A DNA stretch of 64,000 nt from Blasia pusilla (Eukaryota). This document shows positions 1 through 64,000 of the stretch, piece by piece (within the stretch, counting starts at the first letter, position 1; every line of letters begins with the position of its first letter). Position numbers and translations under genes: made by a program. The notes under the pieces were generated by a model that searched no databases, was not told the DNA's origin, and was given only the letters and a program-made list of their open reading frames with translations. The DNA lies in NCBI GenBank assembly GCA_050084515.1, contig CM114271.1, forward strand, positions 26,722,001 to 26,786,000, read 5' to 3'.

Positions 1-1684
1 TTTGGTTTCACAGCAGACGATGGATATCAACGCATCAACCGTTATTTGATGGATATCTCGTTCTGGAGAGGAGCGATCCGCAATTCCGTCCTCTGTGCTG
101 TACTTCTGTTGTCCCCTACTGCGTAAGACTCGGATTCCGTCACGGTGCCCAGCAGATCGGAGGAGCGTGGCTTCCGAATCGAAGCTCTACTAGTTGCTTC
201 CATGCTGACCTTTAAGGACCGCGCATGCAATCGCCAGAAATCACGTCCACCGGAGTCGGAAACTCAAGACTCAGTTCTCGATGTGAATTGTGAGCGGTGC
301 ACTCATACCGACTTCTGATTCAATGAAACAAAAGAAGTCCTGAAGATCAGCGCGAACTCGCATCAATTTTCGCCGGCTACCGCTCGTGCTCAGAACGAAA
401 TGCCGCGACGACAATCGACGCGCTACTCGAGCTCGCGGGACGACGCATGCATGTCCACAAACTCCAAAACGCACGAAGCACGGCAGGAGCGCATGAAATA
501 TATCATTATCTATCCGCAAACACGTACGTTGTCCCGCCCCGAGCTTCACCGCGCACGGGCAGGGCGAGCTCGTCGACCGTCGACGGCCGATCAGCCGGGA
601 AGACAGTAGTGTTGCACGTGGATCCCCGACCGAAGAGACGCTGCAGTGGCTCGACTGTCGCTGCAGCCGGAATCCCAATCGCCTCATGGCAAAGAATTCC
701 TCGTGAACGAGCAAACGGCCATGGGAGTTCTTGCTCTGGAATCTTGGGCCTGTTCAAGCCAAGACAGCGGGGCCGTTAGCAGCGAGGGAGGGCATCGCCA
801 CAGCTCCGCAGGTCGCGATTGCCAGCATCTCCAGACCTCCCTCCTCCTCCTCAATCAAAGAAAGAACAATCTCCTGGCCGTTCGGCATACATCTTCCTCC
901 TCCTCATCGCCGTTCTTCTCCAATCACCCCATTTCCGCTACTCTCGACACCTTCACAAATTCCACGGCGAGCCTGGCAGGCCAGTTCACGACTCCAGCTA
1001 AAACGGAACGCGCGATTGATTCGGACCTACACATACCACACACACATGACTGTTTTCATTTCATTCTACGACATTCGGGACGAATCGCGCCTCGCGAGCG
1101 AACGAACGGACGACCTTCACGTCTGGTGAGCGGGGGGTCTGTGTGCGGACGGGAAGACTCGGGAGAACCGTTGACGGAAGCTGCGGCAATGATGCCGCGG
1201 TGATTAGCCGTCCTTTCCGTCCGTCGTCGGCGCCAGCCATGATGATGGCGGTGAAGCCACGGACGCCGGCAGAACGACCGGAGCCAATGTTCGGAGCCGT
1301 TTCGTTTCGAAATAGTCGGCCAAAACCTGCCCGGAAGGGAGCCATTTCTGAAAACCGGCGTACCGTTCCCGGCCGTAAAATACCGGGAACTAACCGGTTC
1401 CCGTGGAAAAACTCCCCGGGATCCTGATCGGAGCTCCAAACTCGGGGCTCGGCTCGTGCCGTTGCTGCTCGTACGTAACGCCGTCATTGCGCTTCGCACC
1501 ACTTATCGTTTCGTAATCATTTCCCGCTACTGGCAATCACTGCGATTCCCAAACCATCATTGATCCCCCCCCGCCTTCACAAAGCACCCCCTTTCTCGTC
1601 GTCACCGTCACGCCTTCACAGTGCGCGTACGTGTCCCTAGTTCCGTTCCGTTCCGTTCCGTTCGGTTCGAGGTACCCATCCCCC

Positions 1685-1995
1685 GGTGGATATAAATTTT
1701 AATAGAAATTTGGATGGAAAACCCATCGGATGCAAAGGTGGGGGAATGTAGAGAAAACAATTCGCGGGTCAAAACCGGCCCTCGAGAGATAGAAGGGGGT
1801 TTCTCTCCTAACAACCAATATCTCTAGTGACACCTAGAGAATTATGGTAATTATTTAGTGGGCTTCTAGCATTGGCGTCTCCAATCGCCAGAGCCGACCG
1901 CTAAAGCCCATTTGCTTGGACACGATACAAAGTTATGGAGATCCGTTGCCTACAATAAAGAATCGCAGTGGGTAAGGATCACCCATTTCTCGACT
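1685..1995 (+). repeat. Dispersed direct repeat, copy 1 (LTR-like; homologous to ~9785-10137)
   Basis: TAGTGGGCTTCTAGCATTGGCGTCTCCAA...CCGTTGCCTACAATAAAG...CCCATTTCTCGAC aligns by eye with 9997-10137. The upstream GGATGG(A/G)AAACCCATC and AACCGGCCC...GAAGGGGG blocks are also shared. Boundaries approximate. Confidence 0.8.
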
Positions 1996-3399
1996 GTAGA
2001 TGATGGGCGCAAACCGTAAGGAACGAGTCAAACCTTTCACCCATAGCCCCGTACATCTCAATGGCTAGGGGGATAAATCGATGGCCGTCATGAAGTCGAC
2101 TATAAATATGGGTCTTCTATACCGCCGTCGCCGCCTCCGACGCTCCTTGTAGGAATCTTCCTTGTGCCACCATTTAGGCTCGCAACGCCTCCCGCATAAG
2201 ATCCATCACTACAACATCCGCTACCACCATCTCAGACTCCCGCGTCATGTAGAGATCACCACAGATAAGGAAATCCCGCACGAGGGTAAGAGTCAAAGGT
2301 AAACGTATAAGGTAAGAGGTGGTGCAAAGGAAAGGTGTTGGGGAAAAAAAAAACATGGAAGGTACGAGAAGATATAGAGAATAGAGAATATTGTGTAGTG
2401 AAGAAAATGTAAGAATGTGAGTATATTGTTATGTGGATTGTTTTTACGAGAGTAGAAAATCGGATAGAATACATGGTTCAGCAAAGAGCTTCAAAGAGAA
2501 CTTTGGCTTAGGCATGTGAGCTTTGGGAGATAAATTTGCGGACAAACATATGGAAATGGTTACATATGATTTTGTATGCATGTGGATGGGTAAATAGAAA
2601 GTTATAGTGTATGAGAGAGGGATAGTGTATAGAGGAGTGCTCATTGAGGATAGCACGTAGAAGAAAAAGACAATGTGATGCATTTATCATGGTCCATAGG
2701 CTTAGATATAGGAAGAATTAAAGGAATGTAATGACTAGTAAATGTATTAAGGAATTGTGTTGTACACAAATATATGATATGTTTGTCTTTGTTGTACCAC
2801 AAAGACACAAATGTCATACATTTATGGAATCATTTGTACGAATTGCATACATTGAGATACATTTACGGTTGTCATGTTTTGTACAAAATTTTGCAAAGAA
2901 TGCGGTAAAAGTTGAAGAGTGTATGTTGCGCATAGAAAGGATGTAATGGGCTATAGTAAACTGAATGGAATGTTGCTAATTATATCCCTTATAGTGAATG
3001 AGAATGGAAATATTTGCACAACAAATAATAATAACATTGTTGAAGCAAGAAACATACTTCTGAGGTAGGATAATGCATACATAAGTAAGAGATTGAGTCT
3101 ATTTATATGAAATGTAATTTCAATGGTAATTAACACTTTGGAGATTCATGAGAGAAACAATCGAGAATAAGAATGAGATGTGGAGGAAGTAATGTGACAC
3201 AGAAGAAAATGAAGAACATTAACATTAGATTCAAAAGTGTCCTTAAAATTTGCAAAATTCTGATTGAAGCCGTTAAAATAATAAGAAGTACATAGTAGTG
3301 GTCTTTGGAACATAAATGACAATGTCAAAGTAGTAGTGTTATCAATGATAATAAAGTAGTGTTAGTCTTATCAAATTACCAATATATAGTAGTAAAATT

Positions 3400-4600
3400 T
3401 TATAAGTGTCTATCAACGATGGAAGAGAGACTCAATGATGTTGGCTTGCAATTGAAGCTTTGGATTTCTAGCAATCTTAGGCTCGATATCTTTGAGGAAA
3501 TCTTTGAGGTAGGAAATTGTATCTTTGAACTTCTCGGAATAATACTGAATCTGATCCTTTTGGTTGTCAATCTCTTCATATAGAGAGGACGCAAGGTCTT
3601 CTTGTAATTGTAAGTGTATCTCCAATTTTCCAACTCGACACTTAGCCTCATAAGATCTTATTGGGGCTTATTCATGCACATGGAGTGGAAGAGAGTCGTA
3701 TTGTGTTGTAGTGCGTCTAGTCGAAGTTGTTTAGTAGTGCACTCTACTAGACGATATCCTAGACCCAATCTACACACATGAAAATAAATAAGGCACATAA
3801 GAACAAGTAGTAGTACATGGAGAGAGTAGAAGATGAATGGAGACATGGATAGGAATTAAGTAGAGTGGGACACTGCTCTGCTTATATTTAATGCGATATT
3901 TGTAATCAAAGTAGAGATAGTTGGCTAAATGACATTCATAAACATATTTGAAAAATTATTTAAGAAAAATGAAATGACGTAGAAATGAATTGTATGGCAA
4001 TTTAATGGAAAGCATAACTTGCTAGAGATACATATGTTGAGAGAGAAAATTTTAAAGTTATTCAAAATTTATAATAAAATTGTGAAAAAATAGAACAACG
4101 TAGATTCACAGAGGAAAATTGCAATAGCCGGGTTTGGAGTATTTCGAAGTGAGGAGCACTTGTTTATGAACCTGCACAAAATATGGTACAAAATATATAA
4201 GTGTGGTATATAGTAAATAATAATCACGGATTCAATATACATAAAGTAAAGAATTTAAAAGAGTAAAAGTTGAATCAAAAGGATATATAGGTAAGCATGA
4301 ATGATAAAGGATGGTACTTAGAAATCTTATGCACAATTATGCTTCCCTAGTGAATCGACAAGGTTGGCGTTATTGTATGAAGTATTGTCTTGAATATGCG
4401 ATGTAGACATGTCAAAATCTGATAGGATTGGAATATTGTGGGACCTGTCGATATTTTAGGATGTTATTGGAAACTCTGGGAGTTCACCATTTTTCTTTGC
4501 AAACTTTATGCGGGTCAGTAGATGAGATGTCTTCACTAAAGTGGAATCAAATACCATTTGTAATGGTAAATGGAACTCATGTTTAAGTGTTTGTAACTGA
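3400..4600 (-). mobile_element. Decayed unclassified repeat/TE coding remnant, copy 1 (homologous to ~42125-43100)
   Basis: Minus-strand peptides EDLASSLYEEIDNQKDQIQYYSEKFK (~3580) and SHLLTRIKFAKKNGELPEF..NIPIL (~4490) are collinear with DDLLSSLYEEIDIPMSQIIFLSQKVK and SDLICRLKHAHSSGELFEF..TIPIL at 42.2-43.0 kb. Many stops. Confidence 0.6.
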
Positions 4601-6800
4601 TCTAGTCTAATTCCTCCTTATGCAAGAGAGAATAGTATGTTTTCCTGTGTATATGTTAAAGCGGTTTCTTTGTAATCAATCTTCTTGAATGTAAATGCCT
4701 CTTTTTTAAGTCTTGCAATAAAATGATAGAGTAAATATAGAAGTAAACTTGGAATATCATATGTGCAGTAAGTGTAGATTGTAGAAAACAAAGAGATGTA
4801 AGTAATGAAAAGAGATATATCTGAGGCGAGAGCATACTTGTTAAGAAGCCTAAACTTGTCAATCTTGACCCTTGGCTATAATTTTTTGAATCTACCTACT
4901 AGTGACTTCAATTTCCCAAAAAGCTAAAACAAGATTGAGATTATAATAGAATCTCATTTGGTTCTCAATTGGCTGCACGTAATGTGGTGTGTGTACTTTT
5001 GGGATGCTTTCGATGTTCTTAATCATTGAGGAAAAAAATCCATGTAGCTTGTAGGCACCTACTGGTTGATAGTTAGAAATAGCAAGGGTGTGAAATATGA
5101 TATAAAGTTAAGAGAAAATATGATTAGCTATAATGGAGGCGGAATGAATTGTTCGTGCTGAGGTGTAGAGAGCTTGGGCTCATGCTTGTGAGTGGGCAAG
5201 CTACTTGATCCAACGTGTTGAATCTACTATATGCTTGATACATTTTGACTTCATCCTGTAGCAATTTTCTTACCTTGGATTTTGTGCTCCTATTTCTTGG
5301 AGCTATTCTGCAATGTAAAGATTATTGTATTGAATTAAGGTAATAATCAGATTCGATGTCAAATTTAAGAGAACTCGCAGGCTCAAATAGAGTTAGACTT
5401 GAGGGCATATTTTAGTAAATAGAAAAAGACCAGTCAGTGTTGGTCACACAATGGATATTCATATATGCGAGGGTTGCACACGAACAAAGTCCGTTTCCGT
5501 GTACACCAGGGAAAGTAAGACGAAAGAGAAAAGTGACACCTTACTTGCGAGTGGTCCAAGGTATGTCGTCATAATCGCCGAAGAAACACACCAAAAACTA
5601 TGACAAGGGTGCAAAATATATAGCAACCTCTGCAATGACACCCCACACACAGATCTGAGAGATTAAATGCCAATCACCAAATCAAAGGATAATCATAACA
5701 GTGAAACCGCATCGATGGGATGCTGGAGCCGAAACCAGGCAGCATCAGGTTGAACATTCCCGGCATGTTCTAGATGAAATGCGCCGAGCACAAAGGCATG
5801 CATGGTACATCAGTGAGGAGTACTACCTCCCACACTTCAAGTTTAACTACAAGATCTGGAAAGAGAAGAGTAAACCTAGCATTCTTGCCAAGTTCAGGGA
5901 CAAAGTCTCTCGCATGTATGTGGATGGAGTCGGCTGCTCCCTTGCTGATGGGGTTGTCCGGGTATAGTGCTGCTTCATTTCATGCAAATTTCTCAATAGG
6001 AATTTTTGAAGTTTTGTGAGTTCATGATTTCCCATTGTATCCCTTGTAATTCCGCATTGTCTCTAACAAGTTCTAGATGTGCAGGGTGGCCTGGATGTGG
6101 AAATCATAGATTCCAGTGACTCTGACTATAGTGATACACATCTCCCAAGTCCCCAACCCACCACGCATAGTACCAGACGCCATGTGATACAGGAGGAGCA
6201 GGCGCCAACTGAGGGTGGTGAGGAGGGTATTGCGAGAGATCATGTCGAGCAGAGTGAGGAGGATACTGTTTTGATTCAGAGGCGGAGGAGACCAAAAACG
6301 TAACGTGTGTGGTGAAAAGGTGCAGAAGCGAGATAAGGGTGCGGTAGGATCTCGGAAATCCCGCCGACTGAACCCGGAAGTTGACGTCGAACTAGGTGAT
6401 TCTAGCCCGGTCATAGATAGTCATGGGCCAGGTGATGAAGGCCCAATTGAAGACTCGCATACCCTCGATGAAGTGGTCTTGCAGGCGGATCCACAAATCA
6501 TGGAGACTACACCCAAGGGCATGACTAAAGAAGAAAAAGCCCGAAAGAGGAGGATGATGATGGCTTCACAACAGGTGTCTTGCATTCTGCTCAATTCTGT
6601 CGATGACATTTTTTTATTGTATGTCTTCGGACCATGTCCAGTAATTGTGCTTGTGTTGATATGTTGTAATGTGTTCAGAATCCTACAGATGGGACTCTCA
6701 AGGACGGGGGCATGGACCTTGAAGACCCTTTGGTCTTACCTTTGCAGGACGGTATTGAAGGGATTAGTGCCGACAAATTTCAGGCCACACCTTTACCCGA

Positions 6801-6884
6801 CATTGCGGCCTCTGGATGGCATGCACTCCAACATTGCGGCCTCTGGATGGCATGCACTCCAACATTGCGGCCTCTGGATGGCAT
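6801..6884 (+). repeat. 31-bp tandem repeat, ~2.7 copies
   Basis: CATTGCGGCCTCTGGATGGCATGCACTCCAA repeated head-to-tail. Confidence 0.9.
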
Positions 6885-9784
6885 GTCTTTAAGTCCTTGA
6901 CCACCACGGGGGATGACTTTTTGGTGAGTGTGTAGATGTATCATGCTCGTGTGTGGTGTTGCTCAGAGTAACCCTAAACCCTTTCAACCATAATCTTCAC
7001 ATGTCCCTAAACAATTGGAATGCAACGCTGGAATTTAAAAACATACTTCTAAAAATGTAAGCAAAAAATGTAAGCTAGAATTCAGTATCTAGAATGTAGA
7101 TAGTGAATTCCTCTTGCATCCATACCCCTTACTCCTACCAAAATTTGTAGGATACATCTCCTCAAATTCCATCTGAGGAGAATTCCTGGTTTTGTCACCG
7201 GGTATACTATATCTGAAAAGTTTACAGAATGTCTACTTCATACAGACACATTAAAAATCTGTATGAACATCGCAGCAATCCGAAGTATGTAAATGTGTCA
7301 AGGCCACAAACATAAGAAAACCTACTTCTACCCTCAACCTAACATGGCACACGTGGTCAAGGTCTTGAGGAGCCCCCACTACCTGCCAAACACAAGATGA
7401 CAAAGACTCGAATTGGTTAGTCGTGCCAACGGGGAACAACATACATGCATGAGGAATTCAGGTGTACCATGTAAATACTGCAAATGTAATCACGCTAAAC
7501 TCCGTAAAAAAAATAATTCCAGAAGGAAACAAGGTACCGAGAAATACCCCGGGCTAAATTCAGAAGGGCCATGGAACTCAATACTTTGGACACATCTGAA
7601 ATGTGCTCATTCCCAATAGGTGCTTTGTCATCCACATCAGTCTGATCGATAATGTAGATACTTTTAGGAGTAACTCCGATAACCCAAGGAACATGTTCCT
7701 TCTCCTCAAAGGTGGACACTCTCCTCTTTAACCGGATTGTACAAAAAATCTTGGCAAGCATGTTCTGTTTAGATGCCCCCATCAAATGTTTTATGTCCTT
7801 AATTCGGACAACATTCATCTTAACTCCCTGGTTTTCGACCATTAGAAATTCAGTCAGTTCCTTCTTCTGGAAGTAAGAGTCTAACCATACATGGTCCCCC
7901 ACCAACCGGGCCTTGGGTGAGAATGCAACATTAAATCCAGCATGTAACGGTGCCTGTTCTAGACACTTATAAGTTTCCAACGGAAACCCTAAGACAATCC
8001 ACTCATCCAAATACATTCTGGAGTGAGGATGCAAGCGCTTGCACACAATATCAGCTAAAAAAAAATCTGAACTAGAACTGCTATGTACTATGGGGCTGAC
8101 CCATGTCTAAAGATTGCCCTGGTTCCCTGATAGAAGACCAGTCACGTTTTCAGGTTTTTTAACCTGAATTCCCAACAACCGCAACCCCTTGGCATCTAAA
8201 AACATCGGTTGACCCGACATGGCCCTAATGTGTTTGTCCTTGGTGGTTTTAAACCTACCTCGCCTACTGGCTCAAAAAAGTAACTGTCGATGGCGGACTT
8301 CCAATGTTACTGATGACCTTCAAACCTACACAATACCAAAAACAAGCATAATTCAACAAGCTTCTGAGAACCCTCGAAATAAGAAGAAATTCAAGAAGCA
8401 TCATGTCAAAAAAAAACTGCCCAGAGATGATGTTTCCGACTTGCAAGTAACCTACACAAGTCACAAACAACGATATGGCATTCCTGTACACTAAAGAAGG
8501 GCCATCCTTCCTGTGCATGAGCTAGTATAGGCTAAATGTGATTTATGCTAATCCAAGATGGTCCGAATTGCTAGCAGCTTGTTTCCAGAATTCCTGTGTG
8601 CGTGTGGAGGAACGAATGAGTGATGGATTCGTGGAATGGATCCATCATCTCTCGAGTCTCAATGCTCGAGCATAAGCAAAGCAAAGCGTGTTGATGGATG
8701 GAAGGAAGGAAGGGTAGCATCATTTACCTGCTAGCAAATCAGAATGGCTTTCATGCTAGAATGGTAGGATCATTTATCTGTTAGCACATCAAAATGACAG
8801 ACAAGAATGTCTAGGAAAATTCTGATTGCCTTTATTCTGAGCAGAAGCTTGTAGAATCCCAACACACTCAAACATATCCACAACCCACAATAATCAGGAG
8901 GGATAGCAATTCCAACCAGTGTTGGATTGAAATCAACAAAAGGTAGTAGCTATACCTCGCTTCAGACACAGTTGGATTTAGAGGTCGGACTATATAACTA
9001 AACTTTGAATCAACTGCCCACACGATATATAACCGATCTCACTTAATCCCGATTCACGAACGGCTGTCGCCTCGTCCTTATATCGCTAATAATAATAATG
9101 AATCTTTGACCTCGACCATCTTCAGCCAAATGAAGGTCCTTGAAGTGATTCGCCGTGAGTAAGCGAAACGCCCAAGTTTGAGAAGGAATGAAACGAAGTC
9201 TCTGGCTATGGCTATGGAGAGAACCAACAGTCTGACCTCAAAGATTTCAACTGAGGGAAGGGCGCTGTCATGGCACGATCAAATGTCGAGTAGGTCTGGT
9301 TGTAGAGTCCTGGCCGAGGACCAGACTCGCGAAAGCTGAGACTCACGAAAGCTGAGCGAACAAGACCCGAACAGTTTCACGAACAAGACCCGAAAGCTGA
9401 GCGAATGAGAACGAGAACGAGAACGTGAACGTGAACGAGAGCAAGAATGAGAACAAGAGCAAGAGCGATCGAGAACGAGAAAAGAACAGAGGTGAGCGAA
9501 CGGCGAGCGAACAGCGCCCTAACCCCTCGCGAGAGCCCTAACGCCGTCAAGAACGGACGTCGTCCATCCCTCCCCGTCCTCCCTACCCTCTCGTCCCGTC
9601 CGTCTCTCGAAGGCGTCCGTCGTGACCTCCCATCCTCGGTCGCGACCTCCCCATCCCGGGGCATCCGATCCTAAAACCATCGCCCGACCCAGCTCCAGGT
9701 AGGCCCTACTCTACGCGCATTTAATGCCTTTCCTGGACGAACTATGGACTTCGCAACCGCATAGGATTGTGTGCGAGCCCAGCG

Positions 9785-10137
9785 TGGAGAAATATATTTA
9801 TATATTTATATATTTATATAGAAAAAGGATGGGAAACCCATCACGATACAAAAGAGGGGGCATGGAGACCCAAAAAATAGACCTCAAGAGGCCAGAACCG
9901 GCCCCGAGGAGAAAGAAGGGGGCCTTCCCCCTAACGACCAAAATCACCAACAGCAGAGACAATATCAACAACATCTGGAGAACTATGACTACTACTTAGT
10001 GGGCCTCTAGCATTGGCGTCTCCAACTGCTTGAGCCCGCCAAAGAAGCCCATTTGCCTGGGCGCGCTGCAAAGCTATGGAGACCCGTTGCCTACAATAAA
10101 GTATCGCAGTGGCTAAGGACAACCCATTTCTCGACCA
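9785..10137 (+). repeat. Dispersed direct repeat, copy 2 (homologous to ~1685-1995)
   Basis: Same blocks as copy 1 with roughly one mismatch in four or five bases (estimated by eye). Confidence 0.8.
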
Positions 10138-11204
10138 AGGTGGAAGGAAGGAGGAAGGAGTGAGGTGGAGTGATGGAAGGAAGGTGTGAGTCGCGGGTGG
10201 AGGAGGAAGGGAGAACGGCCGGATAAGGATGCTGGCCAGGCCCCTCCCCCGGGAGGTTTGTCCCGCATAGGAGCACGGGCCAGCCTTCCCAAACCCCGCA
10301 TTTAAAATAGCCTTGGTAGGATGCAACGTAATTAGAGGAGCGGACGTAGTATCCACGAGACGGGGTTAGGATCGGGCCAAGGTAATGCTGGAGTACATGG
10401 TAGGAGCCTTGACGTGGTTGAGCAGCTAAATGGTCACGTTGAACGTGGTTGGGAAGTTGACATGGCAGCAGGGATTTTGGTGGAAGCGGTGTTCGAGCGA
10501 AAGCAGTATTTATGACGCAAGTGTACGTGTCGATGTTGATTGCGAGCGGGATGGGTGATCTGCGTCGAGAGGTTGGGATGGAGTGTTGTGATGGAAACAC
10601 ATGTGTCGATGCCGACGGGTAGTTTGCATCTGTTGACGAGAGGTTTGACGTGTTGGTCGAGGAGAGTGTCGTGTTGCGGAGGTTGCCACACCACATGGAC
10701 GAGTGTGTGTTGACGGTGCAGTAGATTGATCGCGGGCATGTTCAGGTTACCCATTCGAGTCCTTTTTCCCGCACTTATCTTGTGTGATTGAGAGTGTTGG
10801 GTATCGGGTCGTTGTTGGTGTTAGATGGGTGTAGCGATGGTGACGAGTGTAGTCTCCATGCATGTGTAGCATGTTTGTGGATATACGGCGGTTTCTGATT
10901 AGGGGTCGCGTGTATGACCCTAGAGTGTCAGGAGTTTAGGTGAGTTAGTTGGGAGGCTTGAGTGTTGAGTGTGCGTGAGGCCGGGTGTGTCATCATGGGA
11001 TTGGCATTAGCGTAGGTGAGCTAGTGAGGAGTGTGAGAGACTCTTGGTGAGTCTGAGTGCTTGAGCGGGTGAGAGAGGGTTGTCATCACGGCGTTCTTCC
11101 AATGTTCCAAAGAATGGGGTAGTACGAGTAGTGGTAGTGGAGTAACACGGAGTGGTGTGAGGTATTGAGGGGCTTCGAGTAAGGAACCACCCGGACTCCC
11201 ATCC

Positions 11205-14200
11205 ATGGTTGGATCATCATCACTAGATAGCGAGTCTCGTGACGAGATCTCGGAAGGGGACAGTGATGCGTGGAGAGAGATGGACGACATGGGCCACCAA
11301 GGCATGCGTCATTTCTCTGGTGCGGTAGGCACCAAAAATGATTTCATCCAAGAGTTTGACACGTGGCGCGACTTCCAGGAGATACGGACCCCTACGTATA
11401 CGCAGTTCAACCCTTTTATGGCGTGGAAGGGGTTGTTCCAGCACTTGGAGGGTCCGTTGATGGATGACTACATGGAGTTCCGATCTCTATACTCTGTAGA
11501 GATCGATGCTTGGAGGGCATATTGGGCCCCAGGGTATGTGTCTACTATTCATCGCCAAGCGTATGATGGAATAGTAAGGATGGAGAGACCTACACCATCA
11601 GCCCGGGGACTAGATGGAGAGGATGGTAGTGAGAGTAGTGAGGTGGCAGAGACCTCTCGTGGTAGAGGACCACCAAGTTTCAGTCCTACAATGGAGTGCT
11701 TCCGATAGTTGGGGAGGAGCTACCAGGGCGTGCGGATCGACAAGCTGAAGATTCTATAGGATTTTCAATAGAGATCGGGTGAGAGTGTGAGGGAGGCATT
11801 CACACGCATGCAACGATTGATCGTTGCTACATATGGGGTGATTGAGGCGCAGCCAGTGCAGTATTGGTATGGAGTATTGGACGAGGAGCTATTGAGGAGA
11901 GTTTGGGATGCAATGTTGCTTCACACAGCGAAGCCCACATTGAAGGTGGTCTTTGAGTTGTCTGAGCGGGTAGAGCTCAACATGAGTGAGGAGCACGTGG
12001 TGACCACAGGATTTTCGCAGGATTTGACGGGTCGACGAGTAGGAGTAGACCCAAAAATATCCTAATATGCACTAGTACTACGGGAGTAAGCTGGTGGGCC
12101 CAGAGAGCATGGCGGTTTTCGTGAGCCGATTAGGCAACCGCCCGTACAAACATATGTTTCCCAGTAGGGACCCTGGTTGGGTTGTTGGACGTGTGGTGGA
12201 TCACATAGGCAAAGAGACTACCCACAACATGGGAGAGGGCCACGGGCGCCTCCGATTGCTCAGGAGCCATAGAGATTGGCCCCACCATAGTTCTAGTGTG
12301 ATCATTGTTACCAATATGGTCACACTAGGGATAGGTGTTATGAGCTTCGCCGGGAAGTACGCCCAGAGGTAGGCAGAGGACTTGGGGGCGAGAGAGTTGG
12401 TGGAGATTGAGTAGTGGATGATCGTGGTGGTAGAGTGCCATCACCAGTTACCGGAGATGGAGGACGTGCACCCGATGCAGCGCTCCTTATGCGCATCGAT
12501 CAGTTGGAGCAAAGGATTTCTGCCATGGCGATGATGCAGCTACATGCTGGCCTGGAACTGAGAGTAGCTAGTGTGGTGCCAGCCTCCACATCTTACCACG
12601 ATGTTGGTGAGGATTCTGCGGGAAAGGGATTTATGTGTAGTGCGGCTCAGGTTGAGGCTACTGTGGTGGTGACTCCGGGTGATGCAAGAGTAACTAAGCC
12701 ATCGAGAGGTGGGGTTGAGATTGACCCAGAGGAGGGGACCGATGGGCGGCAAGCCAGGGTTCCCCAATCGTTCACGTTGTCGGAGGCACTTCATACACCG
12801 TCGATGGTGTCTCAACAACTAGTAGTGCCCACGTGTGAGGCAGATGCATCGACGTCACGAGGAGTTGGAGATACGACTCCTATGCCGGCTCGGGAGGAGC
12901 TAGTGTTGACCACCTTGTTGGATATGGCCACAAGGTTGAGCCAGGCTCTGTTGTTTTCCGCCATAGAGTTGGCGACGTTGGAGTTGGACCAACGGAAGTG
13001 TTTCGGCTGGCCGCCACATTGTGTTAGCGTGGAGAGGTGACTGCCTCTCGTTCAGAGGTAGTTGAGGAGACGATGGAATTGCCCTCGGAGCAGGTGCTCA
13101 TGACGTCCTCCACTGAGTCATGGCATGCGGCGTCGGAAAAGTTGGTAGATATGCCAGCTAGCCCAACGATAGAGCGAGCCATGATCACACCACATGTGGT
13201 GTTGTTGGATAATCGAGTAGGAGTTTTTCGCTTGGTTAGTCCCACATGTGCAGTGTACCACCAACAGCGTGTCCTACTTGATTCGGGAGTGCAGCCCTTG
13301 ATGTTAGGGAAGATGGCATATTTGGCGTTGGGTCTACACAAAGGCGACACTGAGCATTGTCCCTTTTGCATACATACCTCTATTGGGGGCATATCATCCA
13401 TGCAGTACATGACTCGATAGGAGTTGATGGACGGGTGAGCTATCTACCGGTGTTGTTTGCAGAGAGTAGTGGTGGTCGACACGTGAGGATACGGTGACCA
13501 CGTTGGCAGTATTCACAGGTGGTGTTAGCTGATAAGGAGGGTTCGGGGAGAGGAGCACACATGCGGAGGACATTCCCATAGCGAATAGTCCCACGGAAAG
13601 ATATGTCAGGGTGGGTGTCTCTTCCCATGGTGCAAATTTGCTTTATTGTTGTTGGGGATGAGCATTGAGATGTGTGGAGTGCAGACGAGCTCATGAGGCT
13701 GGGGTAGAGCCGTGTCTATGTTTGGAGCAGGGTACGAGAGTATTAGATCTTTTCGGAGGGATCAACACGGCGGATTGCTATAGTGTTGCAGGGATGGCGA
13801 CATCGAGGGTGATGGATGTGCATAGGATAGTAGATCATGTCAGATACATATGTGTATGCTATCTAGAGTTAGGGGGACCAAACTGCCAATTAGGGGGGCG
13901 ATTGTGGAGTCTCGATGTATATGCATGAGTTTGTTTGGTTTGTATGGATCTACCTGTATGTTGGGGAAGATCGATGTTTTGTGGTGTGTAGATGTGACCA
14001 GCGATGTGGGTTGTATAGCGATGTGTATGCGCACAACAAGTATCACATCTTATTTCGACGTAGGTAGAGTTCTATCACGTCGACGACATAGAGAGTTAGC
14101 GGGTTGTTTGGGTGTAACTTCATCCTGAGATATCGGATGAGGTTGGCGAGAGGTCTGTTGTGTCGGGAACGTCGTTTATGGCAATTCTCTATTTTGGTTT

Positions 14201-14612
14201 TAGTCCGTCAAGTGACCCGTTGACCAAGTCAACGATCACCCGGTAACCTGTGCACGCAGGTTGTCGTTGGAAGGGCTATTTTTGGGGGAAGAGCCTTTTG
14301 GCTCTTCCCAAGGGTATAAGAATGAGGAATATGCTCCCAAGCTATCTTTCTCATATTGAGCCTTAGGAGTGCCTCTCTTGCATAGACGTGTGTGGGTGTG
14401 TAGGATTTAGGGTGCTAGCGTCCGGATTTCCTCATAGCATAGGGTGGATGTGTTTTGATATGGCGATGTAGATTCATGAGTGGAGTTTTAGGTTGGGTGA
14501 GCCATTTTTAGATTCATGAGTGGAGTTTTAGGTTGGGTGAAGATCGATGTTGTGTGGTGTGTAGATGTGATCAACGATGTGGGTTGTCATAGCGATGTGT
14601 ATACGCACAACA
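11205..14612 (+). mobile_element. Degenerate, internally deleted Ty3/gypsy LTR retrotransposon (gag, zinc knuckles, protease, DNMT-motif-I-like stub, 3' LTR)
   Basis: Gag-like fragments (GESVREAFTRMQRLI). Zinc knuckles CWTCGGSHRQRDY (~12183) and CDHCYQYGHTRDRC (~12297). Aspartic protease VLLDSG (~13270). VLDLFGGI at 13740. PPT-like AGGGGGGCG at ~13892. The 3' region is the reverse complement of 61779-62620 and ends ...CACAACA. The 5' boundary is not defined. Confidence 0.8.
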
Positions 14613-17001
14613 TCTTTGTATGTACTTGTTCTCGCGTGCTCAGCGAGCGTAGATGATGAGGATATAAAAAAACTCGAGTGGAGGACTTGTTGGGCAAGTC
14701 CGTGATATGGATCAATACGTCTGTTTTTGTGAAACCTTGCTATGGAGACAGTACACACTTGAGGAGACTTAACCCAATTAGAGCTCGGAAATTTCTTGGC
14801 TACCTATAGAACTAGTAATTGGTTGAATCCTTGGGACTCAACTAGTTGCGAGTTCTATAGGTAGAATGTGTTGCCCTAACTTGCCTAGTTTACTTCTCTA
14901 TTAGATTTCTAAATATTTCAAAAATTCCAAATACTACTATACTTTACTTGGCTTTCACAAAGTATACCCCTATGTATCTAGAGAAGTAATCAATATGGGC
15001 AGCATAGGCAACCCATATGTAGACCAATCAAAATGAAATCTTAGCTTGTTAGGAGTATTAGAGAAAGTACCAAAATTTAGAGTAGGATTGGATCCCTAAG
15101 AAATCCACAAGAAGAGAATTCTATGAACATTATTCTTTATGTTTGGATACCTATGTATAACAAAAAAACCGAAACATATCAATTGTTATGATATATAATA
15201 TTAAGAAGGAAGAACATTTAAATGATTGGATCAATTGGTCTATCCAACTCAAGGATCTGGTTGGAAGAAACACCATGTATTCATGATTCCTTTTAATTCG
15301 GTTTCTTAGCGAATGCTTCGATTCTCTTGACTCAATTTCGTATCAGTTTACGCATGTATGGACTAAATATTCTTTTTTCCTGCAAACATATTAAGCCTTG
15401 CGAATCCAAACCATACTTATATTTTATTTTCCTTTTGGTTGGTTTAAGAAATTCTTCTTGTGGTATGTTAGGTTCAACCAACATTTCACTAAGGATCATG
15501 CTTGAAAATGATTGGATATATGCTATTATTAGTCCATATGGAAAAAATAATAGTCAAATATAGCATTGCAACTTGTACAACATAATATATATATATATAT
15601 ATAGAGCAAGTAGAAACTTGGGGTTGTGACGGTTGAGTAGGTGGTTATATTAGAGCAACCTCCAAACGAATATGGTAAGAATACATCATAATAGAGAACC
15701 AAATAATCCAATCATTTAAATTCATGGATAGGAAAGAATTAATATTTCAATGAGAAGTGCATAGTTATCTGTTCATAATAAATAGATTTCTTGGTTGACC
15801 TTTGTTTGCACCTTCAGGAGATATTCTTAAAAACAAGAAGAAAAAAATGATGCAAATTATGGTGTTAAATAGCACGGACGAAAAGCCGAATACGCGAGTG
15901 CAAGGGCAAGATAAAAAAAAATTTCCAGTGGCCATGCAGGCACGCAAAACACGTAATTTTAACAATGATTTTATAAATATTAATTGAGCATTCATATTTT
16001 AATGGAAAAATGTATTTTTTGCTATTTTCAAGAATGGATTCACTAGTTTTTCAAGAGTCTTCTTAAGGTAAAGATTTGCAGATTTCAAATCTTTTTCATG
16101 ATAGCTAAATATAAATGTACTACTTAAGGTTCTAATGTGGAATTTGGGATGCAAAGATGTGACCGTAATTCATTTCAATAGTGGGAGTATAGCCCTTTTT
16201 TTACATGTGTTGCACAAATATGCAAGTTATATACACATAACTCAAATGGTTAAAAAAATTCTTAACCATCTTCTCAGATTTACTCTCAAAATCGTAACAT
16301 ATGCCACATCCATTGCGAATATATTTATGATTAAAAGATCATCCTAGAATTTTCCAACTCTAAATTTAATATCCTTCCATGACTAAAGAGGATATCAACT
16401 CTAAATTTAATATCCTAATGCTAAAGAGAATATTTTCTAGAAACAGCTAATGCATTTAATGTCCTCAAATTTCATTGTTGTGACCACTTTATCATCACAT
16501 TGCCTTTGGAACATGGGAGTTGAACCATTATAATTGTAATTGCTTCATTGTAATGGCATATATAGTTGCAAAGTATCATTATCCACCATGGATTTTGAAC
16601 TAACATTGATAGTGATAATAATCTTATGACGCAACAACTATGAGACAAAGCAAGTGGAATATGATGTCATTTGGTGTGCACATGCGTAACATGCACTAAC
16701 ATCTAAAGCATAGTAGGTACATACACCATCACATCAAAAGGTTATAGAATCAACCTACCACAAGCGATTTTCCTATTACAATTGTCTTCAATTTCCAGAT
16801 GATAAGGTAATTCCAATTTCAAAAGCATAACCTTTAAATTAAAGGAAGATCACTCCTTCCTTACTAAATTCTTAAATGTGTACACATATCAACAAGCATC
16901 CATTTTAAAAACATAATGACTTCCTCATCAACATGTCGATATACATATGATTTTAAGTGCTTTCTTCCATACTAATATCAACATACTCACCAAAATTTTG
17001 G

Positions 17002-20000
17002 TCACTTCTTTAGGGCTACCAACATTGAAATAGCCCCCAACAGATTTACAATTCCAATCTGGACAATGGTAACAAGCACATTAGATTCACGAAACCTCCA
17101 TATGTCACCAAAGCATCTGAATTCAAGAGTATACGCCATAAACTTTGATGGTCCTCCTAAGTAGTTGATTGGGGGCACCTTTTGAATCAAGTTTGCTTAT
17201 AACTACATAGAGTTGTGCCATGGATAGCTATAAAGGGAAAGTTCATATGAGGAATGCAACACACAGATTTGGCAATGGATTGTTGCAAAGTGTGGCACAT
17301 GATTCGAGAAGCATTTCGTTAACAATTCAATTTATATTTTGAAGAATTTATATAGACTTTCCAATCCACCAATGGCTATGAAGATGTGGGACTAGGCACA
17401 AGAGCAATGCAAAAACTGAAAACAATTCGTTGCATTATAGTTCCTAAGAAATATATTTACGAGAGATTGTTCCTAAGAGATCAAATATCCATATTCAATT
17501 AAACTACCGAAGCAATTATGGACGAAGAATACAAAAAAACTATTTACCCTCAATCCCTCTTGACCAATGTATCAAAGGCATTCAATTTCTACCGACTCAG
17601 TTCTTGTGGAGTCAAAAATATTGTTTGAATGATAAAGACAATAAAACCACTTATCTATATTATTACGAGAGGGCACTATCTTGATTTGTTAACTCCGGGA
17701 ATGACACACGTTTATTTTCAATGAGAAAAATAAAGCACAAGAATGTTTCAAATTTGTAAAATCACTCTTTATTATCTATGAAACTTTTAGTAATATGCTC
17801 TTTTCACTACATTGGACCCATTGAACGTAAGGGCTTTTTGGTAAAGTAGTAAAAGTGGTTAGAAGATACCAATCTGGCTTGAATAACATTAACTTCCATC
17901 CAACCTTCAACCCCACTAAGTTTAGCTACTCTTTTTTTGCCCATACAATGCATTAAACAATATATGTTCATTTTCGTCCCTTCCTAGAGAGAGGCAAGAC
18001 CACTTCAAACTATATAACTGAATTCTCTGCGAGGGAATTTCCCTTCCCTCTTGAGAGAATGGAGGGTTGTTGCATTTACCTCCCTTTGCCTTTCTAATTG
18101 ATTCTTATTCCCTCCTCTCTTTATGTCATCTTTGGTAATTCCTTCCTTACGTCTCATATCGCCATTAGGAGGACAATGATAAGCTTCCTCCCCTTCTACT
18201 ATCTAATCTCATATCCCCTCCCCTAATTATATTTTATTCTTCATCTTTCCACCCCTATCTTATCGAAACTTGATACTTCCTCAAAAGTCCCTTATGTAGT
18301 TGTCCATCTTACATACATATTACATTCTCTTTTCTCCTCCCCTACAAAAAATTTCAGCTTAAAGGTCCTTCTCCAATAGCAAAGTCTTAATTAGAAGAAA
18401 TTACCACAGCAAATAATAGCATTTGAAAACAAGAACCCATTGATCTTGTTTTCCTTAATTGGCAATATTGATGATAACATAAAAGAAGATTACATGTGCT
18501 TGAAGTGAATTTTGAAAATTCACTACTTTATACCCAAGGTTTAGTTGCATCGTATGGTTGCAAAAAAAATGGACAAATCTATTCTTACGACAAGTTTGAA
18601 CATATTCACGGACATGGATTATAAGAAGTGGGACCCACACTTTATAATTCATGATCGAAAATAGGATCTCACATGGAAAAGTCTTTCCGAGTTTCCTAAA
18701 ATAAAGAGGGAGGTTATCAGAATGGAGGGAGGAAGAAACGACAAAGCATGGAACATGTAAGTGCACCCTTGTTATATCCTAGTTCTTGTAAAAGTTAAAG
18801 AGTATCTTCTAACACCCTTTCGAATTTCTAATCATTGCTTGCTAACAATCTATGACCCTACTATTGCTTAAATCCATTACAACAATCATTAGTTCTGGTT
18901 CTCTATTTCCACTCCCGATTCAACTTTCGCATGCCGGATCCGATGGGCCATGGTCACGTTCGAAGTCCTTATCACATCGGATAGGACGGCCTAATAGCAA
19001 CGCCAAGAATTTGCGGCCAACTTCGGTCTATTACAACTAAGTCACAAACTTACGACTTTTAGATCTACCTCCCATAGAAGTTCTATTGGGGTCACTTGAA
19101 AATACATTCCGGGTGGAACAACCAATTGTTTGCCATCTCCACCTTTAGGTCACCTACCTACTTACCTAACTGAAAATTGAATGTTTGGTTGCTTACGGAT
19201 TTATATCATGCACAAAAGGTTTGCAACCGCTCGAGGATGCAAAACCTCTCTTACGCCCATTTTTTTTGGACAGTTGAAATCTCGCAACCTTGTGGTTAAA
19301 TGGCAACCATAACCACCTTCAACTCATCCTTACCCATAGGATCCAAACTGATTTGCTAACGGCCAACATCAATGTTTTGCGTTGGCCCATGGGAGACGAC
19401 ACTAGGAGTTGGGCCCCATGGACGGCTGCAAAGGTTGCCACGACCTAGCGCATATGGCACCGGGCCCTAAGAGCCATGTTGCATGAACCACCAACCAAAA
19501 TGTTTTACCAACAGACTACGGAAAAAATTTATGTCAATTACTCATAGTTTTTGACGATTACTTGCCGCTCGAGGTCGGGAGGATACCGGACAATTTCTAC
19601 ACCCAAAACTTTTGAGCGCAGAAAAAAAAAAGTAACGCTGTAAGATCACCACAACCTACGGAACCCGGCCCTAAGTCTTGACTTAGAGTCGCAAAAATAG
19701 TACTTTTGGACTAAGTCATTTGAGTTTGGGTACGGTTTAGGAATTTGTGAAATCATGGAGATCTTTGGATTGTAATGCGATTTAGGAATCTCTCTCATCA
19801 TGAAGGTTATGATCGGAGCACCTTTCCCCAAAGTCTTTGTTGATGATTTCATGGGTCTCCATCTCAATATTCCCATGAAGCCAACATTGGCAACTACAAC
19901 CTCGAGACTCTTCTTTGGTTCAATCATGGGGCGGTAAGACTTCTTCCTAGGGACCAAAGTTCAGGAAGAGATAGGAATATGCAAGAATGTTTGAGTGTTG

Positions 20001-23000
20001 TCTTTTCTATCAGGAGACTCTTTCTTTAATTCAACTAGTAAGATGCCCGCACGATGCACGGGAAATTAAAAAAGTGTTTCAAGAGTTAGTGTATAACCCC
20101 TGAAGGGAAAAGATTAATGATGATGCTCACAAACTCGAATTTCTTTCGGTAATTGGGCAACTTTTACATCTGCACCTTGTATCAAAAGGTGCAGGTGTAA
20201 AAGTTGCCCAATTACCGAATGAAAAGAAATTCGAATTTGTGCGATTCGAGTTGTAAAAGTTGCCCAATTAACTTTTACACCTGCACCTTGTATGTACGTG
20301 GAAAGGACATGAAAGAGAGATGAATCAAAAGTAGATGAGGAGAGAAGCACTTACAATTAGAAGAGGAGGAGGGACTGCACCCACCGACACCAATCCGGAG
20401 AAGCTCAAGAAGAGAAACTGCGACACAATATAGCTACCAGGTTACTTGCATTCACACTGGAAGCAATCAAACAAACTGTCTTGTAACTATATTCCCACAT
20501 GAAGCCCCTGATGAGGCTGATCATTTGACCCTTCTGAGCATTGACCTCTTGTCAAACCAATTTGTTGTGTATATTCACCATCTCTTTTGAACTTCTTACT
20601 CTATCTTGCATTGAGACACAATCACCTGGTCGCCTAAGATTTATAATTTGTTCCTGAGTACACTGAGATAAATCTCGCTTGATCAGCTAAGAAACTGTGA
20701 TCAGCCTCATCAAGAGCAAATAACTTCTGCTTTAGACGTCTACACTTGTACCTCAATTCTGTGTGCCATAGAACAACTTAGTTCTCTCCATACATACTGC
20801 CGTTCTCAAAAACTCTACCCTACCCCATTACCTGTTGGATCCTCAATGAGTTTTACATGTTCAACTATGTAATTATGAGCAGGCAATCTGATGTAACTAT
20901 CTTAAGGTATCCGAGTTTGGTCTCTTTTTGTGATCAGATGGAGGGTTTATTACAGAATCAATTTGCAAAGACGCAAACAAAATTCAGACGTAGTTTACAG
21001 CAAATCAGAATTCTTCAGTCATTCCCTGGCCGGGGAAAATCTCCCTGGTGATTTAGTCCCACTTCTGCTCCACCCTCAGAGCTTCTAGCTTGGACCGGTG
21101 CATGTCTTTTGCTTAAGAATGCTACAAACGTTTAACCAGGCCGCGCACCAACTTTTCAAATTCAACCCTTGATTAGAGACTTAGCGTGGACTTCCCTGAA
21201 CGATTTCAGGGAGACTGTCTGACTGAACGCTTTCATGTCCTATACGAACTTAGTTCATATTGCTAAGTTTTTGCATGAGTACAGCAGAATATGTAGCTTA
21301 CTTATTACACCACTGGCTTCTATTGGTGTAACTGTCCAAGGCTTGCAGGATCTGGTTCACCTAAGTTAAGTTTGAGTCCAATAGCCCTGTTGGGTCCCTG
21401 AGAACAAGAAATCAGCTTTAGCATTCTCTCTGGTTTTTGTTTGCTATCCTGGAATTACATTCCTTACCTTCACTTCTTGTCTAGTGAGTCTACTTCTTAT
21501 CTACAAGATTACTCGTGTATCCAGAATATCCTTGGAAAGAAAAATATGAAAATAAACGATTTTCACTAACAAGGTCAATACCAAATGAAACTGAAGCGAT
21601 CAATCGATCATCCTGGTACCTAAGACACATGGGAAAGAGAGAGAACAGTAAAAGGAGGAAGTTGCAGAACATACAATTCGTCCGACCACAGTAGAGTAGT
21701 AGAAAGCTTGAGCTCCTTGGATACCTCTCATATCGCCGACTGCAGTGCCAATGTAGTACACTCCAAATACCTGGAAACCAGCAGTGTCTGTAAAAAGAGG
21801 AACTGAAACATCTCCCAAGAGGTACACAGTTACTGCACTTGTCACATCCAAAGGTACTCATGCACATACTTAGATAGGCATTCTCCCCACGAGAGTGCCA
21901 GAAAGAATAAGAGGAAACAAATTTTCTTGCTGGAAGTTTTAGCATACCATAGCAAGAACTGCTCCCACCTGAACCCACCCCAGACTTACTCCATTCAGAT
22001 TAAACAGGATCCCTGAAATCAATTCCACGGCCGGAGGCTTCAGATTTAAAGGCGCGGAAGGTCCTTGCTATTATGATCCAGCCATCAACATCAGCGAATC
22101 TTAATTGGTGCTCTGCGACCAGGCAAGACGATCATCGCAGCCCAAAGTGATCACAGTCAGAGCTTCACTGGTCCTTACGAGAGCACTCCGTGTGCCGAAA
22201 CTTACCATGCTCACAAATACTTCAGATAGACTGAAACAACTTAGAAACCCACTGAAGATTGAAATCACTGCCAATGTCTCTCCACACCGATTCGTGAGGA
22301 CTTATCCAAAGTGTCACAATCAACAAACCAAACAGCTTTCATGAGGACCAGCATTTCTATGCTCCAGGACATGGACTTCCTCCCTGCACATCAAACTCTC
22401 TCAAGTCCTCGTCTTCGAGATGAAGCCTTTCGAAGTTGTCAGTGACCAATAACTTCTAAAGGTTTGCCCTCCTTACCAAATAAAGACTTCGGAAAGGTGA
22501 TAAGTGCCAAGCCAGCAATTGATATGTAGAGGCCAGTGACGAGTGCAACTCGAGCGGGCTTTGTATTCTTTAGACCTTCGTTTTGGCGACTTGGATCTCT
22601 CTGAAGCGCCTCTGCCAGGTCCATACTTTCCAGGCAAGTCTCTGTTTTGCGAGGCATCATTTCATCCGAGATGTTGGTTTCCTCGACTGCTGAACGAAAG
22701 CTACCTTGCGTCACAAAACAAGGCTGATGCATGAGTACACATGAATTCTGGGGTGAACAGAAACGTATTGAGAACAATCTACCGAACCTGCTACTCCAGC
22801 TAGCATCCACAAAATAGCATGAACATTTTCTCTGTCTCACAGGCATCCATAATTTGAAGACTCTTACATCAAGCTGCCAACTTCTGAGAGCAGAGCTATT
22901 TGAGGAGAGTGACTTCCATAAGTCCTCGGCATCGATGCGGCTCTATTACTGATGCGAATTTCTCCGTGCTCCAGTCTTGAAGCGAACACTTTCGCAGTAA

Positions 23001-23927
23001 GATTTCCTGCTCTGCCTGCGTGGACGTTCCCTTGAAGCTTGCCCAAGACTACAACATCCCCATCAGCTGACACAGAGCCTCCTTTCTTCACATCTCCAAG
23101 GATCTGCATACAGAGTTCTGTTAAAATTTTTGGCATAACTTGGAACAGCCTGGATATCGTTGAAAGATTATTCCCACCTGTACACCCCCGAGTCTACGAT
23201 GCTCATTCGGACGTAATAGTAGAATCGCTGAGATCTGTCTCCGGAAATGTCGCAAGAGTTCAGGACTCCAAAAGTATGTCTCGTGCTCTCCCAACTCTTC
23301 ACAAGATTTCAGTGGTGCAACATATTATGTGAAACTCTCGAGAGGAAAATTGCGCAGACTATTGAAATAAGGCAGCAACTGTCCCTCAGGACCTCATCTC
23401 CAAACCCATCAGCTTGGACCAGTCTTCGATAAAGATTAGATTGACCTTACAATCACTGCACCGGAGTGCTCCACAATCTCCCCCTCGCAAATTGACTTCT
23501 TCACATACAAGCAGGCACATTTCGCCTCATGTGCCTCCCCCGTGTCTCCCTCAACTTCAACTGCTTCACTACTTCGATTCTCTTCATTGTTTTCCGCCAA
23601 GCTGGCTGCGTCGGTGGCATATCCTCTGCAAGCACGCATGGTCTGCCTTCGATGTCCCGAATAAATCGTGCAACTAGCCGAATTGCTCTGCACCCCTTTC
23701 CTATCTACCCCTTTCCTAAGCAACATCATCGCTGTTGCATTCCGCTCATACCCGCTCCGATTATATCCTCCTTTTCCCTTATCTTTCTCCCAAATGTAAC
23801 CGGAAGTACAGAGCTTTCCCAGAGTTCGTATGGCTGCACAATGACCTGATTTTGAGGAGCTCGCACGAATCTCCAAGCTCAGCTTCGTCTTATTCAGGAA
23901 ATCCACATAACAAGCCATTGCATGCAT
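17002..23927 (-). CDS. MinC C-terminal-domain protein with C-terminal multi-pass membrane domain, ~405 aa, 7 exons: 23927-23451, 23103-22868, 22700-22477, 22012-21948, 21770-21675, 20417-20355, 17058-17002
   Basis: All introns GT-AG with consistent phases (0,2,1,0,0,0); total 1218 nt. Splicing exons 1-2 gives LYVKKSICEGEIVEHSGAVIILGDVKKGGSVSADGDVVVLGKLQGNVHAGRAGNLTAKVFASRLEHGEIRIS, which matches the MinC_C beta-helix pattern. The C-terminus has several hydrophobic segments and ends IGIVNLLGAISMLVALKK. The exon-3 acceptor and the start codon (23927 vs 23918) are less certain. Confidence 0.8.
17654..17680 (+). mobile_element. Helitron-like 5' terminus (also at 49145)
   Basis: A|TCTATATTATTACGAGAGGGCAC here and A|TCTATATTATTATTAGAGAGTGCCC at 49145, both of the A|TC-tatatta Helitron start type. 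Confidence 0.45.
19471..19671. mobile_element. Harbinger/Tourist-like MITE, diverged copy inside last intron of the MinC-like gene
   Basis: Right end ACCCGGCCC+TAA; left TAA+GAGCCATGTTGCATG (decayed TIR). Internal CACCCAAAACTTTTGAGCGCAGAAAA is shared with the copies at 29.1 and 40.1 kb. Another ...CCGGGCCC+TAA end abuts at 19467. Confidence 0.6.
20034..20062 (-). mobile_element. Helitron-like 3' terminus
   Basis: Minus strand reads CCCGTGCATCGTGCGGG (hairpin) then CATCTTA and CTAG|T. Confidence 0.6.
20128..20241. repeat. Long inverted repeat (hairpin) in intron 6 of the MinC-like gene
   Basis: 34-bp arm TTCGGTAATTGGGCAACTTTTACATCTGCACCTT pairs with AAGGTGCAGGTGTAAAAGTTGCCCAATTACCGAA (1 mismatch) around a 7-nt loop. 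A further ~17 bp of stem lies beyond a bulge. Partial extra copies run to ~20293. Confidence 0.9.
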
Positions 23928-24342
23928 CGACTCACTAGAGTAGAAATCCGGCTATGGTGATTCAAACTCCATTTCCAGTCATAAACCCAAGCGCGGATTT
24001 GCCCAGGGGTGCCTGTTAAACCCTAACACGATAAAGCTCTGTTCAGACACGTTCAGGCAAAGCAACGCCTTCGCGACTTTATCGGTCACTCAGTCCTGGC
24101 CAGCCTAGCTCTCGATTTGGCAGTACGCATCCGAATAGGAGGGAGGAAGGCGTCTCTGCTGCCATGACCCACAATTGAGGCACTGTGATAAGAAAAGCAA
24201 GGCTGGAAGGAGAAACGCGTACTAGTACTCCTGTGAGATACTGAGAAGCGGAAGGAAAGCGCAGGGCTCCGTCTTCCGTGTGAGAAGGGAAAGCACGCGC
24301 TCACAATCGGAAGAGAATCCCAGAGGGAGCAAGCCTGCAGCC
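23928..24342. promoter_or_regulatory. Probable bidirectional promoter between MinC-like gene and ERG28
   Basis: Divergent start codons ~415 bp apart; telo-box AAACCCTAA at ~24018. Confidence 0.55.
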
Positions 24343-27262
24343 ATGAGGGCGCTCGGAGTATGGCTGATCGTGGTTGGACTGGTGCGTCTGTCCTCTGTAT
24401 GGTTCGGATTCTTTGACATTTGGGCGCTGCGTATGGCCGTGTTCTCGAAAACGACCAGTAAGTGCTCGCCTCGCTCTCGTTGCTGTGAGAGTCAAACCTA
24501 TGAGAATGCTGCATTGGAGGACGAGAGTGAGGAGAATGGTATGAATGTGGGCTCAATCCAAGTGACTGGGAATATGGAACTCTCCCTCTCCATACATTTG
24601 GCTGACGTGCTAAGAAGTTCATTTCGCTTGCTTTAACAGCCAGCATTGACAGGCAAGATCCTCCATGATACGACGATTCTAGTGGTCGTGCCCCTTTCCT
24701 TGGGCTAAGTTTTTAGGTGGTTGAATTACTGCTCCACATTGTCAATATTGCGATTGACCCAATTGATTGTCACCCTCCGGCGACTCTAAACACCTATCCC
24801 TATGCGTACTAAGTTTATGAGCTTGAGAGTTGCTCCAACAGTCAGCATTGGCAGGCGGGATCCGCCAGGAAATGACGATTCTCGTGTTAGTGTTCCTTTT
24901 CTTGCGCTAAGCGTTTTTAGGTGTTTAAGCTGTCAAAATGGAGTTACTTCCCCACATTGTCAATCTTGTGATGACCGAATCGATTTGGTCACCCTCTTTT
25001 GACTCTCCACAGCTATCCCTGTGCGTACTGTGATTACGAGCTTCAGAGTTGCTTCCACAGTGAGCTTTGGAAGGCGTGATCCCCCCGGGAATGACGATTC
25101 TAGTGGTGCTTTTCCTTTCCTTGGGCTAAGCTATCAAAATGGAGTCGCTTCCCTACATTGTCAATATTATGATTGACCGAACTGCTTTTGTCACCCTCTT
25201 TCGACTCTCTACAGCTATCCCTATGCGCACTGTGATCACTAGCTTGAGTGTTGCATCAACAATCAGCATTTGCAGGCGGGATCTCCTTGGAAATGACGAT
25301 TGCAGTGCTAATGTTCCTTTCTTTGGGTCAAAAGCTCAGATGAAGTTCCTTCCTCACAGATCTCCTGTCATTGTGGTCGACAGAATTGATTTTGTTACAT
25401 GTGTTGGGTCGTAAAGGTTGCAACTAATCGACAGGTATCCACACGCTTACTGCTTATCTATTTCTTCCCTTGCGAGCGTACGCATAATATCAACTCGTCA
25501 ACTATCGGTTACAGCTTTTCTTATGCTGGAACAACCTTTCCTCGACATGTGAACATTCCTCTTTCTCTGACTTCGTCTATAGAGACCCTCCAGATGTACG
25601 AGTAGTAGGGGCATGGCCTATTCAGGATCTATTCATTGAGCAGTCTGGAGATTTAGCACTCTTTTTCCCAGATTTCCTCACGAGTCTATACCAAAACGAT
25701 GTTAACCAATAGTTATCATGCACATTTTATTTGCAGAACACTTGTGTATATGTGGGCGAAGATACGTGTATGTCAGATGTAAGGCAAACAAACTGTTTGT
25801 ACAACTAACCAAATCATTCAGGAGCCCTAAAGGGAGGACAACTCCACACGGTTGCTGGTATAGCTGGAATCTTTCTTCTTTTCTTCCCTGGATTTTTGTA
25901 AGAATGAATTTGACTTCTGTAGGGTTTTATTTTCATCCAGCTCTCCTCTCTGGCAGATACATGCGTCTTCCTGTGTCTGACTTCCGATCAGACAATCTTT
26001 TATTGTTCTTTTATAATTCAAGAACACATGCATAATATTTCCCTGCTAAGCGAGTCTTGAAGCGGCCAGCTATCGTCACTCAGACTGGTGATTATAATTC
26101 TAACTCCAACATACCTGCTAAAATCATGGGTACCTTATTACTGTCAATCGCGTGATGAAGAGCATCCTGGAAGAAACACCGTTTATTTCCCTTGTTCAAT
26201 GGCAAACGGGCTGGAGTTCATTCAGCTATGAAGGAGGGAATTCCCCTCTGGGGAAGCACATGGTATTGAACTCATGAAAGTGCAAGGATCTTGCTCTAGC
26301 TCAGCCACAATGGACTATCTTGTATAGTCTGGGAGAGAGGTGGGTACGAACTAAAACAGGATGCCAGCCAGACCTGCATGAAAATACGCATCACTCTGCG
26401 GATGGATGCCCACAGATGACTGGTACTCTGAGAGAGAGTATGCTGAAGTGTATGACCTTAATGAATGTTGGCTGTTCTCCCAAGTTCAAGGTTGGAATTC
26501 GGGGGTTTTTTGTAAACAAAAGGAAAATATCCATTCATGCAGTGTACCAGTTCACATGCTAAGAAAGTAGAAATTTGCTTGTTAAGGTGTTTATGGATAC
26601 AACTCCAGGGTGCGCACGGGGCTGAGGGGGGCTAATATAAGCCAGTCAGCTTCCCACAGGCTAGAAAATATTTCTTTCTGTCAAGCTCTTATTAAAAATC
26701 CCAAGTTTTTGGTCTGGGTCTTAACATTGCACCCCTCATGATATTTATTTCAGGTTTTATGTAATTTCTGGTGTGGAATAACCATGTTTGTGGGCATCTA
26801 CAGTGACAGAAATACACGGGAGGACATTTGGAACGTGGACCCTTCTCACTTGTACTCTGTGCATTATTTGTGCCAACAACCTGGAAAACAAGCCTTTATA
26901 CTTGGCCACATTGCTCTCATTTGTGTATGCCGTTGGACACTTCGCTATGGAAGTTTTCATCTACAAGACCATGGCTCTGAAAAATCTAGCCACCGTGGGG
27001 TTATTTGCAGGTGCCTGGTCAACTTCATCTTCTTTGCCTTTTGCACTCTGAATATCTTCTGAGATCATTTAGTAGCATCAGCAAGGGTGAAAAAATATTC
27101 CTTGGATGAGAGATGTTAGTCACAATTTCGAATCATTGCTGAAATGTCATTCAATGGAGGTGAGCTGATGACAGTTTCGGCTGTGACACAGGGCCATCAA
27201 TTGTCTGGATGCTCTTAGAGTGGAGAAAGTTCAACGAAGTGAAGGCTGCGAAGCAAGTTTGA
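24343..27262 (+). CDS. ERG28: Ergosterol biosynthetic protein 28 (sterol C4-demethylation scaffold), 130 aa; exons 24343-24457, 26804-27010, 27192-27262
   Basis: MRALGVWLIVVGLVRLSSVWFGFFDIWALRMAVFSKTT-M-TEIHGRTFGTWTLLTCTLC...LENKPLYLATLLSFVYAVGHF...AGPSIVWMLLEW matches plant ERG28. GT-AG introns, phases consistent. Confidence 0.95.
24642..25400 (+). repeat. ~210-bp diverged tandem repeat, ~3.5-4 units, in ERG28 intron 1
   Basis: Block GCATTGGCAGGCGGGATC...GACGATT...CCTTT.CTTGGGCTAAG recurs at ~24642, 24846, 25064 and 25266. CACATTGTCAAT...TGACC...GTCACCCTC...CTATCCCT recurs in between. Confidence 0.85.
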
Positions 27263-29065
27263 ATGTTACATTCACAGACCAGCACAATGGGATCAAAAGA
27301 TTTAGGTGTCTGTTCAAGCCAAGATTCTGAACACCAATAACAGTGCACTCTCTTCATTACAGGTAGACTGAATTGTAGAACAGAATACATACAGATTCTT
27401 AGTGCTACCATGGACTAGAGTAAGAAACTTTTCAGAAATGGAGGTAAGATCATAAGGAGTAGGAAACTCTACTCACACAGGTTCGATCAGATGCACACAT
27501 CATACCCTTTTTCCCCTCCAATGTACCTTTCACGGCAGGTTTAACATTACATCTACGAACACTGTCAAGTAGTGATTCTGGAAACAACACGAGGGGTTAT
27601 CAATCAGCTCTGATTTTGTCCACTTTTCCTGTTCTGAGAATGCAAAAGAGGTTCCAGATGGAGAGACATGCGCACTTTGAAGGGTCTTCCACTATGCCAA
27701 CTGAGAGGAAGGCTTCCCTCATGGTCTCTTCACTCTCTTTGGTCGATGTGTAGTTTGCCAGCTTAGGTATTTTGTAAGTTGATATCGGAGATGAGATTAT
27801 GAAAGTAGTTGAACTCTTCCCTGAAAGCAATCAGAGTATATGAGTGAGCTTCTCTGTTGATACCCACGAGTATACATCTTATTTTCTGCCACATGTTGTG
27901 CAGCATGGTAAGTGTGGCACCCTGGCTGAAGTCTATGGTTTCTGGGAAAGCATTGTCTGGCTCTCTGGAGTTTCTGCAACAAATCAGGAGTTGAAATGTC
28001 CCAAGCAAAAAAAAAAAAAAAGCAAAATAATCATGTTGTCTCCTAACTCCGAGTTGCACGATGGCTACAAATCTTTCACTTTTGGCGAAGGGCGGTCAAT
28101 GGATTGGAGAAGACTATAGAGTATGTGAGAGAACACATCTACCTCATAGTAAGACTCAAGCTCAAGTGCAGCAAACTAAAGCAGGGCTTAGAGGTCTCTA
28201 CCTTCCCAAATGAAGTTATGAAAGATGGGAATGTTCTACACCAAAAAAACCCTATCCCTTCAAGTAAGCCACACATCATGAGTTGGGGTTTCATGTCTCC
28301 TTGAAAGCTCTTCATGCCACGAGGGTGGAAGTAGAAGAACAACTTTACGAGAGCCATGACTTCATGAATTCAGTGAGGTATCAATGGACATTCAAGTCAT
28401 GAGAACTTGAGGCTATAATGAAGATTGCCCCGGGACCCATAAAACATTCTCAATTTCCACGCATAGGAGTTTGCAAGTGTAACTCGCAAACTATGGCCAG
28501 TTGGAAAGCACTAGTAAATACAAAAGTCATCGTATGAAGAGTTTTTTTAGTGTGTAGCCCGTGAAGGAAAGGGACTAATGATGTTACACTCAAATTCAAA
28601 TGTTTTTCTTGCTAGCCGTAGCATGTGAAACATTTTTTTGTTGTCCACTTGCCACATGTTTGTAAATCAAGAAGGCATTCTCCCATGATAATATAGATTT
28701 GGAAGCCAAGACCATCTTAAAAAGCCAAAATCATGAGGTCCAAGGTACATTTTAGGTTTTTTGTCCGAATTTTTTCAGGGAAGTGACTTTTAGTTGCGGC
28801 CTCTACAAGTTCCTGTCGTTTTTTTTTGGCCATCTAAACTATCCACGTATGTATTGATTACCCGTCACATAGGTTGCACAGGTTCAAGAGGGGGGGAATT
28901 GGTTTTTAATTCGGGGATGTAGGAACTAATATTTGTCTCTCCTAAGGGCGAGGAAGGTCAAAGTTACTTTGAGTACAAATTAAAGGGAGTTGGGTAGCTT
29001 GGCCTGAGATCTAAGGTGTAAAATTTTTCACGAGACACTTGGCAGGATTTTATGTGGCACATTAA

Positions 29066-29295
29066 GGGTGGGTCCCGTGGGCCTCTATAGACGTCACGAC
29101 GACCTCATTTCTGCGACCACTTTATGTTTTAGGAGGGCAACCCAAGAAAATATGTAGGTCTTCACCGAAACCGTTAGACTTGTAGTAAGAAGGGTCGCCA
29201 CGACGCTGACCAATGTTTGCACCCAAAAAATTGGGCGCAGAAAAAGTGGCAACCCCTGATGGTCGCCGCGACCTCCCGGCCATGGGACCCGGCTC
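29066..29295. mobile_element. Harbinger/Tourist-like MITE
   Basis: TIRs GGGTGGGTCCCGTGG / CCATGGGACCCGGCTC flanked by TAA on both sides. Confidence 0.75.
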
Positions 29296-30348
29296 TAAAA
29301 GAACAAGATATCTCCAAATCCATTTTAAGTTTTAAATTTTTTTAAATAAATTCGAAATTCTAATTTTAAAACAGTCAAACCATATCCTCTCCCTCTTCTC
29401 GACCCTAAACTTGGAAACCTCCAAACCCGAGCGTAAGTTGGCGGTCACCGCCATTTCCACGCGAGACTCGGCGACCGTTACTCCCTCCGTCGTTTTCCAT
29501 GAACTCCGTCCCTCACTTCCAATCGTACTCTCGCACACACCGCCACCGCGTCACCGCATCGGTGCTCGACCTATTTCTTGCCCTCCATCGCTCTCGTCTT
29601 CTCTTCCGATTCGTCCCCTTTCCACGACACCGAAGCGGATTGTGCGGGCGCAGTGGGAGAGGAGCACAGAAGAATGCGCGCAGTTTGAATCCGGGCACCG
29701 CACGTTGCGGGATTGGAGGTCAATAGAACAGTGGCAGGAACCGATCGGCGCAGGAGTGAGTTGCGAGCTGTACGCTAAGTCTCTCCAGCTCCCGGGACGC
29801 GCGTGGATTGGCCGTGGACACGGTGGTTTGGGAAGGGAGGAAGAGGGATCGAAATGGAGCCGTGCGAGTTCATTTCTGTGTTGCTAGGATTAGTATTGGT
29901 GTGCGAGTATGGCTGCTCGGGGATGTTGTCCGTTCCCTGTGCGCATGTCGTCCTGCGCTTGGCAGTTTGGTCATGGCAGTTTCTGAACTTCCTCGTTCTA
30001 TCGGCGGGCGGTCGTTGCGCGATTGAATTGGGGGCGTGATCAGTGAGTCAAAGAAAGACTCGCTCAGTGTGCGTGTTGGTTGAGTCGTTTGAATAAAATG
30101 CATCCAGTTTGAGTAGAGTGGATCGTGATCATCCCTGAAATCAGGAGTGGTTTCCGAGTTCGACAAGAAGCTTGTGCGGTTGGTTGCGCCATGAGAGGCA
30201 CCAATCATGGCTTGCGAACAACCTGAAGTTGAAGAAGACTGATCAGCACCGATGATAAGCAATCGCCCTCGGCAGTGTGTCCACGAGTCTTTTGTTTCAG
30301 TGGCGGAAGTCGGAGAAGCAGGGAGCTCTGCTGATTCTCACAACCCTT

Positions 30349-33300
30349 ATGGAAGGTAAAGGGGGAGGGGGAGGTGGTGGCGAGGATAGCCGTGGCCACA
30401 GGCATGGTCAGGCCGAGAGAGGCAACGGAGAGAGGACGTCTAAGACTCCTTCACATCGAGAGGTGAATCGTACTTACGAAGAAATACATTTGAGCGGGAA
30501 GGTTAGTCGAGAGAAGACTCCAACCATGGGAAGAGACGGTGATAAAACTCCTAACTTTGATCAACGAAGGGCACCCGCCTCACCGGCTGGCAAAGCTGTT
30601 AGCAGTGTGGAGAAATACATTCACAAGCGCATCCGCAGTGTGGAAAGGGGCGACAGAATCCGTAAACGGGAAAGTGGAAAGAGAAAGCATGACGCTGACG
30701 AGGATAACATATGTTCCACATCATTAGTTAACCAGTGTGGTAGTGGATCCAATAGTGTAGCCATCAGCAGACAAAGCTTGCAAACCGCATCGAGCTACTA
30801 TGGGAGCATTAAGCATGTGCCTACCAATGCTCCAACTCGAAAGTCTACCGAATTACAAAACCGCAACAAGCAGCAGCAGGGGAAAGTTTGCGATGAAAAG
30901 AGCACCGAAGACACCGTGTGTTCAATTTTTAGAGGACGATGGAATGATCACGTAGCTCCTGGAATCAAGCTTGATAATGTTTCTGCATCAACATCATCTG
31001 TTGTGCAACGATTTGTTCACGCTCAGACTAAAGCTCTGGAAGGTTTTAGTGATATCAGCAACGCAGAAGACACGGCGGAAGTATCCACGGAGTTCAAACC
31101 CAAAGTGAAAGACTTCACACAGCGAAAACCAATCGCAGCCGTCCTTGCATTTCAACGATGGCGCCACACTCAACTTAAGGTACAAAGTGCAGCACCCTAA
31201 ACTTCACTCCCCAACAATTTACGAGATCAACCAGCACACCTCATTTCATGGTGAAACGGCCCACAGGTTCTGGAAAACCTGGGTTCTTTAGGAAGCCTAA
31301 GCTCCAGGAGAAGTTGTTGATCAACTCGAATCCATCTTCTGTCATTAACAAATGTCGATATCCCCAACTCCCCAGCGTTCGTGTTACCGTCCAGTAAAGC
31401 GTATTTGAAGAGTAACTCATGGTATTTGAAGGTCTCCGCTCAAGATGTGCTGCAAAATACATTTGAACCAGGTAGTGTAGCAACAACATCGCAGATATGG
31501 CAGTCGTACCTCCAATCCATCACGGCGATGATCATCTGACCTTTTGTGTCTCCGCCATGTCCGAAGATCCAAGATCTCTGGTTTCCCAAACGTCGAGACT
31601 CTGAATTGTAAACTAGTGCAGATTCATTCGAGAGGTGTGTCAGTGACTCAAAAGTAAGTTGAGTAAGACTGAACTGAGGGTTATAAATATTGTTCAGAAA
31701 CTGTTCAGCATGGAGTTGAAGAAGGTGCTTGAGGAGTCAAAGCAAGACGAGGCCTGCTTGGTAAAACTGGAGCAAGAGCTTGGAACAAAGGACAAGCTCA
31801 TAGCCCAGCTTCGCTCTCAACTAGCATCTCATGAAAGATTAGCTTGTGAGCAGATGAGGCACAAACAAACGACAGATGACAAAGTAGGTTGCCTCCTGCC
31901 CAAAACTCGTCAGCTTAACGGGTACGACTTTAGTAACAAACAATTTAATACTCTGCAATTTCACGGTCAAGAGTTTGTCTCCGACGATCGCAAATCCAGC
32001 AGCTCAAGCTCTAAGACGCTAATCCAGCAGCTTTTGTAATTGTAATCTTAAATCGTGAAGACGGATTGCAACTCTGCAAGAGCGAGAGCAAGTAACCCTT
32101 GGAGCTGAGCAACTTTTCTCTTTCTTTAGGGTGATGAATGTCATGTTGAGCGTAAAGCTCTCTTCATCAAAAACTTCCATTTTATGATAAGTGAAGGTGA
32201 AGCAGCTCGAGAAGGAATTACTGAAGACGTTGGAGAGAGCAGCCTCCGTCGAAGGAGATCTGCATACGCGAGACTCTGAAATTCGGCGATTGAAGGACCG
32301 TTTAACATCCTTAGAGAAGGAGGGAGTGAGAATTGACTCAGAGCTACAGACCAGTTTTACAGCTTTGCAGAATGACAAGGAGAGCGCTCTTAATGAAGGC
32401 CGAGTTCTTCTCGCCCAGGTTTGACATGGCTTCCAGAATCATACGTCAGAAAATTGATAGATTCTAGTAGCAGCTTTTACTTTGGAAAAGATGTGAGTAA
32501 TAGGCTCCCTGCGAGGACCTTACTTCTGTCTTCTTCACATGCATCATTCCACTGTGGAATTAAGAGAAGTAGAAAATCCCGTATCTAAATCGTGATGCCA
32601 TCTGAAGCTATTGTCTCCGCCAGTAAAATAAAAGTCTCTCCGACTACGAACGTATCAATCGGGAGAGAATGTGTGAGCAATTCGCGTCTAAGCAGGTTTT
32701 CCAAACTCTCAACTTCTTCTGTACTCTCCAGCTTGCAAGAAGGGATGAAGAAGTGGCTGCCCAGTGTAGGGAGATTGGAAAGCTGCGTGCAACACTCGTT
32801 AAACTGACAGAGCGGCAGACAAGCCAGCAAAAGGAAATGGCGAACACAAGAGCAGATCACAAGACTCATTTGCGCCATCTCCAAGAGAAGCTGCGGCAGG
32901 CATCCGATGCTGTGCGTGCGAAAGAGGTACTACTGGTGGCGGCCTCCACTTCTGAGAACACTAAGATCTGCCCGTGGACAGTAGTGTTTCACTTCCGGTC
33001 CTTCCGAGCCCGCATCCAGATTCGATATTAGTCAAGGAAAGTCACAGTCATTCCATAATCGGTTCACTCCATCTCAACTCTGTCTCACAAGCTCCAAGAG
33101 ATACAAGCCCATCGACATAGACGTATGTAGGCTGGATGGGATTGGCTGGGAGTAGGAAGTACAAGAAGGCTTGTTATTCCACGGTCACGATGAACACACG
33201 TAAATCGAAAAGGAGGCGGTCCAGACAAGGAGAAGGAATCCAAATGAACAAAATTGAAAGGTTACGGTAAAATACCAGAAAAAACACAGGTGACTGCAGG

Positions 33301-36300
33301 AGTTTTGGCACCTGCATGGCCACAATCGGTATTGGAAAAATCACCAGTCCTAATACTGATGTCTGGAAAGGCTATCTAGAAAAGGGATGCTAGTATCAGC
33401 GTACACCATCGCCCAAACATGTTCAAGAACACATTTCGTAGCAACAGAACGATGTTGACTGACGGAATTCAGTACACCCTTGCACGGACAAGTTTAAAAA
33501 ACCTTTTCCTTGGCCGTATTGCATAGCAACGGAAACATGCCAACTCAAGGAGTTGAAAACGATAAGAACGCTCAAACTAGAATAAGATTTTTCGTGCCAA
33601 GGAAACTTGTAAATTCTGGAAATTGAGAAGTGAACGCCTGCATCATTACCACATCATTTCCTGATGACAATCAGATGGAGCTAATTTCGTACACCGAGCG
33701 ATGCAGTGGACTGGCGCAAGAGAGAGAGAACTTGCTTATCCAACTTCAGCATACTGCAGACAGGGCTGATACCGCTTCTCGACGTGCGGAGGTAAAGTCT
33801 TCCGGGTTCAGCTTGTAATATTTGCGCTCACTCTCAAAACCCAGTGTATAAATGACACCGGTAAACAAATCTGGAACAAGTCACAAGTTCGCCCATTCAG
33901 TGACACTTCGCCGTGAAAGCAAATTGTTAAGTTTCAATGTGGCTATGGCTCATACCTAGCATCACAAATCCGGGCTTCTGGCTCACACAGCATTTTATTA
34001 CATTATTCTGAGTTGGAGAATTAAAAGTTGTATTTTCTTATATTATTCTTAGTTGTGAATCCAAAGAATTTTGCGGTGGCAATGGAGATAATTGTTTTCA
34101 TAGAAAGATGAATGAGCTTCTGCATCCTGTTATCGTCATACATTGCTGCATCACCACCAGTTGGTGAGCACACAAGCTATCATTCACGAATACGCCACAC
34201 TAAAGGTGGATCAAAAAGATTTCATTTTGACGAGGTGCACAGTATCACAGTCCAGACTAGACCCAAACTAAAGAGGATAAGCAATTATTTCTTACAGAAA
34301 TTGTTTAATACGCTAACTACTGATAGTTTTGGTTACTTCCCTCATCTCGTTTGAGATTCAGCGGTCAGAAACAGAAAAGATCAAGATAGCATTAATCATA
34401 AGTCCACTTTGAAGTGACATCCCTCTTCCCTCACGCGTGACACTGCGGAAATGACTTCATGGTGGCATTTAAGGAGAGAATGCTACTTCTACTAGCCACT
34501 GGAGATCGTCAACAACCCATCTTTATGGGAAGTGAGAGAGTGAACGCATTTGATAGTTAGTTTCTAACAATGCTTAAATTAAATGGATGTGACAGGAACT
34601 ACAAGAAAGGTTGAACTGTACAGCTGAGCATAGAGCAAAGGCATCACAGGAAGTCGCTGGAGAGATGGTGGAACATTTGAAACGGTTGACAGACCACATG
34701 AAAAACCTAGAAACATCAGTGGATAAAACTACGCTGGGATTTCCCATGAGTGTTTTCCAGAAGAAGGCAGTAGCTGCCAGCCTCGCCAAGCTTTCCTCTA
34801 AGATTGCACAAGCAGAAAAAGATTGCTTGGATCTCAAACATCACACAGCAAGGTTTGAAGAGATAAGGAGGCCAGGACGGGCACAAGAGCATGAGAGCAA
34901 AAAACAGGTCAGCTTTTCCGACTCAAACAACAGAACAAAATGCAGACCATCTCACTGTGGTGATGGAGAAGACAACTATATTTCTACAATTGGTCAAGGA
35001 ACTGCTTTGAAGAAGTTGGAAAATTGGACAGTTTGGAAATGGAGATGGGCAGCCTCAGCAACCAGGGCCAAGAATTTGTCCACACAGCTTTGTCTTGTGG
35101 AGAGTCTGTCCAAGTACAGACTCTTGCAAGAGAGAGAGACAGGCAGTGGGACCACAGTTAGTGAAGAAACAAGGCTGTCATCTAAACAGCTGAAATCTTC
35201 TGAGCCTGAAGATCTGGCCCGGCCTCTCCAAAAAAAACTGGGGTCTTTCATCCTGAGGCACAACCTTGTACCCCTCATTTTGTCTGCCTGGCGAACATTC
35301 ACCAGATTGTCCAATCTTGAACGAAAGGCAATTTCTAGAAACAAATCTTTGGAAAAGATCATCTCTGCTCTCCCTTGGTGGATTCGTCGGGTCGGCGAGC
35401 GGAGAAGTATGGAGCGATATTTCTTCCACTGGCAATTGCTTGCTCTGCGAGCAAATAGATCCAAGGTGCAGCCAGCTCAGCAGCCACACCAACCACTCAA
35501 ACACAAGATTTCACCTGTAAGCCCAAAAGCTCAAGGCAACATTCAAGGACATCAAGAATCCCCAGCTCCTACAACTACAACTAAATTCCAAGATGCTCAG
35601 ATACAAACCTGTATAAGGTTTAGAGACACAGATGTTGATAAGAAGCAGAAGACATGCACTGCTTTTGGAATAAGTAATACCACACAACGACCAAGATCAG
35701 AACCCGCAACAGCTCCCGGAGGATGTCATAAATGTGACATGCATAGTGGATACTCTGCTGGTGGCCCTCACACATTGAGATTCAAAGAACCCAAGAATGG
35801 GTCAAATAAATTCACATCCAAAGCTCTGCATACTTTGCAGGTGAGCATGTCACCATACCAACACCAGTGATGTTAAAACGGCAAATTATTGCACACGATG
35901 CAGTCCATCTGTTTCAAACCTCACCAAAAGTACACTGTCATCACCTGTGGTACCTCTGTTTTTCTTACCAGAACTCACTCCAACAAGAGTTAACGGAACT
36001 ACAATACCTACTGTCAAGAGAAATGCAGAACAAGCAGCAAGTAATCTCCTTGACTCATGTAATTCTATTAGTTAACACAAGGATGAATTCCAAAAGAACA
36101 AGGTGCTCAATTCCTTGAATAATAGTTTGATATTCAGTTAAGGAGAGTACTGATATAAGGCAAACCAGACTATAAACTTACTATTCTTTTGTTGCATTCG
36201 TGATACAGATCACTGCCAAACAAGAAGATCCTGGGAGAATATTTAGTGGTGGTCCACCGGAAAACAACAAGCAGGCTTTGACATCTGTGTTTAGAGTCTG

Positions 36301-37369
36301 CAATAATTTGGCTCAGGCTTTGACTGAAGTGCATGAACGATTGTGTGGCACAGAAAATCAGTTGAGAACCAGTGCAAGGCTAAGTACAACACAAACACCT
36401 AAGTTGGGGATCAATGACAGGACAGCAAGAAGCACCACAAGGCACCCAGAAGCACAAGATGAAAGGGAAGGCGGTCAAGGATCAATGACAAGGCAGACGT
36501 TGACCACTGGTCAGATGTTGACCACTGGTCAGACATCCTTTGGTCAAAGAATCCCTCGTTATGCCTTACCAATTGGAAGGGCAACCCGATTCAACTCCTC
36601 AAACTCCCTACAGCAAAGAGAGGTCAGGCCTCTCTCATCCACATACATCACTCCTCATACCCAAGATGATCAATCCCTTCAGGGGAACATCGGTGGTAAA
36701 TATCTACCATCTCAAGAAGGAAGAGACTACAGCAATGGTCATCAGCCCCTATCCTCAGCTACTAGTCGAATTACAAAATCCATAGCCATCAGTAGTGACG
36801 GAAATATCTGCACGCCATCATCCAAGGCCACTGATTGCTCTCATACCACTGTAGTCCAAATTCTCAACCAAGACAACAATAAGATTGGAGAGGTAGCCAT
36901 ACACACTCACCCTCTCAGTGGTGGCAGGGATGTACCTGATTACACTCTGAGATCCGAATCCTGCAGTGGAAGGGATGAGAAGAGGGGTGAAAAGGGGGAC
37001 AGAAGCAAAGGTGAGAAACTAGAAACACAGCAGGAGAACAAGAAAACCGACTTGAAGCCTTCTTTCCAAGCTCACACCATTTCTACAGTGGATGAAAAGC
37101 CCAGTGTTAGGCCTACCACACCAGCTCCTCACCACCAGCCTATTGTAAAAAAAAACAACGCAGTAGATAGAGTAGACACCACACGTTTACTATCCTCATT
37201 AAAGAGGAAGAGTTGCATTGGCTCCGAGTACGCAGCACTTTTGAAATCTGAGATTCTCCGCTTAAGAGAGGGACGATTGCTTATTGAGGACAAGTTGCTG
37301 CAAGCTGGCTGTGACGTAGAGAAAGAGTGGCCTCTGATAAAGAAACCAAGCTGGAAAAGTCATTACTGA
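30349..37369 (+). CDS. Uncharacterised large coiled-coil protein, ~1341 aa; exons 30349-31179, 31698-31883, 32197-32418, 32732-32926, 33675-33791, 34596-35840, 35972-36040, 36209-37369
   Basis: All exon lengths are multiples of 3 with GT-AG boundaries. The central exons are heptad-like and E/K/L/Q-rich; the termini are low-complexity. The exon-3 acceptor is weak, and missed micro-exons are possible. Confidence 0.75.
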
Positions 37370-38740
37370 CAAATTGAACCAGTCTGTAGTGTTGCACAAT
37401 AAGCTATGAAGCGATCTCTGCTTCTTCTCCAAGCTGCCACTTCTTTTTAGCAAATGAGTTTGTAGGTCACCACCCAACAGCCAGTCTGAATTTCTCACAA
37501 TGCCTTCAACCACATTATACATTTGGCTTCTTTCAAGTTCCTCTGCCTACCTCCTGGGTGTTAAAATATAATCTGGTAAACAATCTGAGAGGAACACAAA
37601 TACTAAGGATTACATTACCCACCCTTCAGAAGCTATAGCTACAAGCTCCCCAGGAGATCCATGTTGCAACGAATATTCACTGCTACCAGCTTAAGGAGCA
37701 TCACCTACTACCCATATGGAGCCGGGAAAAAAATCTTGCTCTCAGTAATTTAAAAGGACATCATATTTAAACCCAAGATTTCACTTCCACAGGTTTAGCT
37801 TGAACCAACCAGGTATTGTGAACTGGATAGGCAACCATACACACAAACCACGGACTCGATCAGCACTAACAAGTCTCAGAGAAACATGTGGCACTGCAAG
37901 CTGCACTCAAATTAACCTGATCTGAGATTAACAGTCAATCTCATGGCCAAGCTGCGCTACAGAGAAACTGATAGGAATTGAAATTGAAACTGCACACTAC
38001 TCTCAGGTCCTGTGTGTCAAGAGACAGAACATTCAGTACCGTACTGGGTCCGACAAATGAGTGACATACCAAGAAGTTCCAAAACTTCAAATCATTCATG
38101 ACATGGTTGGTCTAAGATACAAATCTAACAGAATTCCCATGAGATTGCAAAGGGAGAACTGGGTAGCATAATCGATGGTACAACGTAGCTCAGTGGCAGA
38201 TCCAGTGCTCTGCAAGTATGAAAAACCTCTGAGAATCCTTCTCCTCCTTTTTGCTTGGCCAGGGTTGTGCACAAACTTGACAGGCGATCTCTTGGCAGAA
38301 ACTCAGCTCGCCTTTAAAGCAATAGGTAGAAGTGGGCCAAATTTGTCCCCCTTTAGTTGCAGATGAGCCACAAAAGTAAAGTGCAAAAGGAGACACGTGC
38401 AAACCAATAAATACCAATTCCGCATTTTATTCTATGAAAAATCAATGTAATCCTTGAAAGAGAAAGGGACCACCAATCTGAGATTGATTTCTTGCAAAGG
38501 CATGCCCGTCCCTAATCTGCACAAGGAACTGAAGTGTCCTCACCAAAACTACCAGAGTTGTCTCCTGATCTAACTGGTAACAAGAGGTGTGAGGAAGTGG
38601 TCCTGACTGGGCCAGCTAAAACATCTTGTGACGTAGTGGAAGAGCCGAAGTAGATGAAGCTAGTAAACTGCATGGACTTTTGGTATGGACCACCCAAAAC
38701 TTTTGAAGTTGCTGCACTCTTTGCACCAGACTGCACAAAC

Positions 38741-39636
38741 TCATGGTTTCTTCAAACCTTGCGCCTCTTCTCTAATGTATCTCCAGCACCGTTTATTCAC
38801 TCCACCGATTTTCTCAATAACACCTGTTTTAGGCGCCCCTGCAAGATGAGACAAAGCAAACTTTAAGCACTTGGACACATCAAATGCAGAGTCACCCATA
38901 CGCGCTGGTCACGTCAATAAACTAGCAGAGAAATGGTCTATCGATTAGCGATGCCGAAGGCTGTATCTTCTCATATTGCATTCATCAGACAGAGTCACCT
39001 AGTGTGATGAAAGGCACAGACTAACACAATTCAGTCAACTTGACGGGAGTCTCCAACAGTCTCGAATGCTAGTAATTGACTTGGCTTTTCAGGTTTCAGC
39101 AACAAGCTCCTGCTCAGACGATTCATTGACATGGAAGACTTGAAACTCTCCATGCTTTCAAGAGCTTAGGAATCAGCGCAAATGTGCAGATCGAGAGAAA
39201 AACCAAATCAAGCTATCCCACCTGAGTCGTGAAAAACTCCCCAGGCGGCTCCATGTCGAGCGTCCTGCCATGAAAGCCCACATTGCACCGCATAATTAGT
39301 TACATCACAGATTGGAATGACAGAATACTCCCAAGTACATGTGCAAAATCCCATGTGCATCCGTCAATTCACCACATGATATCTCAACAATGTGGGGGAA
39401 AACTGTGGCCCTCCCCACACCTTGAAAAGCTGGATCTTCGTGACATGGTAATAAGTGTCGGCATTCCAATGTCCTTTCATAACCTTAGCACCCAAACCCC
39501 AATTCGGTAAAAACCGCAGCACTTCAACGAGATTTTTCTTCTTCCGAGTCTTCGGAGGCGCCGTCGCCGTCGCTGTCGCCACAGACGAGCAGGCGCGTCT
39601 TAGTATCAAAAATGTAGCATGGGCGCCTGAAGCCAT
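38741..39636 (-). CDS. MRPS34: Mitochondrial small-subunit ribosomal protein S34 (mS34), 118 aa; exons 39636-39421, 39264-39222, 38838-38741
   Basis: KKKNLVEVLRFLPNWGLGAKVMKGHW...YHVTKIQLFK-DARHGAAWGVFH...KIGGVNKRCWRYI matches the plant mS34 family. N-terminal presequence-like (RRACSS); phases consistent. Confidence 0.88.
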
Positions 39637-39899
39637 GAGTCTGCCCCCCCCCTCCTTCACCCTCCGATCCCTTACAACCCCGTCACATACCCCACTGAAT
39701 AACCCCTACTCTTTCTCTCTCTCTCTCACTACATCGTACTGTTCAAAGCCACTCGAAATCGGAATAATCCGTGCATTGTCTTTCAACTCCCCCTCCTCTC
39801 TCTCTTTCTCTTCCTGAGGAGCATCAGAAATCTCGAGAAAACGCACTATTCGTTCTCGCTAACTTCAATATGCTGAAAGGAAAGATGCTGACCGAAACG

Positions 39900-40050
39900 C
39901 TTCAAATTCGACGGAACCCTAAACGTTTCCACATTGGAGCAGTACCGGAACTCGAAGTTCCAAAGAACGCGCCATTGATCGGATCAGTCCTAACACGCAG
40001 TTTCCTCTCGGATCAGTCCTAACACGTATGAGACTGCGGTTAGGGTTGAA
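39900..40050. promoter_or_regulatory. mS34 upstream region with telo-box-like motifs and a 19-bp duplication
   Basis: AACCCTAAA at ~39915, TTAGGGTT at ~40040; TCGGATCAGTCCTAACACG occurs twice (~39979, ~40008). Confidence 0.45.
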
Positions 40051-40122
40051 GGGGTTGCGTAAAACTAATTTAAATCATCATACATTATTAGGATGAGATG
40101 AGGATGGGTTTGAGGAACCTTA

Positions 40123-40508
40123 GGGCGGGGTCCCATGGGCCAACGTCGGGCACCAACGGTGGTCCTTGTTAAAGCAGATCTCCATCGAACGGTCCAGAAT
40201 CTTTTGTCCTGGCCGGAGTCGGTGATTTGCAAACAGAGTCTTTGGTTTTGTCCGGCAGTCCTTGGTTTTCTTGCGCCCAAAAAAATTGGGCGCAAGAAAT
40301 GATGTGCGTCCTCGCGACCTCCACAACCCGGTAGAAATTTGAAAAAACTCGTTCCACTTCTAACCGTTTTTGTCATTTTTTTTGTCGTATTCTCCCAACC
40401 GGTTGGAAGGAACCGGCTGGAAAGCCGCCGCCGGCGAGCAGTTCCAGCCGGCGGGTGGCTTCTTGGGGTCGCAAGCAACCCCAAGAAGTCGCCCATGCGA
40501 CCCGGCCC
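40123..40508. mobile_element. Harbinger/Tourist-like MITE
   Basis: TIRs GGGCGGGGTCCCATGGG / CCCATGCGACCCGGCCC with TTA duplication on both sides. Internal palindrome TTGCGCCCAAAAAAATTGGGCGCAA. Confidence 0.85.
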
Positions 40509-40656
40509 TTAGTATGCTTTTAGCGACTAACATATACATATGCTTTTTGTATTCCTCTCATATAGACATATGTACGGTTTAACAGAAAAGTAAACAAGAG
40601 GAGTTAAAATAATAGATCTAAAGGACATGTTTCCCATAACAAAATGATTCTTTCAT

Positions 40657-40684
40657 CCGTGCATAGCACAGGTAGGATTCTAGT
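40657..40684 (+). mobile_element. Helitron-like 3' terminus
   Basis: CCGTGCATAGCACAGG hairpin followed by TAGGATT and CTAG|T; a decayed version sits at ~41248. Confidence 0.55.
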
Positions 40685-42124
40685 TATGACATAATTAAGA
40701 TGGGATTTGACGAGGAAACCTCTTCAAATCTTCCTCATGCGTTGACAACCAAGAGTTTTTATGATGTTGACATGTGTCATTTTAAGAAAAAAAAAATCAA
40801 TTAAAATGAGATAATGGGAAATGAGGAGGGGAGGCTTTTTAAAATTTGACCACTATGCCGCCCAAGTTTGGGTTTTTTAAGAGTGTTCGAGAAGACGGTT
40901 TAGAGAATACGGTGGGAAGAAACGGGGCAAAGAGTAACCCGGTGGGAAGAAACGAGGGTTCTAATCCGAGAGGAAACTGCGCTGGTTTTCCCGTTTTTTT
41001 GTGCAACATGAGGAGGACAAAATAATTTGATGGGCAAGAAGATGAATATGGTGTGGAGAAAAAAATGGTACAATGTGGATAACAATCCCATGTGGAGGAA
41101 TAATTGATTGCTAAAAGATAAAAATTATATTGATCTATCCGACGGTCCATAAATTCAAATCATAGGGTTGAGAATACTGCAGAATAACTTGTATTCTGCA
41201 GCCTCTACACTCCAGGTTCACATGTTGCAAGGGCCGTAAAGATCAGTCATGCATAGCACAGGCAACCCTTTAGTCATTAATTATTTTGAAGTGGTTTTGG
41301 AGTGGTGATATGTAGTGAGGTTGTGGGGGATTCACTTTCGTAGTTAAGTGGAAATTCAAATTTTAGGGAGGTTTTTGATGAGATATGCGATGAGCTCCTG
41401 TGAAAATGTAAGAAATGCTCGACACGCAATGGGTATTGGTAAAAAAGCGAAGATACAAACTATATGTAATGACATACAGAATCATGACCGTTATACTAAG
41501 AAATGTTCATGGTGTAAAATCTATGTATATATATAGAAGAAGGAAAAATATAGAGAAAAGGGTTAGAAATGAGTGAAGTGGGGAAAGTGGTAGGCATATT
41601 AACCATGGCAAGTAATTGTAGGAAAATGTTTCTTACTGAGGAGAAAGAGATGCAAAAGTTAGGGGCATTATAGTGGAATTAGTACATTAGTTATAGTAGT
41701 GGGAATATTAACATTAGGCGGTAGTACATAGAGTGAGAATGTGACTTAGGGGAGTGGGAATATATTGTGGACATGCAACTTTTGAAGTTGATGTCGGAAG
41801 CTAGCTTCATAATCACAAATAAGTTGAGTCTCCACAAAATTTAGAATGTGTTATGATAAGATGGAACTATTTGTACCAAAAGCCCGATAAAGAGATGTGA
41901 AAATTATTCTACATTGTAATGCATCAAAGATTGTAGTGAATGTGAGCAAAAAAAATTAGCTGACAATGAGAGAGTGGGGTCATGTGTGAAAAAAATACAA
42001 GGAAGAAGTGAAAACCCATAATTTTCAAATTTGGATGAAGGCAGAAACAAAGCCTCAAAAGTCGGTATAGATAGTATGATATCTATTGCCTATCTATTGA
42101 GTCACTTGTGCATCTTTGACTCAA

Positions 42125-43100
42125 TTACATGAGCTTGTAGTAAGAGTCTTGTGTCACCAGCAATGAGAGGTTGAACATGCTCAAACAAATCCTTGAATTT
42201 TGAACTAGCACCTTGACTTTCTGACTAAGAAATATTATTTGTGACATAGGGATGTCAATCTCTTCATAGAGAGAGGAGAGAAGGTCATCATGTACATCAA
42301 ACTTTATTTGCACAGCAACTAGCTCCTCTTGGGAAGTTGCAAGCTCAAATAACGCATCTTGGTAGAGACGAAGAAGAACAGAAATATGGCATTCACAAGT
42401 TGAAGAAAATGCTAGGGACTGTTCCCGCGAATCGTGCAACAGGAAAATTTGGCATTGGTGTGAGAAAGAAAACAAAGCCTTATGAACATTTGGTTGATCT
42501 GAATAACATATGTTGATAATTTGTCACAACATAAGGAAGGAACAAAGATATATATATATGAGATCTCCACCAAGGTTGGTAGAGAAGTGGCAATAATTAA
42601 GACAAAATTGGTGGAGATGTAAGTTGAATATCAAATGCAGAGTGTGAATCAAAAGAGAGTTGGACCTGAATTGAAATAATTCATAGCAATAACAAAGAAT
42701 ATGTATGAAGATATGATGTTGCATAAGAGAAAAATATTTCAATTACAACACAGAGGTTGGAGTAAGAAAACTTATGTACAAAGAGCTAATTACATGGTTA
42801 CATTTTCTGTGCACTTGTGCTTTTCTGGTGATCTCACAATAGTAGATGAATCAAATGCAGTGCGATTAGAGTAAGCATCTGATATGCTTACACTAATCAT
42901 ACTGCATTTGATACCACTTGTCTCCTCACAATGAGGAAGAATGGGAATGGTATAAGGGGTATCGCCAGCTATAGGAGTAAACTCAAAAAGCTCACCACTT
43001 GAGTGGGCGTGTTTGAGTCTACATATAAGGTCTGATATATACCTTGGAAGGGGATCAGTCGATGACCTTGTGGACCGGTTGATGAAATTCAAGATGTAGG
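42125..43100 (-). mobile_element. Decayed unclassified repeat/TE coding remnant, copy 2 (homologous to ~3400-4600)
   Basis: Shared SLYEEID and GEL.EF..IPIL peptides, in the same order and orientation as copy 1. Confidence 0.6.
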
Positions 43101-44141
43101 GTCCTCAAATGGTCTAAACGGATTTCCCTAGTGACTAATATAAAAAATCTATTCCCTTGTGAGCGGGTTAAGGTAGTCTCTTTGAAGTCTACGCCCTTAT
43201 ATCGCAATGCCTCCTTTTGGATTCCTCAAAAAATACAGGTGAAATAATAATAGATGGAGTATGTACACATAATGCATATGAAAAAAAAATAGTAACCATA
43301 AACGAAAGATAGAGAGTGGTTATCTTGCTCATCCTTATTGAGAGAGCGAAATTTTTCATTCCATATCTTCCCTTGTGTAATGATTTCTTTTATTTTCCCT
43401 CTAATTATGCCATGTTCCCAAAATGCAAGGACAAGGCAAAGATTATCATAGAACCTCATTTGATTTTCAATGGGACATACAAAAGATGGTGGAGATTCCT
43501 CATGAATGCTGGACATCGTTGAGTATTATACTCACAAAGTCCATGAAGGTTGCAAGTACCTGGTGGAAAGCTAGATGATTGGAATAGTATGAGAGAGGTG
43601 AAGTAAAGCTCAATAGCAAAGGATTTTTATCTAAGAACTTACTTAAAGGGTTAATTCTGTTGTTGTTGTCCTTTGAAGCACATGCACTTTTGGGGTGGAT
43701 GATTCCTACTCTAGGATGTACATTGTATGTGTATTACATAGGTGGATTGGGTGTAGTTGACTTCTTCTTACCTTTGGACCTGGTGAAGTCATCATTGATT
43801 ATCATTCTACATGGTAGAAAATGCAACAATGTTTGTGGACAAAGTAGAACTCATATTTGATGTCCGGATGTCCTAAAGTCTTCCAATCATAAAATACCAA
43901 AAATAGCTAATTTTTGCCTACTTCACACACATGTTAACATAACATATACTAGCCTTGTAACAAAAGCATACCTTACTATTATGAGACATCTGCCACTCGG
44001 GGGAGATAGTCTATGGATCACCTACAATTTTTTGGAGTCAAAAACCCCTAACTTATAAGTGAACAAAAATTTCCTCCCCCTTACTTACTTTAAATCCACA
44101 AGTTTTAAAAAATTATGATCCCTATATTGTGTTAAGTAATT

Positions 44142-44214
44142 CATCCAGGATATATGAATTGGAGAACGGTGATTTAGGGTAAATCACTGTTCTCCAATTC
44201 ATATATCCTGGATG
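44142..44214. repeat. Near-perfect 73-nt hairpin
   Basis: CATCCAGGATATATGAATTGGAGAACGGTGATTTA-GGG-TAAATCACTGTTCTCCAATTCATATATCCTGGATG; 34 of 35 pairs, and the exception is G-T. Confidence 0.95.
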
Positions 44215-45249
44215 TAGACTTGGTTTCATGGACAAGCTCACATTTTAAATCACCGTTTCAATATCAATATATTAGCCATCACATGCATCATATGTGAACA
44301 AGGTGTTGCTCATACTTGAGCGCCAATACCAATTGCACAATATCTAACAGACACTACATGCATGCCCATCTTTTGGGACAGGCCGATCCAAAAGATCAAT
44401 AGGAGATCTACATCTACCCCATTAACTACCATATTTTTGTTTAATAAATAGAATGTGACCTAACCAAAACTCCTTTGTAGGGACTACTATCTTCTTATCC
44501 AACTCTTCTTGTCTTCGCTTCTTAGACTTACTTCATATGGTAGAAGGGCCAACTTGTGTAGTAGACTCAAACAAAACAACTATATCACTTCCAATGTCAA
44601 CATAACAAGTTGCGTAGTCTTGATTAGTTGGTTATTTTACCTTATGTGTAGTGTAATATTTTTTGTGATATTCATGTTAGCCTATCTTTAGAAATGAAAG
44701 GATTGCAAGCCCAATCACTCACCAAAGTAGACTTGTAGTATATTTTGCCCTCAAATGTCACAAAAGGCATAACTTGAAAAAACAATACATTTGTGCACTC
44801 TTGCAGAATTGAACTAAATACATGCCTTACCTCATGTCCTAATGTTTATGTCTCTATGGATTGATTGTTATCTGCATCCTCAGCCAAGTCCTCATTAATC
44901 ACTATGAAATCAAGAGAGGCCGGTGCATCACTTTCCCACGCATCGAGACTATTCAATTCCCTTGGCATTGGGTCATCAGCTTCTATTTCATCAACACTAG
45001 ACTCCTCGAGTGGTCAAGGGCTTATTCATGGTCTATGTTCTATGAAATCCTCATAGTCATCACATGCAATTGCCTCATTCATAATAGTAGAATCAGGCCA
45101 CGTATGTGCCTTCACATCCCGTGGATGCAACCACCATCGTCTTTGATCCATAGGCAAAGAGGACATAGGAGACATATTCAACCTGCTCAATATAGATTTT
45201 GCTTCATCCAAACCCTCTTTAAGGGCATCAACTACCAGCTCATTAGTCT

Positions 45250-47450
45250 AAATCAATGAATAGTCAAATAGGTTAGGAGCATCTTCTCCTATACCTAACC
45301 GATTGAGAGTTCCCCGTACATAATCTTGCTTTGGGAGAGATTGACCAATCATTAATCCTTCTGGTCCAAAATTCCAAGCCAACCACTCTATTCAATCCCA
45401 CTATACTATACAACAAAGATCCAAAATCATACTTGCATTCATGGCCACTCATTGCATCTACCTTGTTGAAGAAGATCTCACAATAGTCAGATCCAAGAAG
45501 GTGAAATGGAACTTGCAAGTATGGATACTTATCCCGGAAAGCACACATTAGTAATATAATAAAATGGCAAGACATGTTGATATCATGAAAATCTTGCATT
45601 GATATCATGTTCTTCTCTATCACAGATCCTACACTCCCTACCACAGAATGATCACCATGTCTCAGCCAAAATCTCCATACTCGAAAGAATCACGATATTT
45701 TAGATGCCAAAATTAGACGACTCCTCAATTCATGCTTACATGAGAAGAAAATATCAATGTAATCATCACAAACCTCCAAGTATAGTTGGGTCTCTAGGCT
45801 TATGTCATGGCGAACATCCATTCTCTCAAACATATCTTGCAAACAAGCTTGCACTCTCTTTGAAGAAATTCGTTGAGGCCTATCCTAATTTTTCCTGGCA
45901 GTCCTACTCACATCATCCCACTTCAAGCCATGCTCATGAATTTTGTAGTGGTTATAGACATTTGTCACATATGATAGAGATGCATGTTGATCTCAAAGAA
46001 TACAAGTAGTTTAGCATCTATCCAATGGATTAATTGCTTTCTTTGCATTGTGAGATGCATCATGGTCTCCAAAGCCATATAGATCACCATAAGGAAGAAC
46101 ACAGACATAATATTGCCATCCTTCCCAGGTGGAGTAGAGTTAACACCTCTAAAATCCTCCATCATTAGTTTTCTACAACAAGCATCCCCGTCACTAGCAT
46201 GTCCTAAAAATGCTTGATACCAGCTCGAAAATACTCATCCCACATTGCTTTCAACTACACCCAATGTTGTCTCACCAGTGAATTTGTTATACGTGGCAAT
46301 AACAAAATGGCCAATTTAGGCATAAACTCATGAAGAGGATTTACAATGATAACTCTAGCATACATGCCTTTATAGTAACCATGGAAAGTACTTAAAATCT
46401 TGTGATAGCCCTCATCACCCTCCCCAACGAGTAATTCCATTCCATATGAATATTTCTGTTTCTCTTTGGGCCCACAAAACCCAATGAGGGTATTATAATT
46501 GGCCTCCCATCTGTCACACATGACTCTGCAATGTTAGGTTGTATTCACAAGGAACAAATCATTTAGTGTCTAATAATTTGTATTGCTGAATCTCAAACAC
46601 TCACCTAGGCCTCTCCTAAATCCTTGTTTTGTCCTATGCAAATATATATTATAGGGACATCTCGTTCAATACCAAGAGTTTGCTTTGATGCAGAAATAAT
46701 TATACCAATCTCCATTAATCTTTCTTTGCGCAATCCAACTCTGAAGGGTGGTGACTTGGCTCTTTCTTGCTTCAATGCTTGTAGACTTGGACCACCTGGG
46801 TTCTTCTGAAAGCAGTGGGCCCTTTGCCTACCAACAAATTGTAGCATTGCTTGGGCTATGGCTCTGGTTCTGGTTCTCTTACTATACCTAAAACCCTTGG
46901 CAGCCCTTGGTAGATTTCTAGCAACATCTGTCATGAAATCCCATAACCCTTCTTTGCCACCAAATGCTCAAGTCTTATGCCGATTCACTATATTCCTTTG
47001 GGACAGTCTCAAATCCTTCCTAGCTACTCCTAGCAATTCCTCTAGCTTCCTCCGCCTAGTACTCAAGGAAGCTACTTTGGCAGGATATTGTGGCAAAAGC
47101 CATCGTTGTTTTCTGAATTTGAAAGTCAAATTTGCAACTTTCTTTTTGTGCTCTGTCTTGCTGAGACAATCCAACCATACCCCCCTTGGTATCTCTAGCT
47201 CCTCTTGGCACTAAAGCTTCAACTTCCCTGTGCACACGACCAGGAAAATCATCCCACCGCTTTACTGACTCACATTTACTATATGTTAGGTTCAAAAACC
47301 CACCACCATTGTAAGACAACCTTCCACATAGTTTATGTCTAAAACAACCATGAATGGTCACCAGAGACTCTAGAGTAGGATTATAAACGTGTGCACAACA
47401 CGTTAACTCACAATCCCACAAGACCACAACAACCTTGATATCCATTCAAT
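45250..47450 (-). pseudogene. Frameshifted DDE transposase relic, P-element/THAP9-like
   Basis: Ordered minus-strand motifs: FA*DKTRI (~46630), ARVIIVNPLH, LGHASDGDACCRKLM (~46195), DHDASHNAKKAINPLD (DxxHxxK, ~46055), HLLGSDYCEIFF (~45490). Many stops and frameshifts. Confidence 0.65.
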
Positions 47451-50400
47451 CTCTTCTCCACTTAACCATTTCATCCCACAATCCCCAACAAAGCAAACTT
47501 AGTCGTGGATCTAGTGCTCAATCTAACCCACCTTTCTCAGCAGAGCTCCCAACCTTGGACTTATCTCTTGTGAAGAACTTCAGCGACCTACGAGGCTACT
47601 GGAAAGAGAAGTTTGAAGAAACAATCAACAACCAACCCAAATGTAGAAATTGGAGCAAAGTGATAAGTACAAAAACAATATATCATCATGATACCATCCT
47701 CCTCGATGACGAAAAACTTGTCAACGATTTGTAGAGACAATCTCATATGACTACTAAAGCTCAAGTTGAACATCTATCGCATCATAGAAAGGTTTGTTCA
47801 AAATTTGTACTCGCAAAATTTCCCACTTTTCTCGCACATATTGGTGCTCATTAATTATTCACTTTGTTCCAAAAACATACATTGACTTTGCCAAAACGAC
47901 ATTGAAGGACATGCCTTAACTCTTGGAAGACAAATGTATTCACTTTGTGCCTCGATCAAAAGCACTAATAAAGTGCGTTAAAAATATTGGTATAGACTAT
48001 AATTGTTGGGATGATGAAACAAGCAACTGCCAAATGAGTCGAATAATAGATGAGCAAAAGATGTGAGTAACAACTTTCTAGGAGTTGAAATAAAAAACAT
48101 GTGCAATAGGGAAAAGTTTTCATTTTTCAATGTGTTTTTTATATGCAATTATGTTGCATATGGTCTTCGTGGTATAAACTTCAGTATTTTTAGTTTTAAC
48201 TTCCCCATTCTTAATTATTAGCTAAATAGAAAGAGGTTGTGGCACTTAGAGAGATATAGTTTAAAGAGAATATATGATATCACACAGACACAATCTATGA
48301 CATATTACAAACACTCAATTAGAGAGATTCAACCAAATTAGTTTCAAGAATTGCGTGTTGTAATATGACTTCCCATCGGCATACTAGTACATTTGTTAAC
48401 TACTAGAGCATATCAATGTATAGCAAAAATGATAATTTCCTGAGCCAATATAGAAACCTCAAACTTTGCACCAACATCTTTTTATGATGGTGTTCCTAGG
48501 ATTATAATTTGAAACACATATAAACATAACTCTACCTTCCTTCAACTTTATGCACATCACATCAGATTTCAAGAAATTAAACACCTTGTCGACTACATTT
48601 GATATTTGCTAACACAGATCTAAGTTACTTGAATCATCTTATAGAGGAAAATATGCTTGATCTAGTATAGTTCGCAAATTTATTATCAATATGATCGATA
48701 ATTATTCTACGTTGTTTCTTGTTCTAAATGGTATGATTTTATTTATATATGTATAAAAATTCATATGCTTTCCTTTTTTGCAGAAACACATGTTGTCTGA
48801 TTTGATCATTAAGGTTTATAATGCATGAGGAAACTATTATGCTAAGGGTCCTCAAAGTTGACACTTTTTAAATAGGCTACGTTCCTTATACTTAATTTTT
48901 CACAAACATTAGCTATCCACTTGATGAGACTGTCTTACTTAGTTGATCCAACCTATGTGATATATGAAATGAGTGTTTTAGCATATACTTTAGCAAAACC
49001 AGATTTTTTAGCAAGAGGCATATAGATAATATCACAAAAGTGTCTATCTGCATCTAAGTCTATTTTGCACATTTTCCTTTGTCATAAACATTTGCATTTT
49101 TAAAGTGATGCTTGAAATACGTTACATACATAATTACTTTCCAATCTATATTATTATTAGAGAGTGCCCTTTCATTTTGCAAACACCTCTCATCTTAACT
49201 CTTGGCATTTTCAGCCTATAAGATCACTTGTCTTCTAATTCAATAAGATCGCTCAAAATTGATTTAAATGATACTTGAAAACTTTTTATGGAATGTAGCA
49301 TCTATTGGACTATCTATCTTAAAATGTGGAATTTTTCTTCTGTATTAGATATAAATTATATAATGTTTTTATGTTGTTATATATAATGTATAATTGCCAA
49401 AGAACACTAAAATATTACATTTTAAAAACTTTTCTTCAATTTTTTGTATCAATTATGTAGGCTTTTCTAATTAGTTACAGTTGATTGCTATTAGTGAACG
49501 TAATACATTTTTGCCTTATGTTAATGCTATAACTTTGTTGTAGTTTTGCTCTGAATTTTTCAACATACATTTAAGCAAAAGATAACAATCACATGTAGTT
49601 ATGATTAATATGGCATGAAGTTGCAATCTCCTCAAAGATGTCGCTCATCTATTTTGGAGATACCTCTGGCAAAAGTCACAATTGACACACCGAATGATGA
49701 TAGTGTGCCAATTTACTTGTACGAGATGAAACATTGAAGTTGTACGAGACCAATGAAAAGAGTAAAAAAAAACCACCTTGATAGAATCAACACGCTATTG
49801 AGAACTATCAACGAAGATGAAATAGATAGCATCAACAAAATTTTGACATTGCATAAATCTTTGATAAAACTTAAAGCTGAAATGCGATAGTTTGTTGAGT
49901 ATATTTTTCAAAATTATATTCCGGATCATGAACGGACAAAAAATAAGAATTATTTTCTTACAATTGTCCACATGGCATGAACGCATTGCTACTCAATTCG
50001 GTCCTCGAGTTTTCACGTAGCACTTTTAGCACTCCATAATAATCAATTTGATAGTTATAAAATGCATTTTTACACCATTGGATGATAAATTTGTTAAAAA
50101 TATAAACTAAATAAAAATGCCTATTTTACTTGTAGATTGGTGTATGCTTGATGTTGCTCACGCATCCATTTGGATAATTTTAAGGCATCAATTTGTGCTT
50201 TACCATTTGTGATATTGACCTTAGATTTAAAAGTGCATTACCTTAGTTGAATATAGATTTTTCTGCATATGAGCTACGAAGGCTTCATGGTTTGGATGTC
50301 CATTGCAAAGTGAAGTGATGATTGTTAGCTACTTTAGTACGCATAGTTGGAACACTAATTGTTCAATTGAATTGATATGCCCATGCATACTTAAGAGATT

Positions 50401-50600
50401 ATAGTCAATTAAAACTAGCATAACGAATCTGGATTTATGTAAAATATGAAACTACTCACTTGCATTACAATTTTAACAATGCACATTTCTCAATTCTAAT
50501 GTTTTAGTAGGAGTACTTCAATTCATGCTAATGTTAATGCTTGTTGTGTTGCTCATGTAACTTTATAGACTAGTAAGTTTATGCATATCTTTGTATTACA

Positions 50601-50639
50601 TACTATTTATAATCATGCAATGCATGATTATAAATAGTA
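50601..50639. repeat. Perfect AT-rich palindrome (19-bp arms, 1-nt spacer)
   Basis: TACTATTTATAATCATGCA-A-TGCATGATTATAAATAGTA. Confidence 0.95.
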
Positions 50640-52279
50640 AGATATGCCCAAATAATACATAGTACGAAAAAATATACAGATTACACTTTTAAATTTGGAA
50701 ATTTAAACACAAGTTAGAATCGTATTCATCCAAAATGCCACGTGTCAATCAATGGGAATGTCGTAACTTGAAGAAGTGGTATACAATAATAATTTAGATA
50801 TGTATATAATCCTTTAACATTTTGTGTTTATACACACATCCAAAATCTTTCTTACTTACCATTTCTTGTTCATTTCTCAAACTTTGGCTTATCGCAATAG
50901 TCCCAACACAACACATCTTTGGCTATGTTGGCAGGAATTCATTCAAATAAAATAACATCATTTTAAAGTTTTTCAACTTTGCAACGTATCTCCACCAAAT
51001 TTCATTTAGGTTTTGTTTCAATTTAGTTTACTATTTGACAAGCTCAACAACACACCCCACAATCGTTGGCTTGTGTGCCTAAGGAGTTTAAAAATGCTTC
51101 CAATTAAGTTACACATGGATAGTTTATGTCACTACCCTCCAAAAAATCTTCACAACATTTTATGAAGCCATTCGGCAGCGTGCGCTTACTGTTTTTTTAA
51201 AGCTTTGTACATCTTCTATGCCCATCTACGTTCCAAATCATATGTAGGTGCGCCGCATTATTCTTCGAGAATTTACTTCATTAATTACGGCCTCTACAAG
51301 TTCTCGTTGTTATTTTTTCTGGTCATCTAGACTATCCACGTGTCTTATGCACGCGTATGTCAATTACTTTCTTCTCCACTTGTCTTAGAGGCCGAGATTG
51401 CACATCGGTCAATTTAATCCAAGATTTTTCTCGCCCCATTAAACCGAGTCTTACATGGCCAAAAACTCCAACCAAAGATGAAACACCAAACATGAAAAGG
51501 AAAAAAAAATAGAAAAGATACGGACCGCACAATCCCCACTCACCCCTCCAAATACCCCAAATAACCTAAAAGAAAACAAAACAAGCCAAGTTGGCAGGAT
51601 GGACCCATACATACGGGGATAGACACGCAAGGAGAGCAGCTTGGTTGATTAAATAAAGTTTAATTCCGATTTATTTATTGAAACGAAAAGCGCCAGTAAA
51701 ATTCGGGCACGGGCAGGGACCGTGCCCGTGCCCCATGAAGGAAGGACGGACGGGCTAAGGACTGGCTAAGGACGGGCTGAAGAAGAGGTGGCTAAGCCAA
51801 GAGCGAGGATTGGAACGGATTCCTCCCCTCTGGTAAAAGGGGAGGAATTACTCAGTGGGCCCCCCCCCCCCGCGGGGCTCCGAGGAGGAGGAGGTACGGT
51901 ACTGTTCGTGATCGGGAAAGGAGAGGAAGGGGAAGAGAGAAAAACTTTCCTTTCGAGGTTTCGTGGGAAATGTGCTCGCGAAGTCATCTGGTCTATGGAA
52001 CTCGTGTGGGTCGTGTCTCGGTCAGACGGAAGCCTGTCGATACGTCTCTCGTGGTCCATAGTTGCGCCCTTTGCTCCTCGCAGCTGAAGCATTTTGCTGC
52101 GGCGGCTGTTGGTGTATGGCCCGGGTGGTCACCGAGGTGCCCGGCGGGGTTTGTAGGCTCGCTTGTTGTCGCATCGTCATCCTTGAGTATTGAGGTCGTG
52201 GAAGGGGGCCTGCAGCGAAGAACCGTAGACCTAGCCGGGGCGAAACGTGCTCAAGATCCCTTAGAAGAAGATTAAGATT

Positions 52280-52372
52280 AAGAAGAAGAAGAAGAAGGAG
52301 AAGAAGAAGGAGAAGGAGAAGAGAACTCCACGAGTTCTGGTGCGTTGCATTCGTTTGTATGCACTGCACGTT

Positions 52373-52416
<44 letters not shown>

Positions 52417-52662
52417 CCTTTAATGTCTTGTCTAACGTCGTGTGCTTCCTCCGTCAATTGCAATCTCGCCCTTTCTCTCCCCCTTTGACTTTCTCCTTCG
52501 GTGCTTGAAGCTCATGGTCAGGATTGTCTTTCCTAGGATCAAAGCGAACCCTGCCTCTTTAATCTAGACAAGGATCCCTCCCTCCCTCTCTCCTCCCTCC
52601 TCCCTCTTTCCTTCCTCCTTCCTCTCTCTCTCCCTCTCTCCCTCTCTCCCTCCCTCTCTTTC
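52280..52662 (+). repeat. Microsatellite cluster in the ARI 5' region: (GAA/GGA)n, (GA)n and a CT-rich tract
   Basis: GAA repeats at ~52280-52322, (GA)n at ~52375-52412, pyrimidine tract at ~52578-52662. Confidence 0.9.
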
Positions 52663-52779
52663 TGCAATAGCCGATCTCATATCGTCGTCGTTAGGTCGGT
52701 CTGTCCTCCACTCGAATTCGAAAAATTTTCTTCACGCCTGGAATTGGAGACGCCTTGGCGTACGCCCTAAACGCTCTCG

Positions 52780-54387
52780 ATGGACTCCGAAGATGAAATG
52801 CAGGATGCTTGGGATGGAACATCGGACGGGGACTTCTACGATAGGAACGAAGAGGACGACGAGGCGAGTGAGAATACCATGGGCAGTGATGATGACGATG
52901 ACGAGCCGGACTACGGTTTCGATGATTCCGTAACCGATGACGTTAATGTGAGTTCTAGGCTTCCGCAGTCCAATTATACGATTCTCAGTGAGAGGGACAT
53001 TCGCCAGCGACAAGAAGAAGCGGTGACCACAATCACAAATTTCCTTTCCCTGTCGAGGACTGAAGCTGGGATTCTCCTGCGATACTTCAAGTGGAGTGTC
53101 AGCAAAGTGAATGATGAGTGGTTTGCAGATGAAGAGCGCGTGCGACGAAGTGTAGGTCTAGTTTCAACACCGGCAGATCGCAGGAAGTTTCAGCCTTCGG
53201 AGCTCACATGTGGAATCTGCTTTGATAGACAGCCTCTTGAGAGAATGAGGGCGCCAGCGTGCGGCCACTACTTCTGCGACGTCTGTTGGACAGGATATAT
53301 ACACACCGCAATCAACGACGGGCCGGGCTGCCTTACCCTGCACTGTGCTGACCCATCATGTGGTGCTGCTATCGGTGAGGACATGGTCCTGTCCTTGGTT
53401 TGTAATGAAGATCGGGGGAAGTATACTCAATATCTGCTGAGATCCTACGTAGAGGACAACAGAAAGGCAAAGTGGTGCCCGGCACCAGGTTGTGATTATG
53501 CGGTGGAATTTGTTCCTGGAGTAGGTTCATACGACATTACTTGCAAGTGCTCATTCAACTTCTGCTGGAACTGCCTGGAAGAGGCACACCGTCCTGTCGA
53601 TTGTGATACGGTTGGGAAGTGGATTCGGAAGAACAGTGCAGAGTCAGAGAACATGAATTGGATTCTAGCAAATTCCAAACCTTGTCCAAAGTGCAAACGC
53701 CCAATTGAGAAAAATCAAGGTTGTATGCATATCACATGTACTCCTCCCTGTAAATATGAGTTTTGCTGGCTATGTCTTGGCGCTTGGACAGACCACGGTG
53801 AGAGAACCGGAGGATTCTATGCGTGCAACCGTTATGAAATTGCAAAGCAGGAGGGTGTTTATGATGAAGCAGAACGTCGACGAGAGATGGCTAAGAATTC
53901 CCTGGAACGGTATACTCATTATTATGAACGGTGGGCCACAAACGAGTCCTCAAGGGCGAAAGCACTTTCTGATCTCCAACAAATGCAGGCTGTCCACATT
54001 GAGAAGCTCAGTGACAAGCAATGCCAACCTGTATCTCAGCTCAAATTCGTGACAGAAGCCTGGCTCCAGATTGTGGAGTGTCGCCGAGTTCTGAAATGGA
54101 CATATGCATATGGCTACTACCTTCCTGAGAATGAACAAGCCAAGCGACAGTTTTTCGAGTATTTACAGGGGGATGCAGAGGCTGGACTGGAAAGACTCCA
54201 TCAATGTGCAGAGAAGGATTTACAGGGTTTCCTTGAAGGGGATGTTCCTCAAAACAAGTTCAATGATTTCCGCACCAAACTAGCAGGGTTGACTAGTGTG
54301 ACAAGAGCATACTTTGAGAATCTGGTCCGAGCCTTGGAAAATGGACTCGCAGATGTTGACATATCCAGGGGGAGTCGACAAAGGTAG
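52780..54387 (+). CDS. ARI: ARIADNE-family RBR E3 ubiquitin ligase (ARI7/ARI8-like), 535 aa, intronless
   Basis: Acidic N-terminus; RING1 CGICFD...[10 protein letters not shown]...CADPSC; IBR WCPAPGC...[22 protein letters not shown]2 [31 protein letters not shown]; Ariadne domain [12 protein letters not shown]...[13 protein letters not shown]. Confidence 0.95.
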
Positions 54388-56908
54388 CAGTAGTCCTCAG
54401 GCTTAGGGTAACTGTAAGGGCAGGGAAGGCAGGCCTGAAGTTCTCCACATCAAAATTGGTTACACCAGCCGGAGTGGGGTGATTACAGACTGGTCTTTGT
54501 GAGCATTGCAAGTATGTCAATGTCATTCCCAACTCTCACTGCATTGTCTGCAATCATCTACAACCCTAGGCATGTACATAAGATGTATACACTCAAACTT
54601 ACTCTTCAAGCTGTTTATTTTCATCCATATGTATCCTTGTATGGCTTTTGATCAAAGAAAGAAAAAGAAAAAAACATTGAAACTTAATGCCAATTGCCAA
54701 ACAGAGGAGTCCGGGGTTGATGGTTAGAAGCTATCAACAAGTAGGGCAGGTTGGTGGGTCTAGCTGTTCAACACTAGAACAGATTCCCGGGATCTTAGTG
54801 TTTGATGACGAGAGCATGCAATCTCGGGAACGACACTTCAGTGTCAGGCATTTGCATGTTCCCCAACTGCTGAATTCTCCATCAGTTTGCAAGTACGCTA
54901 ACCATCTTTAGTCACAGATTGAACTTGGGGTACTGAAGTTGAATTGCACACATGCAAGGTTCTTGTTTCCATCCATTCCAATTTTCTTGTAGAGCATGTC
55001 TCCCTCTCCTGATTGTTCTGTTCAATTATCACCAGGATTTAAGTGTGTTGCAGAGAGGATTGTTGCACTCCTGGTTTTAGTGCCAGTGGTCGTGTGATGT
55101 GGGATAACTAGAATGATAATAGGGTTCTGACAAAGGTATGTATGTGAACAATGTGGAAGACTGCTTGCTTGCCTGGAATATTATTTACACTTACACCACA
55201 GCTTGTTTCAGAGGACTTGAGATGAAGTCCTTATGAACTGCATCTCAAGGAGTGTTAGGGGAACTGAGTAGTCTCGACAGTTTCAGAGGATTAGAGATGA
55301 AGTCCTTATGAACTGCAATTCATGGAGTGATGTGGAACTGAGTAGTCTCTGAGCATTTCCACCCTTTCCTATAGAGTCTGACTGGCCAACACAGGTACCA
55401 AGGAAAGTCCAAGGAGAAATGATCCACCCTACCTGCGCAATCTGTCTGTTTATTGAAGGCCTGTGTGGGGGGGAGGCAGGGAAAATTTGAGAGGAGAGAA
55501 GACTGCCATGTTCCAGACACCCGAACATCGGTGGCCTTCTGGAGGGGAGGGGGAGGGTATGTCACAGGGAGAAGTTTGAGGTTTAAATCACCTGTTCCAC
55601 CCCTTAACCCTCTTCATGTGGGCTAGAGAGGATGCGAATGAGGACTGATGATACCCAAGCGGTTTTCGCACGAGTTTAGGTGGAAGTGTGCATATACTCG
55701 GTAGTGGAAGGAAGAAGCTCTTTGTCGTCCGTTGTGTTGGGAACGAATTAAAAACGTGGACCTTGATTCCTTGGTCTTTGTGTAAGCGCAAATAAATAAA
55801 CTGAACCTGAAGTCCTTGGAATTCATGGGGGAATTTGGCGAAGACCCACATGGCCAAGGGAACTCGACAGCATGACATGTCTGCTCAGCCACCAAATCAC
55901 AAGTCCCTGCAATGAATGCACGCCATGAGTCCCAGGTTTATTTATTCGGCCACTCGCGGGGAAAGCAAGCAGGAGGGCACGCTACATTCTCTGCCCCAGT
56001 CCAAGGCCGTGAATGCTAACTATATGAAGTACACAGAGGTCGGCCGCCTCAGCAAACGCCTTGTCGCACTTCAGAGTTGAGCACGCCACGTCTATCCGTA
56101 ACAGCGATTAATGCCTGGGTGAAGTTCACTACTTGTAATTGATCACCCACGTGTATTTGAATATTTTACAATGACTTGCAAATGTCTTGCCTTGCGTCCG
56201 CTCTCAACTTGGAGCAATTACTTCCAAGCTTTCGGGATCGCTCTTTCCTCAGCCGGCCGCCTCGTCTTCACCAGTCGGCGAAGACGAGGCATCACAAAGC
56301 TCCATTTCCTGGCGAAGCAATCCATAAAGTAACTTGGAAAGGATAGCAATGAGATAAGCTTATAAACTTGGCGATAATGGCGAGATTCGATAGGCTCGAA
56401 CAGGTGCATCCAACTAGTATGGTGGGAATACTCTCCACCCCTCGTTGGATCGCAGATTTACCGTCTCACTAAAGTCGTTTTACTGGGATGACACCCACAA
56501 AACCTGCTCAGTTCCCACACGTTCTGCGCATGTCTCAGCGCCTCAAAATGGACTTAAAAAAAGCTTCCAACCATAGTTGACACGGCCGCTTTTCCACCGC
56601 TTCGAAAAAAGTGAAATAAAATATCGCTCCCGCTCAACAGATAAGGGCTCTGCGGAGATCGTGCCGCCCTCGAGACGATCATGCACCCCGACCTTTTCCA
56701 CATGAGAGGCGAACAGCTCTGCTCCGCAATCGGAGCAACGGAACAAACGATGCACTTGCGCTCAACATAGCGATGCTGGTCAATGACAGCACCTGTTCTT
56801 GATCATGTAATTCTATCGGTCCGACATTTCTAGACTCTGCCGTGCCCTTTCGTTGCAGTAGTGGATGGCATTCGATTATTCTTTTGACAGTCCGCATTCA
56901 CACATCTC

Positions 56909-58183
56909 CTATCTGCGCATAAGTAACACTACTGTGTGAGCAGCGATGCTCCGGTTTTCACCTAGACTGTCGACTTTCTCGTGCGTTTTTGCTTTCAAGT
57001 TCACCACCGACGGAGAAGCTTGGAGCAACTCGCAGAGGTTGGCTCTAATGGCCTCTTTGTGAGGGCTCAACTTAGGTCTTTGGAGTATCAATGTTGCATC
57101 CAAATTGCCAAGAACATAACCAGCCTCGTGCATTCGCCGCACCTGTACATCCTCCCCGCAGTCCACCTTCTGGTCAGCGAAGTCACCGCATGACCGTGAC
57201 ACTCGTAGCTGCCAATGAAAGAATTTGGAACAAAGAACGAGAGACAGAAGTGTAGGGCGAGCTGAGGAGAGCTTTTCGACTTACAGCTTCCTTCATGAAA
57301 ACATCAGACGTGCATCCCTTCCATTTCGGATCGTTGTCCGGGAAGATCTGCCCGATGTCCGGAAGACCCAGGGCTCCCAAAATTGCGTCTACAACGCAGT
57401 GATACAACACATCCCCTGTCCATAAAGAGAATCACGGGAAAGTGAAAATGGAATCCACAGCATTTTACTCGTAACTCGCTTGTCCGATAAGCCTTGATCC
57501 CAACGGCACATTCATCGCGCCATGGAAAACAACAGTGGCGAGGGCCGAAATTGACAGAGATGTGGTGAGACAGGTCTAGACACTACTAATGCAAAGTGAT
57601 CGAAACGCGCATGTCCAATGAATTGCATCAAACAAAGTTCCCGGCGCTAGTGTAGAGGAGGGAGTACCATCGGAGTGGGCCTCACAGCCTCGGTCATGGG
57701 GAATGGTGACTCCACCGATGATGAGAGGAAGGTCGGGCTCTAACCGATGCAGGTCAAATCCATGCCCGATTCTGAAAGGTAGCACGGGCGCCTCTTTCAC
57801 TCCTGATGCGGCGTGCACTTCATCAAGCACCGTGTTAATTGCCGAACACGACGACTTCCGAGGGCATCTCGTTTTCGCAATCGCCGCAGTCAAATTTCTC
57901 CTGTAAGAAAATTTCCGCGACGATGAGCTCCACCATGCGCGCTCCAGAAGCTCAATTTGCAAAACTCCTACCAACCAGTTGGTTATGGACACTCTACCTG
58001 ACAGGAGACGTTACCTGAAGGACGATTGCACCCGTGAGCCAGAAAAGAATTCGCTGACGAGAAGCCAAAATAAGAATTCGATGAGGAGGACGCACACGCG
58101 TTGCTCCTCACTGGCGAAGCTCCCACAACCATCGAGCCGGACACCCTCTCCAGGCATCCCACGCTCTGCACTGCTGTTGCCAT
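56909..58183 (-). CDS. ispF: 2-C-methyl-D-erythritol 2,4-cyclodiphosphate synthase (plastid MEP pathway); exons ~58183-58015/57998, ~57900-57668, 57415-57285, 57142-56909
   Basis: [11 protein letters not shown]...[37 protein letters not shown]...[17 protein letters not shown]...[15 protein letters not shown]. The last two introns are clean GT-AG. The Ser-rich transit-peptide exon is present, but the intron-1 junction is unresolved. Confidence 0.93.
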
Positions 58184-61100
58184 TTCTCCTCCTGCAAATT
58201 CCCTCCTCTGTCTGACTGTCGCAGAACTTTTAAGTGGAGACAGATTCCCCGATTTTATGCAGAAACAAATGCTCACAGACAGATTCTCGGACTCTCCCTT
58301 GAACCGAAGACGCAACAATCACAAACACACAGAGAGGGAGATGAGAGCAGAGAACGCAACCAAATCGGAAAACCAAAACGCAAGACTGCAGCAGTGAGGT
58401 CTGGACACTGTCATGACTGTGAGCTTACTAGGGCGTCTCAATTAGCCCTGAGGAAGTCCTCATTCCCGTGCTTTCAAACAATTGTTTTTTTTTTCCCCTA
58501 AAAATAAGTCAATTAAGAATAAAACCGATACGTTTGAAACGAGTGTCTTTTTCCAACCGTATCTCTTTTTCAATGGCCAAGAGAGTATCATTAGAAGAAA
58601 ACGTTTATGAAACTAGTAAACCTGAACCTCTCCCCACCCTTCGTTTGAATGGTAAAAATATATAAAAATTTGTATTTTTAGTTTTAATGTATTCCATTGA
58701 AAGAGGTGTTATGGCACATTCACAAAATGTTATTTTAAAATTTTTATTTGAGGTCTTAAAAAAATGATGGAAATTTCATCATAAGTATGTGAAGGTGTGA
58801 GTATGTGAGTATTTCCCCCTTTTCTTTTCACAAACGGCATGGGAAAAGAAAAGGGGTAAACCCTTGCTATCCTCTCCTCAAGACATATATAAAATACTAT
58901 ATATCTATATTACAGTATTTTTTTTAAAATAATTTTTTTTTCATGAGAGATGAAATGAGAAAATATTTGATGTTTTAATCTGTGGGGAATATATTAATTC
59001 TCTTGGAGGGCAAAGGATATACACGAGAGTAATTTAAAATAAGAATTGTACATTATTCCAACAAGGAACATAGTAAAGGCTATGGTTGTAACAAGGAGTT
59101 AGTTGCCCAAATGGAACTCCATATTGAGACGTCCCACTAATTACTTTAGGGGTTCCCACTTTTTCTTTGCTCGCTGCCGAATGTGGCCTTGGTTTTCGTG
59201 GCACGAGATCGAGAATCCGGAAGTTAGTCGGAAGAACTCACATTTTGATGAAACCATATTTTGCACATCATGCTCTGCTTTCCACTGCCAATTTCATATG
59301 AGCCTATGCCTAAGTATGAAGTCCTTTGTACTTGGCCATGTCTCCAAGAGCATACGTGTCCTCTTTTCATCTCCAACCATGAGGCTAGATAAGTGATTAT
59401 TTTGTTCTTCGACCATCTATCCTTGTTACGACATCTAATTCATGCATAACAATGTCTAGGTGTGAAATTTGGGATTTTGAGTCCCTCTCCTTGTACTTCC
59501 GATGGATTCTCTCGTCTCCTTTTATTCAGGTCTTGCTAATTCTAAATAGTTGGCTATGCTTAGCTTATAGAGCTCTAAATATTGCACAATTTTGAGGGTT
59601 GAGGACGTTTGGAAGAATGCCAAAGTGCGACATAAAGCTCCTTCCCATGCTTTGTGCAAAGGAGTAGAATTGCTAGTGAAAGGAGTACATCGAGTTCTTA
59701 TTCAAGGAAATGAATAGGGAGCATTCTTTTGGATTGAGTCCAAACTAGAAGTAGGGGATGCCAAGGTCCCTTATATTTGGAGAATTTGCTTACCCATCAA
59801 GTTCAAAATTTTTAGAAGTAGTCTAAAAGCTTTTAACTACCTCCAAAAGAAGATATTTTTTCATTAAAAAACTAGCAAATGCATGAAAATTATAACATAA
59901 AAAAAACTCATATAAGGCCAAGAAAGATCAAAAGAAGACCAACGTTAGAAATATAAAAGGAATGAAAAAAAATTCAAGTTAAATTGAAACCATAAAAAAA
60001 TAAAAAAATAGAGCATCAAAACCAAAAGTTATTTAATAAGTTAGGTAATTAATGGATGACCAATTATGAATAGATGATGAAATGAGTCTTCCATTCACAA
60101 TCGATCAATCATTTGGGATAAAGGGATGCCCACACTTGTTTTAAGGACTCTTTTTTGGCATGAAGTGCTACTTTGTGAGTGGTACCATTAATTTCTTGCT
60201 AGTGAATGTTGTACGAGTGTCTTGTGAGGCTTTTACAAATATATTGGTCTTTGCAAGTGGGTTTTTTTGGTAAGTGTTCCTTATTTACAAGTCCTTAAAG
60301 CTACATTGGAATCCTAAATAAATGGCAATATGTTTTATGAGTCTACTTTGAATCCAAATTAGTTATTATTCACAAAATGGCATTTTTCGCAAGTGCGCGG
60401 ATTGGCAAGGAACTCCCACGTGTACGATTAGGACTTGTAAAATTATTCATATGCTTTCAAGTCATGTGGCTTGAGCTTTGCCCTAGTCATTTCAACAATA
60501 TGTCTTTTTGATATGGATGATGCTTCGGAGGGTAAACAAAGTGTGGTGGAGCTCTACCATGATAAGAATGATAACGCATGGAATTCCAATAATGTCGAAG
60601 ACGTTCTTTTCTCCCATGTTCCATAGGAAATTTTGATTGTGGGATTATCAAAAGGTGTCGATGGTTGTGTTAATAAGTTTGAAGCAAATTTAGGAAGATT
60701 CTACATGTCCAATTTATTGCATGTTCACTATCAAAATGTTTAATTTGAGTTAGAATATTTCTTGTTGTAGTTGTAATGCAAAATATCCTATATCACAAAA
60801 AAAATCCATGATTTCAAGATTGAGGAGTTTTTACACTATAACATAGTGGGATAAGAAAAATGGAAGATGAGTACATATAATAGACGTTATTCAAGACATA
60901 TGTACATAGATTCAAAGACCAACAAAGATTTCAATAAAAATATGCCAAAGAGTAAGATTCTTTATCTCCAAAATCCTTGAAATGAGGTTTATACAATGGA
61001 TTTCTATTTGTAGCTAACAAATATATCTTTCCTATCTCTATAATTTGAGTTGCAATAGTCAAAATATATAAATCTTCCTTCCACCCTCAAGATCCCACCG

Positions 61101-61778
61101 CAAATGGAGTTTCTTATGGCAACCCTCTACCCACTCCTACTGAGCATTACCATCTTGGCAAGGACCACACATGATTAGATATAGTTGGAAATTTTCCCAT
61201 ATTGTATATAGTTACCATCTATGTAATAATGTTGATGGATGTCCTTCACACTTCATATAATTAGAAGGAAGAAGCCCTCTTCACCATTTCCCTCCATTTA
61301 AAATAGGAATCTAATGCACCAACACGGGGGAACAAAGTAGGTTAGTCATTCTCATCACTATGATTTCCCATGAATATCCTACTAAGCAAAAGACTTAAAG
61401 TATGGTATGAGGGCCCGTATTAAACTGTTTGACTATATATTGGCTATCCCATGCTTCCACCATCACATCACATTCCATGTAACACTCTTTTGAACTACTA
61501 ACCATGTTGACAAGCCCACACCTCTGAATAACATTATGAATATTCTTATGTATCCAAACTCAAAGTCACATCTCTTAGCTTCATGTTTGAGTGACGTGTT
61601 GCCTAATATAAGATTAATGCGTACTCACACTATCTTGTGACTACTCTATTCATTGCTGAGTTTTTGGCATGGTGAGGCCAACATGAACTCTAGCACATAG
61701 CCGACCATTTCTTGGATGAGGCTTTAAATATCATCTCAAGTCACCCTCAAAAGTTATACCTGTATCTTTTATAATTTT

Positions 61779-64000
61779 CGTGTGCATACATATCGCTACA
61801 CAACATACATCGCTGGTCACATCTACACCACATAACATTGATCTTCCCCACACACAGGTCGATCCACACATGTACAAAAATCAACTAATACATATACATG
61901 GAGATCACACAACAAAAATAAAGAGTAGTAAAAATGGCACACCCGGCCTAAAACTCCACTCCTCAATCTACATCGACATATCGAGCCTCGTCCACCATGT
62001 GCTATCAAGGAATCCGGACGCTAGCACCCTAGTCCTATCTCACACACATACAAGAAAGGTGCTCCAACGTCCCAACATGAGAAAGATGGCTTAGGAAATC
62101 CATCTTCCTCTCTTATATAGGGTTGGGAAGAGCCAAAAGGCTTTTCCCCTAAAAATAGCCCTCCCCTTGGTAACTTGCGCGCACAAGTTACCAAGGGCAA
62201 GTGACCTGGTCAACAAGTCACCCGGTTGTGAAAGACCTCAACATGAAAGTTTTCCGAAATGACGTTCCTTACACAATAGACCTATCCTCAACCTCATCCG
62301 ACACCGTGGGACAAAGTTACACTCAAGATAGTCCACTGGCTCCTACGCCCTATCCACGATAGATCTCGGCCTATCGGCTACTCATATGTGACAGCTGTCG
62401 TGCGCATACATATCGCTACACAACATATATCGTTGGTCATATCTACACCACACAACACCGATCTTTCCGACACACGGGTCAATCCACACATGTACAAAAA
62501 TCAACTCATACATATACATGGAGATCACGCAACCGCCCCCCTAGCTGGCACTTGGATCCCCCCAACTCCAGATAGAAAATATCACATCCCTCTCTTACAT
62601 GATCTACTACCCTATACACATCTCGGACACATCCATCGTCCCGTGGGAACCACATCAAGAGGGGGGGTCAGATATGACATATGCCACCCTCGAGAACAAC
62701 CATCACATACCAACATGGTGGCTGCATCCCTTGCAGATCCGCACAACATACACCTCAAGCCTCTGCGGTACCACTATCAAGCTCGGATCCACCATCCCAT
62801 CTACGTTCGGAAGATGACATGGCGCTCAATTCCGCACATGATCCTTCCAAACCATACCATCCCGTCCCATCCCTGACGCCAAGGATTCCTGCCGACTAAA
62901 GCGATAACCCATAGCCAACCATGGCAATTGTAGGTCCTACTCCCTCAATTGTCCCCGTTGCAAGCCATGCTTGCGCAATCCTCTCTTCACCGTCTGTACC
63001 ACTCTCTCCGCCAACCCATCCGCCTCAGGATGATCTCAGGACGTGGTGTGGTGATCTATCAGCGCCTGATCACACAAGGCATGAAACTCTCCCCTGAACT
63101 CGGTACCCTGGTCAGTCAACACCTCCGTCGGTGCACCAAAGTGACTAAGCACACAATCTAGAAACGCATAAGCTGTTCCCTCGCTCGCCCTGTCTGGAAG
63201 TGCCACCAACTCTATCCACTTGGAGAAATGCTCCACCATAACCAACACATACCTATGATGACGCCCCGTCAATGGCAAAGGTCCCGCAAAGTCTAAACTC
63301 CACCGATAACCTAAACCCGTAATCGGCAAAGGATGTAACTGCGGAGTGGGAGCATTGAAGGATGCTCGCACTCTATCACATACCATACATCTAGCCACAA
63401 ACTGCTGTACCCCACTATGCATGTCGCGCCTCCAAGAGTGAACTGGAGTAAGTTGTAAGTACGCTTTACTCCAAAATGTTCCAACTCCTCATGGGCATGT
63501 CGCACTACACTTGCTCGCTGGGAAGGATGAGGTACCACTCGTATCCTATCATCTCCCCATACCCGCAAAATATAAGTCCCCTCCCACCTGAACCTCCTGG
63601 CTCTCTGAAGGATCCGATCCCGCTCTCTAGCACTCAATGTACTCACTATGACGCCAGTGCGCAAGAACTCCACAACCTCCACGTCGTCATGGATATCACG
63701 ATCACGTGTCGCCTCCTCACTAACCTCCGGATCCAAAGACTCATCATCCAACCCCACCACTGGAGTCGTCACCTGTGGCTGACCTGCCATAGTCAACCAA
63801 CAAAGTTAGGCAGATGCATGCCAATCAGGCATCGTCTCCTCATCACTCTCTCCGTGCCATCGAGCTCCTGTGTCGTCTCTCAGACTCGGACATGGGTTAC
63901 GACTCAACCCATCCGCATCCTGGTTCAGCCGACCTGGCCTATGAACCACCTCAAAGTCATACTCCTATAGTAATAGAGCTCACCTGGCAAGCTTTCTCGT
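61779..64000 (-). mobile_element. Degenerate Ty3/gypsy LTR retrotransposon (integrase, PHD finger, 3' LTR); runs off the window end
   Basis: Integrase zinc-binding HEELEHFG...CMVCDR. Core WSLDFAGPLP...VEHFSKW...LTDQGTEF...DGLAERVVQTVK. PHD finger at 62752-62612. PPT-like AGGGGGGCGG. The LTR region is homologous to 13900-14612. Confidence 0.9.

Follow-up and report, generated by a model that had tools for sequence, protein, structure and literature searches.

Remnant of a DNMT3-type methyltransferase in a decayed Ty3/gypsy element points to Gypsy-DNMT3 retrotransposons in land plants

Retrotransposons that write methylation reverse the usual picture of a host methylating its transposons, and in print they come from dinoflagellates and one charophyte alga. 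The initial annotation of the DNA studied here had mentioned both occurrences. In the sections of PMC5890265 consulted, SymbioDIRS-Dnmt3 and SymbioLINE-Dnmt of Symbiodinium are retrotransposons with a C5 DNA methyltransferase (DNMT) in the coding region and are treated as independent acquisitions, while KnitGypsy-Dnmt3 of Klebsormidium nitens is a Gypsy-type LTR element whose pol polyprotein includes a DNMT3-type domain in non-rearranged form. SymbioDIRS-Dnmt3 is DNMT3-type and showed de novo CG methylation in yeast; the Klebsormidium element DNMT was inconclusive in the yeast assay. The legend of Fig. 4c in the same paper gives the repeats of KnitGypsy-Dnmt3 as 'the same as that of a DIRS retrotransposon', with the layout A-coding-B-A-B. 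Chromoviruses are described as Ty3/gypsy elements with a chromodomain after the integrase (portions consulted of 10.1101/2021.11.30.470311 and 10.64898/2026.05.21.726589). The latter source, in the same portions, describes the EpiLTRs of Cymbomonas and Euglena as LTR elements with a DNA methyltransferase and a chromatin reader and separates them from 'streptophytes (Gypsy-DNMT3)'.

Inspection of the window (the whole 64-kb stretch of DNA that was analysed) reveals two incomplete copies of a Ty3/gypsy family, with the pol domains divided between them (Table 1). Half of the protease (PR) lies in copy 1, the RNase H (RH) end, Integrase_H2C2 and rve lie in copy 2, and relatives from elsewhere hold the full set. 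P0072 (Marchantia Mp_4g09160, 1278 aa) is colinear with the gag-PR part of the window at 43-48% identity, and P0001 (Calypogeia fissa) is the best protease relative; a phmmer search with ORF 13028-13417 gave 68 relatives at E<=1e-3. The two copies have a terminal block in common, and what had been called an 'LTR' is in both a B-A-B repeat block. Within copy 1, gag is interrupted by several frame breaks and stops. The protease carries the LLDSG reported by the initial annotation (13274-13288, plus strand) but has also lost its C-terminal half, of which about 60 codons are probably missing between 13417 and 13426 because the linker relic that follows is colinear with the relatives. Searches by tblastn with P0072, P0092 and others found no further pol pieces on the same strand near copy 1, be it the rest of the DNMT, RT, RNase H, integrase or PHD, in line with the earlier claim that the RT is deleted. 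Upstream of gag (8500-11300) no 5' repeat was found, with only a 25-nt match at E 0.29, so the outline of copy 1 is incomplete. At the other end, related-contig depth drops to about 0 past 14607. Copy 1 is an old dead derivative, its gag and protease full of frame breaks, in which a single internal deletion of roughly 4 kb brings the 3' terminal repeats up against the first helix of the DNMT domain. Two sequencing runs guessed to be RNA contain next to none of the copy 1 words, which has no bearing on expression.

Table 1. Positions of the element features in the window
Feature	Positions	Strand	Basis
Copy 1 gag region, decayed CCHC knuckles	11280..13004	+	tblastn with P0072 residues 1-546, 43% identity, E 2.6e-102; ORFs
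Copy 1 aspartic protease, N-terminal half	12974..13417	+	tblastn with P0072 537-684, 48%; P0001 6-153, 46%, E 1e-37
Copy 1 post-protease linker relic DGRVSYLPVLF	13426..13458	+	weak tblastn to P0001 216-226 and P0072 747-757, E ~0.01 (450-nt sub-search only)
DNMT3-type motif I relic (AdoMet-binding loop and start of next helix)	13710..13794	+	tblastn, family profile, by-eye alignment to P0001, P0072 and others
Frame breaks of motif I relic	13770-71 and 13777	+	reading of sequence
Copy 1 internal-deletion junction	13795..13814	+	likeness to copy 2 begins at 13815
Copy 1 3' terminal repeat block	13815..14612	+	73% identity to reverse complement of 61929-62622
Copy 1 repeat layout	lead ~140 nt; B 13957-14038; A ~14039-14528; B 14529-14612	+	B/B 92% over 84 nt
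Copy 2 3' terminal repeat block, B-A-B	61778..62622	-	B at 62533-62398 and 61913-61778; B/B 90% over 136 nt
Copy 2 pol end, cut by window end	62612..63964	-	Pfam and tblastn
Copy 2 PHD finger, end of pol	62612-62773	-	PF00628, 42.2 bits (cut-off 24 bits)
Copy 2 integrase zinc finger and core	63036-63805	-	Pfam, zinc finger by Integrase_H2C2 at 21 bits (under its 25.5 cut-off), core by rve at 55.9 bits
Copy 2 RNase H end	63806-63964	-	tblastn

Copy 2 is truncated by the 64000 boundary before the DNMT region, and its 5' end falls beyond the window. Residues 1788-2344 of P0092 match it by tblastn at 31-57% identity, with RNase H directly continuous with integrase, and its stop codon lies 8 nt within the terminal block. 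The PHD finger ahead of that block bears out the histone reader that had been placed at the pol end. A host gene near the elements is closest to liverwort genes, which makes the host a bryophyte and most likely a liverwort, as fits the land plant that had been proposed.

Downstream of the copy 1 protease, the open frame 13662-13928 (plus strand) translates to ...CLEQGTRVLDLFGGINTADCYSV... and contains the LDLFGG-type motif I that the initial annotation had placed within 13718-13795. The motif reads EQGTRVLDLFGGINT at 13725-13769, with the LFGGI of motif I (F-x-G-x-G) at 13749-13763. A one-base shift had been proposed to lead on to G(L)AIVLQG; two frame breaks are needed. After ACG (T, 13767-69) stand two surplus bases at 13770-71, followed by GGA TTG, which encodes GL at 13772-77. 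AIVLQG then occupies 13777-13794 in the frame starting at 13771, base 13777 being common to AIVLQG and the preceding L codon. About 25 codons of the DNMT remain in copy 1, which shows motif I only, motifs IV (PCQ) and VI (ENV) being deleted; because the PCQ cysteine and ENV are gone, the locus cannot methylate anything.

A relic this short invites the reading that it is a chance F-x-G-x-G-like word in decayed non-coding DNA between protease and terminal repeat. Several results lean that way: Pfam assigned ORF 13662-13928 to 0 families with E allowed to rise to 1, below the PF00145 cut-off (22 bits); the family-profile match is weak when taken alone (E 0.16 over 16 residues); and the 51-residue piece, used in a word-indexed protein search, brought up 16 candidates among longer proteins, none of which scored. 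We nevertheless hold chance to be very improbable, since the segment matches the specific words of its closest relative. In tblastn with P0001, 13710-13769 is the second colinear match, identical at 14 of 20 residues with E 9e-5 against the whole window (2.4e-7 against 13380-13830 alone), on the correct strand and, relative to the protease, where colinearity would put it. The Calypogeia DNMT begins PEQGIRLLDLFGGINTGLVAVLQAG, near-identical to the window words, and 'GGINT' is common to the window relic and P0001 only, among the motif-I proteins aligned. Scored with a profile built on the DNMT region of the relatives, the ORF with motif I comes first among the window's six-frame ORFs of at least 15 aa, and GL and AIVLQG continue as in the relatives. 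Contigs of DNA runs X1-X4 (organism A) span the relic, nearly all with G at 13742 and C at 13751; these commonest differences are silent third-codon changes in the relic frame. On sequence comparison, the LDLFGG segment is a genuine DNMT relic and a chance motif is rejected.

Less probable still is that the 150 nt ahead of the copy 1 terminal repeat are a worn C-terminal PHD finger, whose likeness to motif I is accidental. LRCVEC (13665-13682) does recall LRCMLC of copy 2, an L-R-C-x-x-C start about equally far from the repeat, and in a MAFFT alignment the stretches ahead of the two repeats show scattered matches. True homologues should, however, align easily here because the adjoining terminal block is 73% identical. 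Sensitive blastn of 13400-13830 against the copy 2 internal region gave no significant match, and the global alignment has z = 1.6, a value reached by 118 of 2000 shuffles and by real-sequence controls in 5 of 102 and 5 of 44 cases. With blastn null and the alignment near shuffle level, the PHD reading was rejected; for the DNMT reading, P0001 supplies a match that is both specific and significant. Equally hard to credit is a piece of a host gene (DNMT3 or DRM), captured or adjacent and not belonging to the element. Land plants own DNMT3 and DRM genes (PMC12344493, in the part consulted), but the words match the element-borne domain of the liverwort relatives, colinear after PR, and the segment has the protease of the element on one side and its terminal repeats on the other. 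The copy 1 stretch is moreover covered by related contig pieces in the thousands (runs X1-X4), as expected for a repeat. The segment is, with high confidence, the last remnant of a DNMT3-type C5 methyltransferase between PR and RT of a Ty3/gypsy polyprotein family.

The relatives provide what copy 1 has lost. In P0072 the protease is followed by motif I, from which GWPCQG is 88 and ILENV 132 residues away, and P0001 has motif I at the colinear place. This spacing (motif I, PCQ at +88, ENV at about +132) is seen in 5 of 6 long proteins named as Marchantia and in most of those without a name. Pfam scans covered 16 of the 68 protease relatives, and both proteins above 1000 aa, the only two of that length, have PF00145 downstream of PR. 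A search with the P0062 DNMT region gave 49 proteins at E<=1e-5: 32 have PF00145, 20 have the PHD family PF00628 and 6 are named Marchantia polymorpha. Bit scores for PF00145 (cut-off 22) are 45.5 in P0062, 42.5 in P0097, 35.6 in P0072, 34.4 in P0044 and 32.5 in P0092. PF00145 and the PCQ and ENV motifs, which the initial annotation had put forward as a check, are thus present in gag-PR-matching relatives from other genomes, though the window ORF has no Pfam match at E<=1. P0092 and P0097 are single ORFs in the order gag-PR-DNMT-RT-RH-INT. A PHD finger is present in P0092 (PF00628, 42.7 bits, 2300-2344), where the proposed order gag-PR-DNMT-RT-RH-INT-PHD is found whole; P0097 has the same order, with no PF00628 in the Pfam scan.

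Metagenome loci (L001-L041) were consistent with this order. A DNMT was seen in 40 of the 41, with PR upstream of it in 26, PHD downstream in 10, and RT at most 3 kb downstream in 27 and closely upstream in none; RT was found in 22 of the 25 loci with room for one. One tblastn segment spans PR through DNMT to RT and beyond in L002 and L010. Loci L042-L080, with 23-36% identity and E values of 1e-6 to 2e-8, were excluded from these counts as probable unrelated DNMTs. Intact members of the family have the order gag(CCHC)-PR-DNMT-RT-RNase H-integrase-PHD, with terminal repeats laid out as A...B-A-B, and the interpretation given in the initial annotation is supported on relatives from other genomes. 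A second layout, RT-RH-DNMT-G-patch-INT, stands beside PR-DNMT-RT among the relatives, which would mean that the DNMT module changed its position in pol or was acquired on two occasions. Relatives also occur in a Coleochaete transcriptome. In the ESM Atlas, the cluster nearest to the Marchantia DNMT region is labelled 'Eukaryota, commonest Streptophyta' and has PF00145, followed by phage clusters, with nothing firm among them.

In the intact family, the DNMT would be made within pol and may methylate cytosines in freshly made cDNA or near the insertion site. On the integrase, the C-terminal PHD finger may read the state of the histone H3 tail and steer integration, by analogy with chromodomains. 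Judged from the sequences, the Gypsy-DNMT3 kind of retrotransposon known from Klebsormidium (2018) is also present in land plants. What is new is the host range, the principle having been described in Klebsormidium nitens (PMC5890265, sections consulted). 'Marchantia' and 'liverwort' have 0 occurrences in the main text of that paper, and the portions consulted of 10.1101/363937, PMC11982613 and PMC6453930 hold nothing relevant to land-plant Gypsy-DNMT3. A literature search of open-access main texts, the Marchantia gene ids included, found no report of Gypsy-DNMT3 in a land plant. A further proposal, which we advance as rather doubtful, is that an abundant, possibly active Gypsy lineage with its own de novo DNMT and PHD reader persists in liverworts, and hence in land plants, inherited from streptophyte algae and present in two layouts. 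On that proposal, the elements might methylate copies of themselves or host DNA next to them. The window locus is a fossil whose value is as a pointer to the family. In Marchantia, a genetic model for which methylome data exist, the effect of a transposon-borne DNMT on element and host is testable.

Compared with solved structures, the Marchantia DNMT is nearest to DNMT3A/3B/3C (E 1.7e-8; e.g. 8te4, 6w89, 2qrv), followed by M.HaeIII (E 1e-3) and 4onj, titled only 'DNA methyltransferase' (E 2.6e-3). The likeness to DNMT3A/3B/3C comprises motif I, where LLDLFGGISTGLAAVLQSG aligns to VLSLFDGIATGLLVLKDLG, and then PC and ENV. Unlike these cellular enzymes, the Marchantia element domain has no PWWP or ADD and is embedded in a retroelement polyprotein; its catalytic loop reads PCQ in place of the PCN of cellular DNMT3, and sequence similarity is low. 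SymbioDIRS and SymbioLINE, as described in the sections consulted, differ from the window family in backbone (DIRS with tyrosine recombinase; LINE) and host lineage. EpiLTRs, in the portion consulted, have a Dam-type adenine methylase, a DNMT4-like DNMT and a chromodomain, with the DNMT at the pol 3' end. Chromoviruses likewise place a histone-reader module C-terminal to integrase and offer a model for the role that the PHD may play, but the reader in the window family is a PHD finger (PF00628) rather than a chromodomain and its targeting role is putative. With KnitGypsy-Dnmt3 the family has in common a streptophyte host, a DNMT3-type domain in pol and DIRS-like repeats, seen as the 3' B-A-B of both window copies and as the whole A-coding-B-A-B layout in L028 and L036. 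This likeness is one of domains and of the layout described in the sections consulted, and the protein searches returned no named Klebsormidium sequence among the relatives. The family differs from KnitGypsy-Dnmt3 in its liverwort-like bryophyte host, with named relatives in Marchantia and Calypogeia, and the window copy is only a relic; together, the window and the Marchantia and Calypogeia proteins extend the Gypsy-DNMT3 lineage, here equipped with a PHD reader, to bryophytes.

Inspection of copy 1, the decayed Ty3/gypsy element, reveals gag, half a protease, a linker and ~25 codons resembling a C5 cytosine methyltransferase domain (DNMT, PF00145), with the 3' terminal block directly after them. 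Deletion has removed RT, RNase H, integrase and PHD, and the locus is dead and can do nothing. In tblastn, Marchantia polymorpha Mp_4g09160 (P0072, 1278 aa) matches copy 1 with residues 1-546 at 43% identity (E 2.6e-102) and with residues 537-684 at 48%. Since the protease ORF ends at 13417 and the linker relic follows, ~60 codons of the C-terminal half of the protease are missing. Translation of the window shows that the open frame at 13662-13928 (+) contains ...CLEQGTRVLDLFGGINTADCYSV..., and the T codon of EQGTRVLDLFGGINT is followed by two extra bases (13770-71). Past these lies GGA TTG (G L, 13772-77), while AIVLQG occupies 13777-13794 in the frame starting at 13771, with base 13777 common to the L codon. 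The initial annotation had read LDLFGG-type words and G(L)AIVLQG separated by a single one-base shift; the words are present, but two small frame breaks take the place of the single shift.

Features of copies 1 and 2, of related proteins (P-numbers) and a metagenome locus (L-number), and of the host gene
Feature	Position	Strand	Remarks
Copy 1, decayed gag-protease	11280-13417	+	tblastn
Copy 1, LLDSG protease signature	13274-13288	+	
Copy 1, DGRVSYLPVLF	13426-13458	+	short relic; weak match to post-protease linker of relatives
Copy 1, EQGTRVLDLFGGINT	13725-13769	+	frame open over 13662-13928
Copy 1, repeat B	13957-14038 and 14529-14612	+	84-nt piece, 92% identity
Copy 2, end of RNase H		-	
Copy 2, integrase zinc finger and core		-	rve 55.9 bits; Integrase_H2C2 21 bits, under its cut-off
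Copy 2, PHD finger		-	PF00628, 42.2 bits
Copy 2, repeat B	62533-62398 and 61913-61778	-	90% identity
L028, piece A	1676-2017 = 10350-10691		
L028, repeat B	10238-10350 = 10693-10805		
P0092	PR 663-711, DNMT 953-1137, RT 1443-1596, RNase H 1660-1789, integrase 1925-2090, PHD 2300-2344		
P0097			order as P0092, without PHD match
P0096, P0106, P0110			RT-RH-DNMT-INT-PHD; G-patch between DNMT and INT in P0106
P0095, P0099			RT-RH...INT-PHD; no PF00145 at E<=1e-3
P0072, P0077			PF00145 alone
ARIADNE/ARI8-like RBR E3 ubiquitin ligase gene	52771-54384	+	intronless, 538 aa; Pfam IBR, Ariadne, UBA_ARI1

A phmmer search with the protease ORF (13028-13417) against a database of 1.84 billion representatives returned 68 proteins at E<=1e-3, 19 of them at E<=1e-10. 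The top relative is P0001, a 345-aa protein of the liverwort Calypogeia fissa in which protease and linker are followed by ...PEQGIRLLDLFGGINTGLVAVLQAGIKVHQYLYVE.... When P0001 is compared with the whole window by tblastn, the first match is the protease (E 1e-37) and the second, colinear match falls at 13710-13769, where 14 of 20 residues are identical (E 9e-5, or 2.4e-7 on a 450-nt sub-search). The same order, protease then motif I (the AdoMet-binding loop), is seen in P0039, which derives from an assembled transcriptome of Coleochaete scutata. A Pfam scan took in 16 of the 68 relatives; the sole two longer than 1000 aa, P0044 and P0062, carry PF00145 downstream of the protease with PCQG and ENV past motif I, so that the domain and the motifs IV (PCQ) and VI (ENV) anticipated after the protease are present in relatives. 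With a profile of the relatives' DNMT regions, ORF 13662-13925 ranks first among the window's six-frame ORFs of at least 15 aa, by a weak match (E 0.16 over 16 residues). Pfam assigns no family at E<=1 to ORF 13662-13928, and a word-indexed search with a 51-residue piece gave no match. A relic this short cannot carry the case by itself; what gives it weight is its specific wording, its strand and its colinear position after the protease. On this evidence the proposed motif-I-like segment holds up as a true remnant of a DNMT3-type methyltransferase carried by the element.

The DNMT3 assignment draws on P0072, whose top phmmer matches among all solved structures are DNMT3A, 3B and 3C (E 1.7e-8 and weaker), followed by M.HaeIII (1e-3) and 4onj, titled just "DNA methyltransferase" (2.6e-3). 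Its motif I region aligns with the DNMT3A words VLSLFDGIATGLLVLKDLG. Motifs I, IV and VI follow one another in that order, so the domain lacks the rearrangement seen in DRM.

Residues 1290-1690 of P0062, its DNMT region, match 49 proteins at E<=1e-5 among 6251 candidates; six of the 49 have Marchantia polymorpha as named source. Precomputed Pfam lists place PF00145 in 32 and PHD (PF00628) in 20 of the 49, with RVT_1, RT_RNaseH, Integrase_H2C2 and rve in many; our own Pfam scan covered nine. DNMT lies between protease and RT in P0092 and P0097, which contrasts with P0096, P0106 and P0110, where it lies between RNase H and integrase. Given this second layout, DNMT may have shifted within pol or may have been captured twice. 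The P0110 cluster has 10 members, each of 2487 aa and each with one contig.

Metagenomes scanned with eight aligned gag-PR-DNMT proteins yielded 80 loci, of which L001-L041 were analyzed and L042-L080, weak matches at 23-36% identity, were excluded. By tblastn with P0092, DNMT is found in 40 of the 41 loci, the protease at most 2.5 kb upstream of it in 26, RT at most 3 kb downstream in 27 and PHD downstream in 10, with RT closely upstream of DNMT in none of the 41. RT is present in 22 of the 25 loci having at least 2.2 kb of contig past the DNMT start (exceptions L012, L022 and L035). In L012 (10073-12415), DNMT is directly followed by PHD, and RT, RNase H and integrase are missing; this locus is an internal-deletion derivative comparable to copy 1. 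Copy 2 matches P0092 residues 1788-2344 in tblastn, with RNase H passing directly into integrase, a join that fits the PR-DNMT-RT layout and not RT-RH-DNMT-INT. The family order put forward in the initial annotation, gag-PR-DNMT-RT-RH-INT-PHD, is thus borne out by P0092, P0097 (PHD not matched), loci L001-L041 and copy 2.

From 13815 on, copy 1 shares 73% identity with the reverse complement of 61929-62622, the 3' end of copy 2 on the minus strand, and the stop codon of the copy 2 PHD finger lies 8 nt within this common block. The block is not a plain LTR; the short repeat B stands on either side of piece A, with ~480 nt between the B repeats in both copies. Piece A was sought upstream of the copy 1 gag, and none was found there. 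The relatives L028 and L036 present the complete layout, with piece A ahead of the coding region and a 3' end of B-A-B.

Small shares of the stretch's words occur in four DNA sequencing runs, X1-X4, of one coded organism (two studies). From X1, 2368 contig pieces fall on 12900-14700 at 80% likeness, 102 of them at >=99%, and the element family is therefore very abundant in that organism. The motif-I segment is covered, with a mean word depth in X1 of 242 over 13693-13753. At 13742 and 13751, nearly all covering contigs carry G and C, respectively; each change falls on a third codon position of the EQGTRVLDLFGGINT frame and is silent. All contigs that cover 13812 and 13814 carry the letters of copy 2 at the corresponding positions, where the PHD finger of copy 2 ends, and these short contigs thereby suggest that no other copy shares the deletion junction of copy 1. 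Across X1-X4, thousands of short contigs match 12900-14607 at 80-99% likeness, the family being a major repeat there, and contig depth peaks within the terminal block, at 13998-14058.

The ARI8-like gene shares 83% identity with a protein of Calypogeia fissa, 81% with Marchantia polymorpha and 80% with Physcomitrium patens; the window's host is therefore a bryophyte, and most probably a liverwort, in agreement with the land-plant host claimed initially. The protein encoded by the gene equals the Marchantia "ariadne-1" protein in length. The plus strand at 30259-37366 contains three long open frames (313, 425 and 397 aa) separated by shorter ones of 130 and 134 aa. They match no Pfam family at E<=0.01; coiled-coil-like in look, they are probably exons of one host gene. 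Repeats comprise a tandem array at 24628-25327 (period ~200 nt, 75% between units), a dispersed 300-nt repeat at 1691-1994 and 9807-10135 (73%; one copy just upstream of the copy 1 gag) and a simple trinucleotide-type run at 52025-52505 that translates as poly-L, poly-R or poly-S.

A literature search, with subscription papers and supplements outside its scope, found no report of such elements in land plants, and the words Marchantia and liverwort are absent from the main text of PMC5890265. A passage of a preprint (10.64898/2026.05.21.726589) names "streptophytes (Gypsy-DNMT3)", PMC12344493 cites the 2018 paper for streptophytes, and fusion of PHD and chromodomains to retrotransposons is known in general (10.1101/2021.11.30.470311). 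According to PMC5890265, the charophyte Klebsormidium nitens has an LTR Gypsy element whose pol ORF includes DNMT3 domains; key residues are conserved, purifying selection is reported, and a yeast activity assay was inconclusive. Such elements are thus known from an alga, and the window's element is a further example, of moderate interest for the extension to liverworts and the PHD partner. The A-coding-B-A-B layout of L028 and L036 equals the DIRS-like layout of KnitGypsy-Dnmt3 (PMC5890265, Fig. 4c legend), and copies 1 and 2 have the same 3' B-A-B ending as the Klebsormidium Gypsy-DNMT3 described there.

Follow-up and report, generated by a model that had tools for sequence, protein, structure and literature searches.

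Does a liverwort encode a MinC-domain protein that carries its own membrane domain, and if so, what might that protein do? The question is raised by a locus at positions 17002..23927 on the minus strand of the window, which here means the whole 64-kb stretch of Blasia pusilla DNA that was analysed. The initial annotation proposed that the locus is a spliced nuclear gene of a land plant, with seven exons spread over 6.9 kb. According to passages of one source, MinC has been lost in plants and ARC3 stands in its place (PMC13650779), and excerpts from reviews note that moss and Chlamydomonas have a MinC-like gene.

The locus was found to be an expressed nuclear gene with seven exons. In addition to two assembled runs presumed to be RNA (X2 and X3), stranded raw RNA-seq data from two runs (X16 and X17) were used. 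In the raw runs the first mate mapped to the plus strand for all reads of the gene, indicating that the RNA is transcribed from the minus strand. GT..AG junctions were seen in RNA for all six introns, so that the proposed seven-exon model was borne out and its limits, 17002 and 23927, proved exact. Translation of the spliced exons gave a joined coding sequence of 1218 nt (405 codons) from an ATG at 23927, which is directly preceded by an in-frame stop, to a TGA at 17002. The 5' UTR reaches at least 23996 (the exon 1 contig of X2 covers 23481-23996) and the 3' UTR at least 16916 (X2 contig, 16916-17058).

The product has four parts, namely a disordered N-terminus, a MinC_C beta-helix at about residues 137-241 of the 405 aa, a variable linker and a conserved four-helix membrane domain. 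All of the following features lie on the minus strand. The coding part of exon 1 (23451..23927; codons 1-159) encodes the variable, disordered presequence or linker and the first MinC_C strands. It is followed by intron 1 (23104..23450; 347 nt; X2 contig and one read), exon 2 (22868..23103), which encodes the MinC_C beta-helix core, and intron 2 (22701..22867; 167 nt; X2 and X3 contigs, 6+0 reads). Exon 3 (22477..22700) encodes the last MinC_C strand, the variable linker and, from about 22561, membrane helix 1. The productive form of intron 3 (22013..22476; 464 nt) was seen in an X2 contig only, at a depth of 2.3. The 65-nt exon 4 (21948..22012), encoding a loop and the start of membrane helix 2, is colinear with the orthologues and its junctions are gapless. 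After intron 4 (21771..21947; 177 nt; X3 contig, 1+7 reads), exon 5 (21675..21770) encodes helices 2 and 3, where conservation across the family is highest. The last two exons lie beyond long introns, as had been noted, and both of these have RNA junctions: intron 5 (20418..21674; 1257 nt; X3 contig, 1+8 reads) precedes the 63-nt exon 6 (20355..20417; the end of helix 3 and a loop), and intron 6 (17059..20354; 3296 nt; X2 contig, 2+10 reads) precedes the coding part of exon 7 (17002..17058; helix 4 and the TGA).

The initial annotation described the longer intron as TE-rich, and this was not borne out. Neither the 12 ORFs from introns 5 and 6 nor, in a separate scan, the ORFs at 18455-18778, 19646-19960 and 20114-20350 matched any Pfam family, and no repeat was found elsewhere in the 64-kb window. 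The sole repeat is a 39-nt inverted repeat (20140-20224) in intron 6, and a search of positions 15000-26000 found no Rfam family.

The identity of the conserved domain was examined using sequence profiles. Exon 2 alone matched the Pfam MinC_C family (PF03775) at 60.7 bits (cut-off 33.2; E 1.5e-16) over positions 20-92 of the 102-position profile, and alignment showed that the last ~21 codons of exon 1 encode its first part. As the domain starts in exon 1 and has its core in exon 2, it is whole only after splicing, in agreement with the initial annotation. Relatives of exon 2 numbered 1053 at E<=1e-3, and no homologue emerged when exon 2 was compared with longer proteins. In Pfam searches, MinC_C scored 42.8-84 bits in all six homologues. 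Another beta-helix family, either FapA or bactofilin, was considered and rejected, as FapA reached 12.5-21.4 bits (cut-off 31) and was always below MinC_C, and there was no bactofilin match.

Structure and dimer were modelled on the Calypogeia and moss orthologues in place of the window's own protein. In a fold search of the PDB with an orthologue model, the top nine matches were all MinC C-domains, the best being 4V02_D (E 4.9e-11; rmsd 1.1 Å over 105 columns), and the match at rank 10 had an E value of 0.034. The orthologue beta-helix superposed on Aquifex MinC with an rmsd of 0.8-1.1 Å. The MinC_C assignment, set as a refutation test against bactofilin and other beta-helices, thus holds in both profile and fold. 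Four orthologues missed the whole-protein NCBIfam cut-offs for MinC, scoring 54.6-89.3 bits against 315 for NF001778, the best-matching model, and 48.5-70.2 bits against 95.25 for TIGR01222, and in falling so far under these cut-offs they differ from bacterial MinC.

The N-terminal part is of another character. No MinC_N match was found by Pfam in any of the six homologues, in line with the proposed lack of this domain, and the exon 1 ORF matched no Pfam family. Residues 1-130 of the orthologue were modelled with pLDDT below 50, and the N-terminal ~130-135 residues are poorly conserved and predicted to be disordered. By composition, the first 60 residues include 10 K+R and 4 D+E.

The RSG(Q) motif of bacterial MinC contacts helix 7 of MinD, according to passages of two papers (PMC6803595, PMC5548801). 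Its position in the Blasia protein was located via an alignment of the orthologue to Aquifex MinC (4V02), and falls at codons 147-150 (23478..23489, minus strand). The window has CEGE at this position, and relatives have HNGE, GDAE, CDGE and so on. R-S-G is present in 79 of 80 named bacterial MinC loci and in none of the 12 aligned family members, and the R of the motif is retained in 122 of the 127 unnamed library matches that cover the site. Loss of RSG(Q) takes away the best-known link with the Min system and, judged from the alignment, would count against a classical Min role.

Four membrane helices were predicted in the orthologue model (pLDDT 75-95). About four or five hydrophobic segments had been counted earlier; four were recovered from both the sequence and the orthologue model, and the fifth was not. 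The proposed fusion of a membrane domain to MinC_C also stood, given a four-helix C-terminus and the presence of MinC and membrane exons on one RNA. In the topology count, summed over 15 sequences, K+R number 64 on the N-flank, loop 2-3 and C-tail versus 14 in loops 1-2 and 3-4. Most family-invariant columns are in the membrane domain, and include the Arg that ends the conserved stretch of helix 3. No Pfam family was found for this domain in the homologues, and Foldseek gave no match at E<=0.001 (best E 0.33). The best VIA match (Z 10.4, prenyl synthases) was within the range for unrelated helical bundles, and Atlas feature matches of 0.88-0.90 to bacterial hypothetical proteins are treated as leads only. 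A scan of prokaryote genomes, which used one peptide pattern for the membrane domain, found no match past orthologue residue 270 and nothing similar to this domain. A search for stand-alone membrane domains found two short sequences derived from transcripts (140 and 150 aa), which are probably fragments.

When two copies of orthologue residues 125-396 were modelled together, a dimer was predicted with a score of 0.64 versus 0.00 for the best control. Among solved one-chain pairs, 20 of 30 attained the mark used; among solved single chains, 1 of 23 did. The runs agreed in at least 80% of contacts, with a partner pLDDT of at least 73. The predicted interface is formed by one face of the beta-helix together with helices 2 and 3, where the family-invariant residues are located, and the lowest-error contacts come from the membrane domain. 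As MinC_C dimers have already been solved, the MinC_C half of this result may echo those structures.

Searching 7998 candidates identified 13 family proteins at E<=1e-3, from Riccia, Marchantia, Calypogeia, Ceratodon, Klebsormidium, Mesotaenium and unnamed transcripts. The window protein is colinear with the 12 full-length members, sharing 31-48% identity over 321-372 aligned positions (48% with the Calypogeia protein), and the alignment is gapless at every exon junction. Identity in the membrane domain is far above the whole-protein figure, and a long stretch of this domain is identical to the Riccia protein. The same fusion of MinC_C and membrane domain is found in the 12 full-length orthologues and in a 94-member cluster from chlorophytes.

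On sequence grounds, the gene is identified as an orthologue of the green-lineage 'MinC-like' proteins. These include Riccia fluitans R1flu_019560, Ceratodon purpureus M758_2G131800, a Klebsormidium nitens record named 'protein with septum formation inhibitor MinC domain' and a Marchantia polymorpha record named 'septum site-determining protein MinC'. Like the window protein, they consist of 356-427 aa with a variable N-terminus, MinC_C, a linker and a four-helix domain, and the window protein differs from them by species-level divergence only.

A tree placed the window protein within a liverwort group (support 90/88). With GT..AG introns seen in RNA and liverwort proteins as its nearest relatives, the gene can be taken as a spliced nuclear gene of a land plant. 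The matches listed (best 150 in the library) include liverworts, moss, Klebsormidium, Mesotaenium and Closterium, besides the chlorophyte cluster. Vascular plants were not among the matches listed, in searches constrained by shared words and length. The best matches to the family are cyanobacterial and Chloroflexota MinCs, and the top seven bacterial genome matches are all cyanobacterial. A 55-row tree was built from the 13 green sequences and 14 drawn at random from each of 35 cyanobacterial, 40 Chloroflexota and 40 unnamed rows. The domain trees gave a three-way split without resolution, between a green clade, cyanobacteria, and Chloroflexota with others, and did not place the green family inside the cyanobacteria. 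Cyanobacterial descent of the green family is compatible with these trees. The initial annotation called the gene a relic of the cyanobacterial Min system, a view that suits the seven best bacterial matches but is not established by the trees.

The RNA that joins these exons was analysed further. X2 contig 5 joins exons 3, 2 and 1, X3 contig 11 joins exons 4, 3 and 2, and exons 4-5-6-7 are chained by junction reads. As the X2 and X3 contigs both cross from exon 2 to exon 3, that of X3 continuing into exon 4, the MinC and membrane exons are on one RNA, as the annotated model implies. Productive junctions at introns 1, 2, 3 and 6 are present in X2 contigs.

In the two raw runs, most junction reads were at non-productive, frame-breaking splice sites. 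At intron 1, five of the six raw reads (4+1) used an alternative donor at 23178, which leaves a 74-nt intron (23104-23177), and with exon 1 read through, translation ends after 163 aa. At intron 2, a tandem acceptor 4 nt upstream (exon start 22704) was used in 5 of 11 raw reads (3+2), and this form ends after 238 aa, with its stop directly past the beta-helix, so that MinC_C lacks the membrane domain. At intron 3, an acceptor at 22112 was used in all 11 raw reads (5+6) and in the X3 contig, and was commoner than the productive acceptor, for which no junction was seen in the 11 reads of X16 and X17. This acceptor adds 100 nt with an in-frame TAA at 22001-22003, which cuts the product to 349 aa. 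Intron 5 has a minor alternative exon from 21397 (three reads). RNA depth over the gene was low, about 1-7 versus about 28 for the neighbouring gene, and the introns also bear read cover. As frame-breaking junctions predominate in X16 and X17, most RNA from the locus in these runs would fail to encode the complete protein. That long introns and extensive alternative splicing set this locus apart from its relatives reflects only the mapping of RNA to it.

Accessions were found to differ inside exon 1 by an in-frame deletion of 15 nt at 23692 and an insertion of 6 nt at 23803, and a 7-nt indel falls upstream of the ATG. The lengths of both exon 1 differences are divisible by three, which may reflect purifying selection and was counted in favour of the explanation preferred below.

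The explanation we favour, at somewhat better than even chances, is a MinC-like dimer in a plastid membrane that acts on FtsZ and has its own anchor in place of recruitment by MinD. The N-terminus would be a plastid transit peptide, and the dimer would be embedded in a plastid membrane, most probably that of the inner envelope, exposing both termini and the paired MinC_C domains to the stroma. On that side the beta-helix might affect the FtsZ ring in the manner of bacterial MinC_C, which dimerises and binds FtsZ filaments or the tail of FtsZ, and the built-in anchor would substitute for recruitment by MinD. An anchor of this kind fits the loss of the FtsZ-attacking N-domain and of the RSG(Q) motif, and the gene may have a role in plastid division.

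A further reading, held tentatively and rather doubtful, is that MinC was rebuilt in green plants and not simply lost, becoming a self-anchoring, dimeric membrane protein. As the N-domain and MinD-docking motif were dropped, the protein would act independently of MinD, for example as an envelope-bound binder of the FtsZ tail, and the +4 splicing at intron 2 may switch between anchored and soluble, MinC_C-only forms.

The membrane domain could instead be the working part, for example as a small transporter, a scaffold or in lipid handling, with MinC_C serving only to dimerise and no link to FtsZ or division. Conservation within the family is highest here, with most of the invariant columns and an invariant Arg, and the domain provides the lowest-error contacts of the predicted dimer; the absence of MinC_N and the lost MinD-docking motif favour the same idea. 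However, no recognisable transporter or enzyme relative of the domain emerged (Foldseek E 0.33, VIA Z 10.4, nothing in Pfam), and the beta-helix itself is well kept (0.8-1.1 Å to Aquifex MinC), so that this alternative is considered unlikely. Action in another compartment, mitochondria or the endomembrane system, is very improbable for a family whose best matches are cyanobacterial and Chloroflexota MinCs and which, among the matches listed, is confined to green plants and algae. We know of no mitochondrial FtsZ or MinD in green plants, which also counts against it. Passages of one paper do describe MinC and MinD of some eukaryotes as predicted to be mitochondrial, but these cluster with non-cyanobacterial bacteria (PMC3499364).

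The RNA evidence bears on two other alternatives. The locus could be decaying or mostly non-productive in Blasia pusilla, its RNA mis-spliced or destined for decay and yielding little protein, and the frame-breaking raw reads at introns 3 (11/11), 2 (5/11) and 1 (5/6), the low depth and the read cover across introns would all agree with this. Set against these are the open 405-codon frame, junctions that are gapless relative to the orthologues, the stretch of membrane domain identical to that of Riccia, the frame-keeping indels between accessions, and the X2 contigs with productive junctions at introns 1, 2, 3 and 6, and decay is accordingly judged improbable. That the MinC and membrane exons are two separate genes wrongly joined was also considered. 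No support for this was found, and it is ruled out for practical purposes by contigs and reads across the junctions between MinC and membrane exons, exons 1-7 being linked by X2 contig 5, X3 contig 11 and junction reads, and by the recurrence of the fusion in the 12 full-length orthologues and the 94-member chlorophyte cluster.

The favoured reading, an anchored dimer acting on plastid FtsZ, can be set beside known division proteins. Bacterial MinC (1HF2, 4V02, 5XDM, 6RIQ), composed of MinC_N and MinC_C, shares the C-terminal beta-helix fold, and the orthologue model predicts a dimer through one face of this helix. The window protein differs in having no MinC_N and no RSG(Q), and its gene is nuclear and spliced, with a long presequence. 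The window protein carries a predicted four-helix membrane domain, in contrast to the soluble bacterial MinC, which MinD recruits. ARC3, the Z-ring inhibitor of plants, is regarded as a functional stand-in for MinC and has no sequence relation to the window protein, though the two may have a job in common, the negative regulation of plastid FtsZ assembly. Passages of reviews describe ARC3 as FtsZ-like with MORN repeats; on the window ORFs and six homologues Pfam gave MinC_C alone. One paper, in the passages available, suggests that Physcomitrium, which is missing ARC3, may make up for this with a MinC-like gene (PMC10030945).

The MinC-like orthologues of bryophytes and green algae are already known, being annotated in databases and mentioned in reviews, and are apparently functionally uncharacterised; the gene is less new than the initial annotation implied. 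The literature search turned up neither functional work on MinC in plants or green algae nor any account of the membrane fusion. Yang et al. 2008 and Osteryoung & Pyke 2014 are reportedly cited by others for the moss gene, and may describe its architecture. The new points are the loss of RSG(Q) in the MinC-like family and the mostly non-productive splicing in two raw RNA runs.

Bryophytes and green algae thus keep a conserved MinC derivative that has a built-in anchor and has lost the canonical contact with MinD. The question of its role is directly testable, since orthologues exist in both Marchantia and Physcomitrium, which are well suited to genetics. Should the protein act on plastid FtsZ, the division-site machinery of non-vascular plants would gain a missing piece, and the protein would represent a natural experiment in which direct anchoring has replaced MinD-dependent recruitment.

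Pieces of the MinC-like gene were picked up on the minus strand by a stop-to-stop ORF scan, and four public runs from the same organism were mapped over window positions 16000–25000, namely X2 and X3 (assembled contigs presumed to be RNA) and X16 and X17 (raw stranded RNA-seq, sampled in part at about 6% and 12% of reads, respectively). In X16 and X17, the first mate was on the plus strand for all reads over the gene, as expected for RNA from the minus strand, and the listed junctions all show CT..AC on the plus strand, equivalent to GT..AG on the minus strand. The RNA junctions define seven minus-strand exons (23927, at the ATG, to 23451; 23103–22868; 22700–22477; 22012–21948; 21770–21675; 20417–20355; and 17058 to 17002, at the TGA), whose joined open frame is 1218 nt long and has 405 codons. 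These limits are identical to those of the seven-exon model (17002–23927) in the initial annotation, and its final introns of 1.3 and 3.3 kb were found to be 1257 and 3296 nt. Exon 2, with MinC_C, is bridged to exon 3, with the first membrane helix, by contigs X2-5 and X3-11, and exons 4 to 7 are chained by junction reads, so that a single gene carries both the MinC and the membrane parts. The earlier observation was confirmed except for the label of the long intron as TE-rich, the sole part left unconfirmed.

Heavy non-productive or alternative splicing at the locus, a new observation, was such that the productive path was not the commonest in X16 and X17. At intron 3, the X3 contig and every one of the 11 junction reads (5+6) use acceptor 22112, which adds 100 nt with an in-frame TAA and gives a 349-aa product with helix 1 only; the sole support for the frame-keeping acceptor 22012 came from an X2 contig (depth 2.3). 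Intron 2 has tandem AG acceptors 4 nt apart (22701–22706, minus strand), the canonical one supported by 6 reads and two contigs and the upstream one used in 5 of 11 junction reads. Use of the upstream AG brings in a stop just past the beta-helix, for a 238-aa product lacking the membrane domain; this form would either be soluble, with MinC_C alone, or be subject to RNA decay. The canonical intron 1 junction was seen in an X2 contig and one read, and donor 23178 in five reads. Read depth was about 1–7 over the gene, introns of which were also covered, versus about 28 over the neighbouring gene. The full-length frame is supported by the productive junctions in X2 contigs and by an orthologue alignment in which all exon junctions are gap-free. 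It is also supported by the accession differences seen within exon 1 in RNA contigs and reads (a 15-nt deletion at 23692 and a 6-nt insertion at 23803), which are multiples of three and keep the frame; a 7-nt insertion at 23991 is in the 5' UTR, upstream of the ATG.

Several other features were recorded. At 20391 in exon 6, C>A was present in 4 of 10 X17 reads; by hand derivation this base is in the third position of a Leu codon, and the change would place Phe in helix 3. Parts of the 3.3-kb intron (17806–19310) were covered by same-strand RNA reads, with six molecules ending at 18216 in X17 and several base differences from the window in reads and contigs over 18716–19083; these reads could stem from unspliced RNA, from a transcript within the intron or from a dispersed repeat. 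Near the 5' end of this intron, a 39-nt inverted repeat (20140–20224; 95% complementary, 7-nt spacer) looks like a small hairpin element. The neighbouring gene (plus strand; 23974–24457 and 26804–26833) is much more highly expressed than the MinC-like gene, to which it is head to head, and has a splice joining 24457 to the exon that begins at 26804. As the 5' ends are less than about 100 bp apart, a shared bidirectional promoter is suggested. The first coding exon of this neighbour (24343–24457) has a weak likeness to Erg28 that falls short of the cut-off (E 0.019; 15.7 versus 22.2 bits). Further away, a single 538-aa ORF (52771–54387, plus strand) encodes an Ariadne-type RBR E3 ubiquitin ligase (IBR 78.5, Ariadne 44.9 and UBA_ARI1 28.4 bits), and a G+C-rich block (10001–14000; 0.52–0.53) has strong positive GC skew (0.25–0.32) and ORFs of 179–216 aa in which no Pfam family was found.

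The ORF at 22864–23193 matched Pfam MinC_C (PF03775; E 1.5e-16, 60.7 bits versus a cut-off of 33.2) over profile positions 20–92 of 102. FapA was the only other beta-helix family matched, at 13.9 bits (cut-off 31). MinC_C was also found in six of six homologues (42.8–84 bits), in which Pfam detected no MinC_N and no further family above threshold; NCBIfam MinC equivalogs matched only in their C-terminal halves, with scores far below cut-off. An AlphaFold2 model of the Calypogeia orthologue, built from a 12-row alignment, has disordered residues 1–130, a beta-helix at 131–235 (pLDDT above 90), a disordered linker at 239–265 and four helices (269–299, 307–332, 337–361 and 368–389). In a Foldseek search of the PDB, ranks 1–9 were all MinC C-domains, the best being Aquifex 4V02 (E 4.9e-11, TM 0.83 by target, rmsd 0.8–1.1 Å), and rank 10 had an E of 0.034.

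A HMMER search of 1.84 billion representatives with exon 2 gave 1053 matches at E ≤ 1e-3, the top ones being proteins of 392–396 aa with the matched region central. With a Riccia fluitans protein as query, 13 relatives were found among 7998 scored candidates. These come from the liverworts Riccia sorocarpa, Marchantia paleacea, Marchantia polymorpha (where NCBI uses the name 'septum site-determining protein MinC') and Calypogeia fissa, and from Ceratodon purpureus, Klebsormidium nitens, Mesotaenium endlicherianum and unnamed transcript assemblies; a Closterium protein was found separately. An ESM Atlas cluster holds 94 'MinC C-terminal domain-containing' proteins, 75% eukaryotic and most commonly from Chlorophyta, the models of which carry the same membrane domain (TM 0.81). 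The 405-aa window protein can be aligned over its whole length with 12 full-length members (31–48% identity); the N-terminal ~130 residues barely align and the membrane domain is highly conserved. It falls inside the liverwort group of the family tree (support 90/88), and the architecture is family-wide, which is also new.

Modelled alone (pLDDT 83, pTM 0.70), the membrane domain had no Foldseek match at E ≤ 0.001, and its maximum VIA score (Z 10.4) was in the range described as common for helical bundles. Across 15 sequences, 64 Lys and Arg residues fall in the N-flank, loop 2-3 and C-tail versus 14 in the other two loops; by this count, both ends and the MinC_C domain would lie on the positive-inside side. 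Two copies of orthologue residues 125–396 gave a dimer score of 0.64 (best control 0.00), passing a mark attained by 20 of 30 proteins whose solved structures are one-chain pairs and by 1 of 23 whose structures are single chains. Agreement between runs is at least 80% of contacts, with partner pLDDT of at least 73. The predicted interface comprises one beta-helix face and helices 2 and 3, and its lowest-error contacts coincide with invariant residues of the green family. As MinC_C dimers have already been solved, the beta-helix half of this result may be memory; the membrane half is without a solved relative. These scores support a putative dimer, predicted to lie on the stromal side, which is a further new element.

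In bacterial MinC, a conserved RSGQ motif is described as contacting MinD helix 7 and as critical for binding (PMC6803595, PMC5548801). Among the 127 of 141 other library matches listed that cover the motif, R is present in 122, S in 113 and G in 127, and 80 named bacterial loci have R in 80, S in 79 and G in 80, with Q/R in Chloroflexota and mostly V/M in cyanobacteria at the fourth position. In contrast, the window protein reads CEGE when aligned to Aquifex MinC, and R-S-G is kept in none of 12 aligned green-family members (RGGQ in Klebsormidium, RSST in two algal transcripts), so a defining feature of a Min component is absent. This loss of the MinD-docking motif is likewise new, and the built-in anchor may have made MinD-based recruitment less necessary.

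Scanning prokaryotes with one genome for each species gave 343 relatives. The best 80 of the 343 comprise 35 from Cyanobacteriota, 40 from Chloroflexota and 5 unnamed; the top seven are all cyanobacterial, and all matches lie within residues 74–270 of the orthologue used (P0002), none reaching the membrane domain. A quick tree of 133 rows groups the green family as a single clade (SH-aLRT 89), which meets the cyanobacterial and Chloroflexota-plus-others clades at one node, and a careful 55-row subsample tree gave the same picture (green 93/89, cyanobacteria 71/86). This topology, from an alignment of only 110 columns, is compatible with cyanobacterial descent, the green family not being nested in cyanobacteria. 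The earlier interpretation is partly supported: one membrane-fused gene with MinC_C and without MinC_N holds, but the cyanobacterial origin it proposed is not settled by the trees.

According to a 2026 review, MinC was lost in plants and its role taken by ARC3 (PMC13650779). 'A MinC-like sequence in a moss genome' has been noted (PMC2995336), a Chlamydomonas MinC accession is listed in a table (PMC4641359) and MinC is reported in Cyanophora (PMC4015805). In the full-text literature searched, with primary sources on the moss gene outside the search, no functional study was found and the membrane fusion and motif loss were undescribed. One paper proposes that, in Physcomitrium, which is missing ARC3, a MinC-like gene may compensate (PMC10030945). 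The gene is a fresh addition to a known but uncharacterised family, and we infer a role in plastid division.
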